Shown here piece after piece: positions 1-64,000 of a stretch of DNA of 64,000 bases. The notes below the pieces were generated by a model, which saw nothing but the letters and a program-made list of their open reading frames with translations, was not told where the DNA came from and ran no database searches. Made by a program: the position numbers and the translations under genes. The stretch's first letter is position 1; each line of letters starts with the position of its first letter. The DNA comes from a virus: positions 21,023-85,022 of the IMG/VR virus record IMGVR_UViG_3300029156_000002. One strand, given 5' to 3'.

Positions 1-2871
1 ACTGTCCGTAAACGTGGTCAAAGCTAACTCTCCAGAACCCCCTATATAATAGAGCCTGCCTTTATATGGAACTAAACATCCAGCAAACGGGAATGCTTGA
101 GTTGCTGAGAAGCCAAAATCTGTCACCGTTCGAAGCACAGGGTCAAAAACTAGATATCCATTTGTCGTTGTGGTTCCTGTGCCGTCATCGCCAAGAAAGT
201 AAATATTTCCTCCGAATTCAGCTGCTGCACCAGCGATAAAATCAACTGCTGATCCAGTCACAGTAATTTGAGCACCATCAACAGCACCGCCATCGGGCGT
301 TCCGTCAACATTAATTGCCCAGATTTCATCCAACGAAGCAAGACCAACGTCTTGTCCGCCAATAACATAGATAGTCGATCCAATTGCAGCTGTTGCTGAG
401 AAGCGGCGACCTGTCATGCTAGTAATGGCAAGTGCGCTTTCTTGCGATTCAAACGTTTTGATATCAAAGTAATCAAGCGTGTTCGTATAAACGTTTCCAT
501 CATCTGAACCAGCAACCGCCCAAATTTTGTCGCCGATTAACATCCCTTGCCCGCATTGTCGGCGTCTGAAACCGATAGCCCCTAGGTCCGTCCACGTATT
601 CGTATTTGCGTCAAGGTACCAAACATCCTGATTGTTGCTGGGACCTGTGGCCAACCCGCCAATCACAAAGACGCGATTATTCTCTGGATCACTCGCAGAA
701 ACGTGGTCTTTTAGCGTGCCTGGCATATCAGCCGCTTGCATGTATGTCCCTGTTTCCGGATAAAAGACTTCAACGCTATCTAGATCGCCTCCGCCATTAG
801 CCCCTCCCGTGACGAAAATTCTGTCACCAAGCGTAGCGCACGCATGCCTAGAGCGTGCAGTTGTCAATGGAGGAATGCCACTTTGCGTTGGATTTGCAAA
901 AGGGAATGGCGTCGCAATAGCCGGGCTTGCAACGAGGACGCTAAATTTTTCGCCTGTTGTTTTCGCTATTCCTGGTGTAGTTGATTTCTTTAACCCGTTA
1001 ACTCTGAACGCAAACGCTTCGTCTGTAAATTCATCATTAGATGAACCTCCATTATCGTCAAAATTTTTGCCTGCAAAGTAATAGTGAATTCCAGAAACTG
1101 CTCCATAGATCCCGCTATGTCTTGTAGAAGCGTGTCCATCGTTAGTTACATCAATCCAAGAATCAGTAATAGGATCATAGATTCGGTGATAGCCACGGCC
1201 GGCACTGCCAGTTCCTCCAACATTATTGCCAAACAGAACGTGGATCAAACCATTATCAGAAATTAGCAATGGATCGTATCTCTCAGGGGGCTCCGTTCCT
1301 GTTGCTGTCCCGGCTGCAGGAGTAGCTAGTACCGTCCATGCATCCTGTGTTGGGTCATAAGAGTGAAATGTTTTGTTTGATACTGCGTCTGGTTGATTGG
1401 CTCCGCCGTAAAGATACAGCAAATTATTCAAGCTAGTAAAGCCTGGGAAGTTTTTGATTGCAGGTAAGCTTGTGATAGATGACCAGCTATCAAGAGTTGG
1501 GTCGTAAACCCAAGCTTCACCTTTCTGTGCTGCTCCATCATGCCCCGCTGCGTAGTAAAGCTTCCCATCAATTGCAACCATAGCGCCGCCAAAGCGCGCC
1601 GACGGCAAAGGTGCTCCAGAGCTCAGCCATGTATTTGTTTCTGCATTATAACGACGAGTCAAAGCCACTGGAGTCATTGCAGCGAGGCTAGCTCCAGTCG
1701 CCCCCCCGACAACGTATATAATATCCCCAATTGTTGCGGCTCGCATCCCATAGGTATCCGTATCAGGTATGTTTGCGAGAGCAGACCAAGAAACTACACT
1801 AGAAAGCGCACTTTGGTCAGTTGAAGGATCATAAACGTGTGTATCTGAAGAGTTCGAGAATACGGAATCGGTTCCTCCAAATGCATAAATTTTGCTAGCA
1901 CGAACAGCACTTGCCGACCCAAATATTCCAGCTGCAGAGTTCGGATGTTCCTCACGAGTCCCAACATAAGAGACAAGATCTAAGTTACCCCCGCCAACAT
2001 CAACAATTTCACCGTTTACTCTTGTTTCTTCAGATGCGAAATCCTCGAATTTAATTAGGTCAGCAACAGATGAAGTCGAGTTCTGTCCAGAGATATCTGA
2101 TGACGTTGGCACGCTACCAGCGCCTCCGCCTGTGACGGTTCCAATAAATACAACGCCTGAGGCGCCTTGAAGAGAAGAGTTTCTGCGTACTGTAGGGCCA
2201 AGTAAAACGACGGTGTAATCGCTAGGAGTTGTGGATGCCGTAGGTTGTCCAAGCTTATCAGCCAAAACCGTAACTTTGTTTTCCCCAGCTGTGAATGCAA
2301 CGGTTTCAAGCTTGATAGCAACAGCTTCACTAGTTCCCTCTGGAACGTTTTTGTAAACAAGGCATGTCCGTCCAGCATGGGAAACGCCAGCTTCACAAAC
2401 GCTATCTACGCGAAACTCAAGATCGCTGCCCAAAAGCGTGACCGAGTTTGGAGCACCCGCAACCCCAATGAGTTCCTGAAAGCCCACATATTCAGGCTCA
2501 CTGGAGCGCGAGTTTAGTTGTATACCGTCAAAAGATTCACCAAAAATTGGCGTTTCGACATATTCAAGTCCAATTTCGTAAACTACACCAAGTGTATTTT
2601 CAAACGCAACATCTGTGCAATAAGTAATCGCGGAGCATTGCAATACATGCCCAATGCCATCCGTCGCTTTTTGCGTACCAACAATATCGAACTCATCAAT
2701 CGTTGTAATATCCAAAGTCAAAGGACCATCAAAAACCCCTGGCTCATCGTAGATAGCTGAGAAGTTCGCAACGTCCGTTGCTTGCAAATATTCTAGCATG
2801 TGATCTTTCAGATCACGTGTAGAGACAAGCCTATTAGGGTTGATGTTGATAAATTTATCTGTAGTGGGCAT
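1..2871 (-). CDS. Tail fibre / receptor-binding protein with two tandem six-bladed Kelch beta-propellers (3' end outside window, >=957 aa)
   Basis: Hand-translated: ATG at 2871 (MPTTDKFININPNRLVSTRDL...), no stop to position 1, absent from the ORF track. Twelve Kelch-like blades, e.g. ARFGGAMVAIDGKLYYAAG, ARSRHACATLGDRIFVTGG, RRFSATAAIGSTIYVIGG, with YDP..DSW spacers. Directly downstream of baseplate genes. Confidence 0.85.
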   Translation of the reverse strand, partial: MPTTDKFININPNRLVSTRDLKDHMLEYLQATDVANFSAIYDEPGVFDGPLTLDITTIDEFDIVGTQKATDGIGHVLQCSAITYCTDVAFENTLGVVYEIGLEYVETPIFGESFDGIQLNSRSSEPEYVGFQELIGVAGAPNSVTLLGSDLEFRVDSVCEAGVSHAGRTCLVYKNVPEGTSEAVAIKLETVAFTAGENKVTVLADKLGQPTASTTPSDYTVVLLGPTVRRNSSLQGASGVVFIGTVTGGGAGSVPTSSDISGQNSTSSVADLIKFEDFASEETRVNGEIVDVGGGNLDLVSYVGTREEHPNSAAGIFGSASAVRASKIYAFGGTDSVFSNSSDTHVYDPSTDQSALSSVVSWSALANIPDTDTYGMRAATIGDIIYVVGGATGASLAAMTPVALTRRYNAETNTWLSSGAPLPSARFGGAMVAIDGKLYYAAGHDGAAQKGEAWVYDPTLDSWSSITSLPAIKNFPGFTSLNNLLYLYGGANQPDAVSNKTFHSYDPTQDAWTVLATPAAGTATGTEPPERYDPLLISDNGLIHVLFGNNVGGTGSAGRGYHRIYDPITDSWIDVTNDGHASTRHSGIYGAVSGIHYYFAGKNFDDNGGSSNDEFTDEAFAFRVNGLKKSTTPGIAKTTGEKFSVLVASPAIATPFPFANPTQSGIPPLTTARSRHACATLGDRIFVTGGANGGGDLDSVEVFYPETGTYMQAADMPGTLKDHVSASDPENNRVFVIGGLATGPSNNQDVWYLDANTNTWTDLGAIGFRRRQCGQGMLIGDKIWAVAGSDDGNVYTNTLDYFDIKTFESQESALAITSMTGRRFSATAAIGSTIYVIGGQDVGLASLDEIWAINVDGTPDGGAVDGAQITVTGSAVDFIAGAAAEFGGNIYFLGDDGTGTTTTNGYLVFDPVLRTVTDFGFSATQAFPFAGCLVPYKGRLYYIGGSGELALTTFTDS

Positions 2872-2882
2872 CGCTGGTCCTC

Positions 2883-4172
2883 TTACGAATTGATATCGAC
2901 AAATATGTTTTCGGCTGGGAGCTTGACGACTTCGAACCAGTCGACCGTCATCTCTGAGCCTGTCGTGTGTGAAAGTGTGATGGTTCCTACGCCGCCTGCC
3001 AAAACGTTGGTCAGATCAAGAACCTCAACGTTGTCCACGTAAAGACGAATTCTGGTCGATGTTGCGCTTTCGTCGTACTCAACATGAACGCGTAAGCCTA
3101 AGTCCTGGCCGTTGACAACGGGGATGCCGTGGTCAGCGAACAAAGCAACGGTCGCAAGCAGGCCGCCTGTATCGTGCAGCTCTAACGTCTGTGTGTCGGT
3201 CCTGAGACGAACGCTGTAGTCGCCGCCATGGAAGTCAACGCCAAACCAATCAACGCCTACTGCGGCTCCTGTGAGCTTCGTGTAGAACAAAATGTTGCTC
3301 CATAGCGAAGCCGCATCAATGTTTACTGTAGCGCTTTCAACTACAGCGGTATCAGTTAGATTTAGTGTTCCTCCGGAGACGGCATCTTCTGGATTCGGAA
3401 GGCCGGTCGTGATGTCCCAACCTATGATATCTTCGTCAACATCAAAGCGGTCTAGCACGTCAACAAATGAGATCAGGACTCTTTCGCCACTTGGCCTCCA
3501 AAGCTTTACTGCCTCTTCCACTAAAGAACGCTCTAGCTCTTGGTCAGGATCCACAAGGCGAAGGTTGACAGTCCTTGCCCCAGCGTCATCGGTTAGAAAA
3601 ATGTCTGTTCCGTCGCGCTGTTCAGAGATATAGCCTTCGTCAAGAATCCAGCGTGTATCAAACCAATCCCAGATCCATCCATCAATCCCAACCAGCACGT
3701 TCAGGATCTCCAGGTAACTACCTGCTGAGCCGCGTCGTTTCCACAAACGAATAGAAGAATCGATAAGTCTACGCTTCTGAACGAAATCTAGTTGGTCTGT
3801 AATGACCTTCAAATCATCAGTCCAGCCAACTGTTAGAAGCAGATGGCATAGTAGCTCATCAGGCGTCTCAGAAATACGCCAAATCTTCTTGATATCTTCA
3901 GCCTTCTCGATCCACTTTTCCCACTCCTTTTGCGGTCCGTCTAGCCAACGCTTAAGAAGAAGGTTGCCTTGAATTCGATCAGCATCGCGGATGCCTTTCA
4001 GCAAGAAGCGATAAATTTCAAGTGGAAACCCCTCAGATTGATCCGTTGGATCGAACCCGATCATTTGCGAGGTTGCTGGAAGAGCTAATGCGTTCCCAGC
4101 TTTGTCCACAATCCCGCCCGTGAGCGGTGCACTGCCTCCCCAAAAAGAACCCCAAGTTGAACCCCAAGACAT
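2883..4172 (-). CDS. Baseplate wedge / P2 gpI-like tail protein with C-terminal beta-sandwich
   Basis: PDELLCHLLLTVGW...RRLIDSSIRLWKRRGSAGSY resembles the phage tail protein I family; sits between baseplate J and the fibre. Confidence 0.6.
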   Translation of the reverse strand: MSWGSTWGSFWGGSAPLTGGIVDKAGNALALPATSQMIGFDPTDQSEGFPLEIYRFLLKGIRDADRIQGNLLLKRWLDGPQKEWEKWIEKAEDIKKIWRISETPDELLCHLLLTVGWTDDLKVITDQLDFVQKRRLIDSSIRLWKRRGSAGSYLEILNVLVGIDGWIWDWFDTRWILDEGYISEQRDGTDIFLTDDAGARTVNLRLVDPDQELERSLVEEAVKLWRPSGERVLISFVDVLDRFDVDEDIIGWDITTGLPNPEDAVSGGTLNLTDTAVVESATVNIDAASLWSNILFYTKLTGAAVGVDWFGVDFHGGDYSVRLRTDTQTLELHDTGGLLATVALFADHGIPVVNGQDLGLRVHVEYDESATSTRIRLYVDNVEVLDLTNVLAGGVGTITLSHTTGSEMTVDWFEVVKLPAENIFVDINS

Positions 4173-4179
4173 ATTAAAA

Positions 4180-5313
4180 TTACTCGATCGTTAGGGTATA
4201 AAGAAAACCAGGAGTTTGGTCGGTTGTAGCAAGCATAGCGATCGGCCCAACGATATCGATCACGGAAAGAGTTTTCAGCCCCCCGTTCCATGTGTATCGC
4301 GATGGATCTCGAATCTCAGTTGTGTTCGCCATCACATCGTCAAAAAGAACATCGACTCTGTTTTTTGACGTAGCAATGACGGATTGAATTGTGGGAACTA
4401 TACCTATTCCGGTGAATGTTCCTGAATTGAATGCTAGATCGACAGAGTTGCCAAAATCGTCTGTAACGAGCGGCTCAACTTTAGCAGTAAAAACTTTGCC
4501 AATTGTTTGCTCTGTAACTTGAATTCGAGCCTGTGTTCTGTCGTTTGAGACATCAACGCCGGTATAATAAACTGGGAAGCCATCAGCTGGTTCAATGAAC
4601 GTATAAGCGTTCAGAGACTGAAGATTCAATTCGTCCATTGGTTCGCTAAACGTGATGATCAACTCATTGCCGTCGCCAGAAAGAACGAAACTGTCTGCCT
4701 TTGGAAGCTCTGCTAAACCCGTAAACTCAATCTCTGTGTCTGGAACGATAGTGTTTCCTGAGACGTCAGCCACACCGCTCAGAAAGCGAGCCGTGTGTGG
4801 CTGACCGTCGCTCATCTTAGGAACGATGGTGAAGCGAATTGTATCCGAGGCTTGTAAAGCTACAGAAATAAGTTCGAGCCTTTTGCCAGTCAGCTCAGAA
4901 GTTAGAATGTATTGATCTCGATCTTCGACTGTATTTGCATCAACATCTTCATCGAATTGAACATCAATTTCAGTAAAACTTATTGCCGTTGCTAAGATAG
5001 GAACAGGTCCATCGCCGACTGCCGTAAACGAAGCGGTCCGAAATGATGGGTCCATCGGCTCCGCACTGACGTTCTGAAGAAACGTGCTGGCCGTAACCGT
5101 ATGAAGTTGGTTATCAAGCGGATCGTTCTGGAGCGTTAGACGTACGCGTGCTGGGTTTGCTGGAAGAGTTACGCCAGTTAGGGTGATTGTTGGGCTGATG
5201 GAATAGCTAGATGTATTAACGAACAGGCCAGTACGATCCATCACTTGGTCGAATGTCAGTTCGATCTCAGTAGGAGAAACCTGAACGGCCGAAAGTAACT
5301 GCGGAGCACTCAT
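4180..5313 (-). CDS. Virion protein with tandem bacterial Ig-like (SbsA/Big_5-like) domains
   Basis: Repeated units such as IELTFDQVMD, IDVQFDEDVD, LIITFSEPMD, VDVLFDDVMA, each followed by a Y-x-I motif and V..V.D..GN strands. Confidence 0.65.
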   Translation of the reverse strand: MSAPQLLSAVQVSPTEIELTFDQVMDRTGLFVNTSSYSISPTITLTGVTLPANPARVRLTLQNDPLDNQLHTVTASTFLQNVSAEPMDPSFRTASFTAVGDGPVPILATAISFTEIDVQFDEDVDANTVEDRDQYILTSELTGKRLELISVALQASDTIRFTIVPKMSDGQPHTARFLSGVADVSGNTIVPDTEIEFTGLAELPKADSFVLSGDGNELIITFSEPMDELNLQSLNAYTFIEPADGFPVYYTGVDVSNDRTQARIQVTEQTIGKVFTAKVEPLVTDDFGNSVDLAFNSGTFTGIGIVPTIQSVIATSKNRVDVLFDDVMANTTEIRDPSRYTWNGGLKTLSVIDIVGPIAMLATTDQTPGFLYTLTIE

Positions 5314-5316
5314 AGC

Positions 5317-7485
5317 TTACACGAACTCGATCTGAATGTTCCCGGCGATAGGAAGTTGTCGGCCCGAAAGCCCCACGTCTGTGGCGGGCTCAATGATGTT
5401 CACGTTCTGAATGCTAGTCGAAACTTTGTGAATCTCGTGGTCGATGCGTGACAACGCAACTGTCTCGCCAAAGTCCCACTCAAAGCTAAGGCCATCATTT
5501 GTCCTTGCTTCAGGTTGGAAAACTCGACGCAGCTGATTCTCAATTTGCAAACGAATCACACCCGTTGCTTGGATTTCAACGCGAATATCGATTGGTTTCT
5601 GAATGTAGTTCTTTGCCGTGACCTTCTGGTTGCTCACGAAGTGCGCGACGACTTGCGGTCTAGCAAATTTATCGCCATTGAAAAAGAGTTCAAGTTCTTC
5701 TAGCTGAGTTGTCGTCGCAGCGCCTCCGCCCTTAGCGACCACAACAAGCTCAACCGTCTTAGGCCCGAAAGCTTCCTCAATTGCAAAGGCTCGGGAGTAG
5801 GGTTGCGCGCCATTGTCATCAACGAAGCGAGTTGTAAGATTCGGCAAGTCATCAGCTGAGATAGCGACGTCCTTAGATCGCAAAGTCGCAGGCCCGGTTT
5901 GCTTAGTTATCTCAAGGCTGCATGCGTCTGCACCTTCTGAAGCGCTCCAACCCGCGGCTTGCCTAGGGTTCGTGATGCTGTTGACAAATGACAACCCGGC
6001 GTTATCAAGCGTGATGCGGTTCGCCCCAACGTTGCCGTCATTTTCTGCTCCAAAGCGGAACGTGTATGCAATATTACTGGCGCCTACGGGCGGGATGCGC
6101 CCTTGATCTCCGTTGCCGAAAATGATCTGTGCTTGGTCGGTGCCCGTAAGTTGAACAACATAGTGCTCGTCGAGCGGGGTGCTGTTGATGAAGTCGCGGA
6201 CCCGCGTCCATGCTGTAGCATTAACAGTCAGAACAGCTGTCGAGTCGTCGATGAAGTTCTCGCGACTGGTTAGGAACGTTTGGTTAGCTGATCCATCGCT
6301 TGAACCAAGGGGCGAATCGATCTGAGTCTGCCCCTGAGTAACATCACCAATCATGTACTGAGCACCCTGAGTCATCAGGCCGTATTGGACGACTGGGGAA
6401 GATGCGTCAGGATCGATGATGCGGAATCGAATCCAGAAAGCTTCCACGCCTTCGATCGTTGTCTTCTTCCAATTCTGCGTGTCGCTTTGTGGAACTGTGA
6501 ACGAAATAGCCCCCGTCGTTCCGAAAACGCCTGTTGTTTCATCGTCGAGCGTAATCTGATCCCAATCAGAACCAACGATGTAATCGTCAGAATCCGTAGA
6601 CACAGCGGATTGGCCTAGCAATGTGGTCGTCTCTACGATGTTCTGCGAACCTGTCCAAACAACCTCAGCATCTTCAGATGCGCCGGTCTCAACTAAAGTT
6701 ATGCGAACTAACGTCCCAGCTCTATTTTCGTCGCCAAGGTAGCCGTTCACGAAGACCTGTAGTTTGTTGCCTAGAACAGCAACTGAATCAGGCTTAGCTT
6801 TCTGGAAGTCGCCATTGTAGAACTCCCAAATGCCTACGTTGTCTGGATTCTCTGTCGTGAAGAACAGATCGATGCGATTGTGCATCGCGTCCACATGACC
6901 AAAATAAACAGCGTCGTTGTTCGCTGGGGAAGCCCAAGGTGTCCAGTCTGTTGCTGGTGTTGTTGGGTCGTTGGCTTCTGTGGTGAAGTCTGTAAAGACT
7001 CCATTTTCTTCAGCTAGAACGCTAGAAAATTTAGATGTCCCGTCAGCGTCTGTGATCGAAAGAGCCTCGTTCGCTTCAACGAAGATTTTGATCCCTGTGT
7101 CTGGATCCTCTTCGGTTGACGCTTGTGCTCCATCGGGAACGATTGTTGCTGTTGTAGTAAATACGCGACTCAGCTCATAAAGCAGCTCAGTCTGCGATGG
7201 CCGAGCAGGAGACATTTCATAGTCAATCAACCGCAAATGATCACGCACGCTCTGTTGTAGAGCTGATGTTCGCAGAAGAGCCTCGTTTGCCGCCATGTCA
7301 ATAACCGCATTGGTATAATGCCCGACAACAGCGAAGCTGCGTAAAAGTTGGATCGAAGGCTCAAACTCACTTTCGTCTGTCAGCTCTGGCGCATTAATAC
7401 GCTTGAACGTCAGAAGGCTTTCCAGAATCTGAGGATAGAAAAAAGCAAACTGAAAGTCAGGGACGGTAACTGTATTAGAGGCCAT
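5317..7485 (-). CDS. Baseplate J-like wedge protein with large insertion
   Basis: N-terminal NEALLRTSALQQSVRDHLRLIDY; LGSSDGSANQTF; FGNGDQGRIPP; GAENDGNVGANRI; C-terminal DVAISADD...VELVVV. Confidence 0.85.
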   Translation of the reverse strand: MASNTVTVPDFQFAFFYPQILESLLTFKRINAPELTDESEFEPSIQLLRSFAVVGHYTNAVIDMAANEALLRTSALQQSVRDHLRLIDYEMSPARPSQTELLYELSRVFTTTATIVPDGAQASTEEDPDTGIKIFVEANEALSITDADGTSKFSSVLAEENGVFTDFTTEANDPTTPATDWTPWASPANNDAVYFGHVDAMHNRIDLFFTTENPDNVGIWEFYNGDFQKAKPDSVAVLGNKLQVFVNGYLGDENRAGTLVRITLVETGASEDAEVVWTGSQNIVETTTLLGQSAVSTDSDDYIVGSDWDQITLDDETTGVFGTTGAISFTVPQSDTQNWKKTTIEGVEAFWIRFRIIDPDASSPVVQYGLMTQGAQYMIGDVTQGQTQIDSPLGSSDGSANQTFLTSRENFIDDSTAVLTVNATAWTRVRDFINSTPLDEHYVVQLTGTDQAQIIFGNGDQGRIPPVGASNIAYTFRFGAENDGNVGANRITLDNAGLSFVNSITNPRQAAGWSASEGADACSLEITKQTGPATLRSKDVAISADDLPNLTTRFVDDNGAQPYSRAFAIEEAFGPKTVELVVVAKGGGAATTTQLEELELFFNGDKFARPQVVAHFVSNQKVTAKNYIQKPIDIRVEIQATGVIRLQIENQLRRVFQPEARTNDGLSFEWDFGETVALSRIDHEIHKVSTSIQNVNIIEPATDVGLSGRQLPIAGNIQIEFV

Positions 7486-7487
7486 GA

Positions 7488-7904
7488 TTAAAGCTTAGCT
7501 CCGTATTCTCTTTGCTCTTGAGCTTCAAGGTTGATGTAATTCAAGAACATGATTGCGTCGCCGCCCTCTTGTGTGAATACGATAGATTCCTCAACAAGCT
7601 TGTAACGATTCTGGCGCTCCAGACTTGCGAAGACTCTTGAAACACGCTCAATGATCAACTCTCGTGTGACCGTGTCTCCGATATCGAAGATGTTTTGCGA
7701 GCCTGCTAGGTCCTGTTGAAAAGCGTTGTCGTTCTCTCCATCAAGAAGCGCGATGGTAATGATCTTGTTGTCGTTATCTTGGCCTGATACAAGCGCCACG
7801 CCGCCTGATTCATTTGCACGAAAAGGCAAAGCCAGGCCCTTGCGGATCGTCTGTGCTGGGCGATTCGTCCCAGCCTGTGCAATTTCTGGCTTTAACGTTG
7901 GCAT
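7488..7904 (-). CDS. Baseplate wedge subunit, gp25/gpW-like
   Basis: GLALPFR...GGVALVSGQD, IITIALLDGEN; size and position upstream of J. Confidence 0.65.
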   Translation of the reverse strand: MPTLKPEIAQAGTNRPAQTIRKGLALPFRANESGGVALVSGQDNDNKIITIALLDGENDNAFQQDLAGSQNIFDIGDTVTRELIIERVSRVFASLERQNRYKLVEESIVFTQEGGDAIMFLNYINLEAQEQREYGAKL

Positions 7905-7942
7905 GCTGTTTAGTTTCAGAGTCTACGGCATGAATCAAAACG

Positions 7943-8254
7943 CTATGCGATCAACCCTAGGGTTTGTAGAGCAACGATCAGGTTAGCTACCGTTACGGCT
8001 GGATCTGGATTGACAACAACAACGGGCGGAACTATTGGAGTCGCCCCTGCAAAACCCATCTTAGAGCCAGTATGCTTGAGGTCTCCCCCAAGGTCTGATT
8101 CTCCACGCACCTTCAGCTCTTCAACTTCAAGGTTTCCCTGCATGTTGATATCGGCGCCGGCTTCGATAGCATCTGCTAGCTTCTGTGCTGCTTCGTCATT
8201 GTCTTCGGGAGCGGGCTCAAAACTATCTTCGTAAGCTTCTTTTAGCGTAGGCAT
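7943..8254 (-). CDS. Small virion-associated hypothetical protein
   Basis: GDLKHTGSKMGFAGATP motif; TAATG overlap with the spike gene. Confidence 0.5.
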   Translation of the reverse strand: MPTLKEAYEDSFEPAPEDNDEAAQKLADAIEAGADINMQGNLEVEELKVRGESDLGGDLKHTGSKMGFAGATPIVPPVVVVNPDPAVTVANLIVALQTLGLIA

Positions 8255-9045
8255 TATGGAGCAATCACTTTCGTAGTCATCCCTGCAAGCAAAGCGGTGC
8301 CCCCATCAGTCGGAACTGGGACAATCCCAAATACCGGAGGCGCCGAGAGAGCCTCAAGCAAAAGCCCAAGGTTCAAGAGCGGAGTCGCGGCTAGTGGATT
8401 AGGCGTTTTGTATTTCAGCTTGGGTGCATCTAGAGTGACTCCAATGGGGCTCTTGACAGTTGCTCCGGTTGCATCAAGAGTGACTTCGTTCTGTGACGCG
8501 TCTTTGATCTGGATTTTGAAAGATCCCGTCGAGCTATCAAGTAAAACAACGTTGCCAGCTTGATCCTTGATCTCGATGCCTGAGTTTGTCATGCTCAGAG
8601 TTGCTTGCTGTGTGACAGCTCCTAAGCCGCCCGTGAAGGCCAGCGTAAGAGCTTCGTCGCCCTGAGTATCATCGAACATCAAGAAGTGACCACGGGGCGT
8701 CTTGAAGCCTCTACGCTTGCCATAATTCTTGCTGGTGAATTCTGAGCCAATAGGATCTTCGTCTGTAGCGAACCGTGCGCCACGCCATCGAAGCGCATGA
8801 GTCGCGATGCTAGATTGGCCGGGCTGTTCATCCTCAGATGTGCCCGTGACCATCTCAATCTCAACTGTCTGGCCAACATCAGGAACGTAGAACCATCCCC
8901 AATCTAGGGCGGGTTCAATCCAAGAAGGCATGGCTGCCTCGTCGCTGCCTGTGATTCCTGCGCAAATGACTTGGATTCGCCCAGCCTTATCAGGGTCAGC
9001 GTTCTTAGAGACCGTAGCTACATGGGTTTCCTTTTGGCTAGACAT
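8254..9045 (-). CDS. Baseplate spike (gpV/gp5/VgrG-like OB fold plus beta-helix)
   Basis: DPDKAGRIQV, GWFYVPDVGQTVEIE, KTPRGHFLMFDD. Start moved to ATG 9045 (MSSQKETH). Confidence 0.8.
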   Translation of the reverse strand: MSSQKETHVATVSKNADPDKAGRIQVICAGITGSDEAAMPSWIEPALDWGWFYVPDVGQTVEIEMVTGTSEDEQPGQSSIATHALRWRGARFATDEDPIGSEFTSKNYGKRRGFKTPRGHFLMFDDTQGDEALTLAFTGGLGAVTQQATLSMTNSGIEIKDQAGNVVLLDSSTGSFKIQIKDASQNEVTLDATGATVKSPIGVTLDAPKLKYKTPNPLAATPLLNLGLLLEALSAPPVFGIVPVPTDGGTALLAGMTTKVIAP

Positions 9046-10201
9046 CTCTAAAAACTTTCTGTGGTGGAATTTTGCGGCCACTAGTATTCATCTCATAGCC
9101 AATTCCAGGGTTCATGCGATGAGTCACCGTATAGAAGTAATAGTCCCCATCGTAAGGGTCGCCCATTCCTGTCATGCCGTGAATCTGTCTGGCGAAAATC
9201 TTTTCGATACCAACGACTTCAGCGTCACCAGTAATAAAACGTTCGTTGTTTCGCTGAAACCAACTTTCGGCCCAAAGCTTCATCTGCGCTTCAGTCTTAA
9301 AATTCCTGGACGTAACAACCTTGACCGCTGTGTCGCCAAAAGCAATCGTGACCTCTGTAGGGTCACCAAGCGGGGGAGCTTCTTCTTCAATGTCGTTGAA
9401 AAATTCTGTGCTTGTTTTGACGCGATTCGGCTCAACCGTAACAGCCTGAAACTTTCCGTTTGGCCGCTTGACCTGAACCTCTAGCGTTGTCTGTGTATCG
9501 GACAATACCTCTTCGCCAGAGAAGCTATAGATTTGGGAATCGTTGTCCTGGTTGTAGATCAGGTTGAACTTCTGTTGCTGAATCTGCCTGCCGACTGTAT
9601 TAGGGTCTTTGAAGTGCAGCGTCCATTGCCCATTCTCATCGCCATCGACCCAAAATAGGAAGCCTGTCTCGTTAGACAAGCCACGAACGAAATCGTAATC
9701 GGTCATGCCAACACGCTGAATGATCATGTCTGGGGCAGTTGGTGTTCGATCGATGTCTAAATTGAACCCGTAGTCTCTGCCGCGTGCTGAGATAACTTCA
9801 CTAAACGGCGTGTCTGCCGGCCAGAACCTTTCGCTCTTGCCCCGAGCTTTCTTGTTCTGCAACGGAGCGTTAAGCATCATCTTGCGATCCTTCGTGTACG
9901 CAACAAGATCGATAGTCGGTATTGCCCCAGCTTTAGGGAACGTAGGCCTAGCTTTCTCAATAATTGTGCGTCCGATGTAACTTAAGTCAGCGCCATAGCC
10001 CATCCAAAGACTAATTTCGTTGCCTGTCTTGAAAATCTTTTTGTTTGTTAGCTGAAAGTCCGGGTTCGCCAAGCTCATCTTCAGCGTATCCGCGTATCCA
10101 TCTACAGACTCATATTCGACCTTCTTGATCGCACGCATAACGCCGTCGCTAACATCGCTGTTGTTGACGGTTATCGCAAAATTTGGCGTGTCGGTCGTCA
10201 T
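9038..10201 (-). CDS. Baseplate hub / late control gpD-like protein
   Basis: VEYESVDGYADTLKMSLAN, GNEISLWMGYG, QRVGMTDYDFVRGLS, GDYYFYTVTHRM. Confidence 0.8.
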   Translation of the reverse strand: MTTDTPNFAITVNNSDVSDGVMRAIKKVEYESVDGYADTLKMSLANPDFQLTNKKIFKTGNEISLWMGYGADLSYIGRTIIEKARPTFPKAGAIPTIDLVAYTKDRKMMLNAPLQNKKARGKSERFWPADTPFSEVISARGRDYGFNLDIDRTPTAPDMIIQRVGMTDYDFVRGLSNETGFLFWVDGDENGQWTLHFKDPNTVGRQIQQQKFNLIYNQDNDSQIYSFSGEEVLSDTQTTLEVQVKRPNGKFQAVTVEPNRVKTSTEFFNDIEEEAPPLGDPTEVTIAFGDTAVKVVTSRNFKTEAQMKLWAESWFQRNNERFITGDAEVVGIEKIFARQIHGMTGMGDPYDGDYYFYTVTHRMNPGIGYEMNTSGRKIPPQKVFRDV

Positions 10202-10205
10202 AGAT

Positions 10206-11054
10206 TTATGCTGAGAAGCTCAAAGAGCTACCAGAGCGTTTTGCTAGGAGCTCTTCAAAACGTGTCTTCGTTGGGTTATCGCTGCGATCGTTGATGCCTT
10301 CAAGGGCAACGGAGCTTGTTTGAATGCGCTCTCGTTGGATAGAGCCGTTACGGCTAGGAAGCGGAACGACGTCTCCAGTATCTAAACCAATGAGCTTTGG
10401 GTTCCGCTGGCGGATAACGACGCCAAGCAAAGGATTTCCGTACTCTCTCTGCGCTAACAGTTCGTAATAATCACCACGCTTTGAGCGGTGATATCGCGTA
10501 TCGAATAGCCCTTGCGCTGAAAGCTCGAAAGGTTCGAATTCTCGCAAGCTGATACTGAGCGTAGCGCCACGAAACGCTCCTTTAAATGCTGGAGCATCGT
10601 ACACTAGACTAACGCCTGTGATGATGCACGTTTTCATCTGCACGTGGGCATCGCCAGACTGAAACGCAAGCAAAGGTGGTCGTCCTAACTTTTCGTCCTT
10701 CTTAGCCCATTGCCTGAGCTTATCTCGAACCGTTTTTACGCCGCGAACCTCTGTGATGTCCCGCGCAAAGAATCGCGCGCTAAACGTGATCGTATCCGAC
10801 GTTCCGCGAAGAAACATCTGAATGGACTTGTCGCGATTGATCGCCCAACTTTCACCCCATACAGAACCGACGTTCTCTGTTAGGTTTTCGGCTTCAAACT
10901 GACTATCGATAATCTCACCACGCGGGTTCTCAAGGTTAGTAATTTTCCAACCACGATAGTTAGGGCCGAATCGTTTGAATAACTCAATGCCGATGCCGGT
11001 TGCTAAACCGGCAAGACTTATAGCAGCTGATGCGGGTGGTGCGAAGTTAGCCAT
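10206..11054 (-). CDS. Tail tube initiator with LysM-like domain
   Basis: C-terminal SKRGDYYELLAQREYGNP...IRQRNP...GDVVPLP; lies between tape measure and hub. Confidence 0.7.
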   Translation of the reverse strand: MANFAPPASAAISLAGLATGIGIELFKRFGPNYRGWKITNLENPRGEIIDSQFEAENLTENVGSVWGESWAINRDKSIQMFLRGTSDTITFSARFFARDITEVRGVKTVRDKLRQWAKKDEKLGRPPLLAFQSGDAHVQMKTCIITGVSLVYDAPAFKGAFRGATLSISLREFEPFELSAQGLFDTRYHRSKRGDYYELLAQREYGNPLLGVVIRQRNPKLIGLDTGDVVPLPSRNGSIQRERIQTSSVALEGINDRSDNPTKTRFEELLAKRSGSSLSFSA

Positions 11055-13293
11055 TGAATACCTCTGCTCCTTGCTCTGCAGCTACACGTCGGGCAAATGG
11101 TGCATTCTGAAACCCTAGCCTGTCGGCTGTATCCGCTTTATGGCGAGACAAGCTTTTTGCTACTTGCTTTCCGTCAAGATTTACTTTCAAGTCCGCGACC
11201 ATCTGACATGGATCAGCCGTATTCTTAGCGACTTCCTTGAGCGTTTCACTCATCTCTTTTTGAGATTCGTTTGCTACCATGCCTGTGGAATCGATTTCGC
11301 TTTGTACTGACATAAACTGCTTGAGCGGCTCTTGGGATGAAAGTAATGTAGGGTCGTCTGTGGAAAATTCAGCGTTAACCACAGGCTTAGTTGGTTGCCT
11401 AATAGCTGGGGCGCCACGTCGAGTACTTTGCTCTTTTACGTTAGGTATAACCGCATCTTGCGAAATGAAACCAAACGCCTTTGCGACAGTCGTTGTATCG
11501 ACCATCTTTTCAAGCAAATCAGCAAGCCTATCTGACAAACCAAATACTTTGTCAATTAGCTTGCCAAGGCCAAAACCAAACGCGGCCGCTGCCGCAATGA
11601 GTCCGACCGGGCCTGCAATAATCGCGAGCATTCGCCCAGCCATAAAAACGCCCTTCTTAAGGGCACCTGTGAACCCAAGCGTTGCAATGGAGGCGATGCG
11701 CGACTTGACGGCAAAGAAAGCTGCGCTTGCGCCCCCTGCATTCAAGCGGACGCTGGTCAAAAACATCACAGCGTTAAACGCGATTTGGATAACTTTCCAA
11801 GCTACTGTAGCTGTTCGAGCAGCAACGATAGCGACTCTATATGCAACAAGAGCAGCAACGAGGCTGGGAAGTATGCGGCCAAACTCTGTAGCTAGGCCAA
11901 CTGCTCCGCCTGCCTCTGTGTTTGCCAATCCAACAGCTTGCTTCAGAGAGTTCCAGACAGCGATAAGGGGGAGCATCGCGGGCGTAACCGTAGAGATGCC
12001 TTGCTTGATGCCCTTGAAAAATCCCTTCACAGCATCGATCGTTGTCATCAAGCTCATAGCAACAGAGGCAGCGGACTCACCAAAGCGGAGCTTTAAATTC
12101 GCCGTGGTGACGCCTGTCTCGCTGCTTAAGGCTTGCATGGCAGCAACTGTATTTTGAATCAGCGTTGTAAAGGACTTGATCCCGGCGCTAGTGTCTCCAG
12201 CGAACGCGCCAAAGAACTCGATAGCTAAACCTTCAGCCGCAGATTTCAGCAAGGTTAGCTGTCCGGCGACGTTGTCCAAGCGCGTTTCGGCCATACGTTG
12301 CGCTGTGCCTTGAGCGTTCTGTAGAGATTGTTCTAGAGCATCAAGCGCTGGCTTGCCTTGCTTCTGTAGAGCTGAGAAGGCTCGAACGCCACGAATCCCA
12401 AACAGCTCCATAGAAATCGCCGTTCGCTCTGCAGGGTCCTCTATTCGATTAAGAACGCTGCCGAACTCTTCGACGATCGTAGAGATTTTTTTGATCTGCT
12501 TCGTGCCGTCTTCGCCAACCTCAGTCAAAGACAAGCCAAACTTGTCAATGAACTTCCGCCCCTTGGACGTTGGTTTAGCGATTTTCGTGACAAAGTTAGA
12601 GAACGCAGTACCAGCTAGCGTGCCCTTCAGGCCAGCATCAGAAAGCTTACCGAAGATGGCGGCTGTTTCTTCTAGCTCAAGACCTAATAGCGTAGCAGCT
12701 GGCGCGCCAATCTTGAACGACTCGCCCAAGAGGGTAACGTTCGTGTTCGCCTTTGCTGAGGTCGCTGCAAGAACGTCAGCAACTCTCCCAGCTTGACTAG
12801 CCTGAAGGCCCATGGATTTCAGGGCGACAGCGCTAATATCAGCGGCTGTAGCTAGGTCAATACCATCAGCAGCAGCAAGCGCGAGAGAGCTCCCTGTAGC
12901 CTCGATAATCTGTTCTGTGGTAAACCCTGCCCGCCCAAGGTTCTCCATGCCCTGAGCGGCCTGGGTGGCGCTGAAGGCTGTTGTAGCGCCGAGCCTCTTC
13001 GCCTCAGCTTGCAGAGCTTCGAAATCAGGCTTTGTGGCCTGCGTGACAGCGCTTACAGCGCTCATCTGCTGTTCGAATTTGATGAATTGGCGTGCGCCTA
13101 AGCCAATAGCGAGCGCGCCTACAGCAGCCGTCGCGAGCGTGGCGCGTCGAGCAAAACCATCGAATGCAGCGGTTGTACTGAATGTAGAAGCTCGAAGACT
13201 TTTAAAGTTCTTCGAAAGCCTCTTCATCGAGCCTTCAGCTTGCTTGCTATTGAATGTTAATAGGCCGCCTAGACCAACTCTCTCAAACGCCAT
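11047..13293 (-). CDS. Tape measure protein (TP901 core family)
   Basis: FEQQMSAVSAVT, LGATTAFSATQAAQGMENLGRAGF, GLKGTLAGTAF, AQRMAETRLDNVAGQLTLLKSA. Confidence 0.95.
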   Translation of the reverse strand: MAFERVGLGGLLTFNSKQAEGSMKRLSKNFKSLRASTFSTTAAFDGFARRATLATAAVGALAIGLGARQFIKFEQQMSAVSAVTQATKPDFEALQAEAKRLGATTAFSATQAAQGMENLGRAGFTTEQIIEATGSSLALAAADGIDLATAADISAVALKSMGLQASQAGRVADVLAATSAKANTNVTLLGESFKIGAPAATLLGLELEETAAIFGKLSDAGLKGTLAGTAFSNFVTKIAKPTSKGRKFIDKFGLSLTEVGEDGTKQIKKISTIVEEFGSVLNRIEDPAERTAISMELFGIRGVRAFSALQKQGKPALDALEQSLQNAQGTAQRMAETRLDNVAGQLTLLKSAAEGLAIEFFGAFAGDTSAGIKSFTTLIQNTVAAMQALSSETGVTTANLKLRFGESAASVAMSLMTTIDAVKGFFKGIKQGISTVTPAMLPLIAVWNSLKQAVGLANTEAGGAVGLATEFGRILPSLVAALVAYRVAIVAARTATVAWKVIQIAFNAVMFLTSVRLNAGGASAAFFAVKSRIASIATLGFTGALKKGVFMAGRMLAIIAGPVGLIAAAAAFGFGLGKLIDKVFGLSDRLADLLEKMVDTTTVAKAFGFISQDAVIPNVKEQSTRRGAPAIRQPTKPVVNAEFSTDDPTLLSSQEPLKQFMSVQSEIDSTGMVANESQKEMSETLKEVAKNTADPCQMVADLKVNLDGKQVAKSLSRHKADTADRLGFQNAPFARRVAAEQGAEVFNG

Positions 13294-13302
13294 ATTTTTA
13301 CC

Positions 13303-13482
13303 CTACTTTGTCCTCTTGGGCTTTTCTTGTTGCTTGATTTGCATCAAGCGTTTGAGTTTGAATCTGCGCTCCCTTGCGGTCATCGCAGAAACGTCTGAAG
13401 AATGCTTGCCGTAATACGTTAGTGCTAGTTCGTCTTCCCAAATCTGCTGGGCAGTTAGGATTGGGAAGATATTGCTAAAAAA
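13303..13482 (-). CDS. -1 frameshift extension of the tail assembly chaperone (lambda gpT-like)
   Basis: Slippery T TTT TTA (13482-13476) in the chaperone 0-frame (GAT TTT TTA). The -1 frame is open to TAG at 13303: SNIFPILTAQQIWEDELALTYYGKHSSDVSAMTARERRFKLKRLMQIKQQEKPKRTK. Confidence 0.8.
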   Translation of the reverse strand, partial: FFSNIFPILTAQQIWEDELALTYYGKHSSDVSAMTARERRFKLKRLMQIKQQEKPKRTK

Positions 13483-14312
13483 TCAGTATTCAGCCATGGA
13501 AGAGACGCAACAAAAGTCTTCTTCGCGTCAGGGTCGTAAACTTCGATCGAAAGATCTGGACCGCTTTGCTCACGGTTCAGAGCATTCTCAAACAAAGAAA
13601 TGTTGCGCTTGGTCATGTCGTCCAAGTCTTGCTCTACAAGTTGGATAGGATGATCTGCGTTGAACTCAGGCAGCATATGCACAGAGCCGGCGATCGTTTT
13701 CATTGTCAGGGAACCCATGTTCCCATCGAGCCGCAGCGCTTCAGAGACAGACCAGCGCGCTGGAGCCATCACAAATTCAGTAATTTCTTTACCGCGGATC
13801 AACGTAGGCGTCTCGCCTTTGTGTGTCCAAGTGGCATCGTCCACGCTCTGGCCGCCAACAAGTTCAATCGTGCCAAGATTACCGTGCCATTTGATGATGC
13901 GATCTTTTGCAAATGGGCTGGGAACGTCTAAAACGGCTTCAGGGCCAATCGCACGAATCCTAAGAAGCAAGTAAGCACAAAGCACATCTGCTTCGTACGC
14001 TTGAGAGATTGTCAAATCACGTTCAGCTTCACTCATCTTCTCGACAAATCCCCCAGCTCCATCAGCTTGCCAGAAGATATGCTCACCAAACTGAACGCAC
14101 ATGTATTGCAGGATTAGCGAGACACGCTTGCAAGCTCGCCCTCCTTCTAACTTTTCTGCGTTTTGTTGGAGGTACTCAGAAAGCTCGCGCTCTTCCTTGC
14201 CTCGCCACGGCTTAAAAATTAGCGTAGGGTCTTGGGAAAAAATTAGTTGACCGTGCTGGGCAAGTGTTCCCCAGGGCTTGGTTTGTTCTTCTGTTTCTTG
14301 TTCTGTGGACAT
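13455..14312 (-). CDS. Tail assembly chaperone (gpG-like)
   Basis: Position between tube and tape measure; FKPWRGKEEREL; ends at the slippery site. Confidence 0.7.
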   Translation of the reverse strand: MSTEQETEEQTKPWGTLAQHGQLIFSQDPTLIFKPWRGKEERELSEYLQQNAEKLEGGRACKRVSLILQYMCVQFGEHIFWQADGAGGFVEKMSEAERDLTISQAYEADVLCAYLLLRIRAIGPEAVLDVPSPFAKDRIIKWHGNLGTIELVGGQSVDDATWTHKGETPTLIRGKEITEFVMAPARWSVSEALRLDGNMGSLTMKTIAGSVHMLPEFNADHPIQLVEQDLDDMTKRNISLFENALNREQSGPDLSIEVYDPDAKKTFVASLPWLNTDFLAISSQS

Positions 14313-14352
14313 GTGGGCTATCCTAATTTGGTTGGGCGTTAATATTGGGCGT

Positions 14353-14398
14353 TAGGAAAATAGGTGGGGCTCTATTGTTATAAGCGGAAGCCCCTACC
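14353..14398 (-). terminator. Putative intrinsic terminator after the tail tube gene
   Basis: GGTAGGGGCT...AGCCCCACC stem followed by ATTTTCC on the minus strand; large loop. Confidence 0.5.
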
Positions 14399-14414
14399 GC
14401 ATGCGACGCAACGA

Positions 14415-14858
14415 TTACACGTGATCTTGGTCGTCTACTGAAATCGTGTATTCAACTTCAGCCATTTCTTCGGAACCATCTTCTAGAGATTTATCCGGCT
14501 CTGTTCGTCCAGTAATGAAACATCCAAACAAAGAACTTGTTCGAGTAATGGCATTACTATTAGACAAAGACAGCACAGTTACGGGTTTGTACGCTGTTGC
14601 AAGAACAGGATCCTTGCCCTCTCGGTACCACGCTTCGAAAAACGCAAATTCTACCGTGTGGTGTTTGGGGATTCGAACCGTAAACTCAGAGGCCTCTGTG
14701 CGACCGCCGCTGGCTCGCGTACCATCTGGTAGATCTATAGTTTTAAGAACTTCCTCAAGACCTTCGACCGCGGTTACAGTAAGTTGGACGCCGGCAACCA
14801 GAAACTGAAACTTATTTCCGGCGATAACGTCTTTATTGATTACACCTTTAGCTGGCAT
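14415..14858 (-). CDS. Tail tube protein (T4 gp19-like)
   Basis: NKFQFLVAG, VEGLE, F.AWYREG, FGCFITGRTEPD, EVEYTISVD; follows the sheath gene. Confidence 0.85.
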   Translation of the reverse strand: MPAKGVINKDVIAGNKFQFLVAGVQLTVTAVEGLEEVLKTIDLPDGTRASGGRTEASEFTVRIPKHHTVEFAFFEAWYREGKDPVLATAYKPVTVLSLSNSNAITRTSSLFGCFITGRTEPDKSLEDGSEEMAEVEYTISVDDQDHV

Positions 14859-14891
14859 TTTTCTTATCTCCTTAAAAGATCAGTTTGTGAA

Positions 14892-17546
14892 TTAGGCAGC
14901 AGAATCCAAAACGCCGTTTCTGCCGAGGCTGAATCTCAGCCGCTCAACGGTATTAACAATAGCTACTGTAATATCCGCATGTACATCCCCAAGGGACTGC
15001 GTAAGTTTTGTATTGTTCTCTGTGTCGATTTTTAACTTAAGCGCTTCATCACGAGGCAACGAATTATCAAGCGCCCGGTTTGCATACTCCGTGAAGAAGA
15101 ACGACTGGAGAGCCGTGCGAATGATCGCGAATGTCGCAGGATCGTTGATTTCAAAGATTGCGAAATCGAAGGACTCAAGCAACGTGTGGATGTAATGAGA
15201 CATCGTTTCGCGGATGTGCTTGAATGTCCAAGCAGGATCCACAGATGGAGCACGGTCACCCCAAATAACAAACTCGCCATTCTTCTTTTTGATGACCTGA
15301 ATGCCGCGAGGGTTCAAGAACTCTTCGTTTAGAAGCACATCGCCCGTCGATACTTTCAAAACACCTGGAAGAATTGCGCTGTCGCCCGCAGCTGCCTTGT
15401 GATAACCGAGATTATCCGCAGCAATTCGCGCCTCGCGACCATGAATTTTCCCAGTTAGAGAAATTTGCTTTAGCTTGTTGCTTGCGGCCTGAGGATCCTG
15501 AATGTACCCAACGCCTTGCGCAGCAGCCGCTATATAATTAGAGCGTCCAAGGGCATCTGTGATATAATCAAAGATGCCAGCCTCTGTGGTGATATTTGCA
15601 GGCACCTCATAGCGATAAGCATGCGAGAACGTGAACGCAAAGTCTTTGCCGGCCTTCTGAACCGCTGTTGACGTTACGCCAGGAGTTGCGCATTTAAGCA
15701 AGCCAAGGCGTTGGCCTCGAACCTGAAGGAATGGGGAAGTAATTACATCCCACGCCTTCAGATAATCAGCATCAGTAATATCAGCAACACCATCGCGGCC
15801 GCCCTGCATGCAAGCCAGATTTTCGACTTGGTATTCGTTTACCGTAACATCGAGTCCGCCAGCGAATCCAGTAACTTCAAAGCCAACATCCGAAACGGCT
15901 TCCGTAATTGCTGTGTTGCCAGCCGCACCAGCGGTGCCCTGTGTCACAGGAAGCAAGCCGCTCGCAACCGTTCCTGTCGTGATATCCAACGTTCCTTCCG
16001 CATCGATTGCGGCTTTGGCCGTTGCAGCAACCTGATCTGCAGTCGTATCTGCTTGAATGTCAACCTCAACACCAGGGCCGCTCGCGCCGCCAGTTACATT
16101 GAAGTAGAACACAAGAGAAGTTCCGTCAGAATCAACGAGCGTAAACGTCTCGTCATCAGACAAGCTAGCTTTCGCGACGAATTGGATAGAGCCAGTCGCT
16201 GCAACAGCCGTGAAGACTGGGGCAACATCAGTTAGCATCGTAGAGCCAAGTGCTGCGGTGATTTTGTCGTGGGTGTTGCTTTCGATGATGTAGTTCAGGG
16301 AAGATTGTGTGTCCTTATCAGGGAACACGCGCCCGCCTGCTAGCTTGCCAGGGGCAAGCGGCTTGTAAAGCACAGTTAGGGTGTCCCCTGACGTAGCGGG
16401 TGTGCCTCCTGCTGTAACCGTAAATGGCGGAACCCATTTGATACCTGCATCAAATTCAACACCAAACGTACCAGAACCAAGCGCACCGAACTTATCTGAG
16501 ACAGCATCAAACGTTGTCGCAGCAGTCATCGTAAGCGTGATGTTCTGCGCAACCATTGTATCGTTCGTTGTGCCAAGCGCAAACGTTGGGTCACCTGTTG
16601 TTGAGGTCAGCTCAAAATCAGCAATAGTCGCCGTAAGCACTCGCTCAGAAAGAGCGGTGAACGCACCATATACATTCGCTGGACGAACACTAGCAACGTG
16701 TGCGCCTGTCCACGTGTCAATAGCTTTAACGTAATAGTTAGAGTCCTGGTCGTTGATCAGGTCAACCCAGTAAATTGCAGATGTCGGATCTGTCGAAAGA
16801 TTAAGCCAACTCGCAACAAGAATGCCATCAAGATAAATATTGAGGCCAAATTCTGTGGATGGGTTCTCTGCACCATCAACAAGCTCATAACGCAAGCCAA
16901 CGCCAGTGGGCGTGTTTAGCTCAAGGAAATAGCGCTTGTTCGTCGGGTCAGATCCCGCAGCAAGGTCAGCAGCCATGGTCTGATCGGAAGCAACGGTGAT
17001 TGTCCCGGTATCCGTATTGCCAACAATCGGGTAAGTTGTGTTTGGAACGCCTTCAAGCTCAACCGTTCCGCCTTTCCACTGGTCAGTGGTCCAAGTCGTG
17101 ATGCCTGTTTCGATCGTGATCTCATTGATGTCGCCTACAACCGTAACTTCAGCGGTATGCTTGTCGTCGTAGCCGCCCCATCGACCGCCATCGTGCGCTT
17201 CAAGCTCTCCCATCTTGGTAAGCTTGCTACGTCGCGCATACAAATTAACTTTGCTGGGGAGTTCGTTGCCGTCTGTGACGCGCATAAGCAGCAACCCGCC
17301 TGCGCCGTTTGCTCCCTCGAAAAAGTGCCGTGCCGAATCAGGACCAACGGAGTCAGCGATGAGGCCGCCTGTTTTGTTGATCATATCTGTACGACTGAAA
17401 GTCTGAATAAGTTCGTTGGGAGTGCCCCGCTCAAGAATCGAAGCGTAAGCGGTCCAACCAAGCGCAGCTGCTTGGATTTGACGCTCGACGTCTCGTTCTG
17501 TAACTTGGGTTCCCGCGCCCTGAATGGGTCCAAATACTCGTGCCAT
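14892..17546 (-). CDS. Tail sheath protein (884 aa, with extra domains)
   Basis: N-terminal GAGTQVTERD...LERGTPNELIQ; C-terminal EFLNPRGIQVI, VIWGDRAPS, W.FKHIRETM, FAIFEIND. Confidence 0.92.
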   Translation of the reverse strand: MARVFGPIQGAGTQVTERDVERQIQAAALGWTAYASILERGTPNELIQTFSRTDMINKTGGLIADSVGPDSARHFFEGANGAGGLLLMRVTDGNELPSKVNLYARRSKLTKMGELEAHDGGRWGGYDDKHTAEVTVVGDINEITIETGITTWTTDQWKGGTVELEGVPNTTYPIVGNTDTGTITVASDQTMAADLAAGSDPTNKRYFLELNTPTGVGLRYELVDGAENPSTEFGLNIYLDGILVASWLNLSTDPTSAIYWVDLINDQDSNYYVKAIDTWTGAHVASVRPANVYGAFTALSERVLTATIADFELTSTTGDPTFALGTTNDTMVAQNITLTMTAATTFDAVSDKFGALGSGTFGVEFDAGIKWVPPFTVTAGGTPATSGDTLTVLYKPLAPGKLAGGRVFPDKDTQSSLNYIIESNTHDKITAALGSTMLTDVAPVFTAVAATGSIQFVAKASLSDDETFTLVDSDGTSLVFYFNVTGGASGPGVEVDIQADTTADQVAATAKAAIDAEGTLDITTGTVASGLLPVTQGTAGAAGNTAITEAVSDVGFEVTGFAGGLDVTVNEYQVENLACMQGGRDGVADITDADYLKAWDVITSPFLQVRGQRLGLLKCATPGVTSTAVQKAGKDFAFTFSHAYRYEVPANITTEAGIFDYITDALGRSNYIAAAAQGVGYIQDPQAASNKLKQISLTGKIHGREARIAADNLGYHKAAAGDSAILPGVLKVSTGDVLLNEEFLNPRGIQVIKKKNGEFVIWGDRAPSVDPAWTFKHIRETMSHYIHTLLESFDFAIFEINDPATFAIIRTALQSFFFTEYANRALDNSLPRDEALKLKIDTENNTKLTQSLGDVHADITVAIVNTVERLRFSLGRNGVLDSAA

Positions 17547-17553
17547 TATCTTT

Positions 17554-18819
17554 TTACCTCGTTACGGAAAAGTCTAGATCGCCAGTGAAAACGATCCTTT
17601 GTACCTGTTTGGCTGCCTTAGCGTCACGCTCAAAGAATACGGCATGCACTAAGCTAAGCCTCAGCCTAGCTGTCTGTATGTCCGCATCATTAGTTGTGCT
17701 CGTAACGGCTAGGCCGCCTAGTGATTCAATATCAAATTCTTCATCCATGCCTCTAGATCTAAGGCAACGATTCTGGTTTACCCAATTTCGCAAAGCCTCT
17801 TGCATGGCATGTGAGTCAAATTGTTTGTCAGCTTCAATGTCAATATCAAAGCTGATGTCGCCCATTCTTGGGCCCGGAAGAATATAGCCATCCCCAGTAT
17901 CTTCGTTAAACACGAAGTCATCTGTGCCAATGTGTTCAACTGAATCACTTTGGTTAATGTTAGTAACTGTGTATGCAGGGATTTTTGCTAGCTGTGAATA
18001 GTCTTGGCTGGTCATGACAACCGCATCCGGTTTCCATGTGAAGTCAAGCCAAAACACATCACCAATTACAGCAGGTGACGTGAGTGTGATTCTGTTCTCA
18101 ACGCTGTCATAGCTTGAGAGAATGTTTGTTAGACGATTAGGATCAGTACCAAGATCGTATGCGGCGGTCACGGTATCTACGGCATACTCCGTATCCCAAG
18201 GGAACGAATCTAAATCGAATGTGTCTGTTGCTTGGTCAGCTTCAAACTGAACTCTAGCTTTTGGTCGTAGAGAGCTCTTTAGCTCTACAAGCAAAGATTC
18301 ATAAATGTAATCGAAGAAGTGATCAATGCGCGTAGAGTACAGCACCTTCACAGATTTGATCTGTGGAGTTACAGTCTGATCAAGCGTAATCATGTTGATT
18401 ACGATGCCAATTTTTTGCGAGAGAATTGGAAAGCTGGGGAGGTTTGTTGCTACTTCACCGGACGTATTCCAGTCCGTTGTATTTACGACCCAGGCCGCAC
18501 CATCCCACCAAAATTCATCAACGCCATCTGTCAGACGAAATTGAATGGTAAACAAATCAACATTGTCGAAATCTTTTGGGCGTGTTGTGTACTCGACAGA
18601 GAAACTATCCCACGACGTAGCTGAAAGGGGATTAGCAATCCATGTGGTAGCCGTTAGAGTCGTCGACGTATCGAAAGGTTGTCGAGTATCCCAAGCGGTT
18701 CCAGCGTGAGGTATTTCTAACGCATCCGTGTTTGGGTTTAGGCGCAGCCCTCCTGTCAAGTCTAGCTTGCAGCGATTTGCCTCCACGAAATCGAACGTTT
18801 TGATTAGCTTGTTCGCCAT
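17554..18819 (-). CDS. Putative tail terminator / neck protein
   Basis: Intact 421-aa ORF immediately upstream of the sheath; assigned by position only. Confidence 0.45.
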   Translation of the reverse strand: MANKLIKTFDFVEANRCKLDLTGGLRLNPNTDALEIPHAGTAWDTRQPFDTSTTLTATTWIANPLSATSWDSFSVEYTTRPKDFDNVDLFTIQFRLTDGVDEFWWDGAAWVVNTTDWNTSGEVATNLPSFPILSQKIGIVINMITLDQTVTPQIKSVKVLYSTRIDHFFDYIYESLLVELKSSLRPKARVQFEADQATDTFDLDSFPWDTEYAVDTVTAAYDLGTDPNRLTNILSSYDSVENRITLTSPAVIGDVFWLDFTWKPDAVVMTSQDYSQLAKIPAYTVTNINQSDSVEHIGTDDFVFNEDTGDGYILPGPRMGDISFDIDIEADKQFDSHAMQEALRNWVNQNRCLRSRGMDEEFDIESLGGLAVTSTTNDADIQTARLRLSLVHAVFFERDAKAAKQVQRIVFTGDLDFSVTR

Positions 18820-19431
18820 CTATTTGATCGACTTTCGAAGCGCATCGGTAACAGCTTTTTCGAATTCTTGAATTGCCTTTGCTCGAACAGCTGCTGAGCC
18901 AAAAGCAACTTCAAAGTATGGTCGCCTAGGGATCTTGATCGCTTTCGTTGCTTCGCGCAGTGGCTTCCAACCATCTGGCTTGCGCTTAAAAAGCTCTTTC
19001 GCCCTACCCGTCAAGGCTTGCGGATCGTTTGCTCCAATGCTGACAAGCCACAGAGCAAAAAACATTTGGCGCATAGCGGCGGTAACTTTGATCGTTGCGC
19101 CATCGTGAGCGGATAGATAGCCTTTGTAGTTCTTGGCTGTAGTTGGAATGAAAATCTTGAGCGTATCTTTGTTGACAATCTTGGTGGTAATCGCCCTCTT
19201 CATCGCTCCGCGATCATCAAGTGGACTGTTCTTACCCTTGATTGAAACCGTCAAAGGCGCGTTTTCTGGAGGAACTCCCGCATCGATTACTTCGCTAACG
19301 ATTTTCTTAGCAATAGCTCGCAACGCACGACGCTTAGCTTTCTGAAGATTCCTACGAAATCTCTTGGCATCGATTCCCCTTGCATACTTGTCCCAGCCCT
19401 TATCGAGCTTTAGGCTAAACCTAGCAGCCAT
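18820..19431 (-). CDS. Neck / virion morphogenesis (tail completion) protein
   Basis: PPENAPLTVSIKGKNSPLDDRGAM...IPRRPYF; start moved to ATG 19431 (MAARFSLK). Confidence 0.7.
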   Translation of the reverse strand: MAARFSLKLDKGWDKYARGIDAKRFRRNLQKAKRRALRAIAKKIVSEVIDAGVPPENAPLTVSIKGKNSPLDDRGAMKRAITTKIVNKDTLKIFIPTTAKNYKGYLSAHDGATIKVTAAMRQMFFALWLVSIGANDPQALTGRAKELFKRKPDGWKPLREATKAIKIPRRPYFEVAFGSAAVRAKAIQEFEKAVTDALRKSIK

Positions 19432-19433
19432 GG

Positions 19434-19880
19434 TTAGATGCCCCCTAGCTTGTTGTGCGATGGTTTTCGATCGCCAAAGAAACACTTCAGTAAAGTAGAA
19501 CCGTATTCTGGCAAATGACCTACTGGCTTGAGCCTACGAAAGTAGGCGTTAATATCTTTCTCTCCTAGGGTTCCGATGCTGACCTTGACGATGTTGTCAC
19601 CAAGTTGCGGCTCATAATTTAAAGCTTTGAAGTCGATTGTACGGATCAACGCATAGCCAGTTTCATCTTCAAGCAAACCTGTTTTAGTGAATCTAGCTTG
19701 AGCAACGCCGTCAACTAGTGATTCACGAAATTCCATCTGCGCAGAAATTTCAACAGCTTGATCACGTTTGATAAGCTGAATAGGCTCTCGCGCATTAGGA
19801 TCTTGTGGCGTATCCTTGCGGTTTACAGGCAACATCCTGATGCGGACAGGATGGATCAAATTTGGGTAACGACGTGCCAC
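19434..19880 (-). CDS. Head closure / head-tail joining protein
   Basis: Position after the adaptor; YPNLIHPVRI...DPNAREPI. Confidence 0.55.
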   Translation of the reverse strand: MARRYPNLIHPVRIRMLPVNRKDTPQDPNAREPIQLIKRDQAVEISAQMEFRESLVDGVAQARFTKTGLLEDETGYALIRTIDFKALNYEPQLGDNIVKVSIGTLGEKDINAYFRRLKPVGHLPEYGSTLLKCFFGDRKPSHNKLGGI

Positions 19881-19891
19881 AACAATGACCC

Positions 19892-20683
19892 TTAGGCGAA
19901 CGGTTCGTTGTGATTAGAATCTCGGAATACCCAGTCAGTCCAATGATCAGGCGAAGAAATTGGAATCGGCGACCGATATAGGTTTAGAATTTCCATAATC
20001 GCTGGGTTCTTGACCAGCGCAGAAAGGCCGATTGGTCGGCGTGGTTTTGTTGTGCCTGTTGTCAGTGCGTCATACTTGATCGTGTGATCGTCTGTGCGCT
20101 CTTCAACAACTTGTAAGTCAGCTTCAGCTAGAGAGACCCCGGCTGCCGCTGCTTGAAATGCAGCGTCGCTAGCTGGGGGGCATAGAATCTTTTCCAAGAC
20201 CCACATCAAAGCCGCTTGTTGGATTGGAAGCGGTGTAGTCAGATCCGATTCTACAAAGCCAAAGTCACCAGAAACTTCCTGATTTTGTGCTCCAAGCATG
20301 AACACTCGTGAGTCCATGGGAAACGAAGTAAACAAATCAGGTGATTGCCCCGAATTAAAATCCAAGACAAGCTTTGGGTTCTTACGGTCGTCTCGCAAAA
20401 ATGTTCGATTGTTATAAACTCGATAGTGAATGGGATCCAACGTCTGACTTGCGTTGTTGGTCTTCAGGTCAGTAATCGTGATGACAGGCAGTGGCAGGAA
20501 CAATACAGGCGTTCCGCTACCGTCAAGTAGCATAGACGAAACTGTTCTTGCTTCAAACCATTGCCGACAGTATCTGTCGATCAGCGCGCAACAAAGCGTG
20601 ATGGCTGCAGTGACAGCGTTATCATCAGCGATATCATCTGTGATACCTTCAGCGCGAACTGCGGCAATGGTTGTATAAGCCAT
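19892..20683 (-). CDS. Head-tail adaptor
   Basis: MAYTTIAAVRAEG, ALIDRYCRQWF, PLPIQQAALM. Confidence 0.7.
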   Translation of the reverse strand: MAYTTIAAVRAEGITDDIADDNAVTAAITLCCALIDRYCRQWFEARTVSSMLLDGSGTPVLFLPLPVITITDLKTNNASQTLDPIHYRVYNNRTFLRDDRKNPKLVLDFNSGQSPDLFTSFPMDSRVFMLGAQNQEVSGDFGFVESDLTTPLPIQQAALMWVLEKILCPPASDAAFQAAAAGVSLAEADLQVVEERTDDHTIKYDALTTGTTKPRRPIGLSALVKNPAIMEILNLYRSPIPISSPDHWTDWVFRDSNHNEPFA

Positions 20684-20689
20684 GATTTC

Positions 20690-21013
20690 TTAGTCTGACT
20701 CGGTTACGGGAACGAAGCGACGTGTCACGACTGCGCGAACCTCTCGTTCGTTCTCAAAACGAAAGGTGCCGTCGCTATCGCGTTCGAAGTTGACCATGAA
20801 GTGTTTTCCAAAGCCGTCTGAGTCTCCCCCTTGATCGACAAAGAAAACCGCATGGTCGCTAAAAATCTCGCTGGGCCACGCCCAATCTGTTTCGCCCAGC
20901 GAGCGGGAGTCTCTGTACGCTGCAAGCAGCGCCTCAGTAAACTCAACCAAACTTTCATCTGGCATCAAGCGTAAAGACGCCTTGTGTACCAGGACTTTAA
21001 TAGGTGTCATCAC
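20690..21013 (-). CDS. Hypothetical protein (head module)
   Basis: Intact ORF in the structural operon. Confidence 0.55.
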   Translation of the reverse strand: MMTPIKVLVHKASLRLMPDESLVEFTEALLAAYRDSRSLGETDWAWPSEIFSDHAVFFVDQGGDSDGFGKHFMVNFERDSDGTFRFENEREVRAVVTRRFVPVTESD

Positions 21014-21018
21014 AGAAC

Positions 21019-21351
21019 CTACTTCTTGCTTTTACGCTTATCAGCCTTAGCAACGTCAATTTTAGGCTGTTCAACCTTTAGCTCTTCAGCTGTAGCCTTA
21101 GGCGCTTCCTTTGCTTTGGCAAGGTCAGCGTTCTTCTGAGGCTTCTCGGGCTTGACTTTCTTGATCAGTGTCATAAGCCGCGCCACATCAGGACGCTCAG
21201 CTTTCAGACAATCAGCCTCAGCCTTGGTCATTTTAGCCAAAGAGTTAGGGCGCAAATGTAGCGCACCTTCGCACGAGCGCGCACAACCAGCAGGAAAGTT
21301 TTCAAGCTGAAAGGGCATAAAGCCGTGAGGCAATTTGTAAACGTACAACAT
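21019..21351 (-). CDS. Hypothetical protein (head module)
   Basis: Intact ORF with SD-like GAAGGAAG; Lys/Ala-rich tail. Confidence 0.55.
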   Translation of the reverse strand: MLYVYKLPHGFMPFQLENFPAGCARSCEGALHLRPNSLAKMTKAEADCLKAERPDVARLMTLIKKVKPEKPQKNADLAKAKEAPKATAEELKVEQPKIDVAKADKRKSKK

Positions 21352-21369
21352 ATCAATTCTTCCTTCGGA

Positions 21370-21903
21370 TTAACCCTCTTCAGTTGCTTCAAGCATGCTG
21401 ATTAGGGTAGGCTTGCTGTGCTCTTTAGGATCAACGTCTTTGCCTAGACGATCGGACAAAATGTTCGCAAGCTTTGTGCGGTTCATTTTGCCATCCCATT
21501 GTTCTGAGTCGCTTACCGCTTCGCTATCGTTCTCCCAATCAGAGGCGTCTGCTAGCGTTCTCGCGTCTGGCCAAGCTTGAGGAGCTTCATTTTTCTTTTC
21601 TTCTTTCGCATCCTGTTCGCTTGCCTTTGCGCTTTCATCGTCTTTAGAAGGAGAAAGAACAGTAACAGAGCGCGGCTTGACAACTTGCGGCTTAACATAC
21701 GGAGCGGACTCAATAGGCTTGTTTTGACCATCAAATTTGCGAACAATAAAAGCTGAATTTGTTTCGCAGTATTTGATGATGTCTTTGTCAGTTACGCGCT
21801 GGTCTTTAAGGCGCCGTTCAAATTTCATTTTCCCAGGTACCGTGAGAGACGCACAGGAAGTAAGTTTGATCAAAGCGTAAGCGACTTGGGGTTTATCTGA
21901 CAT
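21370..21903 (-). CDS. Hypothetical protein with C-terminal HeH/Rho-N-like helical motif
   Basis: MNRTKLANILSDRLGKDVDPKEHSKPTLISML; a common type of gene just after capsid genes. Confidence 0.5.
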   Translation of the reverse strand: MSDKPQVAYALIKLTSCASLTVPGKMKFERRLKDQRVTDKDIIKYCETNSAFIVRKFDGQNKPIESAPYVKPQVVKPRSVTVLSPSKDDESAKASEQDAKEEKKNEAPQAWPDARTLADASDWENDSEAVSDSEQWDGKMNRTKLANILSDRLGKDVDPKEHSKPTLISMLEATEEG

Positions 21904-21944
21904 TTCTAAAATCTTTCGTAGGCGTGTTAAAAATTGGGCGTGAC

Positions 21945-21979
21945 AAAAAAGTTAGCGTGGGCTACGAAGCGGCCCCGCC
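21945..21979 (-). terminator. Putative intrinsic terminator after the major capsid gene
   Basis: GCGGGGC...GCCCACGC stem (one bulge) followed by AACTTTTTT. Confidence 0.55.
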
Positions 21980-22000
21980 AAGCGCTATCAAATTATTTGA

Positions 22001-23188
22001 TCAGCCAAGACCGATATTTTTGACCTTTACGATCGCATCGGGCTCTTCAATCTGAACACCAACACGAGCGTGCATAGCCCACTGTCGAGTATTCTTATAG
22101 ATGTCTGGAGCCTGAAGGATCGTAATATTCATCGAAACACCAACGATGAGGTTCCGAAGATCCGTAAGCAACATCTGTGCACCTGCCTGATAGGTGACCT
22201 TCACAACATCACCATCACCAATGGCACCGCCGCCTGTACGAGCAATAGTGCCAGCGGCCGCATCAACGATGTAGTCCGTTGTATTGATAAACGGCGTCAA
22301 CGCAGTATCATCAAGATCTTCTGGAAGAACGATAACGCTCTTGATGTTTTTGTTCTTCAGCGCAACTGCAGTTGTGCCACTAAGCGTGACATGCTCAACT
22401 ACCTGAGGCTCAAGAGGCCACAATGGTACGGGCACGCGCCGAATACCAAAGCTATCGCCAGAACCGCCAGCCAACGCAGAGTCACCTGCCGCTGTTGCGC
22501 GAGCAGACACCTTTTCGTTGTACTTATGATCGAGATTCTGGGGCAACAGCCAACGCATGCTGTTCAACTGACGCTGAAACTTTGTTGGCAGGGCCTGCAT
22601 ACCTTGCGAGAACAAGTTAGGCGAAATATTCGCCCCGTTCGCGTCAAGAATATTGCCAGCCTCAGCGAGCTCGCTCCAGCCGGTCTGCAGAGCAAGGTAC
22701 TCGTCCTTCACGTAAGTCGTGGTCGATGTACCAAAGTCGAGCTCTTCTGGAGTCGCAGCGCGACCCAACGGATTACCAAGAATGTACAACTCCTCAAGGT
22801 CATTCGAGAACGCGCGAGCCATCATGCTAAGCACATGGTCTTCGGCGCTCATTCCCTCAAGGTTGTGTGCCAGAAACCGCTCAGAGAACTCAAGCGGCAC
22901 GACAACCTCAGCAGGAATCATTTTACGCTGAGAGAACTTGGCTGATCGCCGTCGCTGAGGGTCCTGAGCTTCCTTGTGCGACAAGGCAACGCGCTTACCG
23001 ACACCCATGGTATCAATATCGAATTGCTCATTGCGGAATCGCTCCATGCGAACGTTGCCTTTAAGCACGCTCTCATCAAACACGAAGTCCAGGAACCGGT
23101 CAGCCTGCTTCGGATTAAGCTTACCGCTTTGGGCGATCGAATCAGTGGTCTGGACCGCCTTCTGCAAGAATTCAGATTGTGTAGTCAT
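22001..23188 (-). CDS. Major capsid protein (HK97 fold)
   Basis: GKLNPKQADRFLDFV, EDHVLSMMARAFSNDLEEL, LIVGVSMNITI, ARVGVQIEEPDAIVKV. Confidence 0.92.
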   Translation of the reverse strand: MTTQSEFLQKAVQTTDSIAQSGKLNPKQADRFLDFVFDESVLKGNVRMERFRNEQFDIDTMGVGKRVALSHKEAQDPQRRRSAKFSQRKMIPAEVVVPLEFSERFLAHNLEGMSAEDHVLSMMARAFSNDLEELYILGNPLGRAATPEELDFGTSTTTYVKDEYLALQTGWSELAEAGNILDANGANISPNLFSQGMQALPTKFQRQLNSMRWLLPQNLDHKYNEKVSARATAAGDSALAGGSGDSFGIRRVPVPLWPLEPQVVEHVTLSGTTAVALKNKNIKSVIVLPEDLDDTALTPFINTTDYIVDAAAGTIARTGGGAIGDGDVVKVTYQAGAQMLLTDLRNLIVGVSMNITILQAPDIYKNTRQWAMHARVGVQIEEPDAIVKVKNIGLG

Positions 23189-23219
23189 GTGTATTTCCTT
23201 TTAAATTTCTCGTCTGAAC

Positions 23220-24029
23220 TTACTTCAGCGAATTAAAGAATCCGTCAAATTCACCGCCGAAGGGGCTGTCCTCGCGGGACTTCTTAACTTCCTCTTCAAC
23301 AGTTGTTTCATCAGGAGCTGCAGCGCTCGCGCCACGGCTCTTTTCAATTGTTTCAATGCGCTCAGCCTGCGAAGCATTCTTCGCGCTCAACTCATCAACA
23401 CTTTTCTGAAGCTTCTCAAGCAAAGAGACCACAGGATCGGACTTAGAGTCATCCTCATTCGAATCTGCAGACTTAGTAACTTCCTCAACAACTTCTTCAT
23501 CAGCTGGGGCAAGGTCATCAGCAAGAGTTGCGAATTCGCTAAGCAAGTTACGAAGTTTCTCTTCACGCTTTGCGGTCATTCGTTTGCCCTTGACAAGCTT
23601 GCCCGCAATCGCATCTAGAACTTTCTCTTCAAGCGTCTTGGCAATGGCATCCACATCAACAGCCTTCTCAGCGGCTTCCGTTTCCTTATCGCCTTCGCCT
23701 TCGCTCTTAGCCAACTCAGCGCTCTCCTCAGCGGACGCCTCTTTATTTTCGCTAGCTTCGTCATTGCTCTCGCTCTCCTCAGACTTTTCAAGCGTTTCGA
23801 CAATCTCGTTGGACTGCTCGATTGCTTCGGTCTTCGGCTCTTCGCCGCTAGCCTTAGACACATCAATGTCCACAAGCTCGGCGCTCTCTTTATTCTTTTC
23901 GTTTTTCATTTCTGAATTTCCTTCCTTGCGCTTGTAAACAAGGACTTTCAAGTTTGCACCTTCGTCTACGAGATCTACATTCGTAGGGTTCGCTTTGGTG
24001 AACACTCGCTTAGGTTTCGGTTGGGTCAT
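23220..24029 (-). CDS. Capsid scaffold protein
   Basis: VDLVDEGAN N-terminus, acidic low-complexity middle, VEEEVKKS..SPFGG C-terminus; directly upstream of the capsid gene. Confidence 0.65.
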   Translation of the reverse strand: MTQPKPKRVFTKANPTNVDLVDEGANLKVLVYKRKEGNSEMKNEKNKESAELVDIDVSKASGEEPKTEAIEQSNEIVETLEKSEESESNDEASENKEASAEESAELAKSEGEGDKETEAAEKAVDVDAIAKTLEEKVLDAIAGKLVKGKRMTAKREEKLRNLLSEFATLADDLAPADEEVVEEVTKSADSNEDDSKSDPVVSLLEKLQKSVDELSAKNASQAERIETIEKSRGASAAAPDETTVEEEVKKSREDSPFGGEFDGFFNSLK

Positions 24030-24438
24030 CTTCGTTTACTCTGTACCCAGATGCTGGGCCTTCAATTGAAACTCCGGTCAGCTCGCCATCTTTGACACGC
24101 TGCCAAACATCGTCATCGTTAATCCGAAACTTCACAATCCACGAATTGACTGGGGCGTCCACTCCATCGAAGCTACCTCCAGCATCTGTAAACCATGATC
24201 CAATCAGATCAATGTCTGGGCGCTCGCCGCTGTGCTGCAACCCAATTTCCTTGCTGATATTGTATGTAGACAAAAAGTCGTAAGCGGCATTCTCGACGCA
24301 TTCGATAGTGAACAAATCACCATGAGCGTCGATTTCATCAGCTACCATAGCTACGCAAGTAACCTCGCGCTTGTCGTTAGAAAACGACTTTCTAATAATG
24401 GTCTTTTCTCCAAGTAACTCAGATTGTCTTTCTTCCAT
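24010..24438 (-). CDS. XkdF-like prohead serine protease
   Basis: DEIDAHGD, IENAAYDFL, IGLQH, W..VKDGELTGVSIEG. Confidence 0.85.
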   Translation of the reverse strand: MEERQSELLGEKTIIRKSFSNDKREVTCVAMVADEIDAHGDLFTIECVENAAYDFLSTYNISKEIGLQHSGERPDIDLIGSWFTDAGGSFDGVDAPVNSWIVKFRINDDDVWQRVKDGELTGVSIEGPASGYRVNEDDPTET

Positions 24439-24493
24439 GTTACTTATCCTTTAACCGCTTAATACGCATAACTCTAGAGCATGCATAGCTGAA

Positions 24494-26128
24494 TTAGTTT
24501 TGTGGCTCCGAAGTCACTTGTTGCGTTGGCTCAGTAGGGTCTGCTTGATTCTTTATTGCCTCAGCCATAAGTAGCGAGAACGGCAATGTAGAATCGAACC
24601 CTTGGGGGAATTCAGGTAAGTCCTGCCCGAACAAGCGCTCCATAATCATGCGAGCGATCTCAGGAGTCATTGCCCCAGTCTTCTCAGCATCACGCATCGC
24701 TTGTACCAGCGCTTGTGTATCTGTGACGTTTGGAGTGTTCAGCTCAATAACATTATGAACAATGCCCATTTCTGCAAAGAGCTTGTTGTTGATGAATTTG
24801 ACGAATTTGTCACGATCAATTGCGAAAATTTGCTCATCTGCAAACTTAACGTTCGCTTCAACCTCAGCACGTGTTTTAGCGTCTCCGCGTCCAACAAGAA
24901 CTTCAGGCAAGCGATATGCTCGTCGCTGCGCTTGACGGTTCTCTGTACTATACTCCGTGAACATCGCGTCATTAATTCGTGTATCGTGCAACGACTTAAC
25001 TTCAATCTTAGCGTTGCCAATGTCCACGTCATCCATGGTCATTGGCTCGCTTTCAAGCAAAACGAACTTGCTGCGATTGTCGCTATTGTTGATCTTGACT
25101 TGAATGAAATCCTTCAGCCTGTCGATCGAATCTTGAGTAAGATTGCCGCCAGAGACCATCACGAACATGCTGGGAATGCTGTTGTTCTTGATGGTTGCGT
25201 AATTGATCTCCTCAGCCTTCTGGTCGCCAACAATGGAAATGACATTTCCGATGTGACGGACAAAGCCGTAGGGGCCCCGTGTTCGCGGCTCCGCGACGTG
25301 AATGATTTCGCGAGCAAGCTTGTTCTTGCTTTTCAGCTCGCTGATTTTGGACTTCTCTTTAACGAGCTTGCCAGTGTCTCGGTCGTATGCTCTATCGTCC
25401 TGAAACGCCTTGTAAAATGTTTGATGGGTGCTATCGTTTGAAGCCGACCCAGTTCTTGAAGAACCAGTGGACGTCTGTACATAGCGCCGGCGTCTGAAAG
25501 CTTCTTCCCGTTCGCTAACTTTGTAGCCATCTCGCGTTCGCTCGATACGCTTAATTTTGTTAGCGTACGGTTCTTCTTCAAGCTTCATAATTTCCATCTG
25601 GTGTGATGGAACTCGAATCAAGCCATCTGGCTGCCCAGTCGTATCGTTTCTGGAGACCTCAAAGTACATGTTGCCTGTGAGGTAGTAGTCCCACACGGCT
25701 TCAGTTAGAAGCTCTGTTAGATCCTGCTCGGCATTCACATATCTAAAGAAGTTCTCTAGCTTGATCGCTTCATCGAGAACATCGTCAACATTGGTTTGTT
25801 CCTTCTTGCGAATGCGTGGAACCGTACGGTGACCAAAGCCAACTGTATTCGAAACCATCGCATGAATGACTTGCTTGAGTTCCGAAGAGCCTTCAATAAA
25901 AGTAGTAAGCCACTGTGGATCGTATATGGGCTTGATAATGTCTTGAGATGCAATACGTGGAGTATCTGCTATCAGCGCCGATTGTTCTCCGCCTTCTTCT
26001 CGACTCTTAGAAACATCAACCTCTTCCAGGCTCTGAACGCGACGCAAGCTAGCACGCGCAGAGCTTAGTTCTTCTTTGCGCTTTTCCAGATGTACAACCC
26101 ATTGTTCTCGTTTAGTTAAGTCTTCCAC
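24494..26128 (-). CDS. Portal protein
   Basis: DYYLTGNMYFEV, NNSIPSMFVMVSG, RAYRLPEVLVG; GTG start directly after the TerL stop. Confidence 0.88.
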   Translation of the reverse strand: MEDLTKREQWVVHLEKRKEELSSARASLRRVQSLEEVDVSKSREEGGEQSALIADTPRIASQDIIKPIYDPQWLTTFIEGSSELKQVIHAMVSNTVGFGHRTVPRIRKKEQTNVDDVLDEAIKLENFFRYVNAEQDLTELLTEAVWDYYLTGNMYFEVSRNDTTGQPDGLIRVPSHQMEIMKLEEEPYANKIKRIERTRDGYKVSEREEAFRRRRYVQTSTGSSRTGSASNDSTHQTFYKAFQDDRAYDRDTGKLVKEKSKISELKSKNKLAREIIHVAEPRTRGPYGFVRHIGNVISIVGDQKAEEINYATIKNNSIPSMFVMVSGGNLTQDSIDRLKDFIQVKINNSDNRSKFVLLESEPMTMDDVDIGNAKIEVKSLHDTRINDAMFTEYSTENRQAQRRAYRLPEVLVGRGDAKTRAEVEANVKFADEQIFAIDRDKFVKFINNKLFAEMGIVHNVIELNTPNVTDTQALVQAMRDAEKTGAMTPEIARMIMERLFGQDLPEFPQGFDSTLPFSLLMAEAIKNQADPTEPTQQVTSEPQN

Positions 26129-27664
26129 TTAGAGGACTCCTACAGTTTCTCGTTCGATCTTGCGACGGCCGCTAGTGCGAGCCGCTGTCATCGCATGATC
26201 AAATGCGTCAAATAAATCATCGTGGCCAGCGCTGGGAAACAGGACCAGTTGCTCGCGCAATTTCCATGAGGGCGTTTCGAGAATCGTTTCGCCGTTCAAC
26301 TTCATCGAACGAACGGGAAAGAAAACTCGCTTGTTTTCAAAGACGGGCGTCAGGCGCCAAGCGCGTGAAACTTTCCCATCGTGGGGCTTAATGCGGATGC
26401 GCTTGATCTTGCTTTTGATCTCAGGGTGGTGCTTCTCAAGATTGTGGTATTGGGCGAGCTGATACCCTTGAACCTCTAAGCCAATTTTTTTAGGTTTCCA
26501 CTTCTGATCCATCTCAACGATCTTTGCAGTTTGATCGTTGAACCTAAGCTTGTCTGCGTAGGATTCAAGAACAAAGTAGCGAGCTTCATCCCCAGTCCCA
26601 TGCTTTCCGATGACAACGATCGCAAAATCGTCTGCCGTTTGCTTTTCGGAGATAGCAAGATCAACACCCATATAGACGTTCATCTTAGAAATCATTGCGT
26701 TCATCTCATCCTCAGGGATAGATTGGCAATGTTCATACTTGAAGATTTCGCCCTTCATAGCGTCTGTAGAACAGAGATACTGCGCGCCGAAAGCAATCTC
26801 GCCCATGTTGCGTTTTCGCTTCAACAACTCTTCAACACGCCAGCGTTTTGGCCATGGTGAACAACCCGTCTCAGGATCAACAGCAGGAATGACGTTTATT
26901 CCCATAGCTGGGACGCCAGCCTTTAGGTTGTCTTCAGCAATTTTTATCCACTGACCATATTGGTCAAGATAGTGATACCGTGTACCAACGCGATGCCTAT
27001 TGAATCGATATGGAAGATCGGCATCAGGCGGATCGAGCATTGGTGTAAAAGTGCCGTTGTACCACTCATTAACTTCTTCACGAGTAATCTCCGTATCGGA
27101 ATTTGTTTTGTCAATAAGATCGTCGGAAAACTCAACATCAAAGTGCGCACCAGCAATGGAGCCTTTAGCACCGACGCAAGCAATCGAGGGAGTTGCGTCC
27201 GTTGACGTTCGTTGTGCAACTTCGATCTCTCGCTGGTTCCAGACATCTCTGGACACGAACTCTCCAAAGAGCTCGATTAATTTTTCGTTGCCCTCAAAAT
27301 GGGACTTAATTTCTTTGAGCCTAGCTTGGGCCTGCTTGACTGTTTTGCTCGCGATCACCAGGCGGGCGTTCGGCCATTTGGACAGGTACCAAATTGCTTT
27401 GGCTACTGTACAAATAGTAGATTTTCCAGCTCCTCGAAATGCAAGCTGAAGGTTATCAAGATGCTGAAATTGAAACTTCAGCATGTTTAGGTGAAATGGT
27501 TGAACCTCGTAACCAAGAACATGAGTTGCTAGAATATCGACCCTGTTATTTACAAGGATCTGTTTTCTGAGCCATTCATTATACATTTCCCGCTGAGTGC
27601 CATACAGCTGTTCAAGCTGAGAGCGCTCACCGGTCAGTACAAGTTTTGGATCGAGGATTCGCAT
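26129..27664 (-). CDS. terL: Terminase large subunit
   Basis: Walker A-like AFRGAGKST, Walker B-like DVEFSDDLID, VGTRYHYLDQYG, nuclease MGVDLA and HDDLFDA. Start moved to ATG 27664. Confidence 0.95.
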   Translation of the reverse strand: MRILDPKLVLTGERSQLEQLYGTQREMYNEWLRKQILVNNRVDILATHVLGYEVQPFHLNMLKFQFQHLDNLQLAFRGAGKSTICTVAKAIWYLSKWPNARLVIASKTVKQAQARLKEIKSHFEGNEKLIELFGEFVSRDVWNQREIEVAQRTSTDATPSIACVGAKGSIAGAHFDVEFSDDLIDKTNSDTEITREEVNEWYNGTFTPMLDPPDADLPYRFNRHRVGTRYHYLDQYGQWIKIAEDNLKAGVPAMGINVIPAVDPETGCSPWPKRWRVEELLKRKRNMGEIAFGAQYLCSTDAMKGEIFKYEHCQSIPEDEMNAMISKMNVYMGVDLAISEKQTADDFAIVVIGKHGTGDEARYFVLESYADKLRFNDQTAKIVEMDQKWKPKKIGLEVQGYQLAQYHNLEKHHPEIKSKIKRIRIKPHDGKVSRAWRLTPVFENKRVFFPVRSMKLNGETILETPSWKLREQLVLFPSAGHDDLFDAFDHAMTAARTSGRRKIERETVGVL

Positions 27665-27676
27665 GAAAGCTAAAGA

Positions 27677-27702
27677 GCGGCGGGGCAATCACACCCCGCC
27701 GC
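27677..27702 (-). terminator. GC-rich hairpin immediately upstream of terL
   Basis: Perfect 9-bp stem GCGGCGGGG/CCCCGCCGC with 8-nt loop, followed by TCTTTAGCTTTC-ATG. Confidence 0.6.
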
Positions 27703-27714
27703 ATAAAGCAAGTC

Positions 27715-28065
27715 TTACTCTTCAGCGATATACTGAACTACTTCGCCAGCGACGTTGATGTCAGTATCAACGCCAAGGACAAAGCCGCTGGCCGTAGGGC
27801 GCACGCCCTCACCTGCCGCAGTGGCGCTAAGTGTGCCGTCTGTAATGCGCTTATAGGTTAGCTGAGTTGCTTCCTCCGGGAAGAGCTCAGGGACCGGGCT
27901 GTTAGGGTTCTGTACGCGAGGACCCATTCCGATCTGCCACTCAGCGCTCACGAGCCCGTCAGTGTTCAAAAGCTTGACGATGCGAGGGCGGAACCCTACT
28001 TCAACCTCAAGCAGTGTGCCGGTACCCGTTACCGATCCTTCTTTCCTACCTGTTCCTGATGCCAT
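27715..28065 (-). CDS. Hypothetical protein, possible capsid decoration
   Basis: Strong SD AGGAG; beta-rich GTGTLLEVEVGFRPRIVKL. Confidence 0.5.
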   Translation of the reverse strand: MASGTGRKEGSVTGTGTLLEVEVGFRPRIVKLLNTDGLVSAEWQIGMGPRVQNPNSPVPELFPEEATQLTYKRITDGTLSATAAGEGVRPTASGFVLGVDTDINVAGEVVQYIAEE

Positions 28066-28096
28066 TTTTTATCTCCTAGATTGCAATCTGTTTAGA

Positions 28097-28525
28097 TTAG
28101 AGTTCTTTGATCCAGACTTGCAGTTTCCCGCTAGCTGGAATGTTTGCTACTGCTGTTAGCCGCACACCAAGCCTTGGGGCGCCGCCAACATCAGCTGTTA
28201 CTACTTGTGCATACGCGACTTGCGCTGCACTAGTGCCATGGTCCAAAACCGCAACGCCTTCCTCATCCTGGAACGACACAACTTCAAGAAGTTGAATTGT
28301 CGCAACAGCAGTGCCTGCATCTGCGATGTCTCCATTGGCATCTCGAAGCGAATAAAAAAGTGAGACTTTTCGGGTGGCGCCAGCCAACTGTGCAGTTGGT
28401 GCTTCTTTGATACAGACTGTTTCCAGTCCAGCTGTGTCCTGATCCGCAAAGTAATCTGTTGCGTCAGCTGTGAAGCCCTCTTGAACTTCGCGTAATAGGC
28501 GGTAACCGTATGCGTTTGCGCTCAT
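28097..28525 (-). CDS. Hypothetical virion protein
   Basis: Intact beta-rich ORF between terS candidate and terL. Confidence 0.5.
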   Translation of the reverse strand: MSANAYGYRLLREVQEGFTADATDYFADQDTAGLETVCIKEAPTAQLAGATRKVSLFYSLRDANGDIADAGTAVATIQLLEVVSFQDEEGVAVLDHGTSAAQVAYAQVVTADVGGAPRLGVRLTAVANIPASGKLQVWIKEL

Positions 28526-28528
28526 TAG

Positions 28529-29110
28529 TTATTCCTCTGATTTCACAGCACCCTGAATGTCATAAATGCTGTCGCCATGATGAAGACGTTGTTCGGGCAA
28601 AGCCAAGATATCGTCATCTCCAACTTCCCTTTGGATGCGAACTAATTCATCAAGCGAACGAGCAAGTTCAGAGCGAAGCTCTGTTGCGGTCATTCCCTGA
28701 ATGTGTTGCGCAATATAAATAGGAAGACCCGCTTCAGCTCCCATGCCTTGAATATTAACGATGCCGAATTCTTTAGCTAAGCGAAGCAGGTCTTTTCTGA
28801 TTTCATACTGCGCTTTCAAAGCATTGATAGCCTCACGCGGTATGCCAGAATCTGTTGTGAATTTATCTAGCTTGTTGATAATCGCAACAGCTTCGATAAA
28901 GTGCCGTGCAAATACATGTTCTGTGGGTTGGCTGGAGAGCTCTTGCGCAAGCTCATCCATAGCTTCGCGCAGCATGACTTCAAACGAATCAGCATTCAGG
29001 CCCAAGTGTTCCTGAATCTGGATCGGAGTCTGCCCCGCTTTGAGCAACCCTAGTATTTCTCGTTTTGCAAGCCCCTTAGCGGACTCACTAGACTTTTTTG
29101 GCATCGCCAC
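28529..29110 (-). CDS. Terminase small subunit candidate
   Basis: N-terminal HTH-like KREILGLLKAGQTPIQIQEHLGL, helical middle; first gene after a strong terminator. Confidence 0.55.
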   Translation of the reverse strand: MAMPKKSSESAKGLAKREILGLLKAGQTPIQIQEHLGLNADSFEVMLREAMDELAQELSSQPTEHVFARHFIEAVAIINKLDKFTTDSGIPREAINALKAQYEIRKDLLRLAKEFGIVNIQGMGAEAGLPIYIAQHIQGMTATELRSELARSLDELVRIQREVGDDDILALPEQRLHHGDSIYDIQGAVKSEE

Positions 29111-29127
29111 AAATATAGGGCATGCAC

Positions 29128-29163
29128 AAAAAAAGCCCCCACGCCGGAGTGCGTGGGGGCTTT
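29128..29163 (-). terminator. Strong intrinsic terminator between accessory and virion regions
   Basis: 13-bp stem AAAGCCCCCACGC/GCGTGGGGGCTTT plus a 7-T run on the minus strand. Confidence 0.9.
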
Positions 29164-29189
29164 AAAACAGTTGTAGCTAGCGAAATTAG

Positions 29190-29420
29190 TTAGTTTTTAG
29201 AGGTTTTAAAATCTTCTTCAGCGTCAAAGAAACCACGTTCCCATTTCTCAAATGCCGGCGATCCTGGAGCATATGGGTTGGAATTGATCGATGTGGCGAT
29301 GTCTTCCAGAAACGCCTCATAACCCAGGCAGTAAGCAAGCTCAGTATCATGGGAAGATTCGTATGCTTCTTGTTCGTCAGGATCCCAATCGCTGTCAAAA
29401 TTATAGGTTTCGTATCTCAT
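29190..29420 (-). CDS. Ribosome modulation factor (Rmf)-like small protein
   Basis: AYCLGYEAF...NPY...WERGFFDA matches the RMF pattern A..RGY.AG...CPY...W.GGW.EA. Confidence 0.55.
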   Translation of the reverse strand: MRYETYNFDSDWDPDEQEAYESSHDTELAYCLGYEAFLEDIATSINSNPYAPGSPAFEKWERGFFDAEEDFKTSKN

Positions 29421-30136
29421 TTGCTTTTGAGTTCCTCCATCAGATCGCTGATGTATTCGATGTTTGAAGTTGACATGCTTTTAATGACCTCAATCAGCTG
29501 TGTGCAGTCGCCAGCCGCTCGGTGACCGCCTTCTAGCTTAGGCCATCTGAAGCCATTGCGCAGAGAGTTCCAATCGCCCACCCACACGGCTGAATCAGGC
29601 ATGGGGTCGATAACCTCAGGAAATTCTAGCTCAGCGACTCCATGCTCAAATGCTGTTTGATCCAGCAAGCGCAGATCGAAGTCTTTGTTGTAGAATAAGA
29701 TCAGGTTGAACTCGTCTAGAGCGCTCTGGATCTTATCGCGCTCCTGCTTAAACGTAGGCGCGAGTTCAACCTTCTTGGGCGTAATTCCATGAACGGCAAT
29801 GGAGCCTTCAGTGATGTGTTTTGTGGGCTTAAAGAGAGATTCGTAAGCGATTGAGCCGTCGTGGCGAACGATAGCTTTCTCGATAATCTCAGCTTCAGGA
29901 CCTGGGGAAGTTGTTTCTGTATCTGCTGCCGCCCAGTCGTCACGCTGTAGAAGACCTCTGAAAAGCTTGGTAACGCGGATGTGCTCACCTAGCCAAAGGC
30001 GTGCTGATTCGGCTCCTACGTACTTCGTCAGCGCTTTGGCTTGATCTCGAACACCAAATTGCTTGGTCCCATTTGAGTTAGTTTTCAAGATCGCTTTGAT
30101 CCTGTCTTGGACATATGTGCTGTTTTTTGTTGCCAT
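29417..30136 (-). CDS. DEDDh 3'-5' exonuclease (DnaQ/epsilon-like)
   Basis: ExoI DTETT, VHGIT, ExoII YNKDFD, ExoIII HRAAGDC. Confidence 0.9.
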   Translation of the reverse strand: MATKNSTYVQDRIKAILKTNSNGTKQFGVRDQAKALTKYVGAESARLWLGEHIRVTKLFRGLLQRDDWAAADTETTSPGPEAEIIEKAIVRHDGSIAYESLFKPTKHITEGSIAVHGITPKKVELAPTFKQERDKIQSALDEFNLILFYNKDFDLRLLDQTAFEHGVAELEFPEVIDPMPDSAVWVGDWNSLRNGFRWPKLEGGHRAAGDCTQLIEVIKSMSTSNIEYISDLMEELKSK

Positions 30137-30137
30137 G

Positions 30138-30497
30138 CTAGTTTACTGCTTCGTTTGCCCAGTCCAGATCAAGTTCTGAAATACGGCCGCGCTTCTGCGC
30201 TTCTCTATGAGCCTGTGAGACAAGCGCACGTTCTTCCTCTGGGGACTCAAGTTCTTGAAGATCGCGCGATTCGAAGTCGTCTTCTGTTATGACCTCATCG
30301 GCCGCTAGATTCATAGACTCGCTGGCTTGCTTTACATTCTTGCCAAGCAAGACATAAGGCCGGTCGTCTATGGGTGCAGCAAAATAGCCCTTGTTGGGAA
30401 TGTGGTAGATGTTCAGAACACCAAACCCGATCTGTCCCGCCAGAGCTTCTAGCGATTCTGTTCCTGGTGTGGCTTTAGCTACAATTTTTTGTTTCAT
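30138..30497 (-). CDS. Hypothetical protein
   Basis: Likely start ATG 30497 (MKQKIVAK). Confidence 0.55.
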   Translation of the reverse strand: MKQKIVAKATPGTESLEALAGQIGFGVLNIYHIPNKGYFAAPIDDRPYVLLGKNVKQASESMNLAADEVITEDDFESRDLQELESPEEERALVSQAHREAQKRGRISELDLDWANEAVN

Positions 30498-30930
30498 TTG
30501 AGCGCCACACTGAATCGAGAAATTTCGTAAAAGTCTGAACGTCTGTGTTGTTTCGTGCAAGATTTGCTGCCCTCGACGCAATCACGACATTATCCTTAGT
30601 GTATCCTTTGAAGTTATCTAAGCGGTCGAGCGACATATGTGCAGGATCTTTCGTTCCGTCAATAACAAGCGGAATAGAAAACCAATAACATCTATTGCTT
30701 TGCTTTTCAAGCAAAACGTTCAAGTGTTCTAGAGTCAGATCAAAATCAAAGCCCTTCTTCTTGGAGCGTTTCTTTGCGTCTTGCAGGTGTGCCCGCAAAG
30801 GATCTTCCCTACGCCGACCGCGTTTGAATTCATTTTCGCAGGCGCGGCAAATATTGGCTCGCGACCTGAATTGATCCACGTGGCGAGTCAGTTTGCACTT
30901 TGTGCATTCTTGGTAACTTTTGTTTTGCAC
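30475..30930 (-). CDS. HNH / His-Me finger endonuclease with N-terminal Zn finger
   Basis: CTKC...CRAC; FDFDLTLEHL; RCYWF; SLDRLDNFKGYTKDNVVIASRAANLARN. Confidence 0.75.
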   Translation of the reverse strand: MQNKSYQECTKCKLTRHVDQFRSRANICRACENEFKRGRRREDPLRAHLQDAKKRSKKKGFDFDLTLEHLNVLLEKQSNRCYWFSIPLVIDGTKDPAHMSLDRLDNFKGYTKDNVVIASRAANLARNNTDVQTFTKFLDSVWRSNETKNCS

Positions 30931-30960
30931 GGTCGTCTAACCTCAAGTTACAACATGTAT

Positions 30961-30994
30961 AAAAATGGCCCCCACGACATCAAGCCGTGAGAGC
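30961..30994 (-). terminator. Putative intrinsic terminator
   Basis: GGCTCTCACGG...CGTGGGGCC stem plus ATTTTT. Confidence 0.55.
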
Positions 30995-31018
30995 CGTTAA
31001 GTAAGCCAAGGGTTAAGA

Positions 31019-31315
31019 TTATTCCTCTTTCCCAGCTAGTTCGCTCATTAGCTGGTCAGTACTGTCAAAGCTGGTGAGAGCGCTTAACAGGAAACTGGTC
31101 ATGCGATCGATTTTCGAAGAAACTCCAACAGAGGCCTCCACAACCTCCGCGAAAACTTCCCGTAGTCTAGCTTGCGACTCTGGTGGCTGATTTGCAAAAC
31201 TGGACGAAGCGAGGCCGAGACCAGTTATAACTTGGACGGCAGTTGTTTGCTCGCTGGGATACAATTTGCCGAAGATCTGCTTCAAGTGTTCTTCAAATGC
31301 TTTACCCGCTTCCAT
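31019..31315 (-). CDS. Hypothetical protein
   Basis: Likely start ATG 31315 (MEAGKAFEEHL), right after the upstream stop. Confidence 0.55.
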   Translation of the reverse strand: MEAGKAFEEHLKQIFGKLYPSEQTTAVQVITGLGLASSSFANQPPESQARLREVFAEVVEASVGVSSKIDRMTSFLLSALTSFDSTDQLMSELAGKEE

Positions 31316-31316
31316 G

Positions 31317-31673
31317 CTAGCTTGTCCCTTTGCTTTCGCCGTCCAAGACATTTTGCGTAAGTTTGATCTCAAATTCAGGCTCCGGCGTTCCAAGCGAAAC
31401 TTCATATCCGCTTGGGATTGTATTGTCTTCAGATTTCTGAAGTGGCTCAAGGCGAGTGACACGTGACTCAAGCTCAGATGCACTTTGTGTGAATGCGCGG
31501 AACGAATCTTCAAGCGATTTTACTTTTTGCGCCAGGCGTTGGTTCTCGTCGAAAATATCGGACAAGCCTTCTAGCAAAAAGGTGATCTCAGCTTTATCGC
31601 GGGTGACTCCTAGTTGAGTCTGTAGCTCTACATATTCGCGAAAACGTTTTGTTGTGAGTTTTAGTGTATTCAT
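31317..31673 (-). CDS. Hypothetical coiled-coil protein
   Basis: Likely start ATG 31673 (MNTLKLTT). Confidence 0.6.
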   Translation of the reverse strand: MNTLKLTTKRFREYVELQTQLGVTRDKAEITFLLEGLSDIFDENQRLAQKVKSLEDSFRAFTQSASELESRVTRLEPLQKSEDNTIPSGYEVSLGTPEPEFEIKLTQNVLDGESKGTS

Positions 31674-31697
31674 AAAGGTTTTTGGGCTATAAGCAAA

Positions 31698-31727
31698 ACC
31701 ATAACATGGTTGATATGATATGGTCAA
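31698..31727 (-). promoter_or_regulatory. Sigma70-type promoter TTGACC-18-TATGGT (extended -10)
   Basis: Read directly upstream of the 31673 start. Confidence 0.5.
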
Positions 31728-31905
31728 GGGTCTTTTTCTGGAGTTTTCTCACATACTGCGTTAGTTATGTTAGGAATGATAGTCTTATGTTAGCTTTGGG
31801 CATGGTGAATAACATAAGTTTGAGCTGGGAAATATATTGAATCGCCCATGATGATGCTTGTAGCTGTGCGAATTCGGCAAGTAAACGCCGTTAAGTTCTT
31901 GGGAC

Positions 31906-31934
31906 TTGACAAAAGTTGAAACATGTGCTACCCT
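31906..31934 (+). promoter_or_regulatory. Plus-strand sigma70-type promoter TTGACA-17-TACCCT with TGn extension
   Basis: TTGACA 31906-31911, TACCCT 31929-31934; no plus-strand ORF downstream. Confidence 0.5.
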
Positions 31935-32123
31935 ATACCAAGCTCGCTCCGCTCGCCCACCTAGCGGTGGATTCATTCACTCTTAATTAATAAGAAAAAT
32001 TACAAGTTGCTGGGAGGCTTTAGCCGGACAGCAGAGGACGTCAAGTCCTCTTTAACGCTCCTAGCATCAAAAGCATAATTGCTATTAAGCATTAAAGCTA
32101 CTAAGAACCAAACAAGGATAGAT

Positions 32124-32378
32124 CTAAGTTTGGTTCTTTTCCTTCGTTCTAAATTTTGCTAGGATTTGCTGGACGGCCTCGCCGATTACGTTCCCGTGTT
32201 CACTCCCCAGTCTGTTGACTCCTAGCTTAGTAAAACTCCGGGTCTCAGATTTTCCTTTCGATCGAACAAGAATTTGCATCGTGTCTTTGTTCGTTGGAAC
32301 AGGAAGAAACGTAACGCTTTCGCCTTCGCGCAGGTTTACTAGCTCTACAGTCAGCTTATTTGTTTTGAAATTTGGCAT
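32124..32378 (-). CDS. Hypothetical protein
   Basis: Intact ORF with SD AAGGA. Confidence 0.6.
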   Translation of the reverse strand: MPNFKTNKLTVELVNLREGESVTFLPVPTNKDTMQILVRSKGKSETRSFTKLGVNRLGSEHGNVIGEAVQQILAKFRTKEKNQT

Positions 32379-32387
32379 CAGTTCCTT

Positions 32388-32720
32388 TTACAGTTCTTCT
32401 AGTTCTTTCTGCAGTTCTTTTTTGCGAGCAAGCTTCCATGCTTGCAAGTCCGCTTCGTATTTACTAAGCTTGTCTGCGTATCGCTTCAACGCGCGCTGGT
32501 ATGTTGCGAGTTGAGTTTCATACATTTGATTCACGGCTTCAATTTCATAGGAAAACCAAGAACAATCGCAATGCTCTTGCCATCGAACGTTTTGTTTGCC
32601 CTCTAGCTTTTTGCAAATTTCGCTCAACAGCTCACCGTGATCGGGGTAATATTCTCTCGTGACGGTGTTCACTTCCTTGGGCTCAGTAGGCTTGCGTGGC
32701 TTCGTTGGTTTCTTAGTCAT
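32388..32720 (-). CDS. Hypothetical protein, paralog of 48046..48414
   Basis: KPTKPRKP N-terminus; YE..L..Y...K.Y...L..YE..L.AW helix; ATGA overlap at 32720. Confidence 0.6.
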   Translation of the reverse strand: MTKKPTKPRKPTEPKEVNTVTREYYPDHGELLSEICKKLEGKQNVRWQEHCDCSWFSYEIEAVNQMYETQLATYQRALKRYADKLSKYEADLQAWKLARKKELQKELEEL

Positions 32721-33019
32721 CGTAACTCTCCGTAGTACCACAAAGCTTGGGCTGTTTCTGTAAGCACGTTAGCCCTGGCAATTCGCTCAGCTTCAAAGCG
32801 AGCTTCGCTTGGAGAGCTGCAAGGCCCTCCGTGCTCGCTTAATTCTCCATGTGTCATCGGGACATCAACCGACCAATACCAATTGCCATCCGTTGCGTCT
32901 GCTTGGATCCTCAGCGTATAGCGATCATGCGTGCCAACTTCTCCATTCTCAGACCACTCAACGTTTTTAGAGACGATGTCCCACGCTTTGGCCTTTTCCT
33001 TTTCGCTTACCTCGCTCAA
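32717..33019 (-). CDS. Hypothetical protein
   Basis: Intact ORF, translationally coupled. Confidence 0.6.
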   Translation of the reverse strand: MSEVSEKEKAKAWDIVSKNVEWSENGEVGTHDRYTLRIQADATDGNWYWSVDVPMTHGELSEHGGPCSSPSEARFEAERIARANVLTETAQALWYYGELR

Positions 33020-33213
33020 AACTTGTTCTCTTCTTTCTCGGATTCTAGCATTTCTTCGATGAACTTGGCAAGCTTAGAATCAGTATCAAGCGTGTCAGCA
33101 CTTTCGCCCCAAAGCTTCAAGGCATAGGTCTTGACTTTGTCCCAGCGCTCAGCTTTCCTTTGCAGGTTTGCGTTCTGCTTTCGCAAGGTTTCCTCATAGG
33201 TTTTGTACGCCAT
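33016..33213 (-). CDS. Hypothetical protein
   Basis: Intact ORF, coupled. Confidence 0.55.
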   Translation of the reverse strand: MAYKTYEETLRKQNANLQRKAERWDKVKTYALKLWGESADTLDTDSKLAKFIEEMLESEKEENKF

Positions 33214-34129
33214 TAGATTTTCTCCGCATGGTAGCGGACATGTTGGTCAAATGGTCCTCAGCGTTAATCCTGGTCAAGCTGTCGCTTAAATTAATAGTTG
33301 CAATGACGCTGTCTGAGTCGATCAAGGCAACTTGCTGCCTCAACCCATCATATTTGATGTTGTGGCCTAGCTTCAATTTAAGTTCGTAGTTCCACAGCTG
33401 ATCCACCACGCTCATGTCGCGAAAACCTTCGTGGGTGAGTATCAATGTCTTCGCAGCGTACTCGGTATCAACAACCATAGAACTACGCTTTTCCCCAGCG
33501 AAGTCAACACAAACAAACTTACCCTCTCGATAAGCTTGATAGCCTTTGGGCACCCAACTAAACGAGCTAGGTTGCTCTTGTGCTTCTGAGCTTTTGGCTA
33601 GGTTCATTGATTCATGAAACCACGATAGCGCATCAACGCGATCAAATTTAGGTGCTTCTGCGCCTAGATCGTCAGCGATCACAACGTCAAGGTGCTGACC
33701 TTTAAAGTCGCTCGCTGGCTTCAGGCCGCGTTTAGCATCCTCAGCACGGGCGAAATCCACGCACGCTTGCATCTTTGGATCTAGATGCGAACGAATTTCT
33801 TGGAGCATCGCCCTGCTTTTTGCGAGCTCGCAGGCTTTCTTTGTGCCGCCTGGATCTCGTGCCTTCCCGATGCGGTCCGCAAAATCGTTAAGCTTGCTTT
33901 TCATCTCAATAGAAAGCGTGGGCCAGACGCCGCCGTCTTTTGTCCTAGTCTTATAGGTCACAGACAAGGAGCCGTCAAGCGACGGTGTTATGCCTGGCGG
34001 CAGAGAGCTTTGATCGATAACTACCCCTTTGCCTTCGCATATGTCACATTTGACATAGCCAGACGTGAAGCCTTTCAGGTACGTCCCGCCTACGCAGTCT
34101 TTGCATTTGATCGTCTTAACTTCTATCAT
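33194..34129 (-). CDS. Hypothetical protein with DnaJ-type Zn finger and mosaic motif fragments
   Basis: CKDCVGG...CDICEGKG; later short matches to terminase and PolA exonuclease motifs. Confidence 0.55.
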   Translation of the reverse strand: MIEVKTIKCKDCVGGTYLKGFTSGYVKCDICEGKGVVIDQSSLPPGITPSLDGSLSVTYKTRTKDGGVWPTLSIEMKSKLNDFADRIGKARDPGGTKKACELAKSRAMLQEIRSHLDPKMQACVDFARAEDAKRGLKPASDFKGQHLDVVIADDLGAEAPKFDRVDALSWFHESMNLAKSSEAQEQPSSFSWVPKGYQAYREGKFVCVDFAGEKRSSMVVDTEYAAKTLILTHEGFRDMSVVDQLWNYELKLKLGHNIKYDGLRQQVALIDSDSVIATINLSDSLTRINAEDHLTNMSATMRRKSNGVQNL

Positions 34130-34337
34130 ACTCTTCCTTCAGTAGCTCATTTAGCTTGTCAAGCGCATCGGCATTTAGAATATTTTCGCCACAAGGAGGA
34201 CCTAGAGTTGGATTTGGAATTGGCATCTGAGCCCTTAAGCGATCAATGTTTCGCGACAGCGTTCGAACTGAATTTTCTAGATGCTCAATTTTCTTGCTGA
34301 AAAGTTCTAGTTGATGTTCTATGCTTTTACACGCCAT
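34116..34337 (-). CDS. Hypothetical protein
   Basis: First gene after the promoter at 34350-34378. Confidence 0.6.
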   Translation of the reverse strand: MACKSIEHQLELFSKKIEHLENSVRTLSRNIDRLRAQMPIPNPTLGPPCGENILNADALDKLNELLKEEYDRS

Positions 34338-34349
34338 AGGTTCTCTAGG

Positions 34350-34378
34350 ATCATACAGACCACGTCCGTTTCTGTCAA
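34350..34378 (-). promoter_or_regulatory. Strong sigma70-type promoter TTGACA-17-TATGAT
   Basis: Near-consensus; 12 nt upstream of ATG 34337 and just downstream of a terminator. Confidence 0.8.
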
Positions 34379-34388
34379 GGGAAAAAGC

Positions 34389-34422
34389 AAAAAAAATAGC
34401 CGGCTCGTTTGTGAGCCAGCTA
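34389..34422 (-). terminator. Intrinsic terminator
   Basis: TAGCTGGCTC/GAGCCGGCTA stem plus 8-T run. Confidence 0.8.
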
Positions 34423-34446
34423 CAGTAAGTTTTCCAAAGCTAAGGG

Positions 34447-34845
34447 TTAGCTGTCAACCTCAAAAGCTGCGGTTGCGATTCGGCAAGCAAGGCGCAATGC
34501 TTCAAGCTGGGAGAGTTCGTGTTCGGCAGAGGCCCGGTCGTCGTTCAGCCTCAGTATAACGGAATCTGAATCTCTCCAAACCACTCCTGCATAACCATGC
34601 AGATCTTCCCAATGCTCAAGGCAGCCTTCCTCTAGGGTAAAGGCAAACTTAGCTTTCAAGCGCTCTAGCTCCTCTTGCTCCTCATCTGGTTCGTCTTCTG
34701 GCTCGATGCAGACACGCTGTTCTAGCTCAGCTTCAACATCGCTCAGCCGCCTTTCGGCTCTCTTGCCTTCTTGCACGATCTTGATTAGCTGCTCGTCTAT
34801 ATATTCTCTTAGCTTCTGAAGCTCTGATTGTTTAATCGGCATCAT
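34447..34845 (-). CDS. Hypothetical protein
   Basis: Intact acidic ORF. Confidence 0.6.
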   Translation of the reverse strand: MMPIKQSELQKLREYIDEQLIKIVQEGKRAERRLSDVEAELEQRVCIEPEDEPDEEQEELERLKAKFAFTLEEGCLEHWEDLHGYAGVVWRDSDSVILRLNDDRASAEHELSQLEALRLACRIATAAFEVDS

Positions 34846-34855
34846 TATCTTCTTT

Positions 34856-35320
34856 CTATTCGTCTTGATCTAAAATCTGCATTCCGCAAGCCGTCATGAC
34901 CTCTAAATAATTCCCTGAGTGACATTGCGCTCCTAGGTCTGAGACTGACGCAAAATATCCTCGCTCGGGTTCCTCGATCGTAAGTTTGCCAGACTTTATA
35001 GCTTGGTGAGCGGCCCACACAGCTTCCTTCTCTAACTTTTCACCGTTTACTCCAAAGACTTTGTCGATGAGCCGCATCGTCTTCATGAGGTCTTGGACCA
35101 TGTTCCGCTCCCGAACATAAAGCTCATAGAATCTGTAAGCTTCATCTTCCATGTCGCACGACTCCTCAACGTAACCTTCAAACCTTTTCTGATCTTGCAA
35201 GTCTCTGCGATAATTAGACCAGCCCTTTGTGTGTTTGTTGTCAGGTTCGATGACAAGAATATCGCCTGAGATTAGGTGCTTGAATGTTATAGCATTTGGC
35301 TTTTCTTTACTGCCGAACAT
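34856..35320 (-). CDS. Hypothetical protein
   Basis: Intact ORF, TAATG overlap. Confidence 0.6.
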   Translation of the reverse strand: MFGSKEKPNAITFKHLISGDILVIEPDNKHTKGWSNYRRDLQDQKRFEGYVEESCDMEDEAYRFYELYVRERNMVQDLMKTMRLIDKVFGVNGEKLEKEAVWAAHQAIKSGKLTIEEPERGYFASVSDLGAQCHSGNYLEVMTACGMQILDQDE

Positions 35321-35802
35321 TATTCTTGCTCTTGCTCTTGCTCGTCGTCAAAGCCGTGCAGCGGACAGTCACCAAACGTAATCCACCCAAACTCTTCACC
35401 CATTCCGCCGCGCCCTTTGCCGTTATGGTTGTCCATGCGTGGGCACTTGCACCCTTGCTTATATGCTTCTGTGCTTCCTGGGTTGGGTTCGTTGATCGTG
35501 AATGCTGATTCAAGCCCCTCTTCTTCAAGAGCTTCGAATACAACATCTTGGAGCGTTTCCTTTAACCATTTCTTCACATGAGACTCTTCGATGCCCTCAG
35601 GTGCTTTTATGGCTCTATTGCCCCAAATGATAGGGACAGAGGAGCCTTTCTGAGAAAAGGTAGCTACAACGATCCCCATCTCTTCTTGTTCGGAGGTAGA
35701 TGTAATTTCGACCTGAAGGTCGCGCCTTGGCAAGCGCTCTTCTAAAAATTTTTGTATTGCGTCAACAAGCGCGGCCCTATTTTTTGCGTTGTTTTGGATC
35801 AT
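35320..35802 (-). CDS. Hypothetical protein with C-terminal Cys/His motif
   Basis: PNPGSTEAYKQGCKCPRMDN...DCPLHG; start ATG 35802 in an ATGA overlap. Confidence 0.6.
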   Translation of the reverse strand: MIQNNAKNRAALVDAIQKFLEERLPRRDLQVEITSTSEQEEMGIVVATFSQKGSSVPIIWGNRAIKAPEGIEESHVKKWLKETLQDVVFEALEEEGLESAFTINEPNPGSTEAYKQGCKCPRMDNHNGKGRGGMGEEFGWITFGDCPLHGFDDEQEQEQE

Positions 35803-36182
35803 AATTTTAACCAATTCCGAATGCTTTGATAGACTGCATTATCACGTGTATCAGAAAAATTGTTGCTGGCAATAAGGTTTCGAATAGAATATGATGCTTT
35901 TTCGGATATCCACTGCATGTCCAGCACAACTGCGTCCACGCCTGAGCAATCATTGCTCATGTACATCAAGCGCAAATATGCCTCAACCGTTAAGGGAGCT
36001 TTTCGCCACAAAGCGGCAGGTACCTCTACGAAGTGGATATGGTGGTCTTCATAGCACATTCCGTTGTCGAAGATTAGTGTGATTGTTTTTTCCATGGCGC
36101 GGAAAATGTCTTTAAATCTAGGCCCATTCGCGTATTTCTTTAAATACTCAAAAAACGGAAGGTTAAAGTCGCTGTCATCCAT
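35799..36182 (-). CDS. Hypothetical protein
   Basis: Intact ORF. Confidence 0.55.
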   Translation of the reverse strand: MDDSDFNLPFFEYLKKYANGPRFKDIFRAMEKTITLIFDNGMCYEDHHIHFVEVPAALWRKAPLTVEAYLRLMYMSNDCSGVDAVVLDMQWISEKASYSIRNLIASNNFSDTRDNAVYQSIRNWLKL

Positions 36183-36184
36183 GC

Positions 36185-36526
36185 TTAGCTCACAAATGTT
36201 CTTCCGTCTCTGTCGCGATACAAGTCGCCGCGGTCCTGCTCTCCGAACAGAGAAATCATCTTCTCAAACTTATCGCCCATTCGCTTCCACTCCCCACAAG
36301 ACTGACAGAGGACTTGCTTGCTATCTGGCGTCCAGTCATCTCGAAATGGTTGATCGTAGTACGTGTTCCTGAACGTCAAGCTCTTGATAGCCTTCCTAGC
36401 GTTACAGCTGGGGCACTTCCACTGCGTACGTGCCTGGAGAGCTTCCTTTTGCTTCTTGAGCTTTCCGATCTGAATTTCTAAACCGGCGATCTCTGCGTCT
36501 AACTCTTTGATCTTCTTGTTGCTCAT
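36185..36526 (-). CDS. Zn-ribbon hypothetical protein
   Basis: CPSC...CQSC. Confidence 0.6.
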   Translation of the reverse strand: MSNKKIKELDAEIAGLEIQIGKLKKQKEALQARTQWKCPSCNARKAIKSLTFRNTYYDQPFRDDWTPDSKQVLCQSCGEWKRMGDKFEKMISLFGEQDRGDLYRDRDGRTFVS

Positions 36527-37044
36527 GTCGCGATCCGTTCCATGACCTCATCATAGCTAAACGGCTCATAGTTTCCATGGCAGTCTACTCCAACGTCTAG
36601 GCGCCCGTCAAGCTCTTCCAGCGTCCCGTGACAGTGCCCGTGTAGCATCACAGAGCCGTCGTGTGAGCCGTTCCAAGACGCCATGGGGTAGTGGCACATA
36701 ACAATCTTGCGACGGTTCACGCGGTGTTCTACGAAGCCTGAGGGGATGATTTCAGCGAACAGGTGTGCAACCTTCTCGAACTCTTTTTTCTCGTCATGAT
36801 TTCCCAGAATGATGCGAATCTGCCCATTCAGCTGGCGAACGATTCTTTCCAAGACATCTGCCTTGTGATGAAACGCAAAGTCGCCTAGATGCCAAACTGT
36901 TGCGTTCTTTGGAACTTTCTGATTCCAACGCTCGACCAAACAATCGTTCATGCGCTTCGCGTCGAAGAACGGGCGCTTGCAGAACTTGATAATGTTCGTG
37001 TGCCAAAAGTGCGTATCAGATGTGATGAATTGATTTTCTTTCAT
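36523..37044 (-). CDS. Calcineurin-like metallophosphoesterase
   Basis: SDTHFWH, HLGDF, LGNHD, CHYP, LHGHCH. Confidence 0.92.
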   Translation of the reverse strand: MKENQFITSDTHFWHTNIIKFCKRPFFDAKRMNDCLVERWNQKVPKNATVWHLGDFAFHHKADVLERIVRQLNGQIRIILGNHDEKKEFEKVAHLFAEIIPSGFVEHRVNRRKIVMCHYPMASWNGSHDGSVMLHGHCHGTLEELDGRLDVGVDCHGNYEPFSYDEVMERIAT

Positions 37045-37048
37045 GTCG

Positions 37049-37357
37049 TTAATTACTCAAAGAAGCTTGGTGAATCGCTCGATTAATAGCTGTGACTCGT
37101 TGTTGGTAAGTTGTTTCTTTGCCAGTAAAGTCCAGTGGCAGGTCGTTAAAAAGGGAATGGAGTTCGCCAGGATCCAAACCACCTCGCCTTGCGAGCGTCT
37201 CTAGCGTCTGGCTGTGATTCTTCTGTGCGCGCTTTTGATACGGCTTTACAACCTTCCATTCCAAACGCATCGGGCAACCTAGCGTTACGTACATCTTCTT
37301 CAACGATGGATCCCGAGGCAACATAACTGGGAAGTATTTTCGTTTAGTATCAGCCAC
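37049..37357 (-). CDS. Hypothetical protein
   Basis: AQKNHSQTLETLARRGGLDPGEL; recalled as a recurrent phage family, unverified. Confidence 0.6.
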   Translation of the reverse strand: MADTKRKYFPVMLPRDPSLKKMYVTLGCPMRLEWKVVKPYQKRAQKNHSQTLETLARRGGLDPGELHSLFNDLPLDFTGKETTYQQRVTAINRAIHQASLSN

Positions 37358-37361
37358 AGAC

Positions 37362-37811
37362 TTACCCGCTTTTCTTTACCTTTTCAATATACTTGACTAC
37401 TTCGATTCCATGATCGCGCCAATCCTCTTCATAGATGAAATCAGAACGATCGCCAAAGGCCTCTAGCAAATCTCGCCAACTCTTAGCTTCTTTCCGCAGC
37501 TGAACAAGTTCAGCATGGTTTGCTCCCATGTGGCCAAGACAGAGGTAGTCAGGCTGTCCGCGCATGGCCTTGCCCAAGACAGTCAAACATGCCGTGCAAT
37601 CCATGTCAGCACCGTAGGAGACAGCTACGCCCTTGAGCATTTCCGCGGCTTGCTCCTGAGTCAAGACGCGCTCTTTACTAAGCGTCGCGATCTGATAGCC
37701 GTTCTCATTTACGATAGCGACCTGTCCGCTATATACAGCATCAAGGACAACGCGAGGGTTGTTCAAAAAGAATTCCTCATTGAACGAAGCTTTTTGATTC
37801 TTAGAAATCAT
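37362..37811 (-). CDS. Hypothetical protein
   Basis: Intact ORF, coupled. Confidence 0.55.
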   Translation of the reverse strand: MISKNQKASFNEEFFLNNPRVVLDAVYSGQVAIVNENGYQIATLSKERVLTQEQAAEMLKGVAVSYGADMDCTACLTVLGKAMRGQPDYLCLGHMGANHAELVQLRKEAKSWRDLLEAFGDRSDFIYEEDWRDHGIEVVKYIEKVKKSG

Positions 37812-38152
37812 TGCTTCACATCCTTACACAACAAGCCTCGGTTCCTTAGCTTGATCGCTGCATTTTGGCAAGCATACTCGGATTGAACTTGCATGCATTC
37901 AGAAAGCCATTCATGGGCGCAAGGCGAGCCAAACGTATATTCGCGTGCTCTAAGTTCGCTCTTCTCAAGCTTAGCTTCGTATCGGTGATTTTTATCCACT
38001 AATTTACTAATGCCCCAGCAGCTCAAGACAAAAAATAAGAGCCACGCTAACGCGTCTTTCTTGACCCAAAGCCACGCAAGTGCATTAATTAGTTTCCTAG
38101 AGCGCTGGGAAGACTCGCTAAGCGTTCTACCCGCATCTTTTCTATAGCTCAT
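37808..38152 (-). CDS. Single-pass membrane hypothetical protein
   Basis: Hydrophobic ALAWLLFFVLSCWGI, then a soluble Cys-containing domain. Confidence 0.55.
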   Translation of the reverse strand: MSYRKDAGRTLSESSQRSRKLINALAWLWVKKDALAWLLFFVLSCWGISKLVDKNHRYEAKLEKSELRAREYTFGSPCAHEWLSECMQVQSEYACQNAAIKLRNRGLLCKDVKQ

Positions 38153-38511
38153 CTTTCCTCATATCTATCTAGACCTAATTTTGTAGCTACAATAGCAGCC
38201 TTGATCTCTCTTTGCAAGAGCCGCTGCAAAGCTTCGATGTCGTTCTTGGAGATAAGCAGCCGTGCGTTTTCTGATAGACTTTCTACAAAAGAGTCAACTG
38301 TTGTGGCGGCTGATTTGCATATGTCAGGACGAGATCCTAGAGCCTCAGAGTATTTACGTACTGCTTCCTTAATTTTGCTCCTATGCTTATTTTGCTCTTG
38401 TCGCAAGCTCACTTTTTCGCTGAAGCCTTTTCTGTTCAACAGCTCCCAATACGACAAGCCATCTTGCAAGCTGCTTTGCTTTTCCTTTTTCGCTGGATCT
38501 CTGTAGCTCAA
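38149..38511 (-). CDS. Hypothetical protein
   Basis: Intact ORF, coupled. Confidence 0.55.
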   Translation of the reverse strand: MSYRDPAKKEKQSSLQDGLSYWELLNRKGFSEKVSLRQEQNKHRSKIKEAVRKYSEALGSRPDICKSAATTVDSFVESLSENARLLISKNDIEALQRLLQREIKAAIVATKLGLDRYEER

Positions 38512-38894
38512 AAGTTTTGATTCCCTCCCTCTAAGTACCGATCTAGCTTTCCGCCAAGAAGTTTCATCACATCTTTCAAGTGCTCAAATTCTAGGTCCGC
38601 AATTTGCTTGATGACAGTTTCCCGCATTTTTGCTTCCTCTTGTTTTCGCTGTGCCGCTTGGCGCTTGGCGACTTCCGCATCGTATACTGTCTCAGCCAAC
38701 TTTGCATCAAGCTCTAGAATCTTTGAAGCAAATGGAGGTAGTCCGCCATCTTTCGCTTGAACAACGCTCAACGCTTTGACGACAGCTTCTGTTGGTGAGC
38801 CGTATGAACGCTGATGGCTGATTGTCAAATTCTGCTTGACGGTACACTCGTACGTTCCGTCTGCGCGTGAGTTAACTGATAACGTGAACTTCAT
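38508..38894 (-). CDS. Hypothetical protein
   Basis: Intact ORF, coupled. Confidence 0.55.
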   Translation of the reverse strand: MKFTLSVNSRADGTYECTVKQNLTISHQRSYGSPTEAVVKALSVVQAKDGGLPPFASKILELDAKLAETVYDAEVAKRQAAQRKQEEAKMRETVIKQIADLEFEHLKDVMKLLGGKLDRYLEGGNQNF

Positions 38895-39673
38895 CCCTGC
38901 TCCAAGCTATTGTGCCCGCATGACGAGCTAGGAATGCTGGCGAAGTGGTCCGCAAAGGACGCAAGCAAGTCCCGGAGCCAAGAAGGCTGAACGATTGCTT
39001 GCTTTTGTTCTGGGCCGCTGATCATGCGGTCGCTTTCTTCAGGCTTAGTTTTCATGATCTTCGTGAGGTCATCGCCAAGCAAGACGTTCATATCTACGTT
39101 GCCATTGATGCCAAGCACACGCGCCTTAGCTGTCTTCTGCCATAGCGTAGCGTCCCAGCCTGGGATCTGAGAGAGCTTGCGTTTGTACTGAGCGATCCAA
39201 AGTACATGGTCTTGAAACGCATCTGTTTTCGCTAGCTTATAACGCCAAAAGTTCTTGCCTGTGTAGATCATGGGCTTTTGGCCGCGTGCCTTTTCGATCG
39301 TCTTGGAGAACGCGGAAACCCAATCTACGATCTGCTGGGGGCTGATTCCCTTCGCACGCTTGTCCCACTCGATGTCTAAGGTAGGCAAAATGTCAAGCGT
39401 TCGCTGACTCATAGTCTTAAGGAAGTGTTCAGCTTCTTCCTGAGCGTCCTTCTCTAGACCGAACTCCTTAGAAACACGAGCAAAATGATATGCGCCTACA
39501 TGCAAACCAGCACGTTTAGCGTCAAGAAAATACTCGTCAAACCGCGGATCAACATAACCAACACCCTCTGTCGCTTTGCAGATTACAAACTTGATGCGTT
39601 GCGGATCCTGTGCGACCTTCTTGAAGTCGATGTCTCCTTGCCAATGTGATACGTCAATTCCTTTAACTGTCAT
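38891..39673 (-). CDS. GH25 muramidase (endolysin)
   Basis: GIDVSHWQG, KATEG, GAYHFA, LDIE, LWIAQY, LWQ, VDMN. Confidence 0.93.
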   Translation of the reverse strand: MTVKGIDVSHWQGDIDFKKVAQDPQRIKFVICKATEGVGYVDPRFDEYFLDAKRAGLHVGAYHFARVSKEFGLEKDAQEEAEHFLKTMSQRTLDILPTLDIEWDKRAKGISPQQIVDWVSAFSKTIEKARGQKPMIYTGKNFWRYKLAKTDAFQDHVLWIAQYKRKLSQIPGWDATLWQKTAKARVLGINGNVDMNVLLGDDLTKIMKTKPEESDRMISGPEQKQAIVQPSWLRDLLASFADHFASIPSSSCGHNSLEQG

Positions 39674-39682
39674 GTTCTTTGT

Positions 39683-39826
39683 CTATTTCTTTGAAGGGCA
39701 TCCGCCCATGTGAGTTGCTGTGCTAACCTTGCCGTGCTTCAGGCTGCAGCGAAATAGCTGACCTGCAATAATCTCTTGCTTGCAGCTCAAGCATACGGGG
39801 AGCTTAGAGATTTCTTTAACGCTCAT
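39683..39826 (-). CDS. Small Cys/His protein (47 aa, below ORF-track cutoff)
   Basis: Hand-translated MSVKEISKLPVCLSCKQEIIAGQLFRCSLKHGKVSTATHMGGCPSKK; fills the gap with an ATGA overlap. Confidence 0.55.
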   Translation of the reverse strand: MSVKEISKLPVCLSCKQEIIAGQLFRCSLKHGKVSTATHMGGCPSKK

Positions 39827-40209
39827 GCGGTTTTTTCTCGCCCGATCAACCCTAAGTTTTCAAGCGCCGTGTTTACGAACTGCGCACGCTCGGAATGAGA
39901 CTTCAAGCAGTCGTTATGAAGAGTTACTGTATCGTGAGCGTTGCCCGCAAATTCGTCTGGGCAAGTTTGATTCGTCAGCTCAACGGCCAAAGGTTCACCT
40001 TGCTCATACGCTTCATTGAAGCGTAGTCTCAGTAGGGATTCAATGGACCAATCTTCATCTAGCTGTAGTCCATTAAATGAAACCCACCAACCTACCGCGC
40101 AATGTGATGTGTACCCATAACTTTTTACTGTCATGTCCGAAGCTTTCAAGCGCCGAACAGGCACAGCTTTTTCTGCGTTGTAAAATTTGTCTTCTGGTTT
40201 TTCGTTCAT
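39823..40209 (-). CDS. Hypothetical protein
   Basis: Likely start ATG 40209 (MNEKPED). Confidence 0.55.
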   Translation of the reverse strand: MNEKPEDKFYNAEKAVPVRRLKASDMTVKSYGYTSHCAVGWWVSFNGLQLDEDWSIESLLRLRFNEAYEQGEPLAVELTNQTCPDEFAGNAHDTVTLHNDCLKSHSERAQFVNTALENLGLIGREKTA

Positions 40210-40225
40210 TTCATTTCCTGTTGTG

Positions 40226-40552
40226 TTAGAACAAGCCCCATGCAATCACAGACATGTAGAACATACCGACCGCAGCGCACGAACGCAAGAACAAAGTTGC
40301 TTCGTCTTTTAAGTCTGTGGCTATGGTTAACGCCGTTGCGCTAAATGCAAATAGGGTGATTCCTCCGCAAAGTAGAACAGTTGTGTTTTTGAATGTCAAG
40401 AAAAATCCCAAGAAAAATTGCGCGATCAGCAAAGCTAGCAAAGAAGGTTGCCATGCCTTGAGCTTGAGAATGCGTGCCCTTCTACGTGAGCAGACCTTGC
40501 ATGGTTGGACATACTTGATATCTTCGGTGCTTTTGTATGGATCGTTGGACAT
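40226..40552 (-). CDS. Membrane protein with about 3 TM segments (holin candidate)
   Basis: Three hydrophobic stretches; about 550 bp upstream of the lysin. Holin role is a guess. Confidence 0.45.
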   Translation of the reverse strand: MSNDPYKSTEDIKYVQPCKVCSRRRARILKLKAWQPSLLALLIAQFFLGFFLTFKNTTVLLCGGITLFAFSATALTIATDLKDEATLFLRSCAAVGMFYMSVIAWGLF

Positions 40553-40559
40553 AAGCGCG

Positions 40560-40796
40560 CTAGTCTTCGATTTGCTCGATGTCTTCGAAACCGATCGGTT
40601 GGACCATCTGAGTTCTAGGTCGCGTAGAGTGAGCGTTCAATGACAGGTTGCAAACCTCACGTTTGCTTTGCTCGCAAAATTCCCTGCAGGTCTGCAACAG
40701 AACCAAAACGTATCCGTCGTCTAAAAAGAATTGCCCTTCAGCTAGCGTATCAAGCGAAACAAATTTGGGCTCTTTTGCTGTTAGTTTAAATGCCAT
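40560..40796 (-). CDS. Small beta-barrel family protein (F..L..G..F family, member 1)
   Basis: KFVSLDTLAEGQFFLDDGYV. Confidence 0.55.
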   Translation of the reverse strand: MAFKLTAKEPKFVSLDTLAEGQFFLDDGYVLVLLQTCREFCEQSKREVCNLSLNAHSTRPRTQMVQPIGFEDIEQIED

Positions 40797-40901
40797 GATT
40801 TCCTTTGCGAAACTATTCGATGAGGTTGTGTGCCGTTGACTTCGTGCTTGAGGATATGTGCGACCCTAGAGTTAGTTTCGTTTCTTGCCTTCTTTTGGCT
40901 A

Positions 40902-41045
40902 TCATGCACCAGATGCTTTTAGCAGAGAAACGCCTACGTAAATCCAAAATGCTAGAGGGATCATGAAGTAAAGCGCAACAGCAAATGTGCATGCAAATAC
41001 AACGAGCATCAACGCTAGCGAAGGATCTTCTTTAGGGCTGGTCAT
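40902..41045 (-). CDS. Small membrane protein (47 aa)
   Basis: MTSPKEDPSLALMLVVFACTFAVALYF...; ATGA overlap. Confidence 0.5.
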   Translation of the reverse strand: MTSPKEDPSLALMLVVFACTFAVALYFMIPLAFWIYVGVSLLKASGA

Positions 41046-41218
41046 GGAAATGCACAGTAGTTTATTGCGGCAAAGAAAAGATAAATGAAAGCCATGATGG
41101 CTACATTCGCCCCATACGCGTCCACATCTGCATTCCTCCTTGTTGACGATTGCTTGCAAATATAGCAAATTGTTTCGTTGCAATGCTCGATGTCTGAGCC
41201 TTGATAGCTAATTCGCAT
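41042..41218 (-). CDS. Small protein with C-terminal TM (58 aa, not in ORF track)
   Basis: Hand-translated MRISYQGSDIEHCNETICYICKQ...IMAFIYLFFAAINYCAFP. Confidence 0.45.
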   Translation of the reverse strand: MRISYQGSDIEHCNETICYICKQSSTRRNADVDAYGANVAIMAFIYLFFAAINYCAFP

Positions 41219-41221
41219 CGA

Positions 41222-41521
41222 TTACTCCTCGTGCTCCCCAGCCTCGATGGCGTCCTTAGTGACCGTCAGGCGTGCACTCATGAGCCGCACATCCGCTGTC
41301 GGCTGTGGCACCGCGCCCAGTCGCTCAAGCTCGCTGTCAATCCACTCCACGACCCGCGCCCGTTCCTCGGTTCGCCCCTGGGCCCGTGCGTCGGCGATGG
41401 CTTGTTCCAGGTCCCTCGCAGTAGGCGGGTGGTCGGGGCGCTCCATGTTCTGAGTCACCATGAATCCTTTCTGGAGGTACCTACTAGCCGCGTCCCGGTC
41501 CCGTTGTTCAACTTTCGCCAT
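41222..41521 (-). CDS. Hypothetical protein (high-GC island)
   Basis: SD GGAGG; intact. Confidence 0.6.
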   Translation of the reverse strand: MAKVEQRDRDAASRYLQKGFMVTQNMERPDHPPTARDLEQAIADARAQGRTEERARVVEWIDSELERLGAVPQPTADVRLMSARLTVTKDAIEAGEHEE

Positions 41522-41906
41522 AGTTCCTCCAATCGCCGTTGCGCAGCCTGTCTCTGGCCACCTTCAGGGACGCCGCGCCACCCTCGTGGAAAGCCCCCTT
41601 GTGCTGCTGCACGTCGCCCGGGGATGCAAGTCTGTCCTCAACACCCTCCATCCGCATGAGCATTTTGCCCACCTTCGCAACCGTGCGAGCCTCGCCATCG
41701 GCGATGGCCTGTGCGTAGCCCTCTCGCAGGAATGACGCGCCCCAGCAAAACCCGGGTCCGCTTCGATCGCCATCGGCAATGTAGCAGTGGTGGGCGGCGC
41801 AATGCCGCTTATCATCGGGACCCGATATAAGGCACGGCTCCACAGCTTCCGCAGCCGTCTTCCGGTGCTCGTCGGTGACCTCGGCGTGCTTGGGATTAGT
41901 CATCAT
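41508..41906 (-). CDS. Hypothetical protein (high-GC island)
   Basis: Intact, Cys/His cluster. Confidence 0.55.
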   Translation of the reverse strand: MMTNPKHAEVTDEHRKTAAEAVEPCLISGPDDKRHCAAHHCYIADGDRSGPGFCWGASFLREGYAQAIADGEARTVAKVGKMLMRMEGVEDRLASPGDVQQHKGAFHEGGAASLKVARDRLRNGDWRNYGES

Positions 41907-41945
41907 GAGCTGGGGTCACTTTCGTAGTCTTCTGGTCGACCGGGC

Positions 41946-42197
41946 TCAGCCATTGGGGGCCTCCTTGCCTTTCCAGCACGACGGACACAGGTCCCATCGC
42001 TTCGACCTGTCGGCCATGCTTAGGCCGCGCCATCCACGTGGCGGTTTCCCTGCGAGAAACCATGGGGCCGCGTGGTGGGTGCGCGACCCAACGCTATGCC
42101 GCTCTCCGCAACCGTCGCAGACGATGCAGGGTGTCAGGTTCGCCTCAACACCATAGCGTTGGGCCATCGCTGCCGACACTGCCGCTCGGTACGCCAT
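41946..42197 (-). CDS. Zn-finger hypothetical protein (high-GC island)
   Basis: Start ATG 42197 (MAYRAAV); CDGC...CPSC. Confidence 0.6.
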   Translation of the reverse strand: MAYRAAVSAAMAQRYGVEANLTPCIVCDGCGERHSVGSRTHHAAPWFLAGKPPRGWRGLSMADRSKRWDLCPSCWKGKEAPNG

Positions 42198-42198
42198 C

Positions 42199-42672
42199 CT
42201 ACGCCCCCTCCTCACGCAGTCGATCGACAAGTTCGAGCAGGTCCCCCGCGAGAATGTAGTGTGGGTCCTCTTGGTCCATGTTGAACCCGTCAACCAGCTC
42301 ATCCACCGCCCGCCACTTCTCAGCGTCGGCGATTGCCTTGCGGGCAACGTCCTGATGTACGAGCACAAACCCGTCCTCGTCCAGGCCGACAATCCCCTCA
42401 AGCTGGGCCACCCGCTTCGCCAGCTCGTCCCGCTCGGCCTTGACCGCGTCGAGCTGTTCGCCGCGGTGCAAGGATGTGGCGCGCGACCGTTTCACAGAGG
42501 CATACGCGGACAGCACGGTGTCTGTGACGTCCGCCGCGGCCCGGAGGCCGGCAAGTTCTTCGCGTGCGGCTCCCACAAGGGCGTGTCTACCTTCCCCTCC
42601 TGCATGGAGCTGCTTGGCCCACGCGTCCGCACCGTCTAGCGCTCGGTCCAGTGCCGTACGCTTACTTGTCAT
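42199..42672 (-). CDS. Coiled-coil hypothetical protein (high-GC island)
   Basis: Intact; AERDELAKRVAQLE. Confidence 0.6.
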   Translation of the reverse strand: MTSKRTALDRALDGADAWAKQLHAGGEGRHALVGAAREELAGLRAAADVTDTVLSAYASVKRSRATSLHRGEQLDAVKAERDELAKRVAQLEGIVGLDEDGFVLVHQDVARKAIADAEKWRAVDELVDGFNMDQEDPHYILAGDLLELVDRLREEGA

Positions 42673-42994
42673 CACTCATATCCCCTTCGCTCATCAGCAT
42701 ATCAGCATAAACGCCACGAGCAAGAGTTTCTGCATCTGCTTGTCGCATTTCTTCTGTTTCGTGCGGTCCGTACATTTCTACGATCCCTGCTTGCCCGTCT
42801 TCAAATTGAAACTCATATCCAACATCCGAAAGCTTTGTCATCTTGACCTTGCTGCTGATAGCATCCCACAGCGCGGCTTTCTTTTCAAATTTTTGCTTGT
42901 TTGCTTGCTTTAAATCAGCAAGCTCCTTACGCTCGCGATCTACATTGAACGTAAGCGCCATGTGCTCGATCATTTCTTCTAGAAGTTCACTCAT
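42662..42994 (-). CDS. Hypothetical protein
   Basis: Intact ORF. Confidence 0.55.
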   Translation of the reverse strand: MSELLEEMIEHMALTFNVDRERKELADLKQANKQKFEKKAALWDAISSKVKMTKLSDVGYEFQFEDGQAGIVEMYGPHETEEMRQADAETLARGVYADMLMSEGDMSDDK

Positions 42995-43022
42995 GTTTGG
43001 GAGCCTTGCTGCTTTGTTGCTG

Positions 43023-43520
43023 TTAGGGCTGGGAAGTTTCCTGCGCTACGTCATCCATAGCAACCAAAGGATCGCGTGTCAAGCGGATAGGCTGATCTGA
43101 GTACAAGTACTCGCCCGACCACTGGTGATAGCGGCCGCCCTGATCCCAAAAGTAGATGTAAGGATCTGAGCTTCCCCACGTTCCCTCATCAGAAGGCGCC
43201 GGTGCAGTCCGGCCTTCGTACGTACGCTGCCAAGGCTGCGTCAAACGCTTCCCTGAGCTTGTGATCTTGCCCTTGACCGTTGTGTAAAGGACAGGGTCGC
43301 CAGACTCATTCAGAAGCACGATGTAGCCAAGCAAACCAGGCTGGGACGTCAGCTTAAGCCGAAGTTGAATGTTCTTTTGCTCAGCGTTATTTGACGTGAC
43401 GTCGACCGACGCAGCCATCTCTGCACCACGCTGCGTAGCGATTTCTTTTTGGCTAGGCTGCCGATCACAAGCGCCGGTAAAGGTTGAAAGGAGGATGATA
43501 GGGAGAAGTTTCGTTTTCAT
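43023..43520 (-). CDS. Putative lipoprotein
   Basis: MKTKLLPIILLSTFTGAC signal with lipobox-like TGAC; VKGKITSSG, SDEGTWGSS, YHQWSGEYLYSDQP. Confidence 0.65.
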   Translation of the reverse strand: MKTKLLPIILLSTFTGACDRQPSQKEIATQRGAEMAASVDVTSNNAEQKNIQLRLKLTSQPGLLGYIVLLNESGDPVLYTTVKGKITSSGKRLTQPWQRTYEGRTAPAPSDEGTWGSSDPYIYFWDQGGRYHQWSGEYLYSDQPIRLTRDPLVAMDDVAQETSQP

Positions 43521-43529
43521 GATGTTTGT

Positions 43530-43904
43530 CTATTCGCAGATGTTCGGGTTAATGTGTTTAGGTACTTCGTTAGATCGAAAGATGTCTACGTGGGCTTTAG
43601 ATGCGTTGGCATTGTACTCCGAGACAAGAGAAAGGCAAGAGGCTTTCATGCCTCTAAGCTCAACGCTCAACCGCCTGCGTTCTGATGAGCTTGTTTCTTC
43701 TGAGATGGCGCGCTTTTGCTCAGCAATGATAACAGACTTAGCTGCTGTTGTTTGGTGAGCATCAAAGAACCATTCATAGGATCTGATGCCATGATCAACG
43801 ATACTTGTCGCTCTGCTTTGCATGTTGATACAGGTATTCATTCCGATCACGCTAGCAACGATAGCGATGATGATAGCGAAAGAAAATGCTACGTCTTTGT
43901 CCAT
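43530..43904 (-). CDS. N-terminally anchored membrane protein
   Basis: TM VAFSFAIIIAIVASVIG; C-terminal YNANASKAHVDIFRSNEVP. Confidence 0.6.
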   Translation of the reverse strand: MDKDVAFSFAIIIAIVASVIGMNTCINMQSRATSIVDHGIRSYEWFFDAHQTTAAKSVIIAEQKRAISEETSSSERRRLSVELRGMKASCLSLVSEYNANASKAHVDIFRSNEVPKHINPNICE

Positions 43905-43923
43905 GATGCTTCCAATACTTTCA

Positions 43924-44202
43924 TTACTGACATTTGACCTTCATGAGCTGTACGATTTCATTCTTTTTCAGCTCTCGACCAAAGACGATCGTTGAGTCGA
44001 TCATGGTCACAAACTCATCGTCTCGTGTTGCAGCGAACAAGCAAGATTCACAGCTTCCGTTTTCAAAAAACCGAATGGCGTTACTTGCTTTATAGGTTGG
44101 GTTTGTTTTGATGTAGTATTCGTCCGCGTGAATGAATGCTTGACCAACTTTCAAATCTACAAAATTTACTTGTCCATTTTGCTTTTCGATGATTACGTTC
44201 AT
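43924..44202 (-). CDS. Small beta-barrel family protein (member 2)
   Basis: VNFVDLKVGQAFIHADEYYIK; start ATG 44202. Confidence 0.6.
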   Translation of the reverse strand: MNVIIEKQNGQVNFVDLKVGQAFIHADEYYIKTNPTYKASNAIRFFENGSCESCLFAATRDDEFVTMIDSTIVFGRELKKNEIVQLMKVKCQ

Positions 44203-44402
44203 GGCGCGATACCTTCCTCCCATGCGTAAGTGTCTGGGCCGTCTTCTCCACAGCATACCTCGCGAACCCAAGGGATATAATTGTCACCTGTCAAGCAGCG
44301 AACCATCTGATCGATAACCCACATTTTGTGATGAGCGCCATCGAAGCCACCACACTCAGCAGCAATACCCAAAGCTTCTTTGATTTTGTCTTCGTTTGTC
44401 AT
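44199..44402 (-). CDS. Conserved phage hypothetical protein
   Basis: GGFDGAHHKMWVIDQMVRCL...WEEGIAP; recalled as a recurrent phage family, unverified. Confidence 0.65.
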   Translation of the reverse strand: MTNEDKIKEALGIAAECGGFDGAHHKMWVIDQMVRCLTGDNYIPWVREVCCGEDGPDTYAWEEGIAP

Positions 44403-44758
44403 ACTTCGATAACCTTCAAGCTAAAAAGCTCGGCTTTCTCTTTCATGTCGTTTGTACCACTTCCCCCAGGGAAAGCAAAGCAAAATCTCTTGCCTTCTTG
44501 CTTGCTAGCAAATTCAGCCATTTGAAAGTTCCTGCGCCGTCCGCCCCGAGGCCCTAAGCTCCAATCAGCTGGGAAAGTTTTGACTTTGATCCCGCACCAC
44601 TCAGCAATCATTTTGGCTTCTGAGTCAATGCCTGTCGCGCCGCCTTGTATAACAAGTCCGATGTTGTGCTCGCGAAAAAGTTTGACAAGCTTATTTTGCT
44701 TCTCTGCGTTTATGTGTCCGTGCCTTGAGCCGGTTATGATTGCTGTGTTGCCGGTCAT
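44399..44758 (-). CDS. SLOG-family protein (YspA/DUF2493-like)
   Basis: IITGSR, VIQGGATGIDSEA, FPADW...G..RNFQM, AFPGGSGTNDM. Confidence 0.85.
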   Translation of the reverse strand: MTGNTAIITGSRHGHINAEKQNKLVKLFREHNIGLVIQGGATGIDSEAKMIAEWCGIKVKTFPADWSLGPRGGRRRNFQMAEFASKQEGKRFCFAFPGGSGTNDMKEKAELFSLKVIEV

Positions 44759-44760
44759 TG

Positions 44761-45069
44761 CTAGGCGCTCTCCGTGACTAACGTAAAGGTTTGGTGCTCT
44801 AGGGCATCTAACGCGATATGCGTTTCTTCTTGCTTTAGGATTGCCAAATTACCAAATTCATCAGCCACGTATAAAATTTCTTTTACGGTGTACCAAATGG
44901 ATTTCTTAGCAAACTTTGTAGCTTGTTTCTCGCTGTAGAATAGAGCTTTTATTGAAGTAACTCGACCGTCATTTTCATCGTGCTGATAAACAGCATAGGC
45001 TTCTTGAATTTCTAGACCCACAGGGTTCAATTTCGAAGCGTTAAGTTTGCTATGTGTCTCGTTCTCCAT
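44761..45069 (-). CDS. Hypothetical protein
   Basis: Intact ORF. Confidence 0.55.
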   Translation of the reverse strand: MENETHSKLNASKLNPVGLEIQEAYAVYQHDENDGRVTSIKALFYSEKQATKFAKKSIWYTVKEILYVADEFGNLAILKQEETHIALDALEHQTFTLVTESA

Positions 45070-45077
45070 GGGAAACT

Positions 45078-45839
45078 CTACCTCTCTTCCTCCAAAAGAT
45101 CAACAAAAGAAACCAACTTCCCAGCCTGCATCGTTCCAGGAATTGGGATCATTCCATTCTTGTTAAAACAAACCTCCCCGCGGCTTTTCTTTGCGATCTG
45201 ATGCATTTCCTGGATCTTAGGGAAAATGATCTGATTCGCTTGGCCCATGCTTGATTTCTTGAGCAGGATATGATAGCCGCCTTGGGTTTGAATAGAGTAG
45301 AAATCGACGTTGTTGCAGGCAAGAAAACTCGCAAATTCTCTAGGCAGCTCAGCATCAGGAACATCAAAGTCGATGTCAACAAGCTCTCTGCGCCCCTTCG
45401 CTTTTTGCACGGCGTTCATGATCCGCTTTTCCATGCGAAGGAATTTGGTGTACGCTGGGGACATGCCACGCTGCTGTGCTTGAAAGAGCTGGAGAAATTC
45501 CTCATCCATCTCTTTCTTAAAGGTTGTGTATGCACGGAGCATGGAGCTAGGGTTCACGTTCGCGTAGCAGACCAGGGACTTCTCTGGAATCTCTTTACCG
45601 TTCCTTGTCCTTCGATGCTGCAAGCTCGACCGCAGCTTTTCCATTGCATAACTAAGTCCATCCTTGTCATAGGCAATCATGCGCGAGAACATCTCCGTGC
45701 GTCCAAGCGAGAACTCTTCACGCTCCCCCGCAGAGAGATACTTGTTCCGCGTAGAGAGGGACAGGAAGAAAACCTCATCGCGCTCTAGCTCCGGAAGCAT
45801 AGAAGCAAATAAGCTAAACTGCTTTTGGTCTACGATCAT
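45078..45839 (-). CDS. AEP (archaeo-eukaryotic primase)-fold protein
   Basis: Motif I-like LVDIDFD, motif II-like TQGGYH, motif III-like IPIPGT; start ATG 45839. Confidence 0.6.
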   Translation of the reverse strand: MIVDQKQFSLFASMLPELERDEVFFLSLSTRNKYLSAGEREEFSLGRTEMFSRMIAYDKDGLSYAMEKLRSSLQHRRTRNGKEIPEKSLVCYANVNPSSMLRAYTTFKKEMDEEFLQLFQAQQRGMSPAYTKFLRMEKRIMNAVQKAKGRRELVDIDFDVPDAELPREFASFLACNNVDFYSIQTQGGYHILLKKSSMGQANQIIFPKIQEMHQIAKKSRGEVCFNKNGMIPIPGTMQAGKLVSFVDLLEEER

Positions 45840-45840
45840 T

Positions 45841-46449
45841 TTATGGACTGGAACTTTCTGCAATTTTGCAAGCAGAAACGAATGCTGGTTGCTTGATGCG
45901 CCTGTATTCTTCTAGCGCTGGTTGCTTGATGCGCTGGTACTCTTCATACGCTGGTTGCTTGATGCGCAGGAACTTTTCTAGCGCTGGTTGCTTGATGCGC
46001 TGGTACTCTTCATACGCTAATTGCTCGATGCGCTGGTACTCTTCTAGCGCTGGTTGCTTGATGCGCTGGTACTCTTCTAGCGCTGGTTGCTTGATGCGCT
46101 GGTACTCTTCTAGCGCTGGTTGCTTGATGCGCTGGTACTCTTCTAGCGCTGGTTGCTGAATGCGCTGGTACTCTTCTAGCGCTGGTTGCTCGATGCGCCT
46201 GTATTCTTCTAGCGCTAATTGCTGAATGCGCCTGTATTCTTCTAGCGCTGGTTGCTTGATGCGCTGGTACTCTTTCTGTGCTTTCTCAGGCAAGAAAGGC
46301 AGAATGAACAAGAAGTCTAATCCAGCGTCGATAGCCTTCTTAGCGTTTTCAGCGTTGACCTTGCATCCTTCTGGGAAAACGTTAGAAAATGCTTTGATTC
46401 CGCTTTCGCAAGCGCCCTTAGATTCAAGGAATTCCTTTGTGATTTTCAT
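45841..46449 (-). CDS. 11-aa repeat protein A (11 full + 1 partial repeats)
   Basis: MKITKEFLESKGACESG N-domain, (QRIKQPALEEY)n, FVSAC end. Confidence 0.85.
   Translation of the reverse strand: MKITKEFLESKGACESGIKAFSNVFPEGCKVNAENAKKAIDAGLDFLFILPFLPEKAQKEYQRIKQPALEEYRRIQQLALEEYRRIEQPALEEYQRIQQPALEEYQRIKQPALEEYQRIKQPALEEYQRIKQPALEEYQRIEQLAYEEYQRIKQPALEKFLRIKQPAYEEYQRIKQPALEEYRRIKQPAFVSACKIAESSSP
45883..46266. repeat. 33-bp tandem repeat array A
   Basis: Consensus coding unit CAGCGCATCAAGCAACCAGCGCTAGAAGAGTAC; 384 bp. Confidence 0.95.
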
Positions 46450-46715
46450 CCCACCGTAACCTCGCACGTAAGCGCCTTGCTTTCGAACTCTTCAATCGCT
46501 TCAGCGCCCCAAAGCAAAAGAGCTGGGATAGGTGTGACCGTGGTGTTGATTTTCGAGAGTTCGCACGTAAAGCCTAAAAGTTTATAGCTGTCAAGTTCAA
46601 TATAGTTGAACAAACCAACCTTCAAGCATTTCTTGCCTTCACGCTCAAAAGTATCTCCGCTAAGAAGGTCGGTAAATAGGACGGTTCCTTGCTTCTTTTT
46701 GCCTACGATCTTCAC
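46446..46715 (-). CDS. Small beta-barrel family protein (member 3)
   Basis: GTG start; VLFTDLLSGDTFE...PALLLWG. Confidence 0.6.
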   Translation of the reverse strand: MKIVGKKKQGTVLFTDLLSGDTFEREGKKCLKVGLFNYIELDSYKLLGFTCELSKINTTVTPIPALLLWGAEAIEEFESKALTCEVTVG

Positions 46716-46717
46716 AG

Positions 46718-46936
46718 CTAACCCTCTCCCCAAAGCAAAGTCGCTGGTACGCGGATAACGCACATCCGCCCTGGATCAGAGCTTAGGCAATCGATTTTGT
46801 TTGCGTCGAAGTTGAAGAAGCCGCCGCCTACATTCGTGACCATGCACTTAGCTCCGTCGATGAATTGAAATGTATCGCCTACCGCAAGTTCGCTGAATAG
46901 CGTAGAGGCATTGCTGTTTGTTTCTTTGATCTTCAT
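46718..46936 (-). CDS. Small beta-barrel family protein (member 4)
   Basis: TLFSELAVGDTFQF...PATLLWG. Confidence 0.6.
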   Translation of the reverse strand: MKIKETNSNASTLFSELAVGDTFQFIDGAKCMVTNVGGGFFNFDANKIDCLSSDPGRMCVIRVPATLLWGEG

Positions 46937-47343
46937 GCTTTTGCTTTTGCTTTTGCTTTTTCTTCTGGAAGTTCTGGGGGAATTGCCCTTGCGACTACGT
47001 TATCTTTGTAGCACAAAGAAAGTTTATGTGGGCCAAAATCTGAACCTTTTTCAACAGCAACGCCAAAGAGCTTGGGGTTCCCGTGCGACCAAAAGCCTCT
47101 GGAGCCGAATACGCTTGACCGGTAATAGAAGTTGAGATCCATGACGAGCATAAGATTCGCAGGCATGATAAGCTTAAAGTTTTTGCGCTTTTCCTGCGTA
47201 AACGCCCAAATGTTTTCCCTGAACAGCGTATGCACGCACGACAGAAGTTCACGCCCAAAAGCACAAATATCGTTAGGCCCCTTGAAGCCGAACTCTCTAA
47301 GCAGTTCGCCACAGATCTGTTCGTTCATTTCTTGTTTGCTCAC
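46933..47343 (-). CDS. Hypothetical protein
   Basis: Likely GTG start in a GTGA overlap. Confidence 0.5.
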   Translation of the reverse strand: MSKQEMNEQICGELLREFGFKGPNDICAFGRELLSCVHTLFRENIWAFTQEKRKNFKLIMPANLMLVMDLNFYYRSSVFGSRGFWSHGNPKLFGVAVEKGSDFGPHKLSLCYKDNVVARAIPPELPEEKAKAKAKA

Positions 47344-47624
47344 TTTGCTTCCTTGCCGATCTTGATGCCCGCGTTTACAGCATCTAGAATCATCCCGCCG
47401 ATCGTGCGATCCCACGTTAGATCCTCCGGGCACCCCTCGTAAGAAGATGCTAGGCCGTCCCACCAATCGAGAACGACCACGTCACCTTGCCACAAGGCAC
47501 AAGACGGAGCGTCCGAAAATTTTTTATCTTCATACGTGCATAGAACCAAACCAGTCCCCTGCCAATTCCTATCGATCGAAACTGGAAGCTCGTTGTCAAA
47601 TTCGAATGTTTGTTCTTTGCTCAT
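47340..47624 (-). CDS. Hypothetical protein
   Basis: Intact acidic ORF, coupled. Confidence 0.6.
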   Translation of the reverse strand: MSKEQTFEFDNELPVSIDRNWQGTGLVLCTYEDKKFSDAPSCALWQGDVVVLDWWDGLASSYEGCPEDLTWDRTIGGMILDAVNAGIKIGKEAK

Positions 47625-47902
47625 AGCTGGGGAAGTCTTGCCGATCTTAGCTTTGGGTGCTCGCCTGTGGATGGGTTTGTAATTTTTGGCTTACCCGTTT
47701 TTACCCAAGGGCAAGGCCGCACATTGATGCGTGTGAATTGAAACTTTAGTGGAGCGTCCCTGCATCTTTCCATTGCGTAGGGAGATTCAGAGAATATCAA
47801 GTAATCATCAACCGAGAGCCAAACGGTAACGTCGTCATGAACGCGAAAATGCTCTGAGTCTGTGCTCATGATCAGTTTCTTGATCAAATTATTGATGGTC
47901 AT
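47621..47902 (-). CDS. Hypothetical protein
   Basis: Likely start ATG 47902 (MTINNL). Confidence 0.5.
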   Translation of the reverse strand: MTINNLIKKLIMSTDSEHFRVHDDVTVWLSVDDYLIFSESPYAMERCRDAPLKFQFTRINVRPCPWVKTGKPKITNPSTGEHPKLRSARLPQL

Positions 47903-48011
47903 AGCTGGGAAGTTCTCTAGGCTCTTCCGACGAATGCTTAGCCGACGAGAGCTTGACAAGCTTTGAGCTTAGCCGACGATCAACGCTTGGAGCTAATCTA
48001 GCAAAAAAGTT

Positions 48012-48035
48012 GTTGAATTTGCTTGCTAAAAAGCT
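48012..48035. repeat. 24-bp direct repeat, copy 1
   Basis: GTTGAATTTGCTTGCTAAAAAGCT, identical to 49673-49696. Confidence 0.9.
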
Positions 48036-48045
48036 AAGGAAGTTC

Positions 48046-48414
48046 CTATGGCTTTGAGGCTTCATGGATCAGCCGCTGACCCTCTTGAAGCATCCAAGCT
48101 TTCAAGCGCTCTTCGTAGGTATCTAGGTCCTCTTCGTGTTGCTTGACACGCTGTTCATGCTGCTTTAGCTCCTCTTCGTATCGCTCATTGGGCACCACAA
48201 ACGTGATCCGCCAACCTTCTTGGCTAACGAAGTCTCTGTCAAGCGTGACGTCCGTGCCGCCTAGCTCCTTGATGCATTTGAGCAAGTCGTCAAGGGATTC
48301 TCCTGTATGATCAGAATAATCCGCATAATCAATTGTCAAAGTTTCTAGCGGAGGATCTGGCGGCCAAGAGCTTGGCTGATGTGGTTTGCTTTTGATATCT
48401 AGAAATGGATTCAT
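48046..48414 (-). CDS. Hypothetical protein, paralog of 32388..32720
   Basis: YSDHTGESL...NERYEEELKQHE...YEERLKAW. Confidence 0.6.
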   Translation of the reverse strand: MNPFLDIKSKPHQPSSWPPDPPLETLTIDYADYSDHTGESLDDLLKCIKELGGTDVTLDRDFVSQEGWRITFVVPNERYEEELKQHEQRVKQHEEDLDTYEERLKAWMLQEGQRLIHEASKP

Positions 48415-48674
48415 GCTTTGTTCTGCTTTTGTGTGCTAGCTTATGGTCAAGTTAATTTGCTAGAAAAGTTGGTCAAGAAGTTGCTTTGTAGCCTAGCTTA
48501 CATTAGCGTTATTTCGCTAAAAAAGTTGGTGGATTTTTTGCAGGTCGCACATTGCCCTAGATGCGGGCTTCGCGCACAATTTTGGGTATAGTGGGGGGTG
48601 CTATGCCTCACACATCCCTAGCATCTAAGCTATTGTGCTTTCCCTGCTCCTGTGCCCCTATGCAACTGTGCTTA

Positions 48675-48893
48675 TTAGCTGATCATGCTCTCTCCATTCG
48701 CCGCCGGCATCGCTGCAATAAACACAGACTCCCCAGCATCAAGCAAAACTGCTCGCAAGTTCTGAGCAAGAACGCTCATCCGCTCTTGTGGTTCAGCATC
48801 TGTCAGGATTTGTTGCACGACAGCATTTGCGCTGATGATGCTGTTACGCACGCTCACTGTAGCGCTGGTTAGCTTCTGCTCCTTGCTGTCCAT
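48675..48893 (-). CDS. Hypothetical protein (72 aa, leaderless)
   Basis: ATG 48893 (MDSKEQKL) lies 6 nt after a -10 box. Confidence 0.6.
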   Translation of the reverse strand: MDSKEQKLTSATVSVRNSIISANAVVQQILTDAEPQERMSVLAQNLRAVLLDAGESVFIAAMPAANGESMIS

Positions 48894-48899
48894 ACATAC

Positions 48900-48928
48900 A
48901 TCGTACATACACGCTTGCCCGGCGTCAA
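48900..48928 (-). promoter_or_regulatory. Leaderless promoter TTGACG-17-TACGAT, 6 nt to ATG
   Basis: Read directly from sequence. Confidence 0.75.
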
Positions 48929-49457
48929 GAACTTTCCTAGCTTTAAGCGCTAGAACCACACGTCATCCCTTAGCTTCATAGCGCCTTATGCGCATCAGCA
49001 GGCACGCTAGAGCGCTTGGTTCTCTTAGAACGTGCTAAAGCAGCTATATGCATGCAAACTCTCTTAGCGTGGCCGCTAGGGCGCTTATCATGCAGATTTA
49101 GCTTATGTGCGGTATCGCCAAGGGCGCTCTCTATGCATGCCCTGTGCCAAACGAAGCCAGGCACCTTAGCGTGCAAATTTAGAGCGTTGATATTCCTAAG
49201 CTTTGATGCTGGGAAAGTTGAATGATATCAAGGGGGCAAATTGGCTCTGTAGCAGGTCTAGCTAGGCCGCTAAGCGTTTGGCATACCTATTGATTTCATT
49301 ATCGCGCATAGGAATGTGACCTACGGTTAAATTCATCAGCTAAGGTGCCTAGGAGCTTTGAGCTTAGCTGCAGAAAAAGTTGGGGTGCTTTAGTAAGCAC
49401 TCTCTAGCGCTCCGCGGCTTATCCTCCATCCTGTGCATTCTCCCAGCACATAGAACG

Positions 49458-49491
49458 AAAAAAGCCCCCTAGCAGTTAAGCTAGAGAGCTT
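49458..49491 (-). terminator. Intrinsic terminator inside the non-coding region
   Basis: GCTCTCTAGC/GCTAGGGGGC stem (two G-U pairs) plus 6-T run. Confidence 0.7.
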
Positions 49492-49672
49492 GATTAGCTT
49501 ATGCAGCTTCCGTACCAAGGCAGCCTAGCATAGCTAACTCAGAAGCTACTTAAAATCGTTAGCATAATGCATGCCAGCTTGAAAGCTAATGATTACATGC
49601 TCTTAGGTTGGCACAGCCCGTGCAGGATGCACGTTGCATGCCAGCTCCCTTAGCTCACATGCCGTGTAACTC

Positions 49673-49696
49673 GTTGAATTTGCTTGCTAAAAAGCT
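49673..49696. repeat. 24-bp direct repeat, copy 2
   Basis: Identical to 48012-48035. Confidence 0.9.
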
Positions 49697-49911
49697 GATT
49701 GAATTAGAAAGTGCGCGGATCGCGCTTGGCGCGCTCGGTCACAACTCACCAACAAACCAACTTTCCTAGCTATCGAGAAACAAGTTGCATAAGCTAGCAA
49801 TTTCCCTTAGCTAAGGTGCAATTCCAAGGCATATAACGCAAAAAACACGAAAAGCATCATTTCTGATACAATTCGTGTCATAGAAGAGCGTTTTTAACTT
49901 TTTATGCTTTT

Positions 49912-50196
49912 TTAGCGTAAAGCGCTTGTATGCTTAGGGCTTTTATGCTTTCGCGCTAGCTTTGCGGCCTTAGCAAAATAGACAGACATTCTCTTGAGCT
50001 GATCGGCGGCATCGTAGCCTTGCGACTTCTCCCAGACAGCGCGATCTGCGCGATCTGCAGCTACAAGAATGCAGCGTAAAGCCTCCCTTTGTCCTTCTAG
50101 ATCGTCAATGACCTTCTCCAAGCCTTCTCGATCGTCTTGCTTGAGAAGCTCACGAATTTCTATGAATAACAGCTCTATATGCTCGTCAAAGCTCAT
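49912..50196 (-). CDS. Hypothetical protein, similar to 51350..51637
   Basis: Start ATG 50196 after GGGGAAG; LLKQDDREGL...REAL. Confidence 0.6.
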   Translation of the reverse strand: MSFDEHIELLFIEIRELLKQDDREGLEKVIDDLEGQREALRCILVAADRADRAVWEKSQGYDAADQLKRMSVYFAKAAKLARKHKSPKHTSALR

Positions 50197-50200
50197 CGGC

Positions 50201-50479
50201 CTAATCTTCCCCAGCGCAACGAATTGCTTCCTCTTCGCCATCTAGAAGTTTAGCGAAAAAATGAGCTAGCTTCAATTCTTCGACAAAGCCTGACTCATGA
50301 TAAGCGATAACGTCTTCGTTTCCTTGCCTGGTCAGCACTTCAGCACATTCAGCAGCATCTGCAAGACAGGCGCATAACGTTCGTGCGTCTCCCGCCTCAT
50401 TGCTTGAACGCTCCCTTAGCTTAAGGGCTTTCAAAAGCTGATCTAGCGCCTCTTGCACAGACATTTCCTTAGCGCTCAT
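50201..50479 (-). CDS. Hypothetical protein
   Basis: Start ATG 50479 after GGGGAAGG. Confidence 0.55.
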   Translation of the reverse strand: MSAKEMSVQEALDQLLKALKLRERSSNEAGDARTLCACLADAAECAEVLTRQGNEDVIAYHESGFVEELKLAHFFAKLLDGEEEAIRCAGED

Positions 50480-50927
50480 CGGCCTTGCCTTCCCCAGCTT
50501 CTTTGCTTTCATGCTCGATAAAGCGAATTTTTACGTTCGCTAGATAATACTCTATACCTTTGCTGTCCCATTCTTGCTTGCGTTCTAGCGCGTGGACGTA
50601 AAAATCAACCTCTTTTGGCCAAGAAGTTCGCTTTTTCAGACCGTCTAATAGCGCTAGGTATTTATCTTTGCTTGACGTGTCTCCATGCATGATCAGCTCT
50701 ACTATATCGTTAGCGGATGAATAAGCAAAATCTTCAGGCTCAAAACCCTTGCCGTCTTCGCGCCACCAAGGACAGAAGATCTCAACGTATTCATGTTCTT
50801 CTGCTGTCTCGTCATTCTCATAGGGCGAGCAAGTAGGCAAATGAGCGCTTGCGAGGGTATTGAATAATTCGCTTCGGAGCTTAGATGCAAATCTAGCTTT
50901 AAGCGTGTTTCCTGGATCGTATGACAC
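50469..50927 (-). CDS. Hypothetical protein, paralog of 50932..51345
   Basis: GTG 50927; ANDIVELI...DGLKKRTSWP. Confidence 0.6.
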   Translation of the reverse strand: MSYDPGNTLKARFASKLRSELFNTLASAHLPTCSPYENDETAEEHEYVEIFCPWWREDGKGFEPEDFAYSSANDIVELIMHGDTSSKDKYLALLDGLKKRTSWPKEVDFYVHALERKQEWDSKGIEYYLANVKIRFIEHESKEAGEGKADER

Positions 50928-50931
50928 CGGC

Positions 50932-51345
50932 CTAGCCTTCTTCCCCAGCTTCAACGAAACGAAGCATGATCGTCATGTCGAATAGCCTTTTGCTAGCATC
51001 ATCCTCATCCTCAGTTTCATTAACTTTGCTAACATAATAGCAAAACTGTTCTGGCCATTCTACACGCTTTTTCAAGCCATCAATCTTATCGCCATTTTCC
51101 ATAGCTGAATTAACGATCAAATCAAGCAAATCGTTTGCTGCTATCTGGGCATGAGAGTCTACATTATACTCGCTTTTTAGACCATCATATGGACATACCA
51201 ACGCTATATATGCACTTTCGCTAGAACGCTGATCTTCAAATCTTTCTAGCACAGGAAAGGGCATGTGCGTAGGCAGCATGTATCTCCGCAGATTCGCCTC
51301 TAATGCGTTAGAGAACTTTTTGATGTCATTTTCTTGCTCGTCCAC
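50932..51345 (-). CDS. Hypothetical protein, paralog of 50469..50927
   Basis: ANDLLDLI...DGLKKRVEWP. Confidence 0.6.
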   Translation of the reverse strand: MDEQENDIKKFSNALEANLRRYMLPTHMPFPVLERFEDQRSSESAYIALVCPYDGLKSEYNVDSHAQIAANDLLDLIVNSAMENGDKIDGLKKRVEWPEQFCYYVSKVNETEDEDDASKRLFDMTIMLRFVEAGEEG

Positions 51346-51349
51346 AGGT

Positions 51350-51637
51350 CTATTCTCCCAGCTCCTCTAGCTCCTTCGCTAGTTTTTTTGCCTCTTTTAA
51401 ATTCTTCTGAGCATCCCTATCAAGGCGCTTGATCCAGCTGCTATCGGGCTTCTCCTCTCTTGTCTTTATCCAATAGACAGCATCCTCGCTATCGATAGTT
51501 GCATTTTGCAACGCTTGTAGCGCTTTGCGTTCTAAATCAAAACTTTCGCTCAACGTTAGAAGCCCTTCATGATCCTCTTGCTTCCTTAGCTCTAGAATTT
51601 TTTCCGAAACCCTTTCAACTCGCTCTTTCAACATCAC
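51350..51637 (-). CDS. Hypothetical protein, similar to 49912..50196
   Basis: ELRKQEDHEGL...RKAL. Confidence 0.6.
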   Translation of the reverse strand: MMLKERVERVSEKILELRKQEDHEGLLTLSESFDLERKALQALQNATIDSEDAVYWIKTREEKPDSSWIKRLDRDAQKNLKEAKKLAKELEELGE

Positions 51638-52188
51638 AAATTCCCCTTAGCACGCTCAGTCTCTACAATTTTGCAAGCAGAAACGAACGCTTGTTGCTCA
51701 ATGCGCTTGTACTCTTTTAGCGCTGGTTGCTTGATGCGCTGGTACTTTTCTAGCGCTGGTTTCTTGATGCGCTGGTACTCTTCATGCGCTTGTTGCTGAA
51801 TGCGCCTGTACTCTTCATGCGCTTGTTGCTGAATGCGCCTGTACTCTTCATGCGCTTGTTGCTGAATGCGCTCGTATTCTTCTAACGCTTGTTGCTGAAT
51901 GCGCTGGTACTCTTCCCACGCTGGTTGCTCGATGCGCTGGTACTCTTCCTGCGCTGGTTGCTTGATGCGCTCGTATTCTTCATACGCTGGTTGCTGAATG
52001 CGCCTGTACTCTTTCTGTGCTTTCTCAGGCAAGAAAGGCAGGATAAACAAGAAATCTAATCCAGCGTCGATAGCCTTCTTAGCGTTTTCAGCGTTGACCT
52101 TGCATCCTTCTGGGAAAACGTTAGAAAATGTTTCGATTCCACTTTTGCAAGCGTGATGCTCTCTCAGCACCTCTTCTGTTATGTACAT
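51634..52188 (-). CDS. 11-aa repeat protein B (9 full + 1 partial repeats)
   Basis: Same N-domain and FVSAC end as protein A. Confidence 0.85.
   Translation of the reverse strand: MYITEEVLREHHACKSGIETFSNVFPEGCKVNAENAKKAIDAGLDFLFILPFLPEKAQKEYRRIQQPAYEEYERIKQPAQEEYQRIEQPAWEEYQRIQQQALEEYERIQQQAHEEYRRIQQQAHEEYRRIQQQAHEEYQRIKKPALEKYQRIKQPALKEYKRIEQQAFVSACKIVETERAKGNL
51688..52005. repeat. 33-bp tandem repeat array B
   Basis: Same unit as array A; 318 bp. Confidence 0.95.
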
Positions 52189-52433
52189 GATTTGCCTAAT
52201 GCTTCCGCTGCATGCCTTGCAGCTAGCTTTTTGTATTCATCTATCATGCTTTTCCTTTGATTCACAAGCTTAACGTCATCAAAATACCTGCAATTGAAGC
52301 ACAAAAGGTGTACTTGCTTTTCTAGCGCTCCTAGCATGTCAAATAAACTGTCAAGTTTGCGTAAAGGATCAGAGCTCTTTTGAGCATCATAAACGATGCG
52401 CTGAATCTCTTTTTCTAGCTGAACTGCATTCAC
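52179..52433 (-). CDS. Hypothetical protein
   Basis: Intact ORF. Confidence 0.55.
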   Translation of the reverse strand: MNAVQLEKEIQRIVYDAQKSSDPLRKLDSLFDMLGALEKQVHLLCFNCRYFDDVKLVNQRKSMIDEYKKLAARHAAEALGKSCT

Positions 52434-52441
52434 TTTGGACT

Positions 52442-52768
52442 CTAATCCTCAAACTGCTTGTCTTCTAGAATGTGAACAAACATAGATGCATCTGCATCCG
52501 CCTCAAGAATAGCTCGCCTAGCTTGAGAGCTGTGGAATTCAACAGACTGACTATGACCCGTTAGACCTAACTCGAAAGCCGCGCGCTTTGATGTAACATG
52601 CGCCCTAAGCTCGCCTAACATCTGCCCTAGGGTGCCAAAGGCATACATCTTCTGATCGTAGCTCCCTCCGCTCTCAGCAGCTGAGCATAGGCGCTCAATG
52701 AGGTCAGGCAGGCACGCTATAGCGTCTTTGTCAGCGTCTTTGGGCACGATCTGCGTCTCCTTGCTCAT
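52442..52768 (-). CDS. Hypothetical protein (near-leaderless)
   Basis: ATG 52768 (MSKETQ), 8 nt after TAAGCT. Confidence 0.6.
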   Translation of the reverse strand: MSKETQIVPKDADKDAIACLPDLIERLCSAAESGGSYDQKMYAFGTLGQMLGELRAHVTSKRAAFELGLTGHSQSVEFHSSQARRAILEADADASMFVHILEDKQFED

Positions 52769-52776
52769 TAGCGAAA

Positions 52777-52805
52777 AGCTTATCAATAAATTGCAAGTCT
52801 AGCAA
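52777..52805 (-). promoter_or_regulatory. Promoter TTGCTA-17-TAAGCT, 8 nt to ATG
   Basis: Read directly. Confidence 0.6.
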
Positions 52806-52912
52806 CTGATCGCTTGCATAGTCTGAACAAATCGCATGATTGAGCAGTTGCTGGGCAAGATTAAAGAGCTCATTAGCTGGTTTTCTCATCGGTCTACCTT
52901 TCCCAGCCCTTC

Positions 52913-53137
52913 TTACCCCTCACACGGAGCACAGAGAGCGATATTAGCATCATGCCAACCTCTGGCCCAGCTATCAAGCGCTGGGAGAGAGGAGCAGATC
53001 TCGTTTGTCGTGCTTTTCTTGATGTACTTCATCAAAGCAGGATCGTGGCAAGGAGTCGACATGCGGCCAGCCACGAAAGCGACAGTTCCGAGATCGTAGG
53101 CTTTCGCGTCGTGGAGTTTCTTCTTTGCGTCGTTCAT
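52913..53137 (-). CDS. Second Rmf-like small protein (leaderless)
   Basis: AYDLGTVAFVAGRMSTPC...WARGWHDA. Confidence 0.55.
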   Translation of the reverse strand: MNDAKKKLHDAKAYDLGTVAFVAGRMSTPCHDPALMKYIKKSTTNEICSSLPALDSWARGWHDANIALCAPCEG

Positions 53138-53143
53138 GTTTTG

Positions 53144-53171
53144 AGTATACCGGCTTTGAGCTTAGATGCAA
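53144..53171 (-). promoter_or_regulatory. Leaderless promoter TTGCAT-16-TATACT-CAAAAC-ATG
   Basis: Read directly; near-copy of the promoter at 54400-54427. Confidence 0.7.
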
Positions 53172-53197
53172 GCGAATTCTCGAACTTTTTTCGCTTT

Positions 53198-53767
53198 TTA
53201 AGCGCACTTGCCGCACGCAGAGATGAACGCTTGTTGCTTGATGCGCTCGTACTCTTCATACGCTGGTTGCTTGATGCGCTCGTACTCTTCATACGCTGGT
53301 TGCTGAATGCGCTGGTACTTTTCTAGCGCTGGTTGCTGAATGCGCTGGTACTTTTCTAGCGCTGGTTGCTCGATGCGCTGGTACTCTTTTAGCGCTTGTT
53401 GCTCGATGCGCTGGTACTCTTTTAGCGCTTGTTGCTCGATGCGCTGGTACTTTTCTAGCGCTGGTTGCTGAATGCGCTGGTACTTTTCTAGCGCTGGTTG
53501 CTGAATGCGCTGGTACTTTTCTAGCGCTGGTTGCTCGATGCGCTGGTACTTTTCTAGCGCTGGTTTCTGAATGCGCTCGTACTCTTCCTGTGCTTTCTCA
53601 GGCAAGCAAGGCAGGATAAACAAGAAATCTAATCCAGCGTCGATAGCCTTCTTAGCGTTCTCAGCGTTTACCTTGCACCCTTCTGGGAAAACGTTAGAAA
53701 ATGCTTCGATTCCACTTTCGCAAGCGTTCTTAGATTCAAGGAATTCTTTTGTGATTTCGTCGTTCAT
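53198..53767 (-). CDS. 11-aa repeat protein C (10 full + 1 partial repeats)
   Basis: Same N-domain; FISAC end. Confidence 0.85.
   Translation of the reverse strand: MNDEITKEFLESKNACESGIEAFSNVFPEGCKVNAENAKKAIDAGLDFLFILPCLPEKAQEEYERIQKPALEKYQRIEQPALEKYQRIQQPALEKYQRIQQPALEKYQRIEQQALKEYQRIEQQALKEYQRIEQPALEKYQRIQQPALEKYQRIQQPAYEEYERIKQPAYEEYERIKQQAFISACGKCA
53228..53578. repeat. 33-bp tandem repeat array C
   Basis: Same unit as array A; 351 bp. Confidence 0.95.
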
Positions 53768-53773
53768 GAGATA

Positions 53774-53823
53774 AGTATACGGATCTATGAGTAGACTATA
53801 AGTTCTCTATGCTAGAGATGCAA
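53774..53823 (-). promoter_or_regulatory. Promoter TTGCAT-17-TATAGT plus a second TATACT 6 nt before ATG
   Basis: Two -10 boxes 21 nt apart. Confidence 0.6.
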
Positions 53824-53842
53824 GCGAATTCGACGAATTATC

Positions 53843-54136
53843 TTAGCTTTTTTCTGTCTTCAGGCGCGTTATGCGCTTCCTCTGAGCACCTGCTATATCC
53901 TCTTCAATTTGACCGGCCCATTGCTCTGGCGCTGGTTCAGCTCCCTGATCAAAGTCTGGGAAGTGCTCTCGCATAAGGGCGCTATACGCTGCGAAGCCGC
54001 GCCTATTCAAAGGAGCGACTAAGCTGGCCTCATGGAACGCTAAGAGAACCTCAGCCCGTGTCATGCGTTCTAGTTCGCTATGCGAACAGGGCAAGCGGGC
54101 TAGAAGCTCGCGAACATGGGAGCTGTAGAGTTCCAT
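53843..54136 (-). CDS. Hypothetical protein
   Basis: Intact ORF. Confidence 0.55.
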   Translation of the reverse strand: MELYSSHVRELLARLPCSHSELERMTRAEVLLAFHEASLVAPLNRRGFAAYSALMREHFPDFDQGAEPAPEQWAGQIEEDIAGAQRKRITRLKTEKS

Positions 54137-54141
54137 GCGCT

Positions 54142-54393
54142 CTACGCGCGGTTAGAGACCATCATTCCCCCAGCTGCATAGCACTTCGCGGCATTCGCGC
54201 TTTCAAACGTGTAGTGCATTTCTACTCCGTCAATTTGAAGCTTCCACTGGTTGCGCTGGATCCAAAAGACGACAATCTCAGCTTTTAGCTTCTTAGCTCG
54301 GAAAACCTTTCGATCATCATGGCTCGACCACTTAAGGCGAGATTGCGGGCGCATAACTTGAGATGCTTTGACGAAGTTTTGTGTGTTGCTCAT
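54142..54393 (-). CDS. Hypothetical protein (leaderless, MSNTQNF)
   Basis: ATG 54393, 6 nt after TATACT. Confidence 0.65.
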   Translation of the reverse strand: MSNTQNFVKASQVMRPQSRLKWSSHDDRKVFRAKKLKAEIVVFWIQRNQWKLQIDGVEMHYTFESANAAKCYAAGGMMVSNRA

Positions 54394-54399
54394 GTTTTG

Positions 54400-54427
54400 A
54401 GTATACGGTTCTAGGCAACAGATGCAA
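54400..54427 (-). promoter_or_regulatory. Leaderless promoter TTGCAT-16-TATACT-CAAAAC-ATG
   Basis: Read directly. Confidence 0.7.
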
Positions 54428-54457
54428 GTTCTTTTTGAGCTTTCCTGCTTTTTTTCT

Positions 54458-54724
54458 TTAGTATCCTTGCTGAGCCAAGATCGCCCCTTCGTAATCAGGC
54501 CCCTGGCATTCTTCGCACGATGCAGAGAGCGCGGCACGCGCAGCGATTTTGCGCCAATTGTCGTTCCACTCAAGCCCAGCGGCATCAACAATCAGAGGAA
54601 GCGCGGAAGCGCGGACGTTCTCAAGATCGTGCTCTCCCTCGGGGTCTGCCTTCAAACCCAAAAGCAAGTCAAGCTCTGCATCGCGGAGGTTTGTGATGTC
54701 GATGAGGTTTTGTGCGTTGCTCAT
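54458..54724 (-). CDS. Hypothetical protein (leaderless, MSNAQNL)
   Basis: ATG 54724, 7 nt after TAAGGT. Confidence 0.65.
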   Translation of the reverse strand: MSNAQNLIDITNLRDAELDLLLGLKADPEGEHDLENVRASALPLIVDAAGLEWNDNWRKIAARAALSASCEECQGPDYEGAILAQQGY

Positions 54725-54731
54725 GTTTATT

Positions 54732-54760
54732 ACCTTACAGCCGCCCAACCCACTTGTCAA
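54732..54760 (-). promoter_or_regulatory. Leaderless promoter TTGACA-17-TAAGGT with upstream A-tract
   Basis: Read directly. Confidence 0.8.
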
Positions 54761-54770
54761 CAAGTTTTTT

Positions 54771-54980
54771 TTAGATTTTTCCTTCTTTTTCTAGAAGCGC
54801 GATCGTGCTTTCGCTTGGGATCTGTCCATTAAAGTACGCAATCGCGCTAATCAAGCGGCTTCGCGCGGCCAAAACATGGCCCGTCGTATCCTCTACGTCT
54901 CCTAGGTGCGCTAGCGCGCTTTCTACTTCGTACTTGATCGCTTGAACTACTACAGAAATGGATGGTTTTTCAATTTTCAT
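54771..54980 (-). CDS. Hypothetical protein
   Basis: SD GGAG. Confidence 0.55.
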   Translation of the reverse strand: MKIEKPSISVVVQAIKYEVESALAHLGDVEDTTGHVLAARSRLISAIAYFNGQIPSESTIALLEKEGKI

Positions 54981-54982
54981 GC

Positions 54983-55270
54983 TTAATATTCTCCAGCTTT
55001 AAGGCATTTTCGCCTGCCATGCTTCCACATCTTATAACGCCAAGACATGACGTGCGTGAGGTGCTTCAGGAGCGTCCAGGTTGAGCTTTCTAGCGGTGGG
55101 CGTATAGGGTGCACCGGAGCTAACGAAACCTCTTCAGCGGGCTCTGTGAGAGCCAGAGCGCTTGTTATGCGTTCATTGTCCCTCTGCCCTTGTGCATATC
55201 CAGCATTAAGTTCTTTTGCTAGCTTGCTAAGTAGATCTGAATCTGGCCATGGACCTCTATTTTGAACCAC
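54983..55270 (-). CDS. Hypothetical protein
   Basis: GTG start; intact. Confidence 0.5.
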   Translation of the reverse strand: MVQNRGPWPDSDLLSKLAKELNAGYAQGQRDNERITSALALTEPAEEVSLAPVHPIRPPLESSTWTLLKHLTHVMSWRYKMWKHGRRKCLKAGEY

Positions 55271-55271
55271 C

Positions 55272-55505
55272 TTAGCTCCCTTTGCTGTTCTCTACGCTCT
55301 GGCCGATCGAGCCAGCGTAGAACTCTTCAAGCGCGCTATTATCCGTCACAGAGACGGCGAAGCACTCAGCTCCGCGCTTGCTAAGAAAGGCGGTAACAGC
55401 GCCTTTCTTGAAGATCGAGCGAGAACGCCCCTGAGCTTTCCAGCCTTGGTTGCGAAGGGCTTGGATTGCAGCTGGGCTGGTCGAGAACTTGATTACGTTG
55501 TCCAT
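55272..55505 (-). CDS. Hypothetical protein (leaderless, MDNVIK)
   Basis: 6 nt after TAAGCT. Confidence 0.6.
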   Translation of the reverse strand: MDNVIKFSTSPAAIQALRNQGWKAQGRSRSIFKKGAVTAFLSKRGAECFAVSVTDNSALEEFYAGSIGQSVENSKGS

Positions 55506-55511
55506 GTTTTG

Positions 55512-55541
55512 AGCTTAGCTTGTTTGTTAGAAGAGAGTCAA
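55512..55541 (-). promoter_or_regulatory. Leaderless promoter TTGACT-18-TAAGCT-CAAAAC-ATG
   Basis: Read directly. Confidence 0.7.
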
Positions 55542-55559
55542 GAGCTTTTTAGCTTTTTT

Positions 55560-55856
55560 CTAGCCTAGCTGAACGCGCAAGTAGTGCTCGTCTGCGTCCA
55601 TATCTTCGTCTTCTTGTGCGAGGCAGCTCCAACGCTCCGTTGCCTTGCCTTGCCGCTGCGCTTCGCTCTCAAGGTCCGTGAGAGCTTCAGGACGCTCATT
55701 ACAGTAAACGCAAGTGCCATCGCGGTACATGGTGATCTCCGTGCCGTCATCGATCTTAGCAGTCAGGATGCGCTTTCCTGCTTTCATTTGTTCGCGCATG
55801 CTTTGCATGGCTGCTTGGAAGCTTTGGCGGCTGCAAGAGTTCGTTGCGTTGCTCAT
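55560..55856 (-). CDS. Hypothetical protein (leaderless, MSNATNS)
   Basis: 6 nt after TAAGGT. Confidence 0.6.
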   Translation of the reverse strand: MSNATNSCSRQSFQAAMQSMREQMKAGKRILTAKIDDGTEITMYRDGTCVYCNERPEALTDLESEAQRQGKATERWSCLAQEDEDMDADEHYLRVQLG

Positions 55857-55862
55857 CAATAG

Positions 55863-55891
55863 ACCTTAGAGCACCTTAGAGCGGACGTCAA
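55863..55891 (-). promoter_or_regulatory. Leaderless promoter TTGACG-17-TAAGGT
   Basis: Read directly. Confidence 0.75.
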
Positions 55892-55896
55892 GAACT

Positions 55897-56475
55897 TTAT
55901 AGCCCCGGAGCACGAAAAGTTACGTTGATCCTTTCGCCTACTGGCTTGCGCGTTTTTGGCACGCTGTGCAGCCATTCGCTTTGAACGCCGCGCCCCATGA
56001 ACAGCAGCGATCCGTGGGCAAGCTCAACTGCTAGTTTGTTAGGCAGCATCGCGCTTACCATCGTTGCCACAGGCACCTTGCGGCGCAGCAGAAAGCGCCT
56101 GGTTGCGCCGAGAGACACGGAAGCGATGATAGGGTCGCCCATATCCGGCTCATCGTCTGAGTGCCAAGCGACGCTATCTGAGCCGTCTTCGTAGCGATTT
56201 ACAAGCGCTGTGCTGAAGTGCGCGCTTTCAGGGATGACGGACTCTGCACGGATAGCTAGTGACGTGAGCACCGCGGGCATGGGCGTAGCTGGGAACGTGT
56301 GACCAGAGAAGCGGTAAGAGCGATCGCCATACCAAGCTTCTGTCCTAGGCACGCGTGCCCCGCACGCACGCCGCTGAACAAAAGTCAACTCTTTGCATTC
56401 CTGTAGCGCGATGTCCGGCTCAGCTACAAAGTTTTCGCAGTGATAGATTCCGGCTGCTAGGCGTGTCCACTTCAT
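55897..56475 (-). CDS. alkB: AlkB-family 2-oxoglutarate/Fe(II) dioxygenase (ALKBH2/3-like)
   Basis: VPRTEAWYG, NRYEDGSDSVAWHSDDE (HxD), IASVSLGATRRF, HGSLLFM, WLHSVPK, ERINVTFR. Confidence 0.92.
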   Translation of the reverse strand: MKWTRLAAGIYHCENFVAEPDIALQECKELTFVQRRACGARVPRTEAWYGDRSYRFSGHTFPATPMPAVLTSLAIRAESVIPESAHFSTALVNRYEDGSDSVAWHSDDEPDMGDPIIASVSLGATRRFLLRRKVPVATMVSAMLPNKLAVELAHGSLLFMGRGVQSEWLHSVPKTRKPVGERINVTFRAPGL

Positions 56476-56481
56476 AAAGCT

Positions 56482-56510
56482 AACCTACAACTCCCCAGCA
56501 CCGATGTCAA
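56482..56510 (-). promoter_or_regulatory. Leaderless promoter TTGACA-17-TAGGTT, 6 nt to the alkB ATG
   Basis: Read directly; upstream A-tract. Confidence 0.8.
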
Positions 56511-56598
56511 CATGTTTTTTCAGCTTTTTAGCTCAAAGCGGCGCAATCCGCGCGCAACCATAGCTCCGCTCTGCCCAGGCTCAGCATCTAGGACTAGT

Positions 56599-57048
56599 CT
56601 AGATTGCTTTCGGTTCAGGGTCAAGCATTACTTTCACCTTTTCTAGCATTTCTTCTGCTTGCTGCAGTTCTTCTAGCGAGAGCGAACGCAGGCGGCCTTT
56701 CGTGGCTTTCTCCAGGCTGCATAGGGCCGCCTCTACCGCGCGTCGAGCGGACTCTTTCTCTTGCTCCGCAAGTATCTTAGGGGTAATGGAGCGCAACATT
56801 CCAGTGCGTACGCCAAGCGCGGTGTGATTCCCTGCTCTAGAACCGTCTACCCTAAACTCTTGCCCGCTTTCAAGCTTAATGTTACGGTCTGCGCCACGCT
56901 TGGGTCGGCCTGAGACCCTTACTAGCTTATAGATTGCTCCATAATGGCCGTTGAACACGATCATAGCTTCATCGCCAACTTCAAGGGCGTCTAGCCTTGC
57001 TTGTTCGGCTCGTCGCTCAGCTCGCCAATTTTGATCTGCGTAACTCAT
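56599..57048 (-). CDS. Hypothetical protein
   Basis: SD AAGGAG; ALEVGDEAMIV beta-barrel-like segment. Confidence 0.6.
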   Translation of the reverse strand: MSYADQNWRAERRAEQARLDALEVGDEAMIVFNGHYGAIYKLVRVSGRPKRGADRNIKLESGQEFRVDGSRAGNHTALGVRTGMLRSITPKILAEQEKESARRAVEAALCSLEKATKGRLRSLSLEELQQAEEMLEKVKVMLDPEPKAI

Positions 57049-57060
57049 GCTTATAGCTCC

Positions 57061-57282
57061 TTAGATCGGGAAAAGAAGGATAGCGAAGCCGCTGCGTTGG
57101 TACTGAGCATACTGCCTTTGCTCCGCTCCCTCGCCGTCGCGCCTAAGGCGCAGAAACGCCAGGCATCCAGTTGCTTTTGTATACTCTTCGTCAACGGACT
57201 TGACGCCCTCCACGATGAATGTTTGCTTAGCTCTTGTCTTAACCTTTAAGCCAAGGACGGGAAGAGTTGTTGTGTTGCTCAT
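57061..57282 (-). CDS. Hypothetical protein (leaderless, MSNTTTL)
   Basis: 7 nt after TAGAGT. Confidence 0.6.
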   Translation of the reverse strand: MSNTTTLPVLGLKVKTRAKQTFIVEGVKSVDEEYTKATGCLAFLRLRRDGEGAEQRQYAQYQRSGFAILLFPI

Positions 57283-57289
57283 GGATAAG

Positions 57290-57318
57290 ACTCTAATGCA
57301 TCGGCAAAACGATGTCAA
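57290..57318 (-). promoter_or_regulatory. Leaderless promoter TTGACA-17-TAGAGT
   Basis: Read directly. Confidence 0.8.
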
Positions 57319-57342
57319 GCATTTTCCTAGCTTTTCTATCTT

Positions 57343-57732
57343 TCATCGAACCTCTTCAGGGTGAGGGTCTACAAGTTGCTTGCCTTCAACGAAGAGGCCT
57401 TCTTCTACTTCATGGATCATCACGCGCCTTAGCACATCAAAGAGTTGACGTTCTACAAATTGCTTTGCGTGTTCAGGGCGGTGAGGTATGCTAAACATTT
57501 CGCTGGTACAAACCTCTATGCGCTTCCTGCTTCTTACGCAGGGGACCATGATAGAGACCGCCAACGTGCTTGCGCCCATGTCGTCATAAAGTTCCAAGCG
57601 CTCAACATGCTCAGCAAGCAAGCCCCTCAACTCCACAAGCCCAACGACCGGAAGCATGAAGGACTTAGGGGCCGCGCCAGCCTCACGGCGAGAGGGCACG
57701 TCTACAAAGCTGTCATTGAAGTCAATAGGCAT
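57343..57732 (-). CDS. Hypothetical protein
   Basis: Likely start ATG 57732; HEVEEGLFVEGKQLVDPH. Confidence 0.6.
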   Translation of the reverse strand: MPIDFNDSFVDVPSRREAGAAPKSFMLPVVGLVELRGLLAEHVERLELYDDMGASTLAVSIMVPCVRSRKRIEVCTSEMFSIPHRPEHAKQFVERQLFDVLRRVMIHEVEEGLFVEGKQLVDPHPEEVR

Positions 57733-57733
57733 G

Positions 57734-58039
57734 TTAGCTCTTTTTCCTTTGTGCCATTGCTCGCCAGGCTTCCAGGTTCTTTTCACCACGCTGATAGAGC
57801 TCTCGCTCTTCTCTGATCAAATCTTCTATTAAGTGCAGCAGCCCAATAGCGTGTGTGTCTTCCAGATCCTGATCATAACCGGCCTCCATGTATTCACGAA
57901 CCTGAACCCACAGGTTCGCCTTGTGCTCCTGTCGCATATTTTCAACCCTCTGCTCTTTGATAAAAATGCAGTCGTGCTCATCCCATTCCTCTTCTGGCAT
58001 GCTCTCGCCGCACTCGCACTCTATGATTGTTCGGCTCAT
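57734..58039 (-). CDS. Hypothetical protein with small Cys/His motif
   Basis: CECGE...HDC. Confidence 0.55.
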   Translation of the reverse strand: MSRTIIECECGESMPEEEWDEHDCIFIKEQRVENMRQEHKANLWVQVREYMEAGYDQDLEDTHAIGLLHLIEDLIREERELYQRGEKNLEAWRAMAQRKKS

Positions 58040-58521
58040 CCTTGCCCCTTAGCATGCTTTGCCTTGAACGCTTCGATCTTTGCGCGCGTCTTGTCTAATT
58101 TGACTTGCGCTTTATTCTGGGCCGCTAGGTTGCCTTGGTACTTAAAGAGCTTGACTTCGCTGCGATGCCACTCTTGCTCATAGAAAAGAGAGAATAGCTC
58201 GGATTGCTCTTTTGTCAGCACAGGGTCCTTACCCTTTTGCAAAGTCTCAAGCGGGGGAACGTATCTAGCGCTCAAGAAGTCTTGCTGCAGGCCCTCTGCC
58301 TCGCGCATCTCTTCAAAGCTCTCCAGCTCATCTGCAAGCGCGCGCATGTCTTTGATCATCGTTGGCGCACACGTTGCGATCGAACCGTTTGCGTGCGAGA
58401 CGGTGAGCATACCGCCAGAGCCCATCTTGACTTTCACCGAGCGGCCCTCCCAAACCATTGAGCCGCTGTTTTTCTTGATGCTTATTCGTTTCATGACCGC
58501 CGTTCCAACAGTTTCATTCAT
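58036..58521 (-). CDS. Hypothetical protein
   Basis: Intact ORF. Confidence 0.55.
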   Translation of the reverse strand: MNETVGTAVMKRISIKKNSGSMVWEGRSVKVKMGSGGMLTVSHANGSIATCAPTMIKDMRALADELESFEEMREAEGLQQDFLSARYVPPLETLQKGKDPVLTKEQSELFSLFYEQEWHRSEVKLFKYQGNLAAQNKAQVKLDKTRAKIEAFKAKHAKGQG

Positions 58522-58833
58522 TTATTCAATCGGCTGCAAAGCACCTTTGCGTGCTTTTTTAACAGACTCAATCAACATGTTCCCTATCGCTTCAGCTTCC
58601 TCTAGTGAAACTTCGAGGACCGGGTGTACTTCGGCCATGCCATCAACGGTTAAGGTAACGACGTCGAGCGACACCGATGCCTCAACTGAGGACCCGTCAT
58701 CAAAATAAAGCTTTGTTGCTTGGATAATCGATTTCATCTTTTCACGCTCCTGCGCATATCTTTGCGCGAATTCAGGATCTTCGCAACGATGCTTTAAGTA
58801 TCGGTCGAAGCCCGTTTCAGGTCTGTCGTTCAT
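58522..58833 (-). CDS. Hypothetical protein (leaderless, MNDRPE)
   Basis: 7 nt after TAAGGT. Confidence 0.6.
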   Translation of the reverse strand: MNDRPETGFDRYLKHRCEDPEFAQRYAQEREKMKSIIQATKLYFDDGSSVEASVSLDVVTLTVDGMAEVHPVLEVSLEEAEAIGNMLIESVKKARKGALQPIE

Positions 58834-58840
58834 GCTTAGT

Positions 58841-58869
58841 ACCTTAGGGCAGCTGGGAGGCTATGTCAA
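58841..58869 (-). promoter_or_regulatory. Leaderless promoter TTGACA-17-TAAGGT
   Basis: The -35 forms the last codons (TTG ACA TAG) of the upstream gene. Confidence 0.8.
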
Positions 58870-59202
58870 GAGCGGCCTTCCGAAGAAAATTAGATAGAAA
58901 AACTTCTTCCAACGCGGCATGGCCGCATAGTTTGCCCGTTCATTTACCTTCCATTCCTGGTGCCGCAGGGCAGCGTGCTGAGCTGCGTTATCGTACCCTG
59001 AACAAAATCGCGGATTATCTTGCTTTTTTCTGATGCTGATCGGCGTTTTGTGCCCCACATCATTAGCTAGGATCTCTAGCTCGCTATAAAACTCTCTATT
59101 ACTGCAACGCGTTCCGTAACTGATGTAATAACACTCTCTGCAGTCGTGCGGCTTGCGCTCCTCTTGCTCATCTGCTTCTTCTCTGTATGCGTCGTCAGCC
59201 AT
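58861..59202 (-). CDS. Cys-rich hypothetical protein
   Basis: Likely start ATG 59202 (MADDAY); CRECYY...C...C. Confidence 0.55.
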   Translation of the reverse strand: MADDAYREEADEQEERKPHDCRECYYISYGTRCSNREFYSELEILANDVGHKTPISIRKKQDNPRFCSGYDNAAQHAALRHQEWKVNERANYAAMPRWKKFFYLIFFGRPLLT

Positions 59203-59377
59203 GATTTTCTCGGTCAAAATAGTGTCTTTTGTAGTGTTGGTCATCCCACCAAGCCTCTTCGCCACACCCACACATCCACTTCGCATTAGGGTTTCGCATT
59301 TGTCGGTCGTAGCTTTCCTGCGTCAGTAAAATTTTGCCATGTGTTGGGCAGATAATGGCGTAAGGGCTAGTTGTCAT
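59195..59377 (-). CDS. Small Zn-finger hypothetical protein
   Basis: CPTHG...WMCGCG; coupled at both ends. Confidence 0.55.
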   Translation of the reverse strand: MTTSPYAIICPTHGKILLTQESYDRQMRNPNAKWMCGCGEEAWWDDQHYKRHYFDRENHG

Positions 59378-59637
59378 CGCCTCAATTTCCCTTTCCCAGC
59401 GAACCGCAGAACAGCAACACGTGCTTGCTTAGCCTTCTTCGGGCTCTTCCCTGCGTTCGCGTCAAAGAACTCCACAAGCCCCAAGGAGACGATAGAGCGG
59501 GCGACCTTAGGCGTTGCCCCTTGCTTACGAAGCTGGGCGTAGACAAGTTCACAGGAGCTCTCGACCTGAGCGCCATTCGACGTCATGATCGTAAGCTGTT
59601 GAGCGACTTGTCCAGCGAGATGTTGTGCTTGATCCAT
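59374..59637 (-). CDS. Hypothetical protein
   Basis: Intact ORF. Confidence 0.55.
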   Translation of the reverse strand: MDQAQHLAGQVAQQLTIMTSNGAQVESSCELVYAQLRKQGATPKVARSIVSLGLVEFFDANAGKSPKKAKQARVAVLRFAGKGKLRR

Positions 59638-59644
59638 ATTCTCT

Positions 59645-59673
59645 ACCTTGCCCTAAGTTCTTTAGTCTGTCAA
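59645..59673 (-). promoter_or_regulatory. Possible leaderless promoter TTGACA-17-CAAGGT, 7 nt to ATG
   Basis: The -10 deviates at its first base; the -35 lies in the last codons of the upstream gene. Confidence 0.45.
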
Positions 59674-59904
59674 GTTCCTTGCGCGAGTCATGCAAGAATC
59701 ATAGTTTTTGATAATTCGCTCAATTTCCTTCGTCACGCTCGCTTGCCTATCGTGCCTCCTAAGCAAGTTATCGGCAGCTTTTCTCAGGGTTCCAAGCACA
59801 TCCGCTAAGCTCTCCAGCTCTATTTGATTCTCTTCTTCCTGGCGAATTTTCTTGCTGACGAGCTCAACGACTTCTTTAAGAGCAATTTTGTCTTGTGGTT
59901 CCAT
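59662..59904 (-). CDS. Hypothetical coiled-coil protein
   Basis: Intact ORF. Confidence 0.55.
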   Translation of the reverse strand: MEPQDKIALKEVVELVSKKIRQEEENQIELESLADVLGTLRKAADNLLRRHDRQASVTKEIERIIKNYDSCMTRARNLTD

Positions 59905-59909
59905 ACCTA

Positions 59910-59938
59910 ACCCTAGCAGGCTCCGAGCTGAAGTTCAA
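59910..59938 (-). promoter_or_regulatory. Possible leaderless promoter TTGAAC-17-TAGGGT, 5 nt to ATG
   Basis: Read directly. Confidence 0.5.
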
Positions 59939-60443
59939 CCCAATCGATGTCTTGATCGAGAAATACAGTGCGATATGCACGCCAGCTTGCAGAGGTGTCG
60001 CCGCAAACATAAAGTCTCGTAAAGCCTGGGACCAACGTCCATCCATTTCCAGGCAGCCGCGTAGCGTCAGGGAGCCAACGCAAGACAAGCGATCCTAGCG
60101 TGCCTTGCCATGCTAGCTCAGTATCAGGAACTGCCCTTCGGAATGGGCGACCTTCATCTACCTCGCTCCAAAGCCGTTCAAAATCTTCATGCGAGATTTC
60201 TTCGCAAGCGGGATGAAGTGCCATGTAATCAGCATTAGTAGGCTGGTTCATGAAAATATCTTCAGGGGAGAATCGCAGTCCGTCCGCATGAATCTGAACT
60301 TGCCGATGTGTCCATCCACGTTTGTCGATTTCGTACAACGTGATTCCTGGTTCGCCATTTTCGCCTCCAATATACATGCGCAAGTAACGCATGTTGCCTT
60401 CAGTCGGCTTATTGGGGAACCTTGCTGCAATTGTCTTGTTCAT
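59913..60443 (-). CDS. Hypothetical protein
   Basis: TLYEIDKRGWTHRQVQI...EEISHEDFERLWSE. Confidence 0.6.
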   Translation of the reverse strand: MNKTIAARFPNKPTEGNMRYLRMYIGGENGEPGITLYEIDKRGWTHRQVQIHADGLRFSPEDIFMNQPTNADYMALHPACEEISHEDFERLWSEVDEGRPFRRAVPDTELAWQGTLGSLVLRWLPDATRLPGNGWTLVPGFTRLYVCGDTSASWRAYRTVFLDQDIDWVELQLGAC

Positions 60444-60451
60444 ATGCATAG

Positions 60452-60480
60452 AAGCTAACGAATCTTTTTCATCGTGTCAA
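60452..60480 (-). promoter_or_regulatory. Promoter TTGACA-17-TAGCTT, 8 nt to ATG 60443
   Basis: Directly downstream of a strong terminator. Confidence 0.8.
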
Positions 60481-60494
60481 GCAAGAAAGCAAAT

Positions 60495-60524
60495 AAAAAA
60501 AAGCCCCCGGATAATTCCGGGGGC
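60495..60524 (-). terminator. Strong intrinsic terminator
   Basis: GCCCCCGGA/TCCGGGGGC stem plus 8-T run. Confidence 0.9.
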
Positions 60525-60582
60525 CCTATGAACAACGATTCTAACTTTTTTTAGCGCATCGGCGTTTTTTTCTTTTCAGAAG

Positions 60583-61083
60583 CTAACGCACCTCAGCATC
60601 TTGGTTCTCTTGTACTGTAACTCCCTCTGCGCCTTCTGTCAAGGCCAAATCGATCGTTTTCCCAGCTTTCCAGCCTTCTTGTTCGGCTCGCTCTTCAAAC
60701 GCCCTTAGCTCCTCTGCGCTAAAGCGAGACTTGTTGATCGATGCCTTCCGCGTTCCATTCTTGTCAAAGTAGACAACGTAATCTTCTGCCTTGACATGAT
60801 ATGGATCCCATGCTGGGGGGTTATAGTCCTCTCGTGTTACCGGCTTGCCGTTCTTGATAGTCCCGCCGGTCTTGAGGTGTACGTCCCAGAGCTCTTGCCG
60901 AGCATTGACAGCGTTCTTGCGGTCCTCGCGTACCTGCCGCTTGTTCAGCCGCTCCCACGCACGTCGAACTGTTCTAGCGCGTGTGTTGTTTAGATTCTGG
61001 GCTTCGCGCTTGTAGAACAGCTTAGCACGCTCTTGCACGGCCTCTAGCTGTTGCTGGTCTAGCTCTTCTTGCTTATCGTTCAT
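60583..61083 (-). CDS. Hypothetical protein
   Basis: SD-led; intact. Confidence 0.6.
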   Translation of the reverse strand: MNDKQEELDQQQLEAVQERAKLFYKREAQNLNNTRARTVRRAWERLNKRQVREDRKNAVNARQELWDVHLKTGGTIKNGKPVTREDYNPPAWDPYHVKAEDYVVYFDKNGTRKASINKSRFSAEELRAFEERAEQEGWKAGKTIDLALTEGAEGVTVQENQDAEVR

Positions 61084-61093
61084 TTTTCTTCCT

Positions 61094-61390
61094 TTATCCC
61101 TCCAAGGTCTCTAGGTAATGTGCTTTAGCTGCAGCGACGCCAATAAGAACGGCAATCGCTTCCAATGCATCTTCGCGGTTAGCTCTAAAAACCTTTAGCT
61201 CCTGGCCATTGCAAGTTGCCGTTGCGACATAATTGTTGTGCTCTCCAGGATCAACGCGGATGTTATAAGAATCGCTTGGGCGGTTCACCACGGCCTCTTG
61301 TAGCTCCTTACGCAAGCTCTGAACTTTCTGAGCGTCTGCCATAGCAGCTTGCATGCTGCCTAACATGCCTCTGATCTCTGATGCTAACAT
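61094..61390 (-). CDS. Hypothetical protein
   Basis: Intact ORF. Confidence 0.55.
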   Translation of the reverse strand: MLASEIRGMLGSMQAAMADAQKVQSLRKELQEAVVNRPSDSYNIRVDPGEHNNYVATATCNGQELKVFRANREDALEAIAVLIGVAAAKAHYLETLEG

Positions 61391-61411
61391 TTCTTCGTTG
61401 CTGTCCTTTTA

Positions 61412-61681
61412 TTAGAATTCATAAGCAGCGGCTCTTTTGCACATTTCTTCCATATCACGCTCGGTAATGTACGGTTCGCATCCCATCTTCTCTCGTTCCT
61501 CTGGAGAGACCCAAGGCTTGCGAACTTGCATGCGAACTAGCCATGTGTCTGGGTCATCGCGAAGCCTGCGAAGATAGCGCTGAGGCAACTCTTCTAGCAA
61601 GCATGTGAAATTATCCGAACAGCAAGGTTCGTCATGCCCTTCGCACGGGGATTCAACTAAAATTGTTACTTCAATTGCCAT
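61412..61681 (-). CDS. Hypothetical protein
   Basis: Intact ORF. Confidence 0.55.
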   Translation of the reverse strand: MAIEVTILVESPCEGHDEPCCSDNFTCLLEELPQRYLRRLRDDPDTWLVRMQVRKPWVSPEEREKMGCEPYITERDMEEMCKRAAAYEF

Positions 61682-61685
61682 ACTC

Positions 61686-61922
61686 TCATGCCTTCTTCGC
61701 CGTAATGCCGATCACGATGAGCTCATCCCATTCTTCGTCGCATTCGTCGCAATAGAAGCCAACGCCTTGTTCAGCGTTGATCATGGGATAGCTGAGGTAA
61801 TCGTCATTCAGATCCTGCTCGTTCTTCTCGCCACATTCAGGACACTTGGAGGTAATCACGCAGGGAAAATTGAAGCGCTTGGCTTCGAACTGAAATGGTT
61901 CTTTTGTCGTTTTGATTTTCAT
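61686..61922 (-). CDS. Zn-ribbon hypothetical protein
   Basis: CPECG...CDEC. Confidence 0.6.
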   Translation of the reverse strand: MKIKTTKEPFQFEAKRFNFPCVITSKCPECGEKNEQDLNDDYLSYPMINAEQGVGFYCDECDEEWDELIVIGITAKKA

Positions 61923-62302
61923 ACTGTTTCAACCTTATCAATTGCGTAGACGGCCTTTTCATACAGCGGCACGTCAGGTGGTACGTCAAACCCGAGCGTT
62001 TGATCACGAAAAAGACCAGCTCTTTCAAACAAGTACGCAAAATTGATTGAAATGCTAATGTTCAAGGCTTTCCGAGTGTCTGGCGATTCAGCTACGATCC
62101 AAGAAGGCCCGTAAGAAATTTTCCAGCTGCGGTGCCACTTTCGCGCGGCCTCTTTGTGCCTGCTAGGAAAGCGACACGCCCGATCGCTTCCTTTCTGTCC
62201 GCAATAGTCACATAAACCTTGCTGCAAGAGATTAGACCGCCGATTCAGTTCGTTTTGCAACTGCTCGGAGCTGTACTCGTCAAGATCCTTGAAGTATGTC
62301 AT
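61919..62302 (-). CDS. Hypothetical protein with Cys/His motif
   Basis: CDYCG...C...H. Confidence 0.55.
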   Translation of the reverse strand: MTYFKDLDEYSSEQLQNELNRRSNLLQQGLCDYCGQKGSDRACRFPSRHKEAARKWHRSWKISYGPSWIVAESPDTRKALNISISINFAYLFERAGLFRDQTLGFDVPPDVPLYEKAVYAIDKVETV

Positions 62303-62317
62303 AGCTACATCGCATGG

Positions 62318-62449
62318 TTAGGGCTTTGCGCATGGCATTTCCTGTGCAACGTACGCGCTTCGTATTGCAACCAAGCAGCCAACTTGCGCCTTGAAAGCAC
62401 GCAAAATGAGATTTTCTGTACTGCGGAAATCGTTGTCGATTTCTATCAT
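62318..62449 (-). CDS. Small hypothetical protein (43 aa, not in ORF track)
   Basis: MIEIDNDFRSTENLILRAFKAQVGCLVAIRSAYVAQEMPCAKP; ATGA overlap with the upstream stop. Confidence 0.4.
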   Translation of the reverse strand: MIEIDNDFRSTENLILRAFKAQVGCLVAIRSAYVAQEMPCAKP

Positions 62450-62742
62450 CGCACCAAGACCATCTGATCCATGTCATCAGCGACATTTTTGCTCAAAGCT
62501 TGGGATATTTCCCACCTAGCTATTACCCGCTCAGCTTCCTGAATCATCGAGTGACACCTCACGAAATGCCGGAAGTCTCGTGAGTTCATGCGCCTGATAT
62601 CGGGGATATCCTGGCTTAATTTTTTCTGAAGCTGCCAAAGCTTCTTCTTCAGGTGTGCGCGACGGCCACCTTTCTTACCACGATAGATGAGCTTAGAGTC
62701 TTTCCTGCGTGGATACTTGATGAATTTAGGTTTCATAGACAC
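62446..62742 (-). CDS. Basic hypothetical protein
   Basis: Lys/Arg-rich N-terminus. Confidence 0.5.
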   Translation of the reverse strand: MSMKPKFIKYPRRKDSKLIYRGKKGGRRAHLKKKLWQLQKKLSQDIPDIRRMNSRDFRHFVRCHSMIQEAERVIARWEISQALSKNVADDMDQMVLVR

Positions 62743-63068
62743 CTATAGCCCCCGCCAGAAATTATATCATTAGCTTTTTCCAACGTCAACGCTTTCATTG
62801 TCGTTTCGCTTAAAATATATGCGGCTTCTGTCTTGCCTCTATGCTTGTAGACGCCTAAGATCAAAAAGTCACCATCAACCGGAATCACGTGACAGAATTG
62901 ATCGTCTGACCAGTAACTTGTTTCCTCGTTGACCATGCCTCTAAGCACAGTCATTGTTCCGCAATTCCAATTCTCGGAGCTAAAGGTTCCTGTTTCGAAG
63001 GCACAAGAGCGCGGGTCTCCAAAGTGTGCAGGTTGTGGATCCACCTTGCAGCGTGCACATAGAGGCAT
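62733..63068 (-). CDS. Hypothetical protein
   Basis: CAFETGTFSSENWNCGTM...YKHRGKT. Confidence 0.6.
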   Translation of the reverse strand: MPLCARCKVDPQPAHFGDPRSCAFETGTFSSENWNCGTMTVLRGMVNEETSYWSDDQFCHVIPVDGDFLILGVYKHRGKTEAAYILSETTMKALTLEKANDIISGGGYRCL

Positions 63069-64000
63069 TTATCCGTTCAACCTCTTCCGGATCTGAGCGA
63101 GCGTTTGCTTTCGATAAGGAATACCATTCTTGTAGACCGTCTGCAAGTCTCCCTTGCGTTCTTGCTCAACTGTTTGTTGCTGATAGAGCTTGCCGCCTTC
63201 CACGCGAAGCAGCCCACGTGCGGACTTCTTGACGCCTGAGTCAGTTACAGGATCCTTGAAGATGTCGCGGCCCTCTCCGTTCACTTCGCCGTACGTTGCC
63301 TTCATAGCGAAACCAAACGTGTCTCGCGTGTTGTATTGATAGGTGAAGCTTCCTACGCCAAAAACGATATTGTCCGAAGCGAAGCCCTTTTCTTTCAAGC
63401 CTGTCAGAATGGCCTCTGCACGCTGGAGAGTAATAGAATCTCCATAAATAAGACCAATATGCGAATCAAGCTGCTTGAAGCCCTGGACCGTCTCTGTGCC
63501 GCCGAACACATCCCAAAGACATTGGACCGCCCCCTTATATGCGGGGCTGCCAGGTTCAGCCTCAGGGTCTCCACAGATAATTTTCACCGGGTCTCCTGAG
63601 TCTGGGCGAATCACAACCTTTCCGTCCCGAGCCAAAATGTCTTCCTTCAGTTCCGACACGAACTCTGTAACGACACGCCAGAAGTCCCACGTATCCGACA
63701 CGATCGAGACAATGCCGGCCGGATAGAGATCATTCACAAGCCTTCGGAACGTCCCCAGCTCATTAGCTTTCTCACCCATACACATTACGCTGTGCTCAGT
63801 AGCTGGGACGCTAGCGCCTACAAGCTCTTCGTCTGAGTCAGCGCCGTAGTAACCTTCTAGAAAGTCGATCGCGGCAACCGTGTCCGTTCCCGAGAACGAG
63901 AGAAGGTGGCCGGCTCCCGAGATAGCAGCATCCTCAACGCTCGACATGCCGCGGAAAGAGAAGTCATGTGCCTGAAACTGAATACCCTCTCTGCTTGCGC
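63069..64000 (-). CDS. nampt: Nicotinamide phosphoribosyltransferase (5' end outside window)
   Basis: Frame open to the window edge: ...QAHDFSFRGMSS; FSGTDT, SVPATEHSVMC, SIVSDTWDFW, VIRPDSGDP, IYGDSIT, VFGVGSFTYQ, TRDTFGFAMK, KDPVTD.G.KKSARG. Confidence 0.95.
   Translation of the reverse strand, partial: ASREGIQFQAHDFSFRGMSSVEDAAISGAGHLLSFSGTDTVAAIDFLEGYYGADSDEELVGASVPATEHSVMCMGEKANELGTFRRLVNDLYPAGIVSIVSDTWDFWRVVTEFVSELKEDILARDGKVVIRPDSGDPVKIICGDPEAEPGSPAYKGAVQCLWDVFGGTETVQGFKQLDSHIGLIYGDSITLQRAEAILTGLKEKGFASDNIVFGVGSFTYQYNTRDTFGFAMKATYGEVNGEGRDIFKDPVTDSGVKKSARGLLRVEGGKLYQQQTVEQERKGDLQTVYKNGIPYRKQTLAQIRKRLNG

What the first reader, a model, noticed from the sequence alone, without database searches (positions are those of the whole stretch)
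45841..53767. Three paralogous 11-residue repeat proteins with variation on one helical stripe
Seen: A (45841-46449, 11+1 units), B (51634-52188, 9+1) and C (53198-53767, 10+1) share a ~61-aa N-domain (ACxSGI..FSNVFPEGCKVNAENAKKAIDAGLDFLFILP) and an FxSAC end. In x-R-I-x-Q-P-A-x-E-E-Y, R2, I3 and A7 are invariant and Y11 nearly so. Position 1 varies (Q/R/E/K/L), as do position 4 (K/Q/E) and position 8 (L/Y/Q/W/H), the last through multi-base codon swaps; 6 (P/L/Q), 5, 9 and 10 vary less. Established: 11 residues make about 3 helical turns, so each position lines up along the helix. Inference: Y11/I3/A7 form a fixed packing face, and the most variable residues 1/4/8 (each one residue after a core position) form an adjacent tunable stripe. 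That suggests a modular binding rod or decoy, loosely like TALE/PPR repeat codes, kept in three versions with different strings.
Basis: partly seen in the sequence, partly recalled or inferred. Interest (0 to 1): 0.8.

Follow-up and report, generated by a model that had tools for sequence, protein, structure and literature searches.

The report
Phage head-and-stalk 11-residue repeat proteins
An uncultivated phage carries three copies of a small protein with a folded head and a long helical stalk of 11-residue repeats; it belongs to a large, unnamed phage family whose otherwise near-identical repeats keep changing at the same few positions.

Summary
Genes A (45841-46449), B (51634-52188) and C (53198-53767), all on the minus strand, share a 58-60 residue head, 11, 9 and 10 full units of x-R-I-x-Q-P-A-x-E-E-Y plus a half unit, and an AF[VI]SAC tail. 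R2, I3 and A7 are invariant. Positions 1, 4 and 8 vary most.

The genes lie in the small-gene accessory block of a 107-kb IMG/VR myovirus contig. They belong to a large, unannotated, mostly viral family. Other phages carry 3-5 copies. The same repeat follows at least four head types, and each head type has its own tail.

The stalk is predicted as one long helix. A two-copy model gives an antiparallel dimer (ipSAE 0.49, best control 0.00) in which each tail docks on the partner's head. Positions 3, 4, 7, 8, 10 and 11 form the interface.

In four other phage loci, units differ at positions 1, 4 and 8 far more than at silent sites (pN 0.21-0.50, pS 0.005-0.10). In this window the contrast is weak (0.32 against 0.21).

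A TALE-like code is untested. Function is unknown; I favour a bivalent rod with a diversified surface.

This scan found the same family earlier on other DNA (e1-5352383).

The parts
45841..46449 (-). Gene A, 202 aa: head, 11 full units plus a half unit, and tail
   Evidence: ORF; units. The ATG overlaps the stop of the upstream ORF 46446-46763 (ATGA).
46276..46449 (-). A head domain (residues 1-58): small alpha/beta domain with an invariant Ala13 and a nearly invariant Cys14
   Evidence: AF2 with a 42-row alignment: pLDDT 91.8, pTM 0.76. Head-only BLASTP to P0031: 49% identity, E 2e-14. Conserved columns.
45904..46266 (-). A stalk: 11 hendecad units (residues 62-182)
   Evidence: Helix 55-186. 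Interface positions 3, 4, 7, 8, 10, 11.
45841..45903 (-). A terminal half unit and tail (RRIKQPAFVSACKIAESSSP) plus stop
   Evidence: Residues 185-198 touch the partner's head residues 30-58 in the dimer model.
51634..52188 (-). Gene B, 184 aa: head, 9 full units plus a half unit, and tail
   Evidence: 78% identical to A.
51709..52005 (-). B stalk: 9 units. Position 8 reads Y-Q-W-L-H-H-H-L-L.
53198..53767 (-). Gene C, 189 aa: head, 10 full units plus a half unit, and tail AFISACGKCA
   Evidence: 82% identical to A.
53249..53578 (-). C stalk: 10 units. Position 8 reads eight L then two Y.

Best explanation
A, B and C are recently recombined paralogs of a widespread, unnamed phage accessory protein with three parts. 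The first is a small folded head that looks like the N-terminal domain of E. coli YdhT. The second is a stalk of 11-residue (hendecad) repeats. The third is a short tail that matches the head type.

Inferred assembly: two chains pair antiparallel through the I3/A7/Y11 seam. The invariant alanine sits at the core position that points at the helix axis. Each tail docks on the partner's head. The result would be a rod of roughly 15-18 nm (9-11 full units) with one composite knob at each end.

Shown: unit number and the residues at positions 1, 4, 6 and 8 change quickly through unit duplication and recombination. In other phages of the family, the changes at 1/4/8 are kept far above the silent-site level.

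More speculative: the flank formed by positions 4, 8 and 1 is a diversifying contact surface. The three copies would then be length and surface variants of a bivalent binder or cross-linker that acts inside the host, with an unknown target.
For: Family and architecture:
- An exhaustive phmmer search gives 1120 cluster representatives at E<=1e-3 and 246 at E<=1e-10. Many proteins of 120-200 aa match from residue 1 through the stalk.
- The head is homologous without the repeats.
- The motif is kept with different codons in other phages, so selection acts on the protein.

Helix and dimer:
- The single chain is predicted as one long helix.
- The two-copy model scores ipSAE 0.49 against a best control of 0.00. 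That mark was reached by 20 of 30 proteins solved as pairs and 1 of 23 solved as single chains. The runs agree in at least 98% of contacts, and partner pLDDT is at least 84.
- Contacts such as 76 with 175 and 57 with 193-197 show that the model is antiparallel.
- PMC9858780 states that dimeric hendecad coiled coils need a small core residue, particularly alanine. A7 is 30/30 here and 98% family-wide.

Tail matches head, as expected if they touch:
- About 29 of 31 MCxF..GHGAI heads end in AFW..LF...NR...W[KR].
- Most of the 8 His-rich heads (about 7) end in a W[DN]G..I[FV] motif.
- Six of 9 further heads end in (D/E/S)GY.

Diversification:
- pN at positions 1/4/8 is 0.21-0.50, against overall pS of 0.005-0.10, in L006-L009.
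- Allele counts over five loci are 61 replacement against 10 silent (p 0.03).
- At positions 1/4/8, my tally from the printed codon lists is 44 against 2.

Multi-copy and phage context:
- Copies per locus: 5 in L006, 3 in L007, 4 in L008, 3 in L028.
- The genes sit in small-gene blocks, or between the terminase and replication genes.
- Only 12 matching stretches were found in one genome each of 185,579 species, all in MAG contigs.
Against: - No experiment and no solved relative exists. The dimer is a model of the kind that is easily produced for amphipathic helices.
- A proline every 11 residues is unusual inside a long coiled coil.
- In this window, pN at positions 1/4/8 is not clearly above pS.
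- Unit pairs are not independent, so the pN/pS contrasts are descriptive rather than formal tests.
- No external partner is known. No informative domain fusions were found.
- The host is unknown.
Confidence: 0.45

Rival explanations
1. The stalk is only a spacer or scaffold. Positions 1, 4 and 8 vary because they are weakly constrained. Slippage and recombination among 33-bp units shuffle a few unit types, and there is no recognition function.
For: - In the window, pN at positions 1/4/8 (0.32) is about equal to pS.
- Identical units sit side by side (A5-A7, B6-B7, C3-C4, C5-C6).
- ATT always precedes CAG, and ATC precedes AAG or GAG, which marks a few founder unit types.
- A shares its 5' end with C and its tail with B, so the copies are mosaics.
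- Copy lengths form ladders (units 6-10 in L006, 10-12 here), as a random walk in unit number would give.
Against: - Four other loci show pN at positions 1/4/8 that is 3.6 to about 40 times the silent-site diversity.
- At those positions there are 44 replacement against 2 silent alleles (my tally).
- Position 8 is rich in W, Y and R, which are typical contact residues. That these residues mark contact sites is my own knowledge.
Confidence: 0.25
2. The variable positions set self-pairing. They keep each paralog a homodimer, or fix the register of a very repetitive coiled coil, and do not bind an outside target.
For: - Positions 4 and 8 lie in the modelled dimer interface, with position 8 of one chain against position 4 of the other.
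- Paralogs in one genome mostly differ in length.
Against: No cross-strand covariation between positions 8 and 4, 8 and 8, 4 and 4, or 1 and 1 at any antiparallel offset in 66 proteins. The largest z was 2.7 in 28 tests.
Confidence: 0.12
3. The repeat is a membrane- or lipid-binding amphipathic 11-mer helix, like apolipoproteins, perilipins, alpha-synuclein or group-3 LEA proteins.
For: - The units are 11-mers punctuated by proline.
- The hydrophobic moment is coherent over more than 100 residues only at 98.2 degrees per residue (0.45-0.50).
- There are weak Perilipin_2 matches (E 5e-4, 19.9 bits). Relatives also give weak Apolipoprotein matches.
Against: - All these scores are below the curated cut-offs (19.9 against 30.1; 26 against 90).
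- Mean hydrophobicity is -0.33 to -0.49.
- The apolar stripe is only I/A/Y wide.
- The invariant alanine fits a dimeric hendecad core, and the model buries that stripe.
Confidence: 0.08
4. The 33-bp arrays act at the DNA or RNA level, as iterons, recombination sites or hairpins, and the open frames are incidental.
For: - Each unit holds a 5-bp inverted repeat, GCGCT...AGCGC.
- The arrays are nearly identical at the DNA level.
Against: - The same amino-acid motif is encoded by different codons in unrelated phages.
- The head and tail are conserved protein domains.
- The frames are open in every copy.
Confidence: 0.02

Closest known systems
Hendecad coiled-coil rods of bacterial cytoskeletal proteins FilP and Scy (PMC9858780)
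   Same: - 11-residue periodicity.
- An alanine-rich core, as expected for dimers.
- A long, nearly unsupercoiled rod.
- Weak NCBIfam matches to Scy (18-25 bits).
   Different: - No homology: the Scy cut-off is 1040 bits.
- These proteins are 120-230 aa phage proteins with near-perfect repeats and a proline at position 6.
- The predicted pairing is antiparallel, and the head and tail are unrelated to DivIVA-like domains.
E. coli YdhT N-terminal domain (Pfam PF27195, YdhT_N)
   Same: - The head model superposes on YdhT residues 1-42 (rmsd 1.7 A over 43 residues, 26% identity).
- Atlas structural neighbours of the head carry YdhT_N, fused to bactofilin, collagen or MORN repeats.
- A relative's head (L004) precedes beta-helix-like repeats.
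   Different: - The Foldseek E-value is 2.8, which is not significant for so short a domain.
- The HMM is not in the library here.
- As far as I know, the function of YdhT is itself unknown.
TALE, PPR and Pumilio code repeats
   Same: Tandem repeats that are nearly identical at the DNA level, with a few hypervariable codons at fixed positions. Several versions are kept per genome.
   Different: - The unit is one 11-residue stretch of a continuous helix, not a 33-36 residue helical hairpin.
- The stalk is near neutral in charge.
- There is no evidence of nucleic-acid binding or of one unit reading one target unit.
Exchangeable apolipoproteins and perilipins (11-mer amphipathic helices)
   Same: Proline-punctuated 11-mers, and the unit pattern P-A-L-E-E-Y-x-R-I.
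   Different: Pfam scores are below the cut-offs. The apolar face is narrow, and there is no lipid context.
Alpha-actinin-type antiparallel rod dimers (functional analogy only, from my own knowledge)
   Same: [quoted passage not shown]
   Different: Unrelated in sequence. Here the rod is a two-helix hendecad coiled coil, and cross-linking is only inferred.
Earlier finding of this scan, e1-5352383 (eight copies in a 77-kb freshwater-sediment phage)
   Same: The same head plus a variable-length 11-residue stalk, with multiple recombining copies.
   Different: A different phage and copy number. That report stressed gene-boundary cassettes; this one adds the antiparallel model, the head-tail matching and the pN/pS contrast.

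Membership tests
Hendecad (11/3) coiled coil | 11-residue period with apolar core positions spaced 4-4-3 | tested here: met
   I3, A7 and Y11 in all units. Family-wide: I/V 98%, A 98%, Y 96%.
Hendecad (11/3) coiled coil | Small residue, particularly alanine, at the axis-pointing core position when the bundle is a dimer (PMC9858780) | tested here: met
   A7 is 30/30 here and 98% in 538 family units.
Hendecad (11/3) coiled coil | Helices associate into a bundle | tested here: inconclusive
   The two-copy model scores ipSAE 0.49 against a best control of 0.00. That mark was reached by 20 of 30 solved pairs and 1 of 23 single chains. This is a prediction only.
FilP/Scy family | Sequence match above the NCBIfam cut-off | tested here: not met
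   NF041483 scores 18.5-24.8 bits against a cut-off of 1040.
YdhT_N (PF27195) | HMM match above the gathering score | not testable with these tools
   PF27195 is not in the Pfam copy available here.
YdhT_N (PF27195) | Same fold as YdhT residues 1-42 | tested here: inconclusive
   TM by query 0.57, rmsd 1.7 A over 43 residues, probability 0.54, E 2.8. Atlas neighbours carry YdhT_N in 14-100% of members.
Apolipoprotein / perilipin 11-mer helices | Pfam match above the gathering score | tested here: not met
   Perilipin_2 scores 16.6-19.9 bits against 30.1. Apolipoprotein appears only in relatives, at 25-26 bits against 90.
TALE/PPR-type code repeats | Near-identical tandem repeats with hypervariable residues at fixed positions | tested here: met
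TALE/PPR-type code repeats | Helical-hairpin unit of about 33-36 residues | tested here: not met
   The unit is 11 residues within one continuous predicted helix.
TALE/PPR-type code repeats | Each unit reads one unit of a polymer target | not testable with these tools
   No target is known.
Diversity-generating retroelement target | Reverse transcriptase in the genome and adenine-specific variation | tested here: not met
   No RVT_1 match in the contig, which is 76% complete. Variant codons differ at all four bases.
Phi29 p4 late activator (PF05464) | Domain-level match to the whole profile | tested here: not met
   A totals 28.6 bits against a cut-off of 27, but no single stretch passes and only profile positions 93-124 are hit. 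B and C score 14.4 and 17.3 bits. The total is a sum over repeats.

The most novel reading that the evidence does not exclude
The hendecad stalk is a programmable surface. Recombination among 33-bp units, with selection at positions 1, 4 and 8, would write different residue strings along one flank of a rigid antiparallel rod. A phage could then keep a small library of rods of graded length and surface that bind or cross-link periodic host or rival-phage targets. This would be a helical-rod counterpart of repeat-code proteins, evolving in an arms race.
Probability: 0.15. Interest if true: 0.8.

Novelty: new variant of a known kind. Interest (0 to 1): 0.55.

Why it matters
- Hendecad coiled coils are little explored (PMC9858780). 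This is a large and almost purely viral family of them. Pfam (the copy here), PHROGs, NCBIfam and PADLOC give it no qualifying match, and I found no paper on it.
- The family joins three features rarely seen together. The repeats are kept uniform at the DNA level. A few codons are kept diverse. Several copies of different length sit in one genome.
- If the antiparallel dumbbell model is right, the family offers a simple natural scaffold in which rod length and surface can be changed unit by unit.
- It also points to an unknown early-infection function shared by phages of many host phyla.
- If the variation proves neutral, the family is simply a common phage coiled-coil spacer.

Tried and rejected
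Database and structure searches that gave nothing useful:
- Pfam, PHROGs, NCBIfam and PADLOC gave no family-level match for A, B or C. phrog_21347 matched the head only weakly (E 0.08).
- PF24703 and PF21805, suggested by the Atlas, do not match in the contig.
- PDB searches with the head found nothing, by sequence or by Foldseek.
- VIA-align's best scores were Z 3-4 to SAM domains, below the noise level stated for helical folds.
- No near or protein-level relatives were found among 50,697 deposited phages. The only hit was a repeat-only match in an 813-aa Salmonella phage protein.
- The word-index search with the head alone found nothing.

Spurious or uninformative hits:
- The top long hits of the exhaustive search (P0001-P0003, P0005, P0012, P0060) are unrelated 11-residue repeats of other proteins. 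The count of 1120 is therefore inflated.
- The search for longer fused forms gave one in-frame metallophosphoesterase junction, probably a read-through or gene-call artefact, and one 984-aa protein.

Tests that were negative or could not be run:
- The covariation test for antiparallel register coding was negative.
- The promoter and terminator scan was uninformative.
- Literature searches on YdhT and on hendecads in phages found no description of the family.


Full report
**1.

Three minus-strand ORFs lie at 45841-46449 (A, 202 aa), 51634-52188 (B, 184 aa) and 53198-53767 (C, 189 aa). Tandem Repeats Finder reports 33-bp arrays inside each, with scores of 596, 356 and 513. These are the only three copies in the contig.

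Read in register, A has 11 full units of x-R-I-x-Q-P-A-x-E-E-Y, B has 9 and C has 10. Each array ends in a half unit that runs into AFVSAC or AFISAC.

Over the 30 full units:
- R2 (always CGC), I3 and A7 (always GCG) never change. Y11 changes once.
- Entropy is highest at position 4 (1.55 bits), position 8 (1.48) and position 1 (1.37), followed by position 6 (1.05).
- Position 8 uses CTA, TAT, CAT, CAG, TGG and TTA.

**2. Setting**

The window is part of a 106,975-bp linear IMG/VR virus record, estimated 76% complete. It encodes a tail sheath, tape measure protein, baseplate wedge, portal and large terminase, so it is a myovirus. It has no close relative among deposited phages; its terminase is at most 28% identical to any of them.

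The three genes sit in a long run of small minus-strand genes between the structural module and an AlkB-like oxygenase and a NAMPT gene. A's start codon overlaps the stop of the gene before it.

From the Ala-Cys motif to the first repeat, the head DNA is nearly identical in the three copies. Similarity stops just outside the coding region. A shares its first codons with C and its tail with B, so the copies are recombinant mosaics. Identical units sit side by side within arrays, which points to local duplication.

**3. It is a large, unnamed, mostly viral family**

An exhaustive phmmer search of 1.84 billion cluster representatives gave 1120 hits at E<=1e-3 and 246 at E<=1e-10. The longest top hits are unrelated 11-residue repeats of other proteins, so the total is inflated. 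Most of the 143 short hits, however, carry the same motif.

In 90 proteins and 538 units the consensus is E-[KR]-[IV]-x-x-[PSA]-A-[WLYR]-[AE]-E-Y.

The head is homologous on its own. It is 49% identical to the head of P0031 (E 2e-14). In a 42-row alignment one alanine is invariant and the following cysteine is nearly so.

The same stalk follows at least four head types, and each head type has its own tail:
- The Ala-Cys head, as in this window, ends in a short A-[FLI]-x-x-A helix.
- The MCxFxSW...GHGAI head ends in AFW..LF...NR...W[KR] in about 29 of 31 cases.
- The His-rich head ends in a W[DN]G..I[FV] motif in most of 8 cases (about 7 by my reading of the printed tails).
- A further head type ends in (D/E/S)GY in 6 of 9 cases.

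Multi-copy sets recur: five copies in L006, three in L007, four in L008 and three in L028. They lie in small-gene blocks, or between the terminase and replication genes.

A strict two-unit DNA pattern found only 12 stretches in one genome each of 185,579 species. All were MAG contigs, from many phyla.

No library names the family, and I found no paper on it. This scan met the same family before in another phage (e1-5352383).

**4. Structure**

Folded alone, A is predicted as a small head (two short strands and four short helices) followed by one helix from residue 55 to 186 at pLDDT about 90. With an alignment, the head folds at pLDDT 91.8 and pTM 0.76.

The head has no clear solved relative. 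Its best named look-alike is the first 42 residues of E. coli YdhT: rmsd 1.7 A, 26% identity, E 2.8, which is not significant. Atlas neighbours carry the new Pfam family YdhT_N, fused to bactofilin, collagen or MORN repeats. In L004 the same kind of head precedes beta-helix-like repeats. So this appears to be a head that is joined to fibrous or repeat modules. The YdhT_N HMM is not in the library here.

On an 11/3 helical wheel:
- A7, Y11 and I3 lie at 0, 33 and 327 degrees.
- Positions 4, 8 and 1 lie at 65, 98 and 131 degrees on one flank.
- E10, P6 and R2, all conserved, lie on the other flank.
- The hydrophobic moment is coherent over more than 100 residues only at 98.2 degrees per residue (0.45-0.50).

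A two-copy model gave ipSAE 0.49 against a best control of 0.00. That mark was reached by 20 of 30 proteins solved as pairs and by 1 of 23 solved as single chains. The runs agree in at least 98% of contacts, and partner pLDDT is at least 84.
- The model is antiparallel (76 with 175, 65 with 189, 57 with 193-197).
- The interface uses positions 3, 4, 7, 8, 10 and 11 of every unit.
- The tail (residues 185-198) packs on the partner's head (residues 30-58).

This is a model, not a measurement, but two independent points fit it. First, dimeric hendecad coiled coils are expected to need alanine at the axis-pointing core position (PMC9858780), and A7 is invariant. Second, tails match head types across the family. 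The matching would also fit a head-to-tail polymer.

**5. Is the variation more than drift?**

Among the window's 30 units, pN at positions 1/4/8 is 0.32. It is 0.007 at positions 2/3/7/11, and overall pS is 0.21. The silent diversity comes almost entirely from two common silent variants, ATC/ATT at I3 and GAA/GAG at E10. The window alone is therefore inconclusive.

In four other phage loci the contrast is strong.

| Locus | pN at 1/4/8 | Overall pS |
|---|---|---|
| This window | 0.32 | 0.21 |
| L006 | 0.50 | 0.046 |
| L007 | 0.37 | 0.10 |
| L008 | 0.34 | 0.018 |
| L009 | 0.21 | 0.005 |

Counting alleles over the five loci gives 61 replacement against 10 silent (binomial p 0.03 against a 24% silent expectation). 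At positions 1/4/8 my tally from the printed codon lists is 44 against 2. Across 90 proteins, within-protein entropy also peaks at positions 4, 8 and 1.

Caveats: unit pairs are not independent, and silent sites per unit are few. These contrasts are therefore descriptive.

No reverse transcriptase is present in the contig, and the changes are not adenine-specific, so this is not a diversity-generating retroelement.

**6. What the variable flank does is open**

Position 8 is W, L or Y in 75% of family units and R in 9%. In the model it is half buried against position 4 of the other chain.

A test for cross-strand covariation at antiparallel offsets was negative. That gives no support to a self-sorting or register code, although the test is weak.

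The apolipoprotein or perilipin likeness stays below every cut-off, and the apolar stripe is narrow. The Phi29 p4 Pfam total for A (28.6 bits against a cut-off of 27) is a sum over repeats hitting one C-terminal helix of the profile, and no single stretch passes.

**7. Verdict**

The helical-stripe geometry and the idea of several kept versions are supported and hold across a large phage family. Diversifying change at positions 1, 4 and 8 is well indicated in relatives but not in this window alone.

The TALE/PPR-like binding code and the decoy role remain untested. They are weakened by the model placing positions 4 and 8 at the edge of the self-interface.

My preferred reading is an antiparallel dumbbell-shaped dimer with composite head-tail knobs and a fast-evolving flank, acting as a bivalent binder inside the host. 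The assembly part is moderately supported and the functional part is inference.

Noticed in passing
window 50469-50954 and 50932-51345 (minus strand): Two adjacent small genes are paralogs of each other (27% identity, E 2e-16). They share a DGLKKR..WP motif and have no Pfam match.
   Followed up: partly
window 49912-50241, 50201-50512 and 51350-51637 (minus strand): Two short helical proteins (49912-50241, 50201-50512) start with a similar K-x-x-x-G-K-x-R-P-M-S motif and look like another small paralog set. The third (51350-51637) is a similar short helical protein that lacks that motif. Seen by eye only.
   Followed up: no
window 44399-44758 (minus strand): A 119-aa protein matches the YspA/cpYpsA-related SLOG family (PF10686), just under the cut-off (27.0 bits against 28.2).
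   Followed up: no
window 55897-56475 and 63069-63947 (minus strand): An AlkB-like 2OG-Fe(II) oxygenase (PF13532, 97 bits) and a nicotinamide phosphoribosyltransferase (phrog_448, E 1e-117) are auxiliary genes next to the small-gene block.
   Followed up: no
window, every 33-bp unit, e.g. plus strand 51736-51756 and 53540-53560: Each unit contains a 5-bp inverted repeat, GCGCT...AGCGC, made by the A7-L8 and Q1-R2 codons. The terminator scan picks it up on the antisense strand. It may favour hairpins or slippage.
   Followed up: no
P0004, P0151, P0158 (L005:10001-10543) and about 30 other proteins: A second head type (about 100 aa, starting M-C-x-F-x-S-W and containing GHGAI; Pfam PF28068 on P0151) carries the same hendecad stalk and its own tail, AFW..LF...NR...W[KR]. 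The cysteine at residue 2 could be an N-terminal nucleophile.
   Followed up: partly
P0014, P0162, P0045, P0071: A third head type has a histidine cluster (HIHH or HCHH). In most cases its tail ends in C..CPWDG..IFP, which suggests a metal site built from head and tail together.
   Followed up: no
P0167 (476 aa; relative of the L006 copies): A metallophosphoesterase (PF12850, PF00149) is called in frame with a head-stalk-tail gene. The junction (PATKAPM) is the conserved upstream stretch seen before the L006 copies, so this is probably a read-through or a gene-call artefact.
   Followed up: partly
L006 (JGI 3300013288, 21.6-kb contig), 2-7404: Five paralogs have 6, 7, 8, 9 and 10 units, a complete ladder of stalk lengths in one phage. 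The window's copies have 10, 11 and 12 units counting the terminal half unit.
   Followed up: partly
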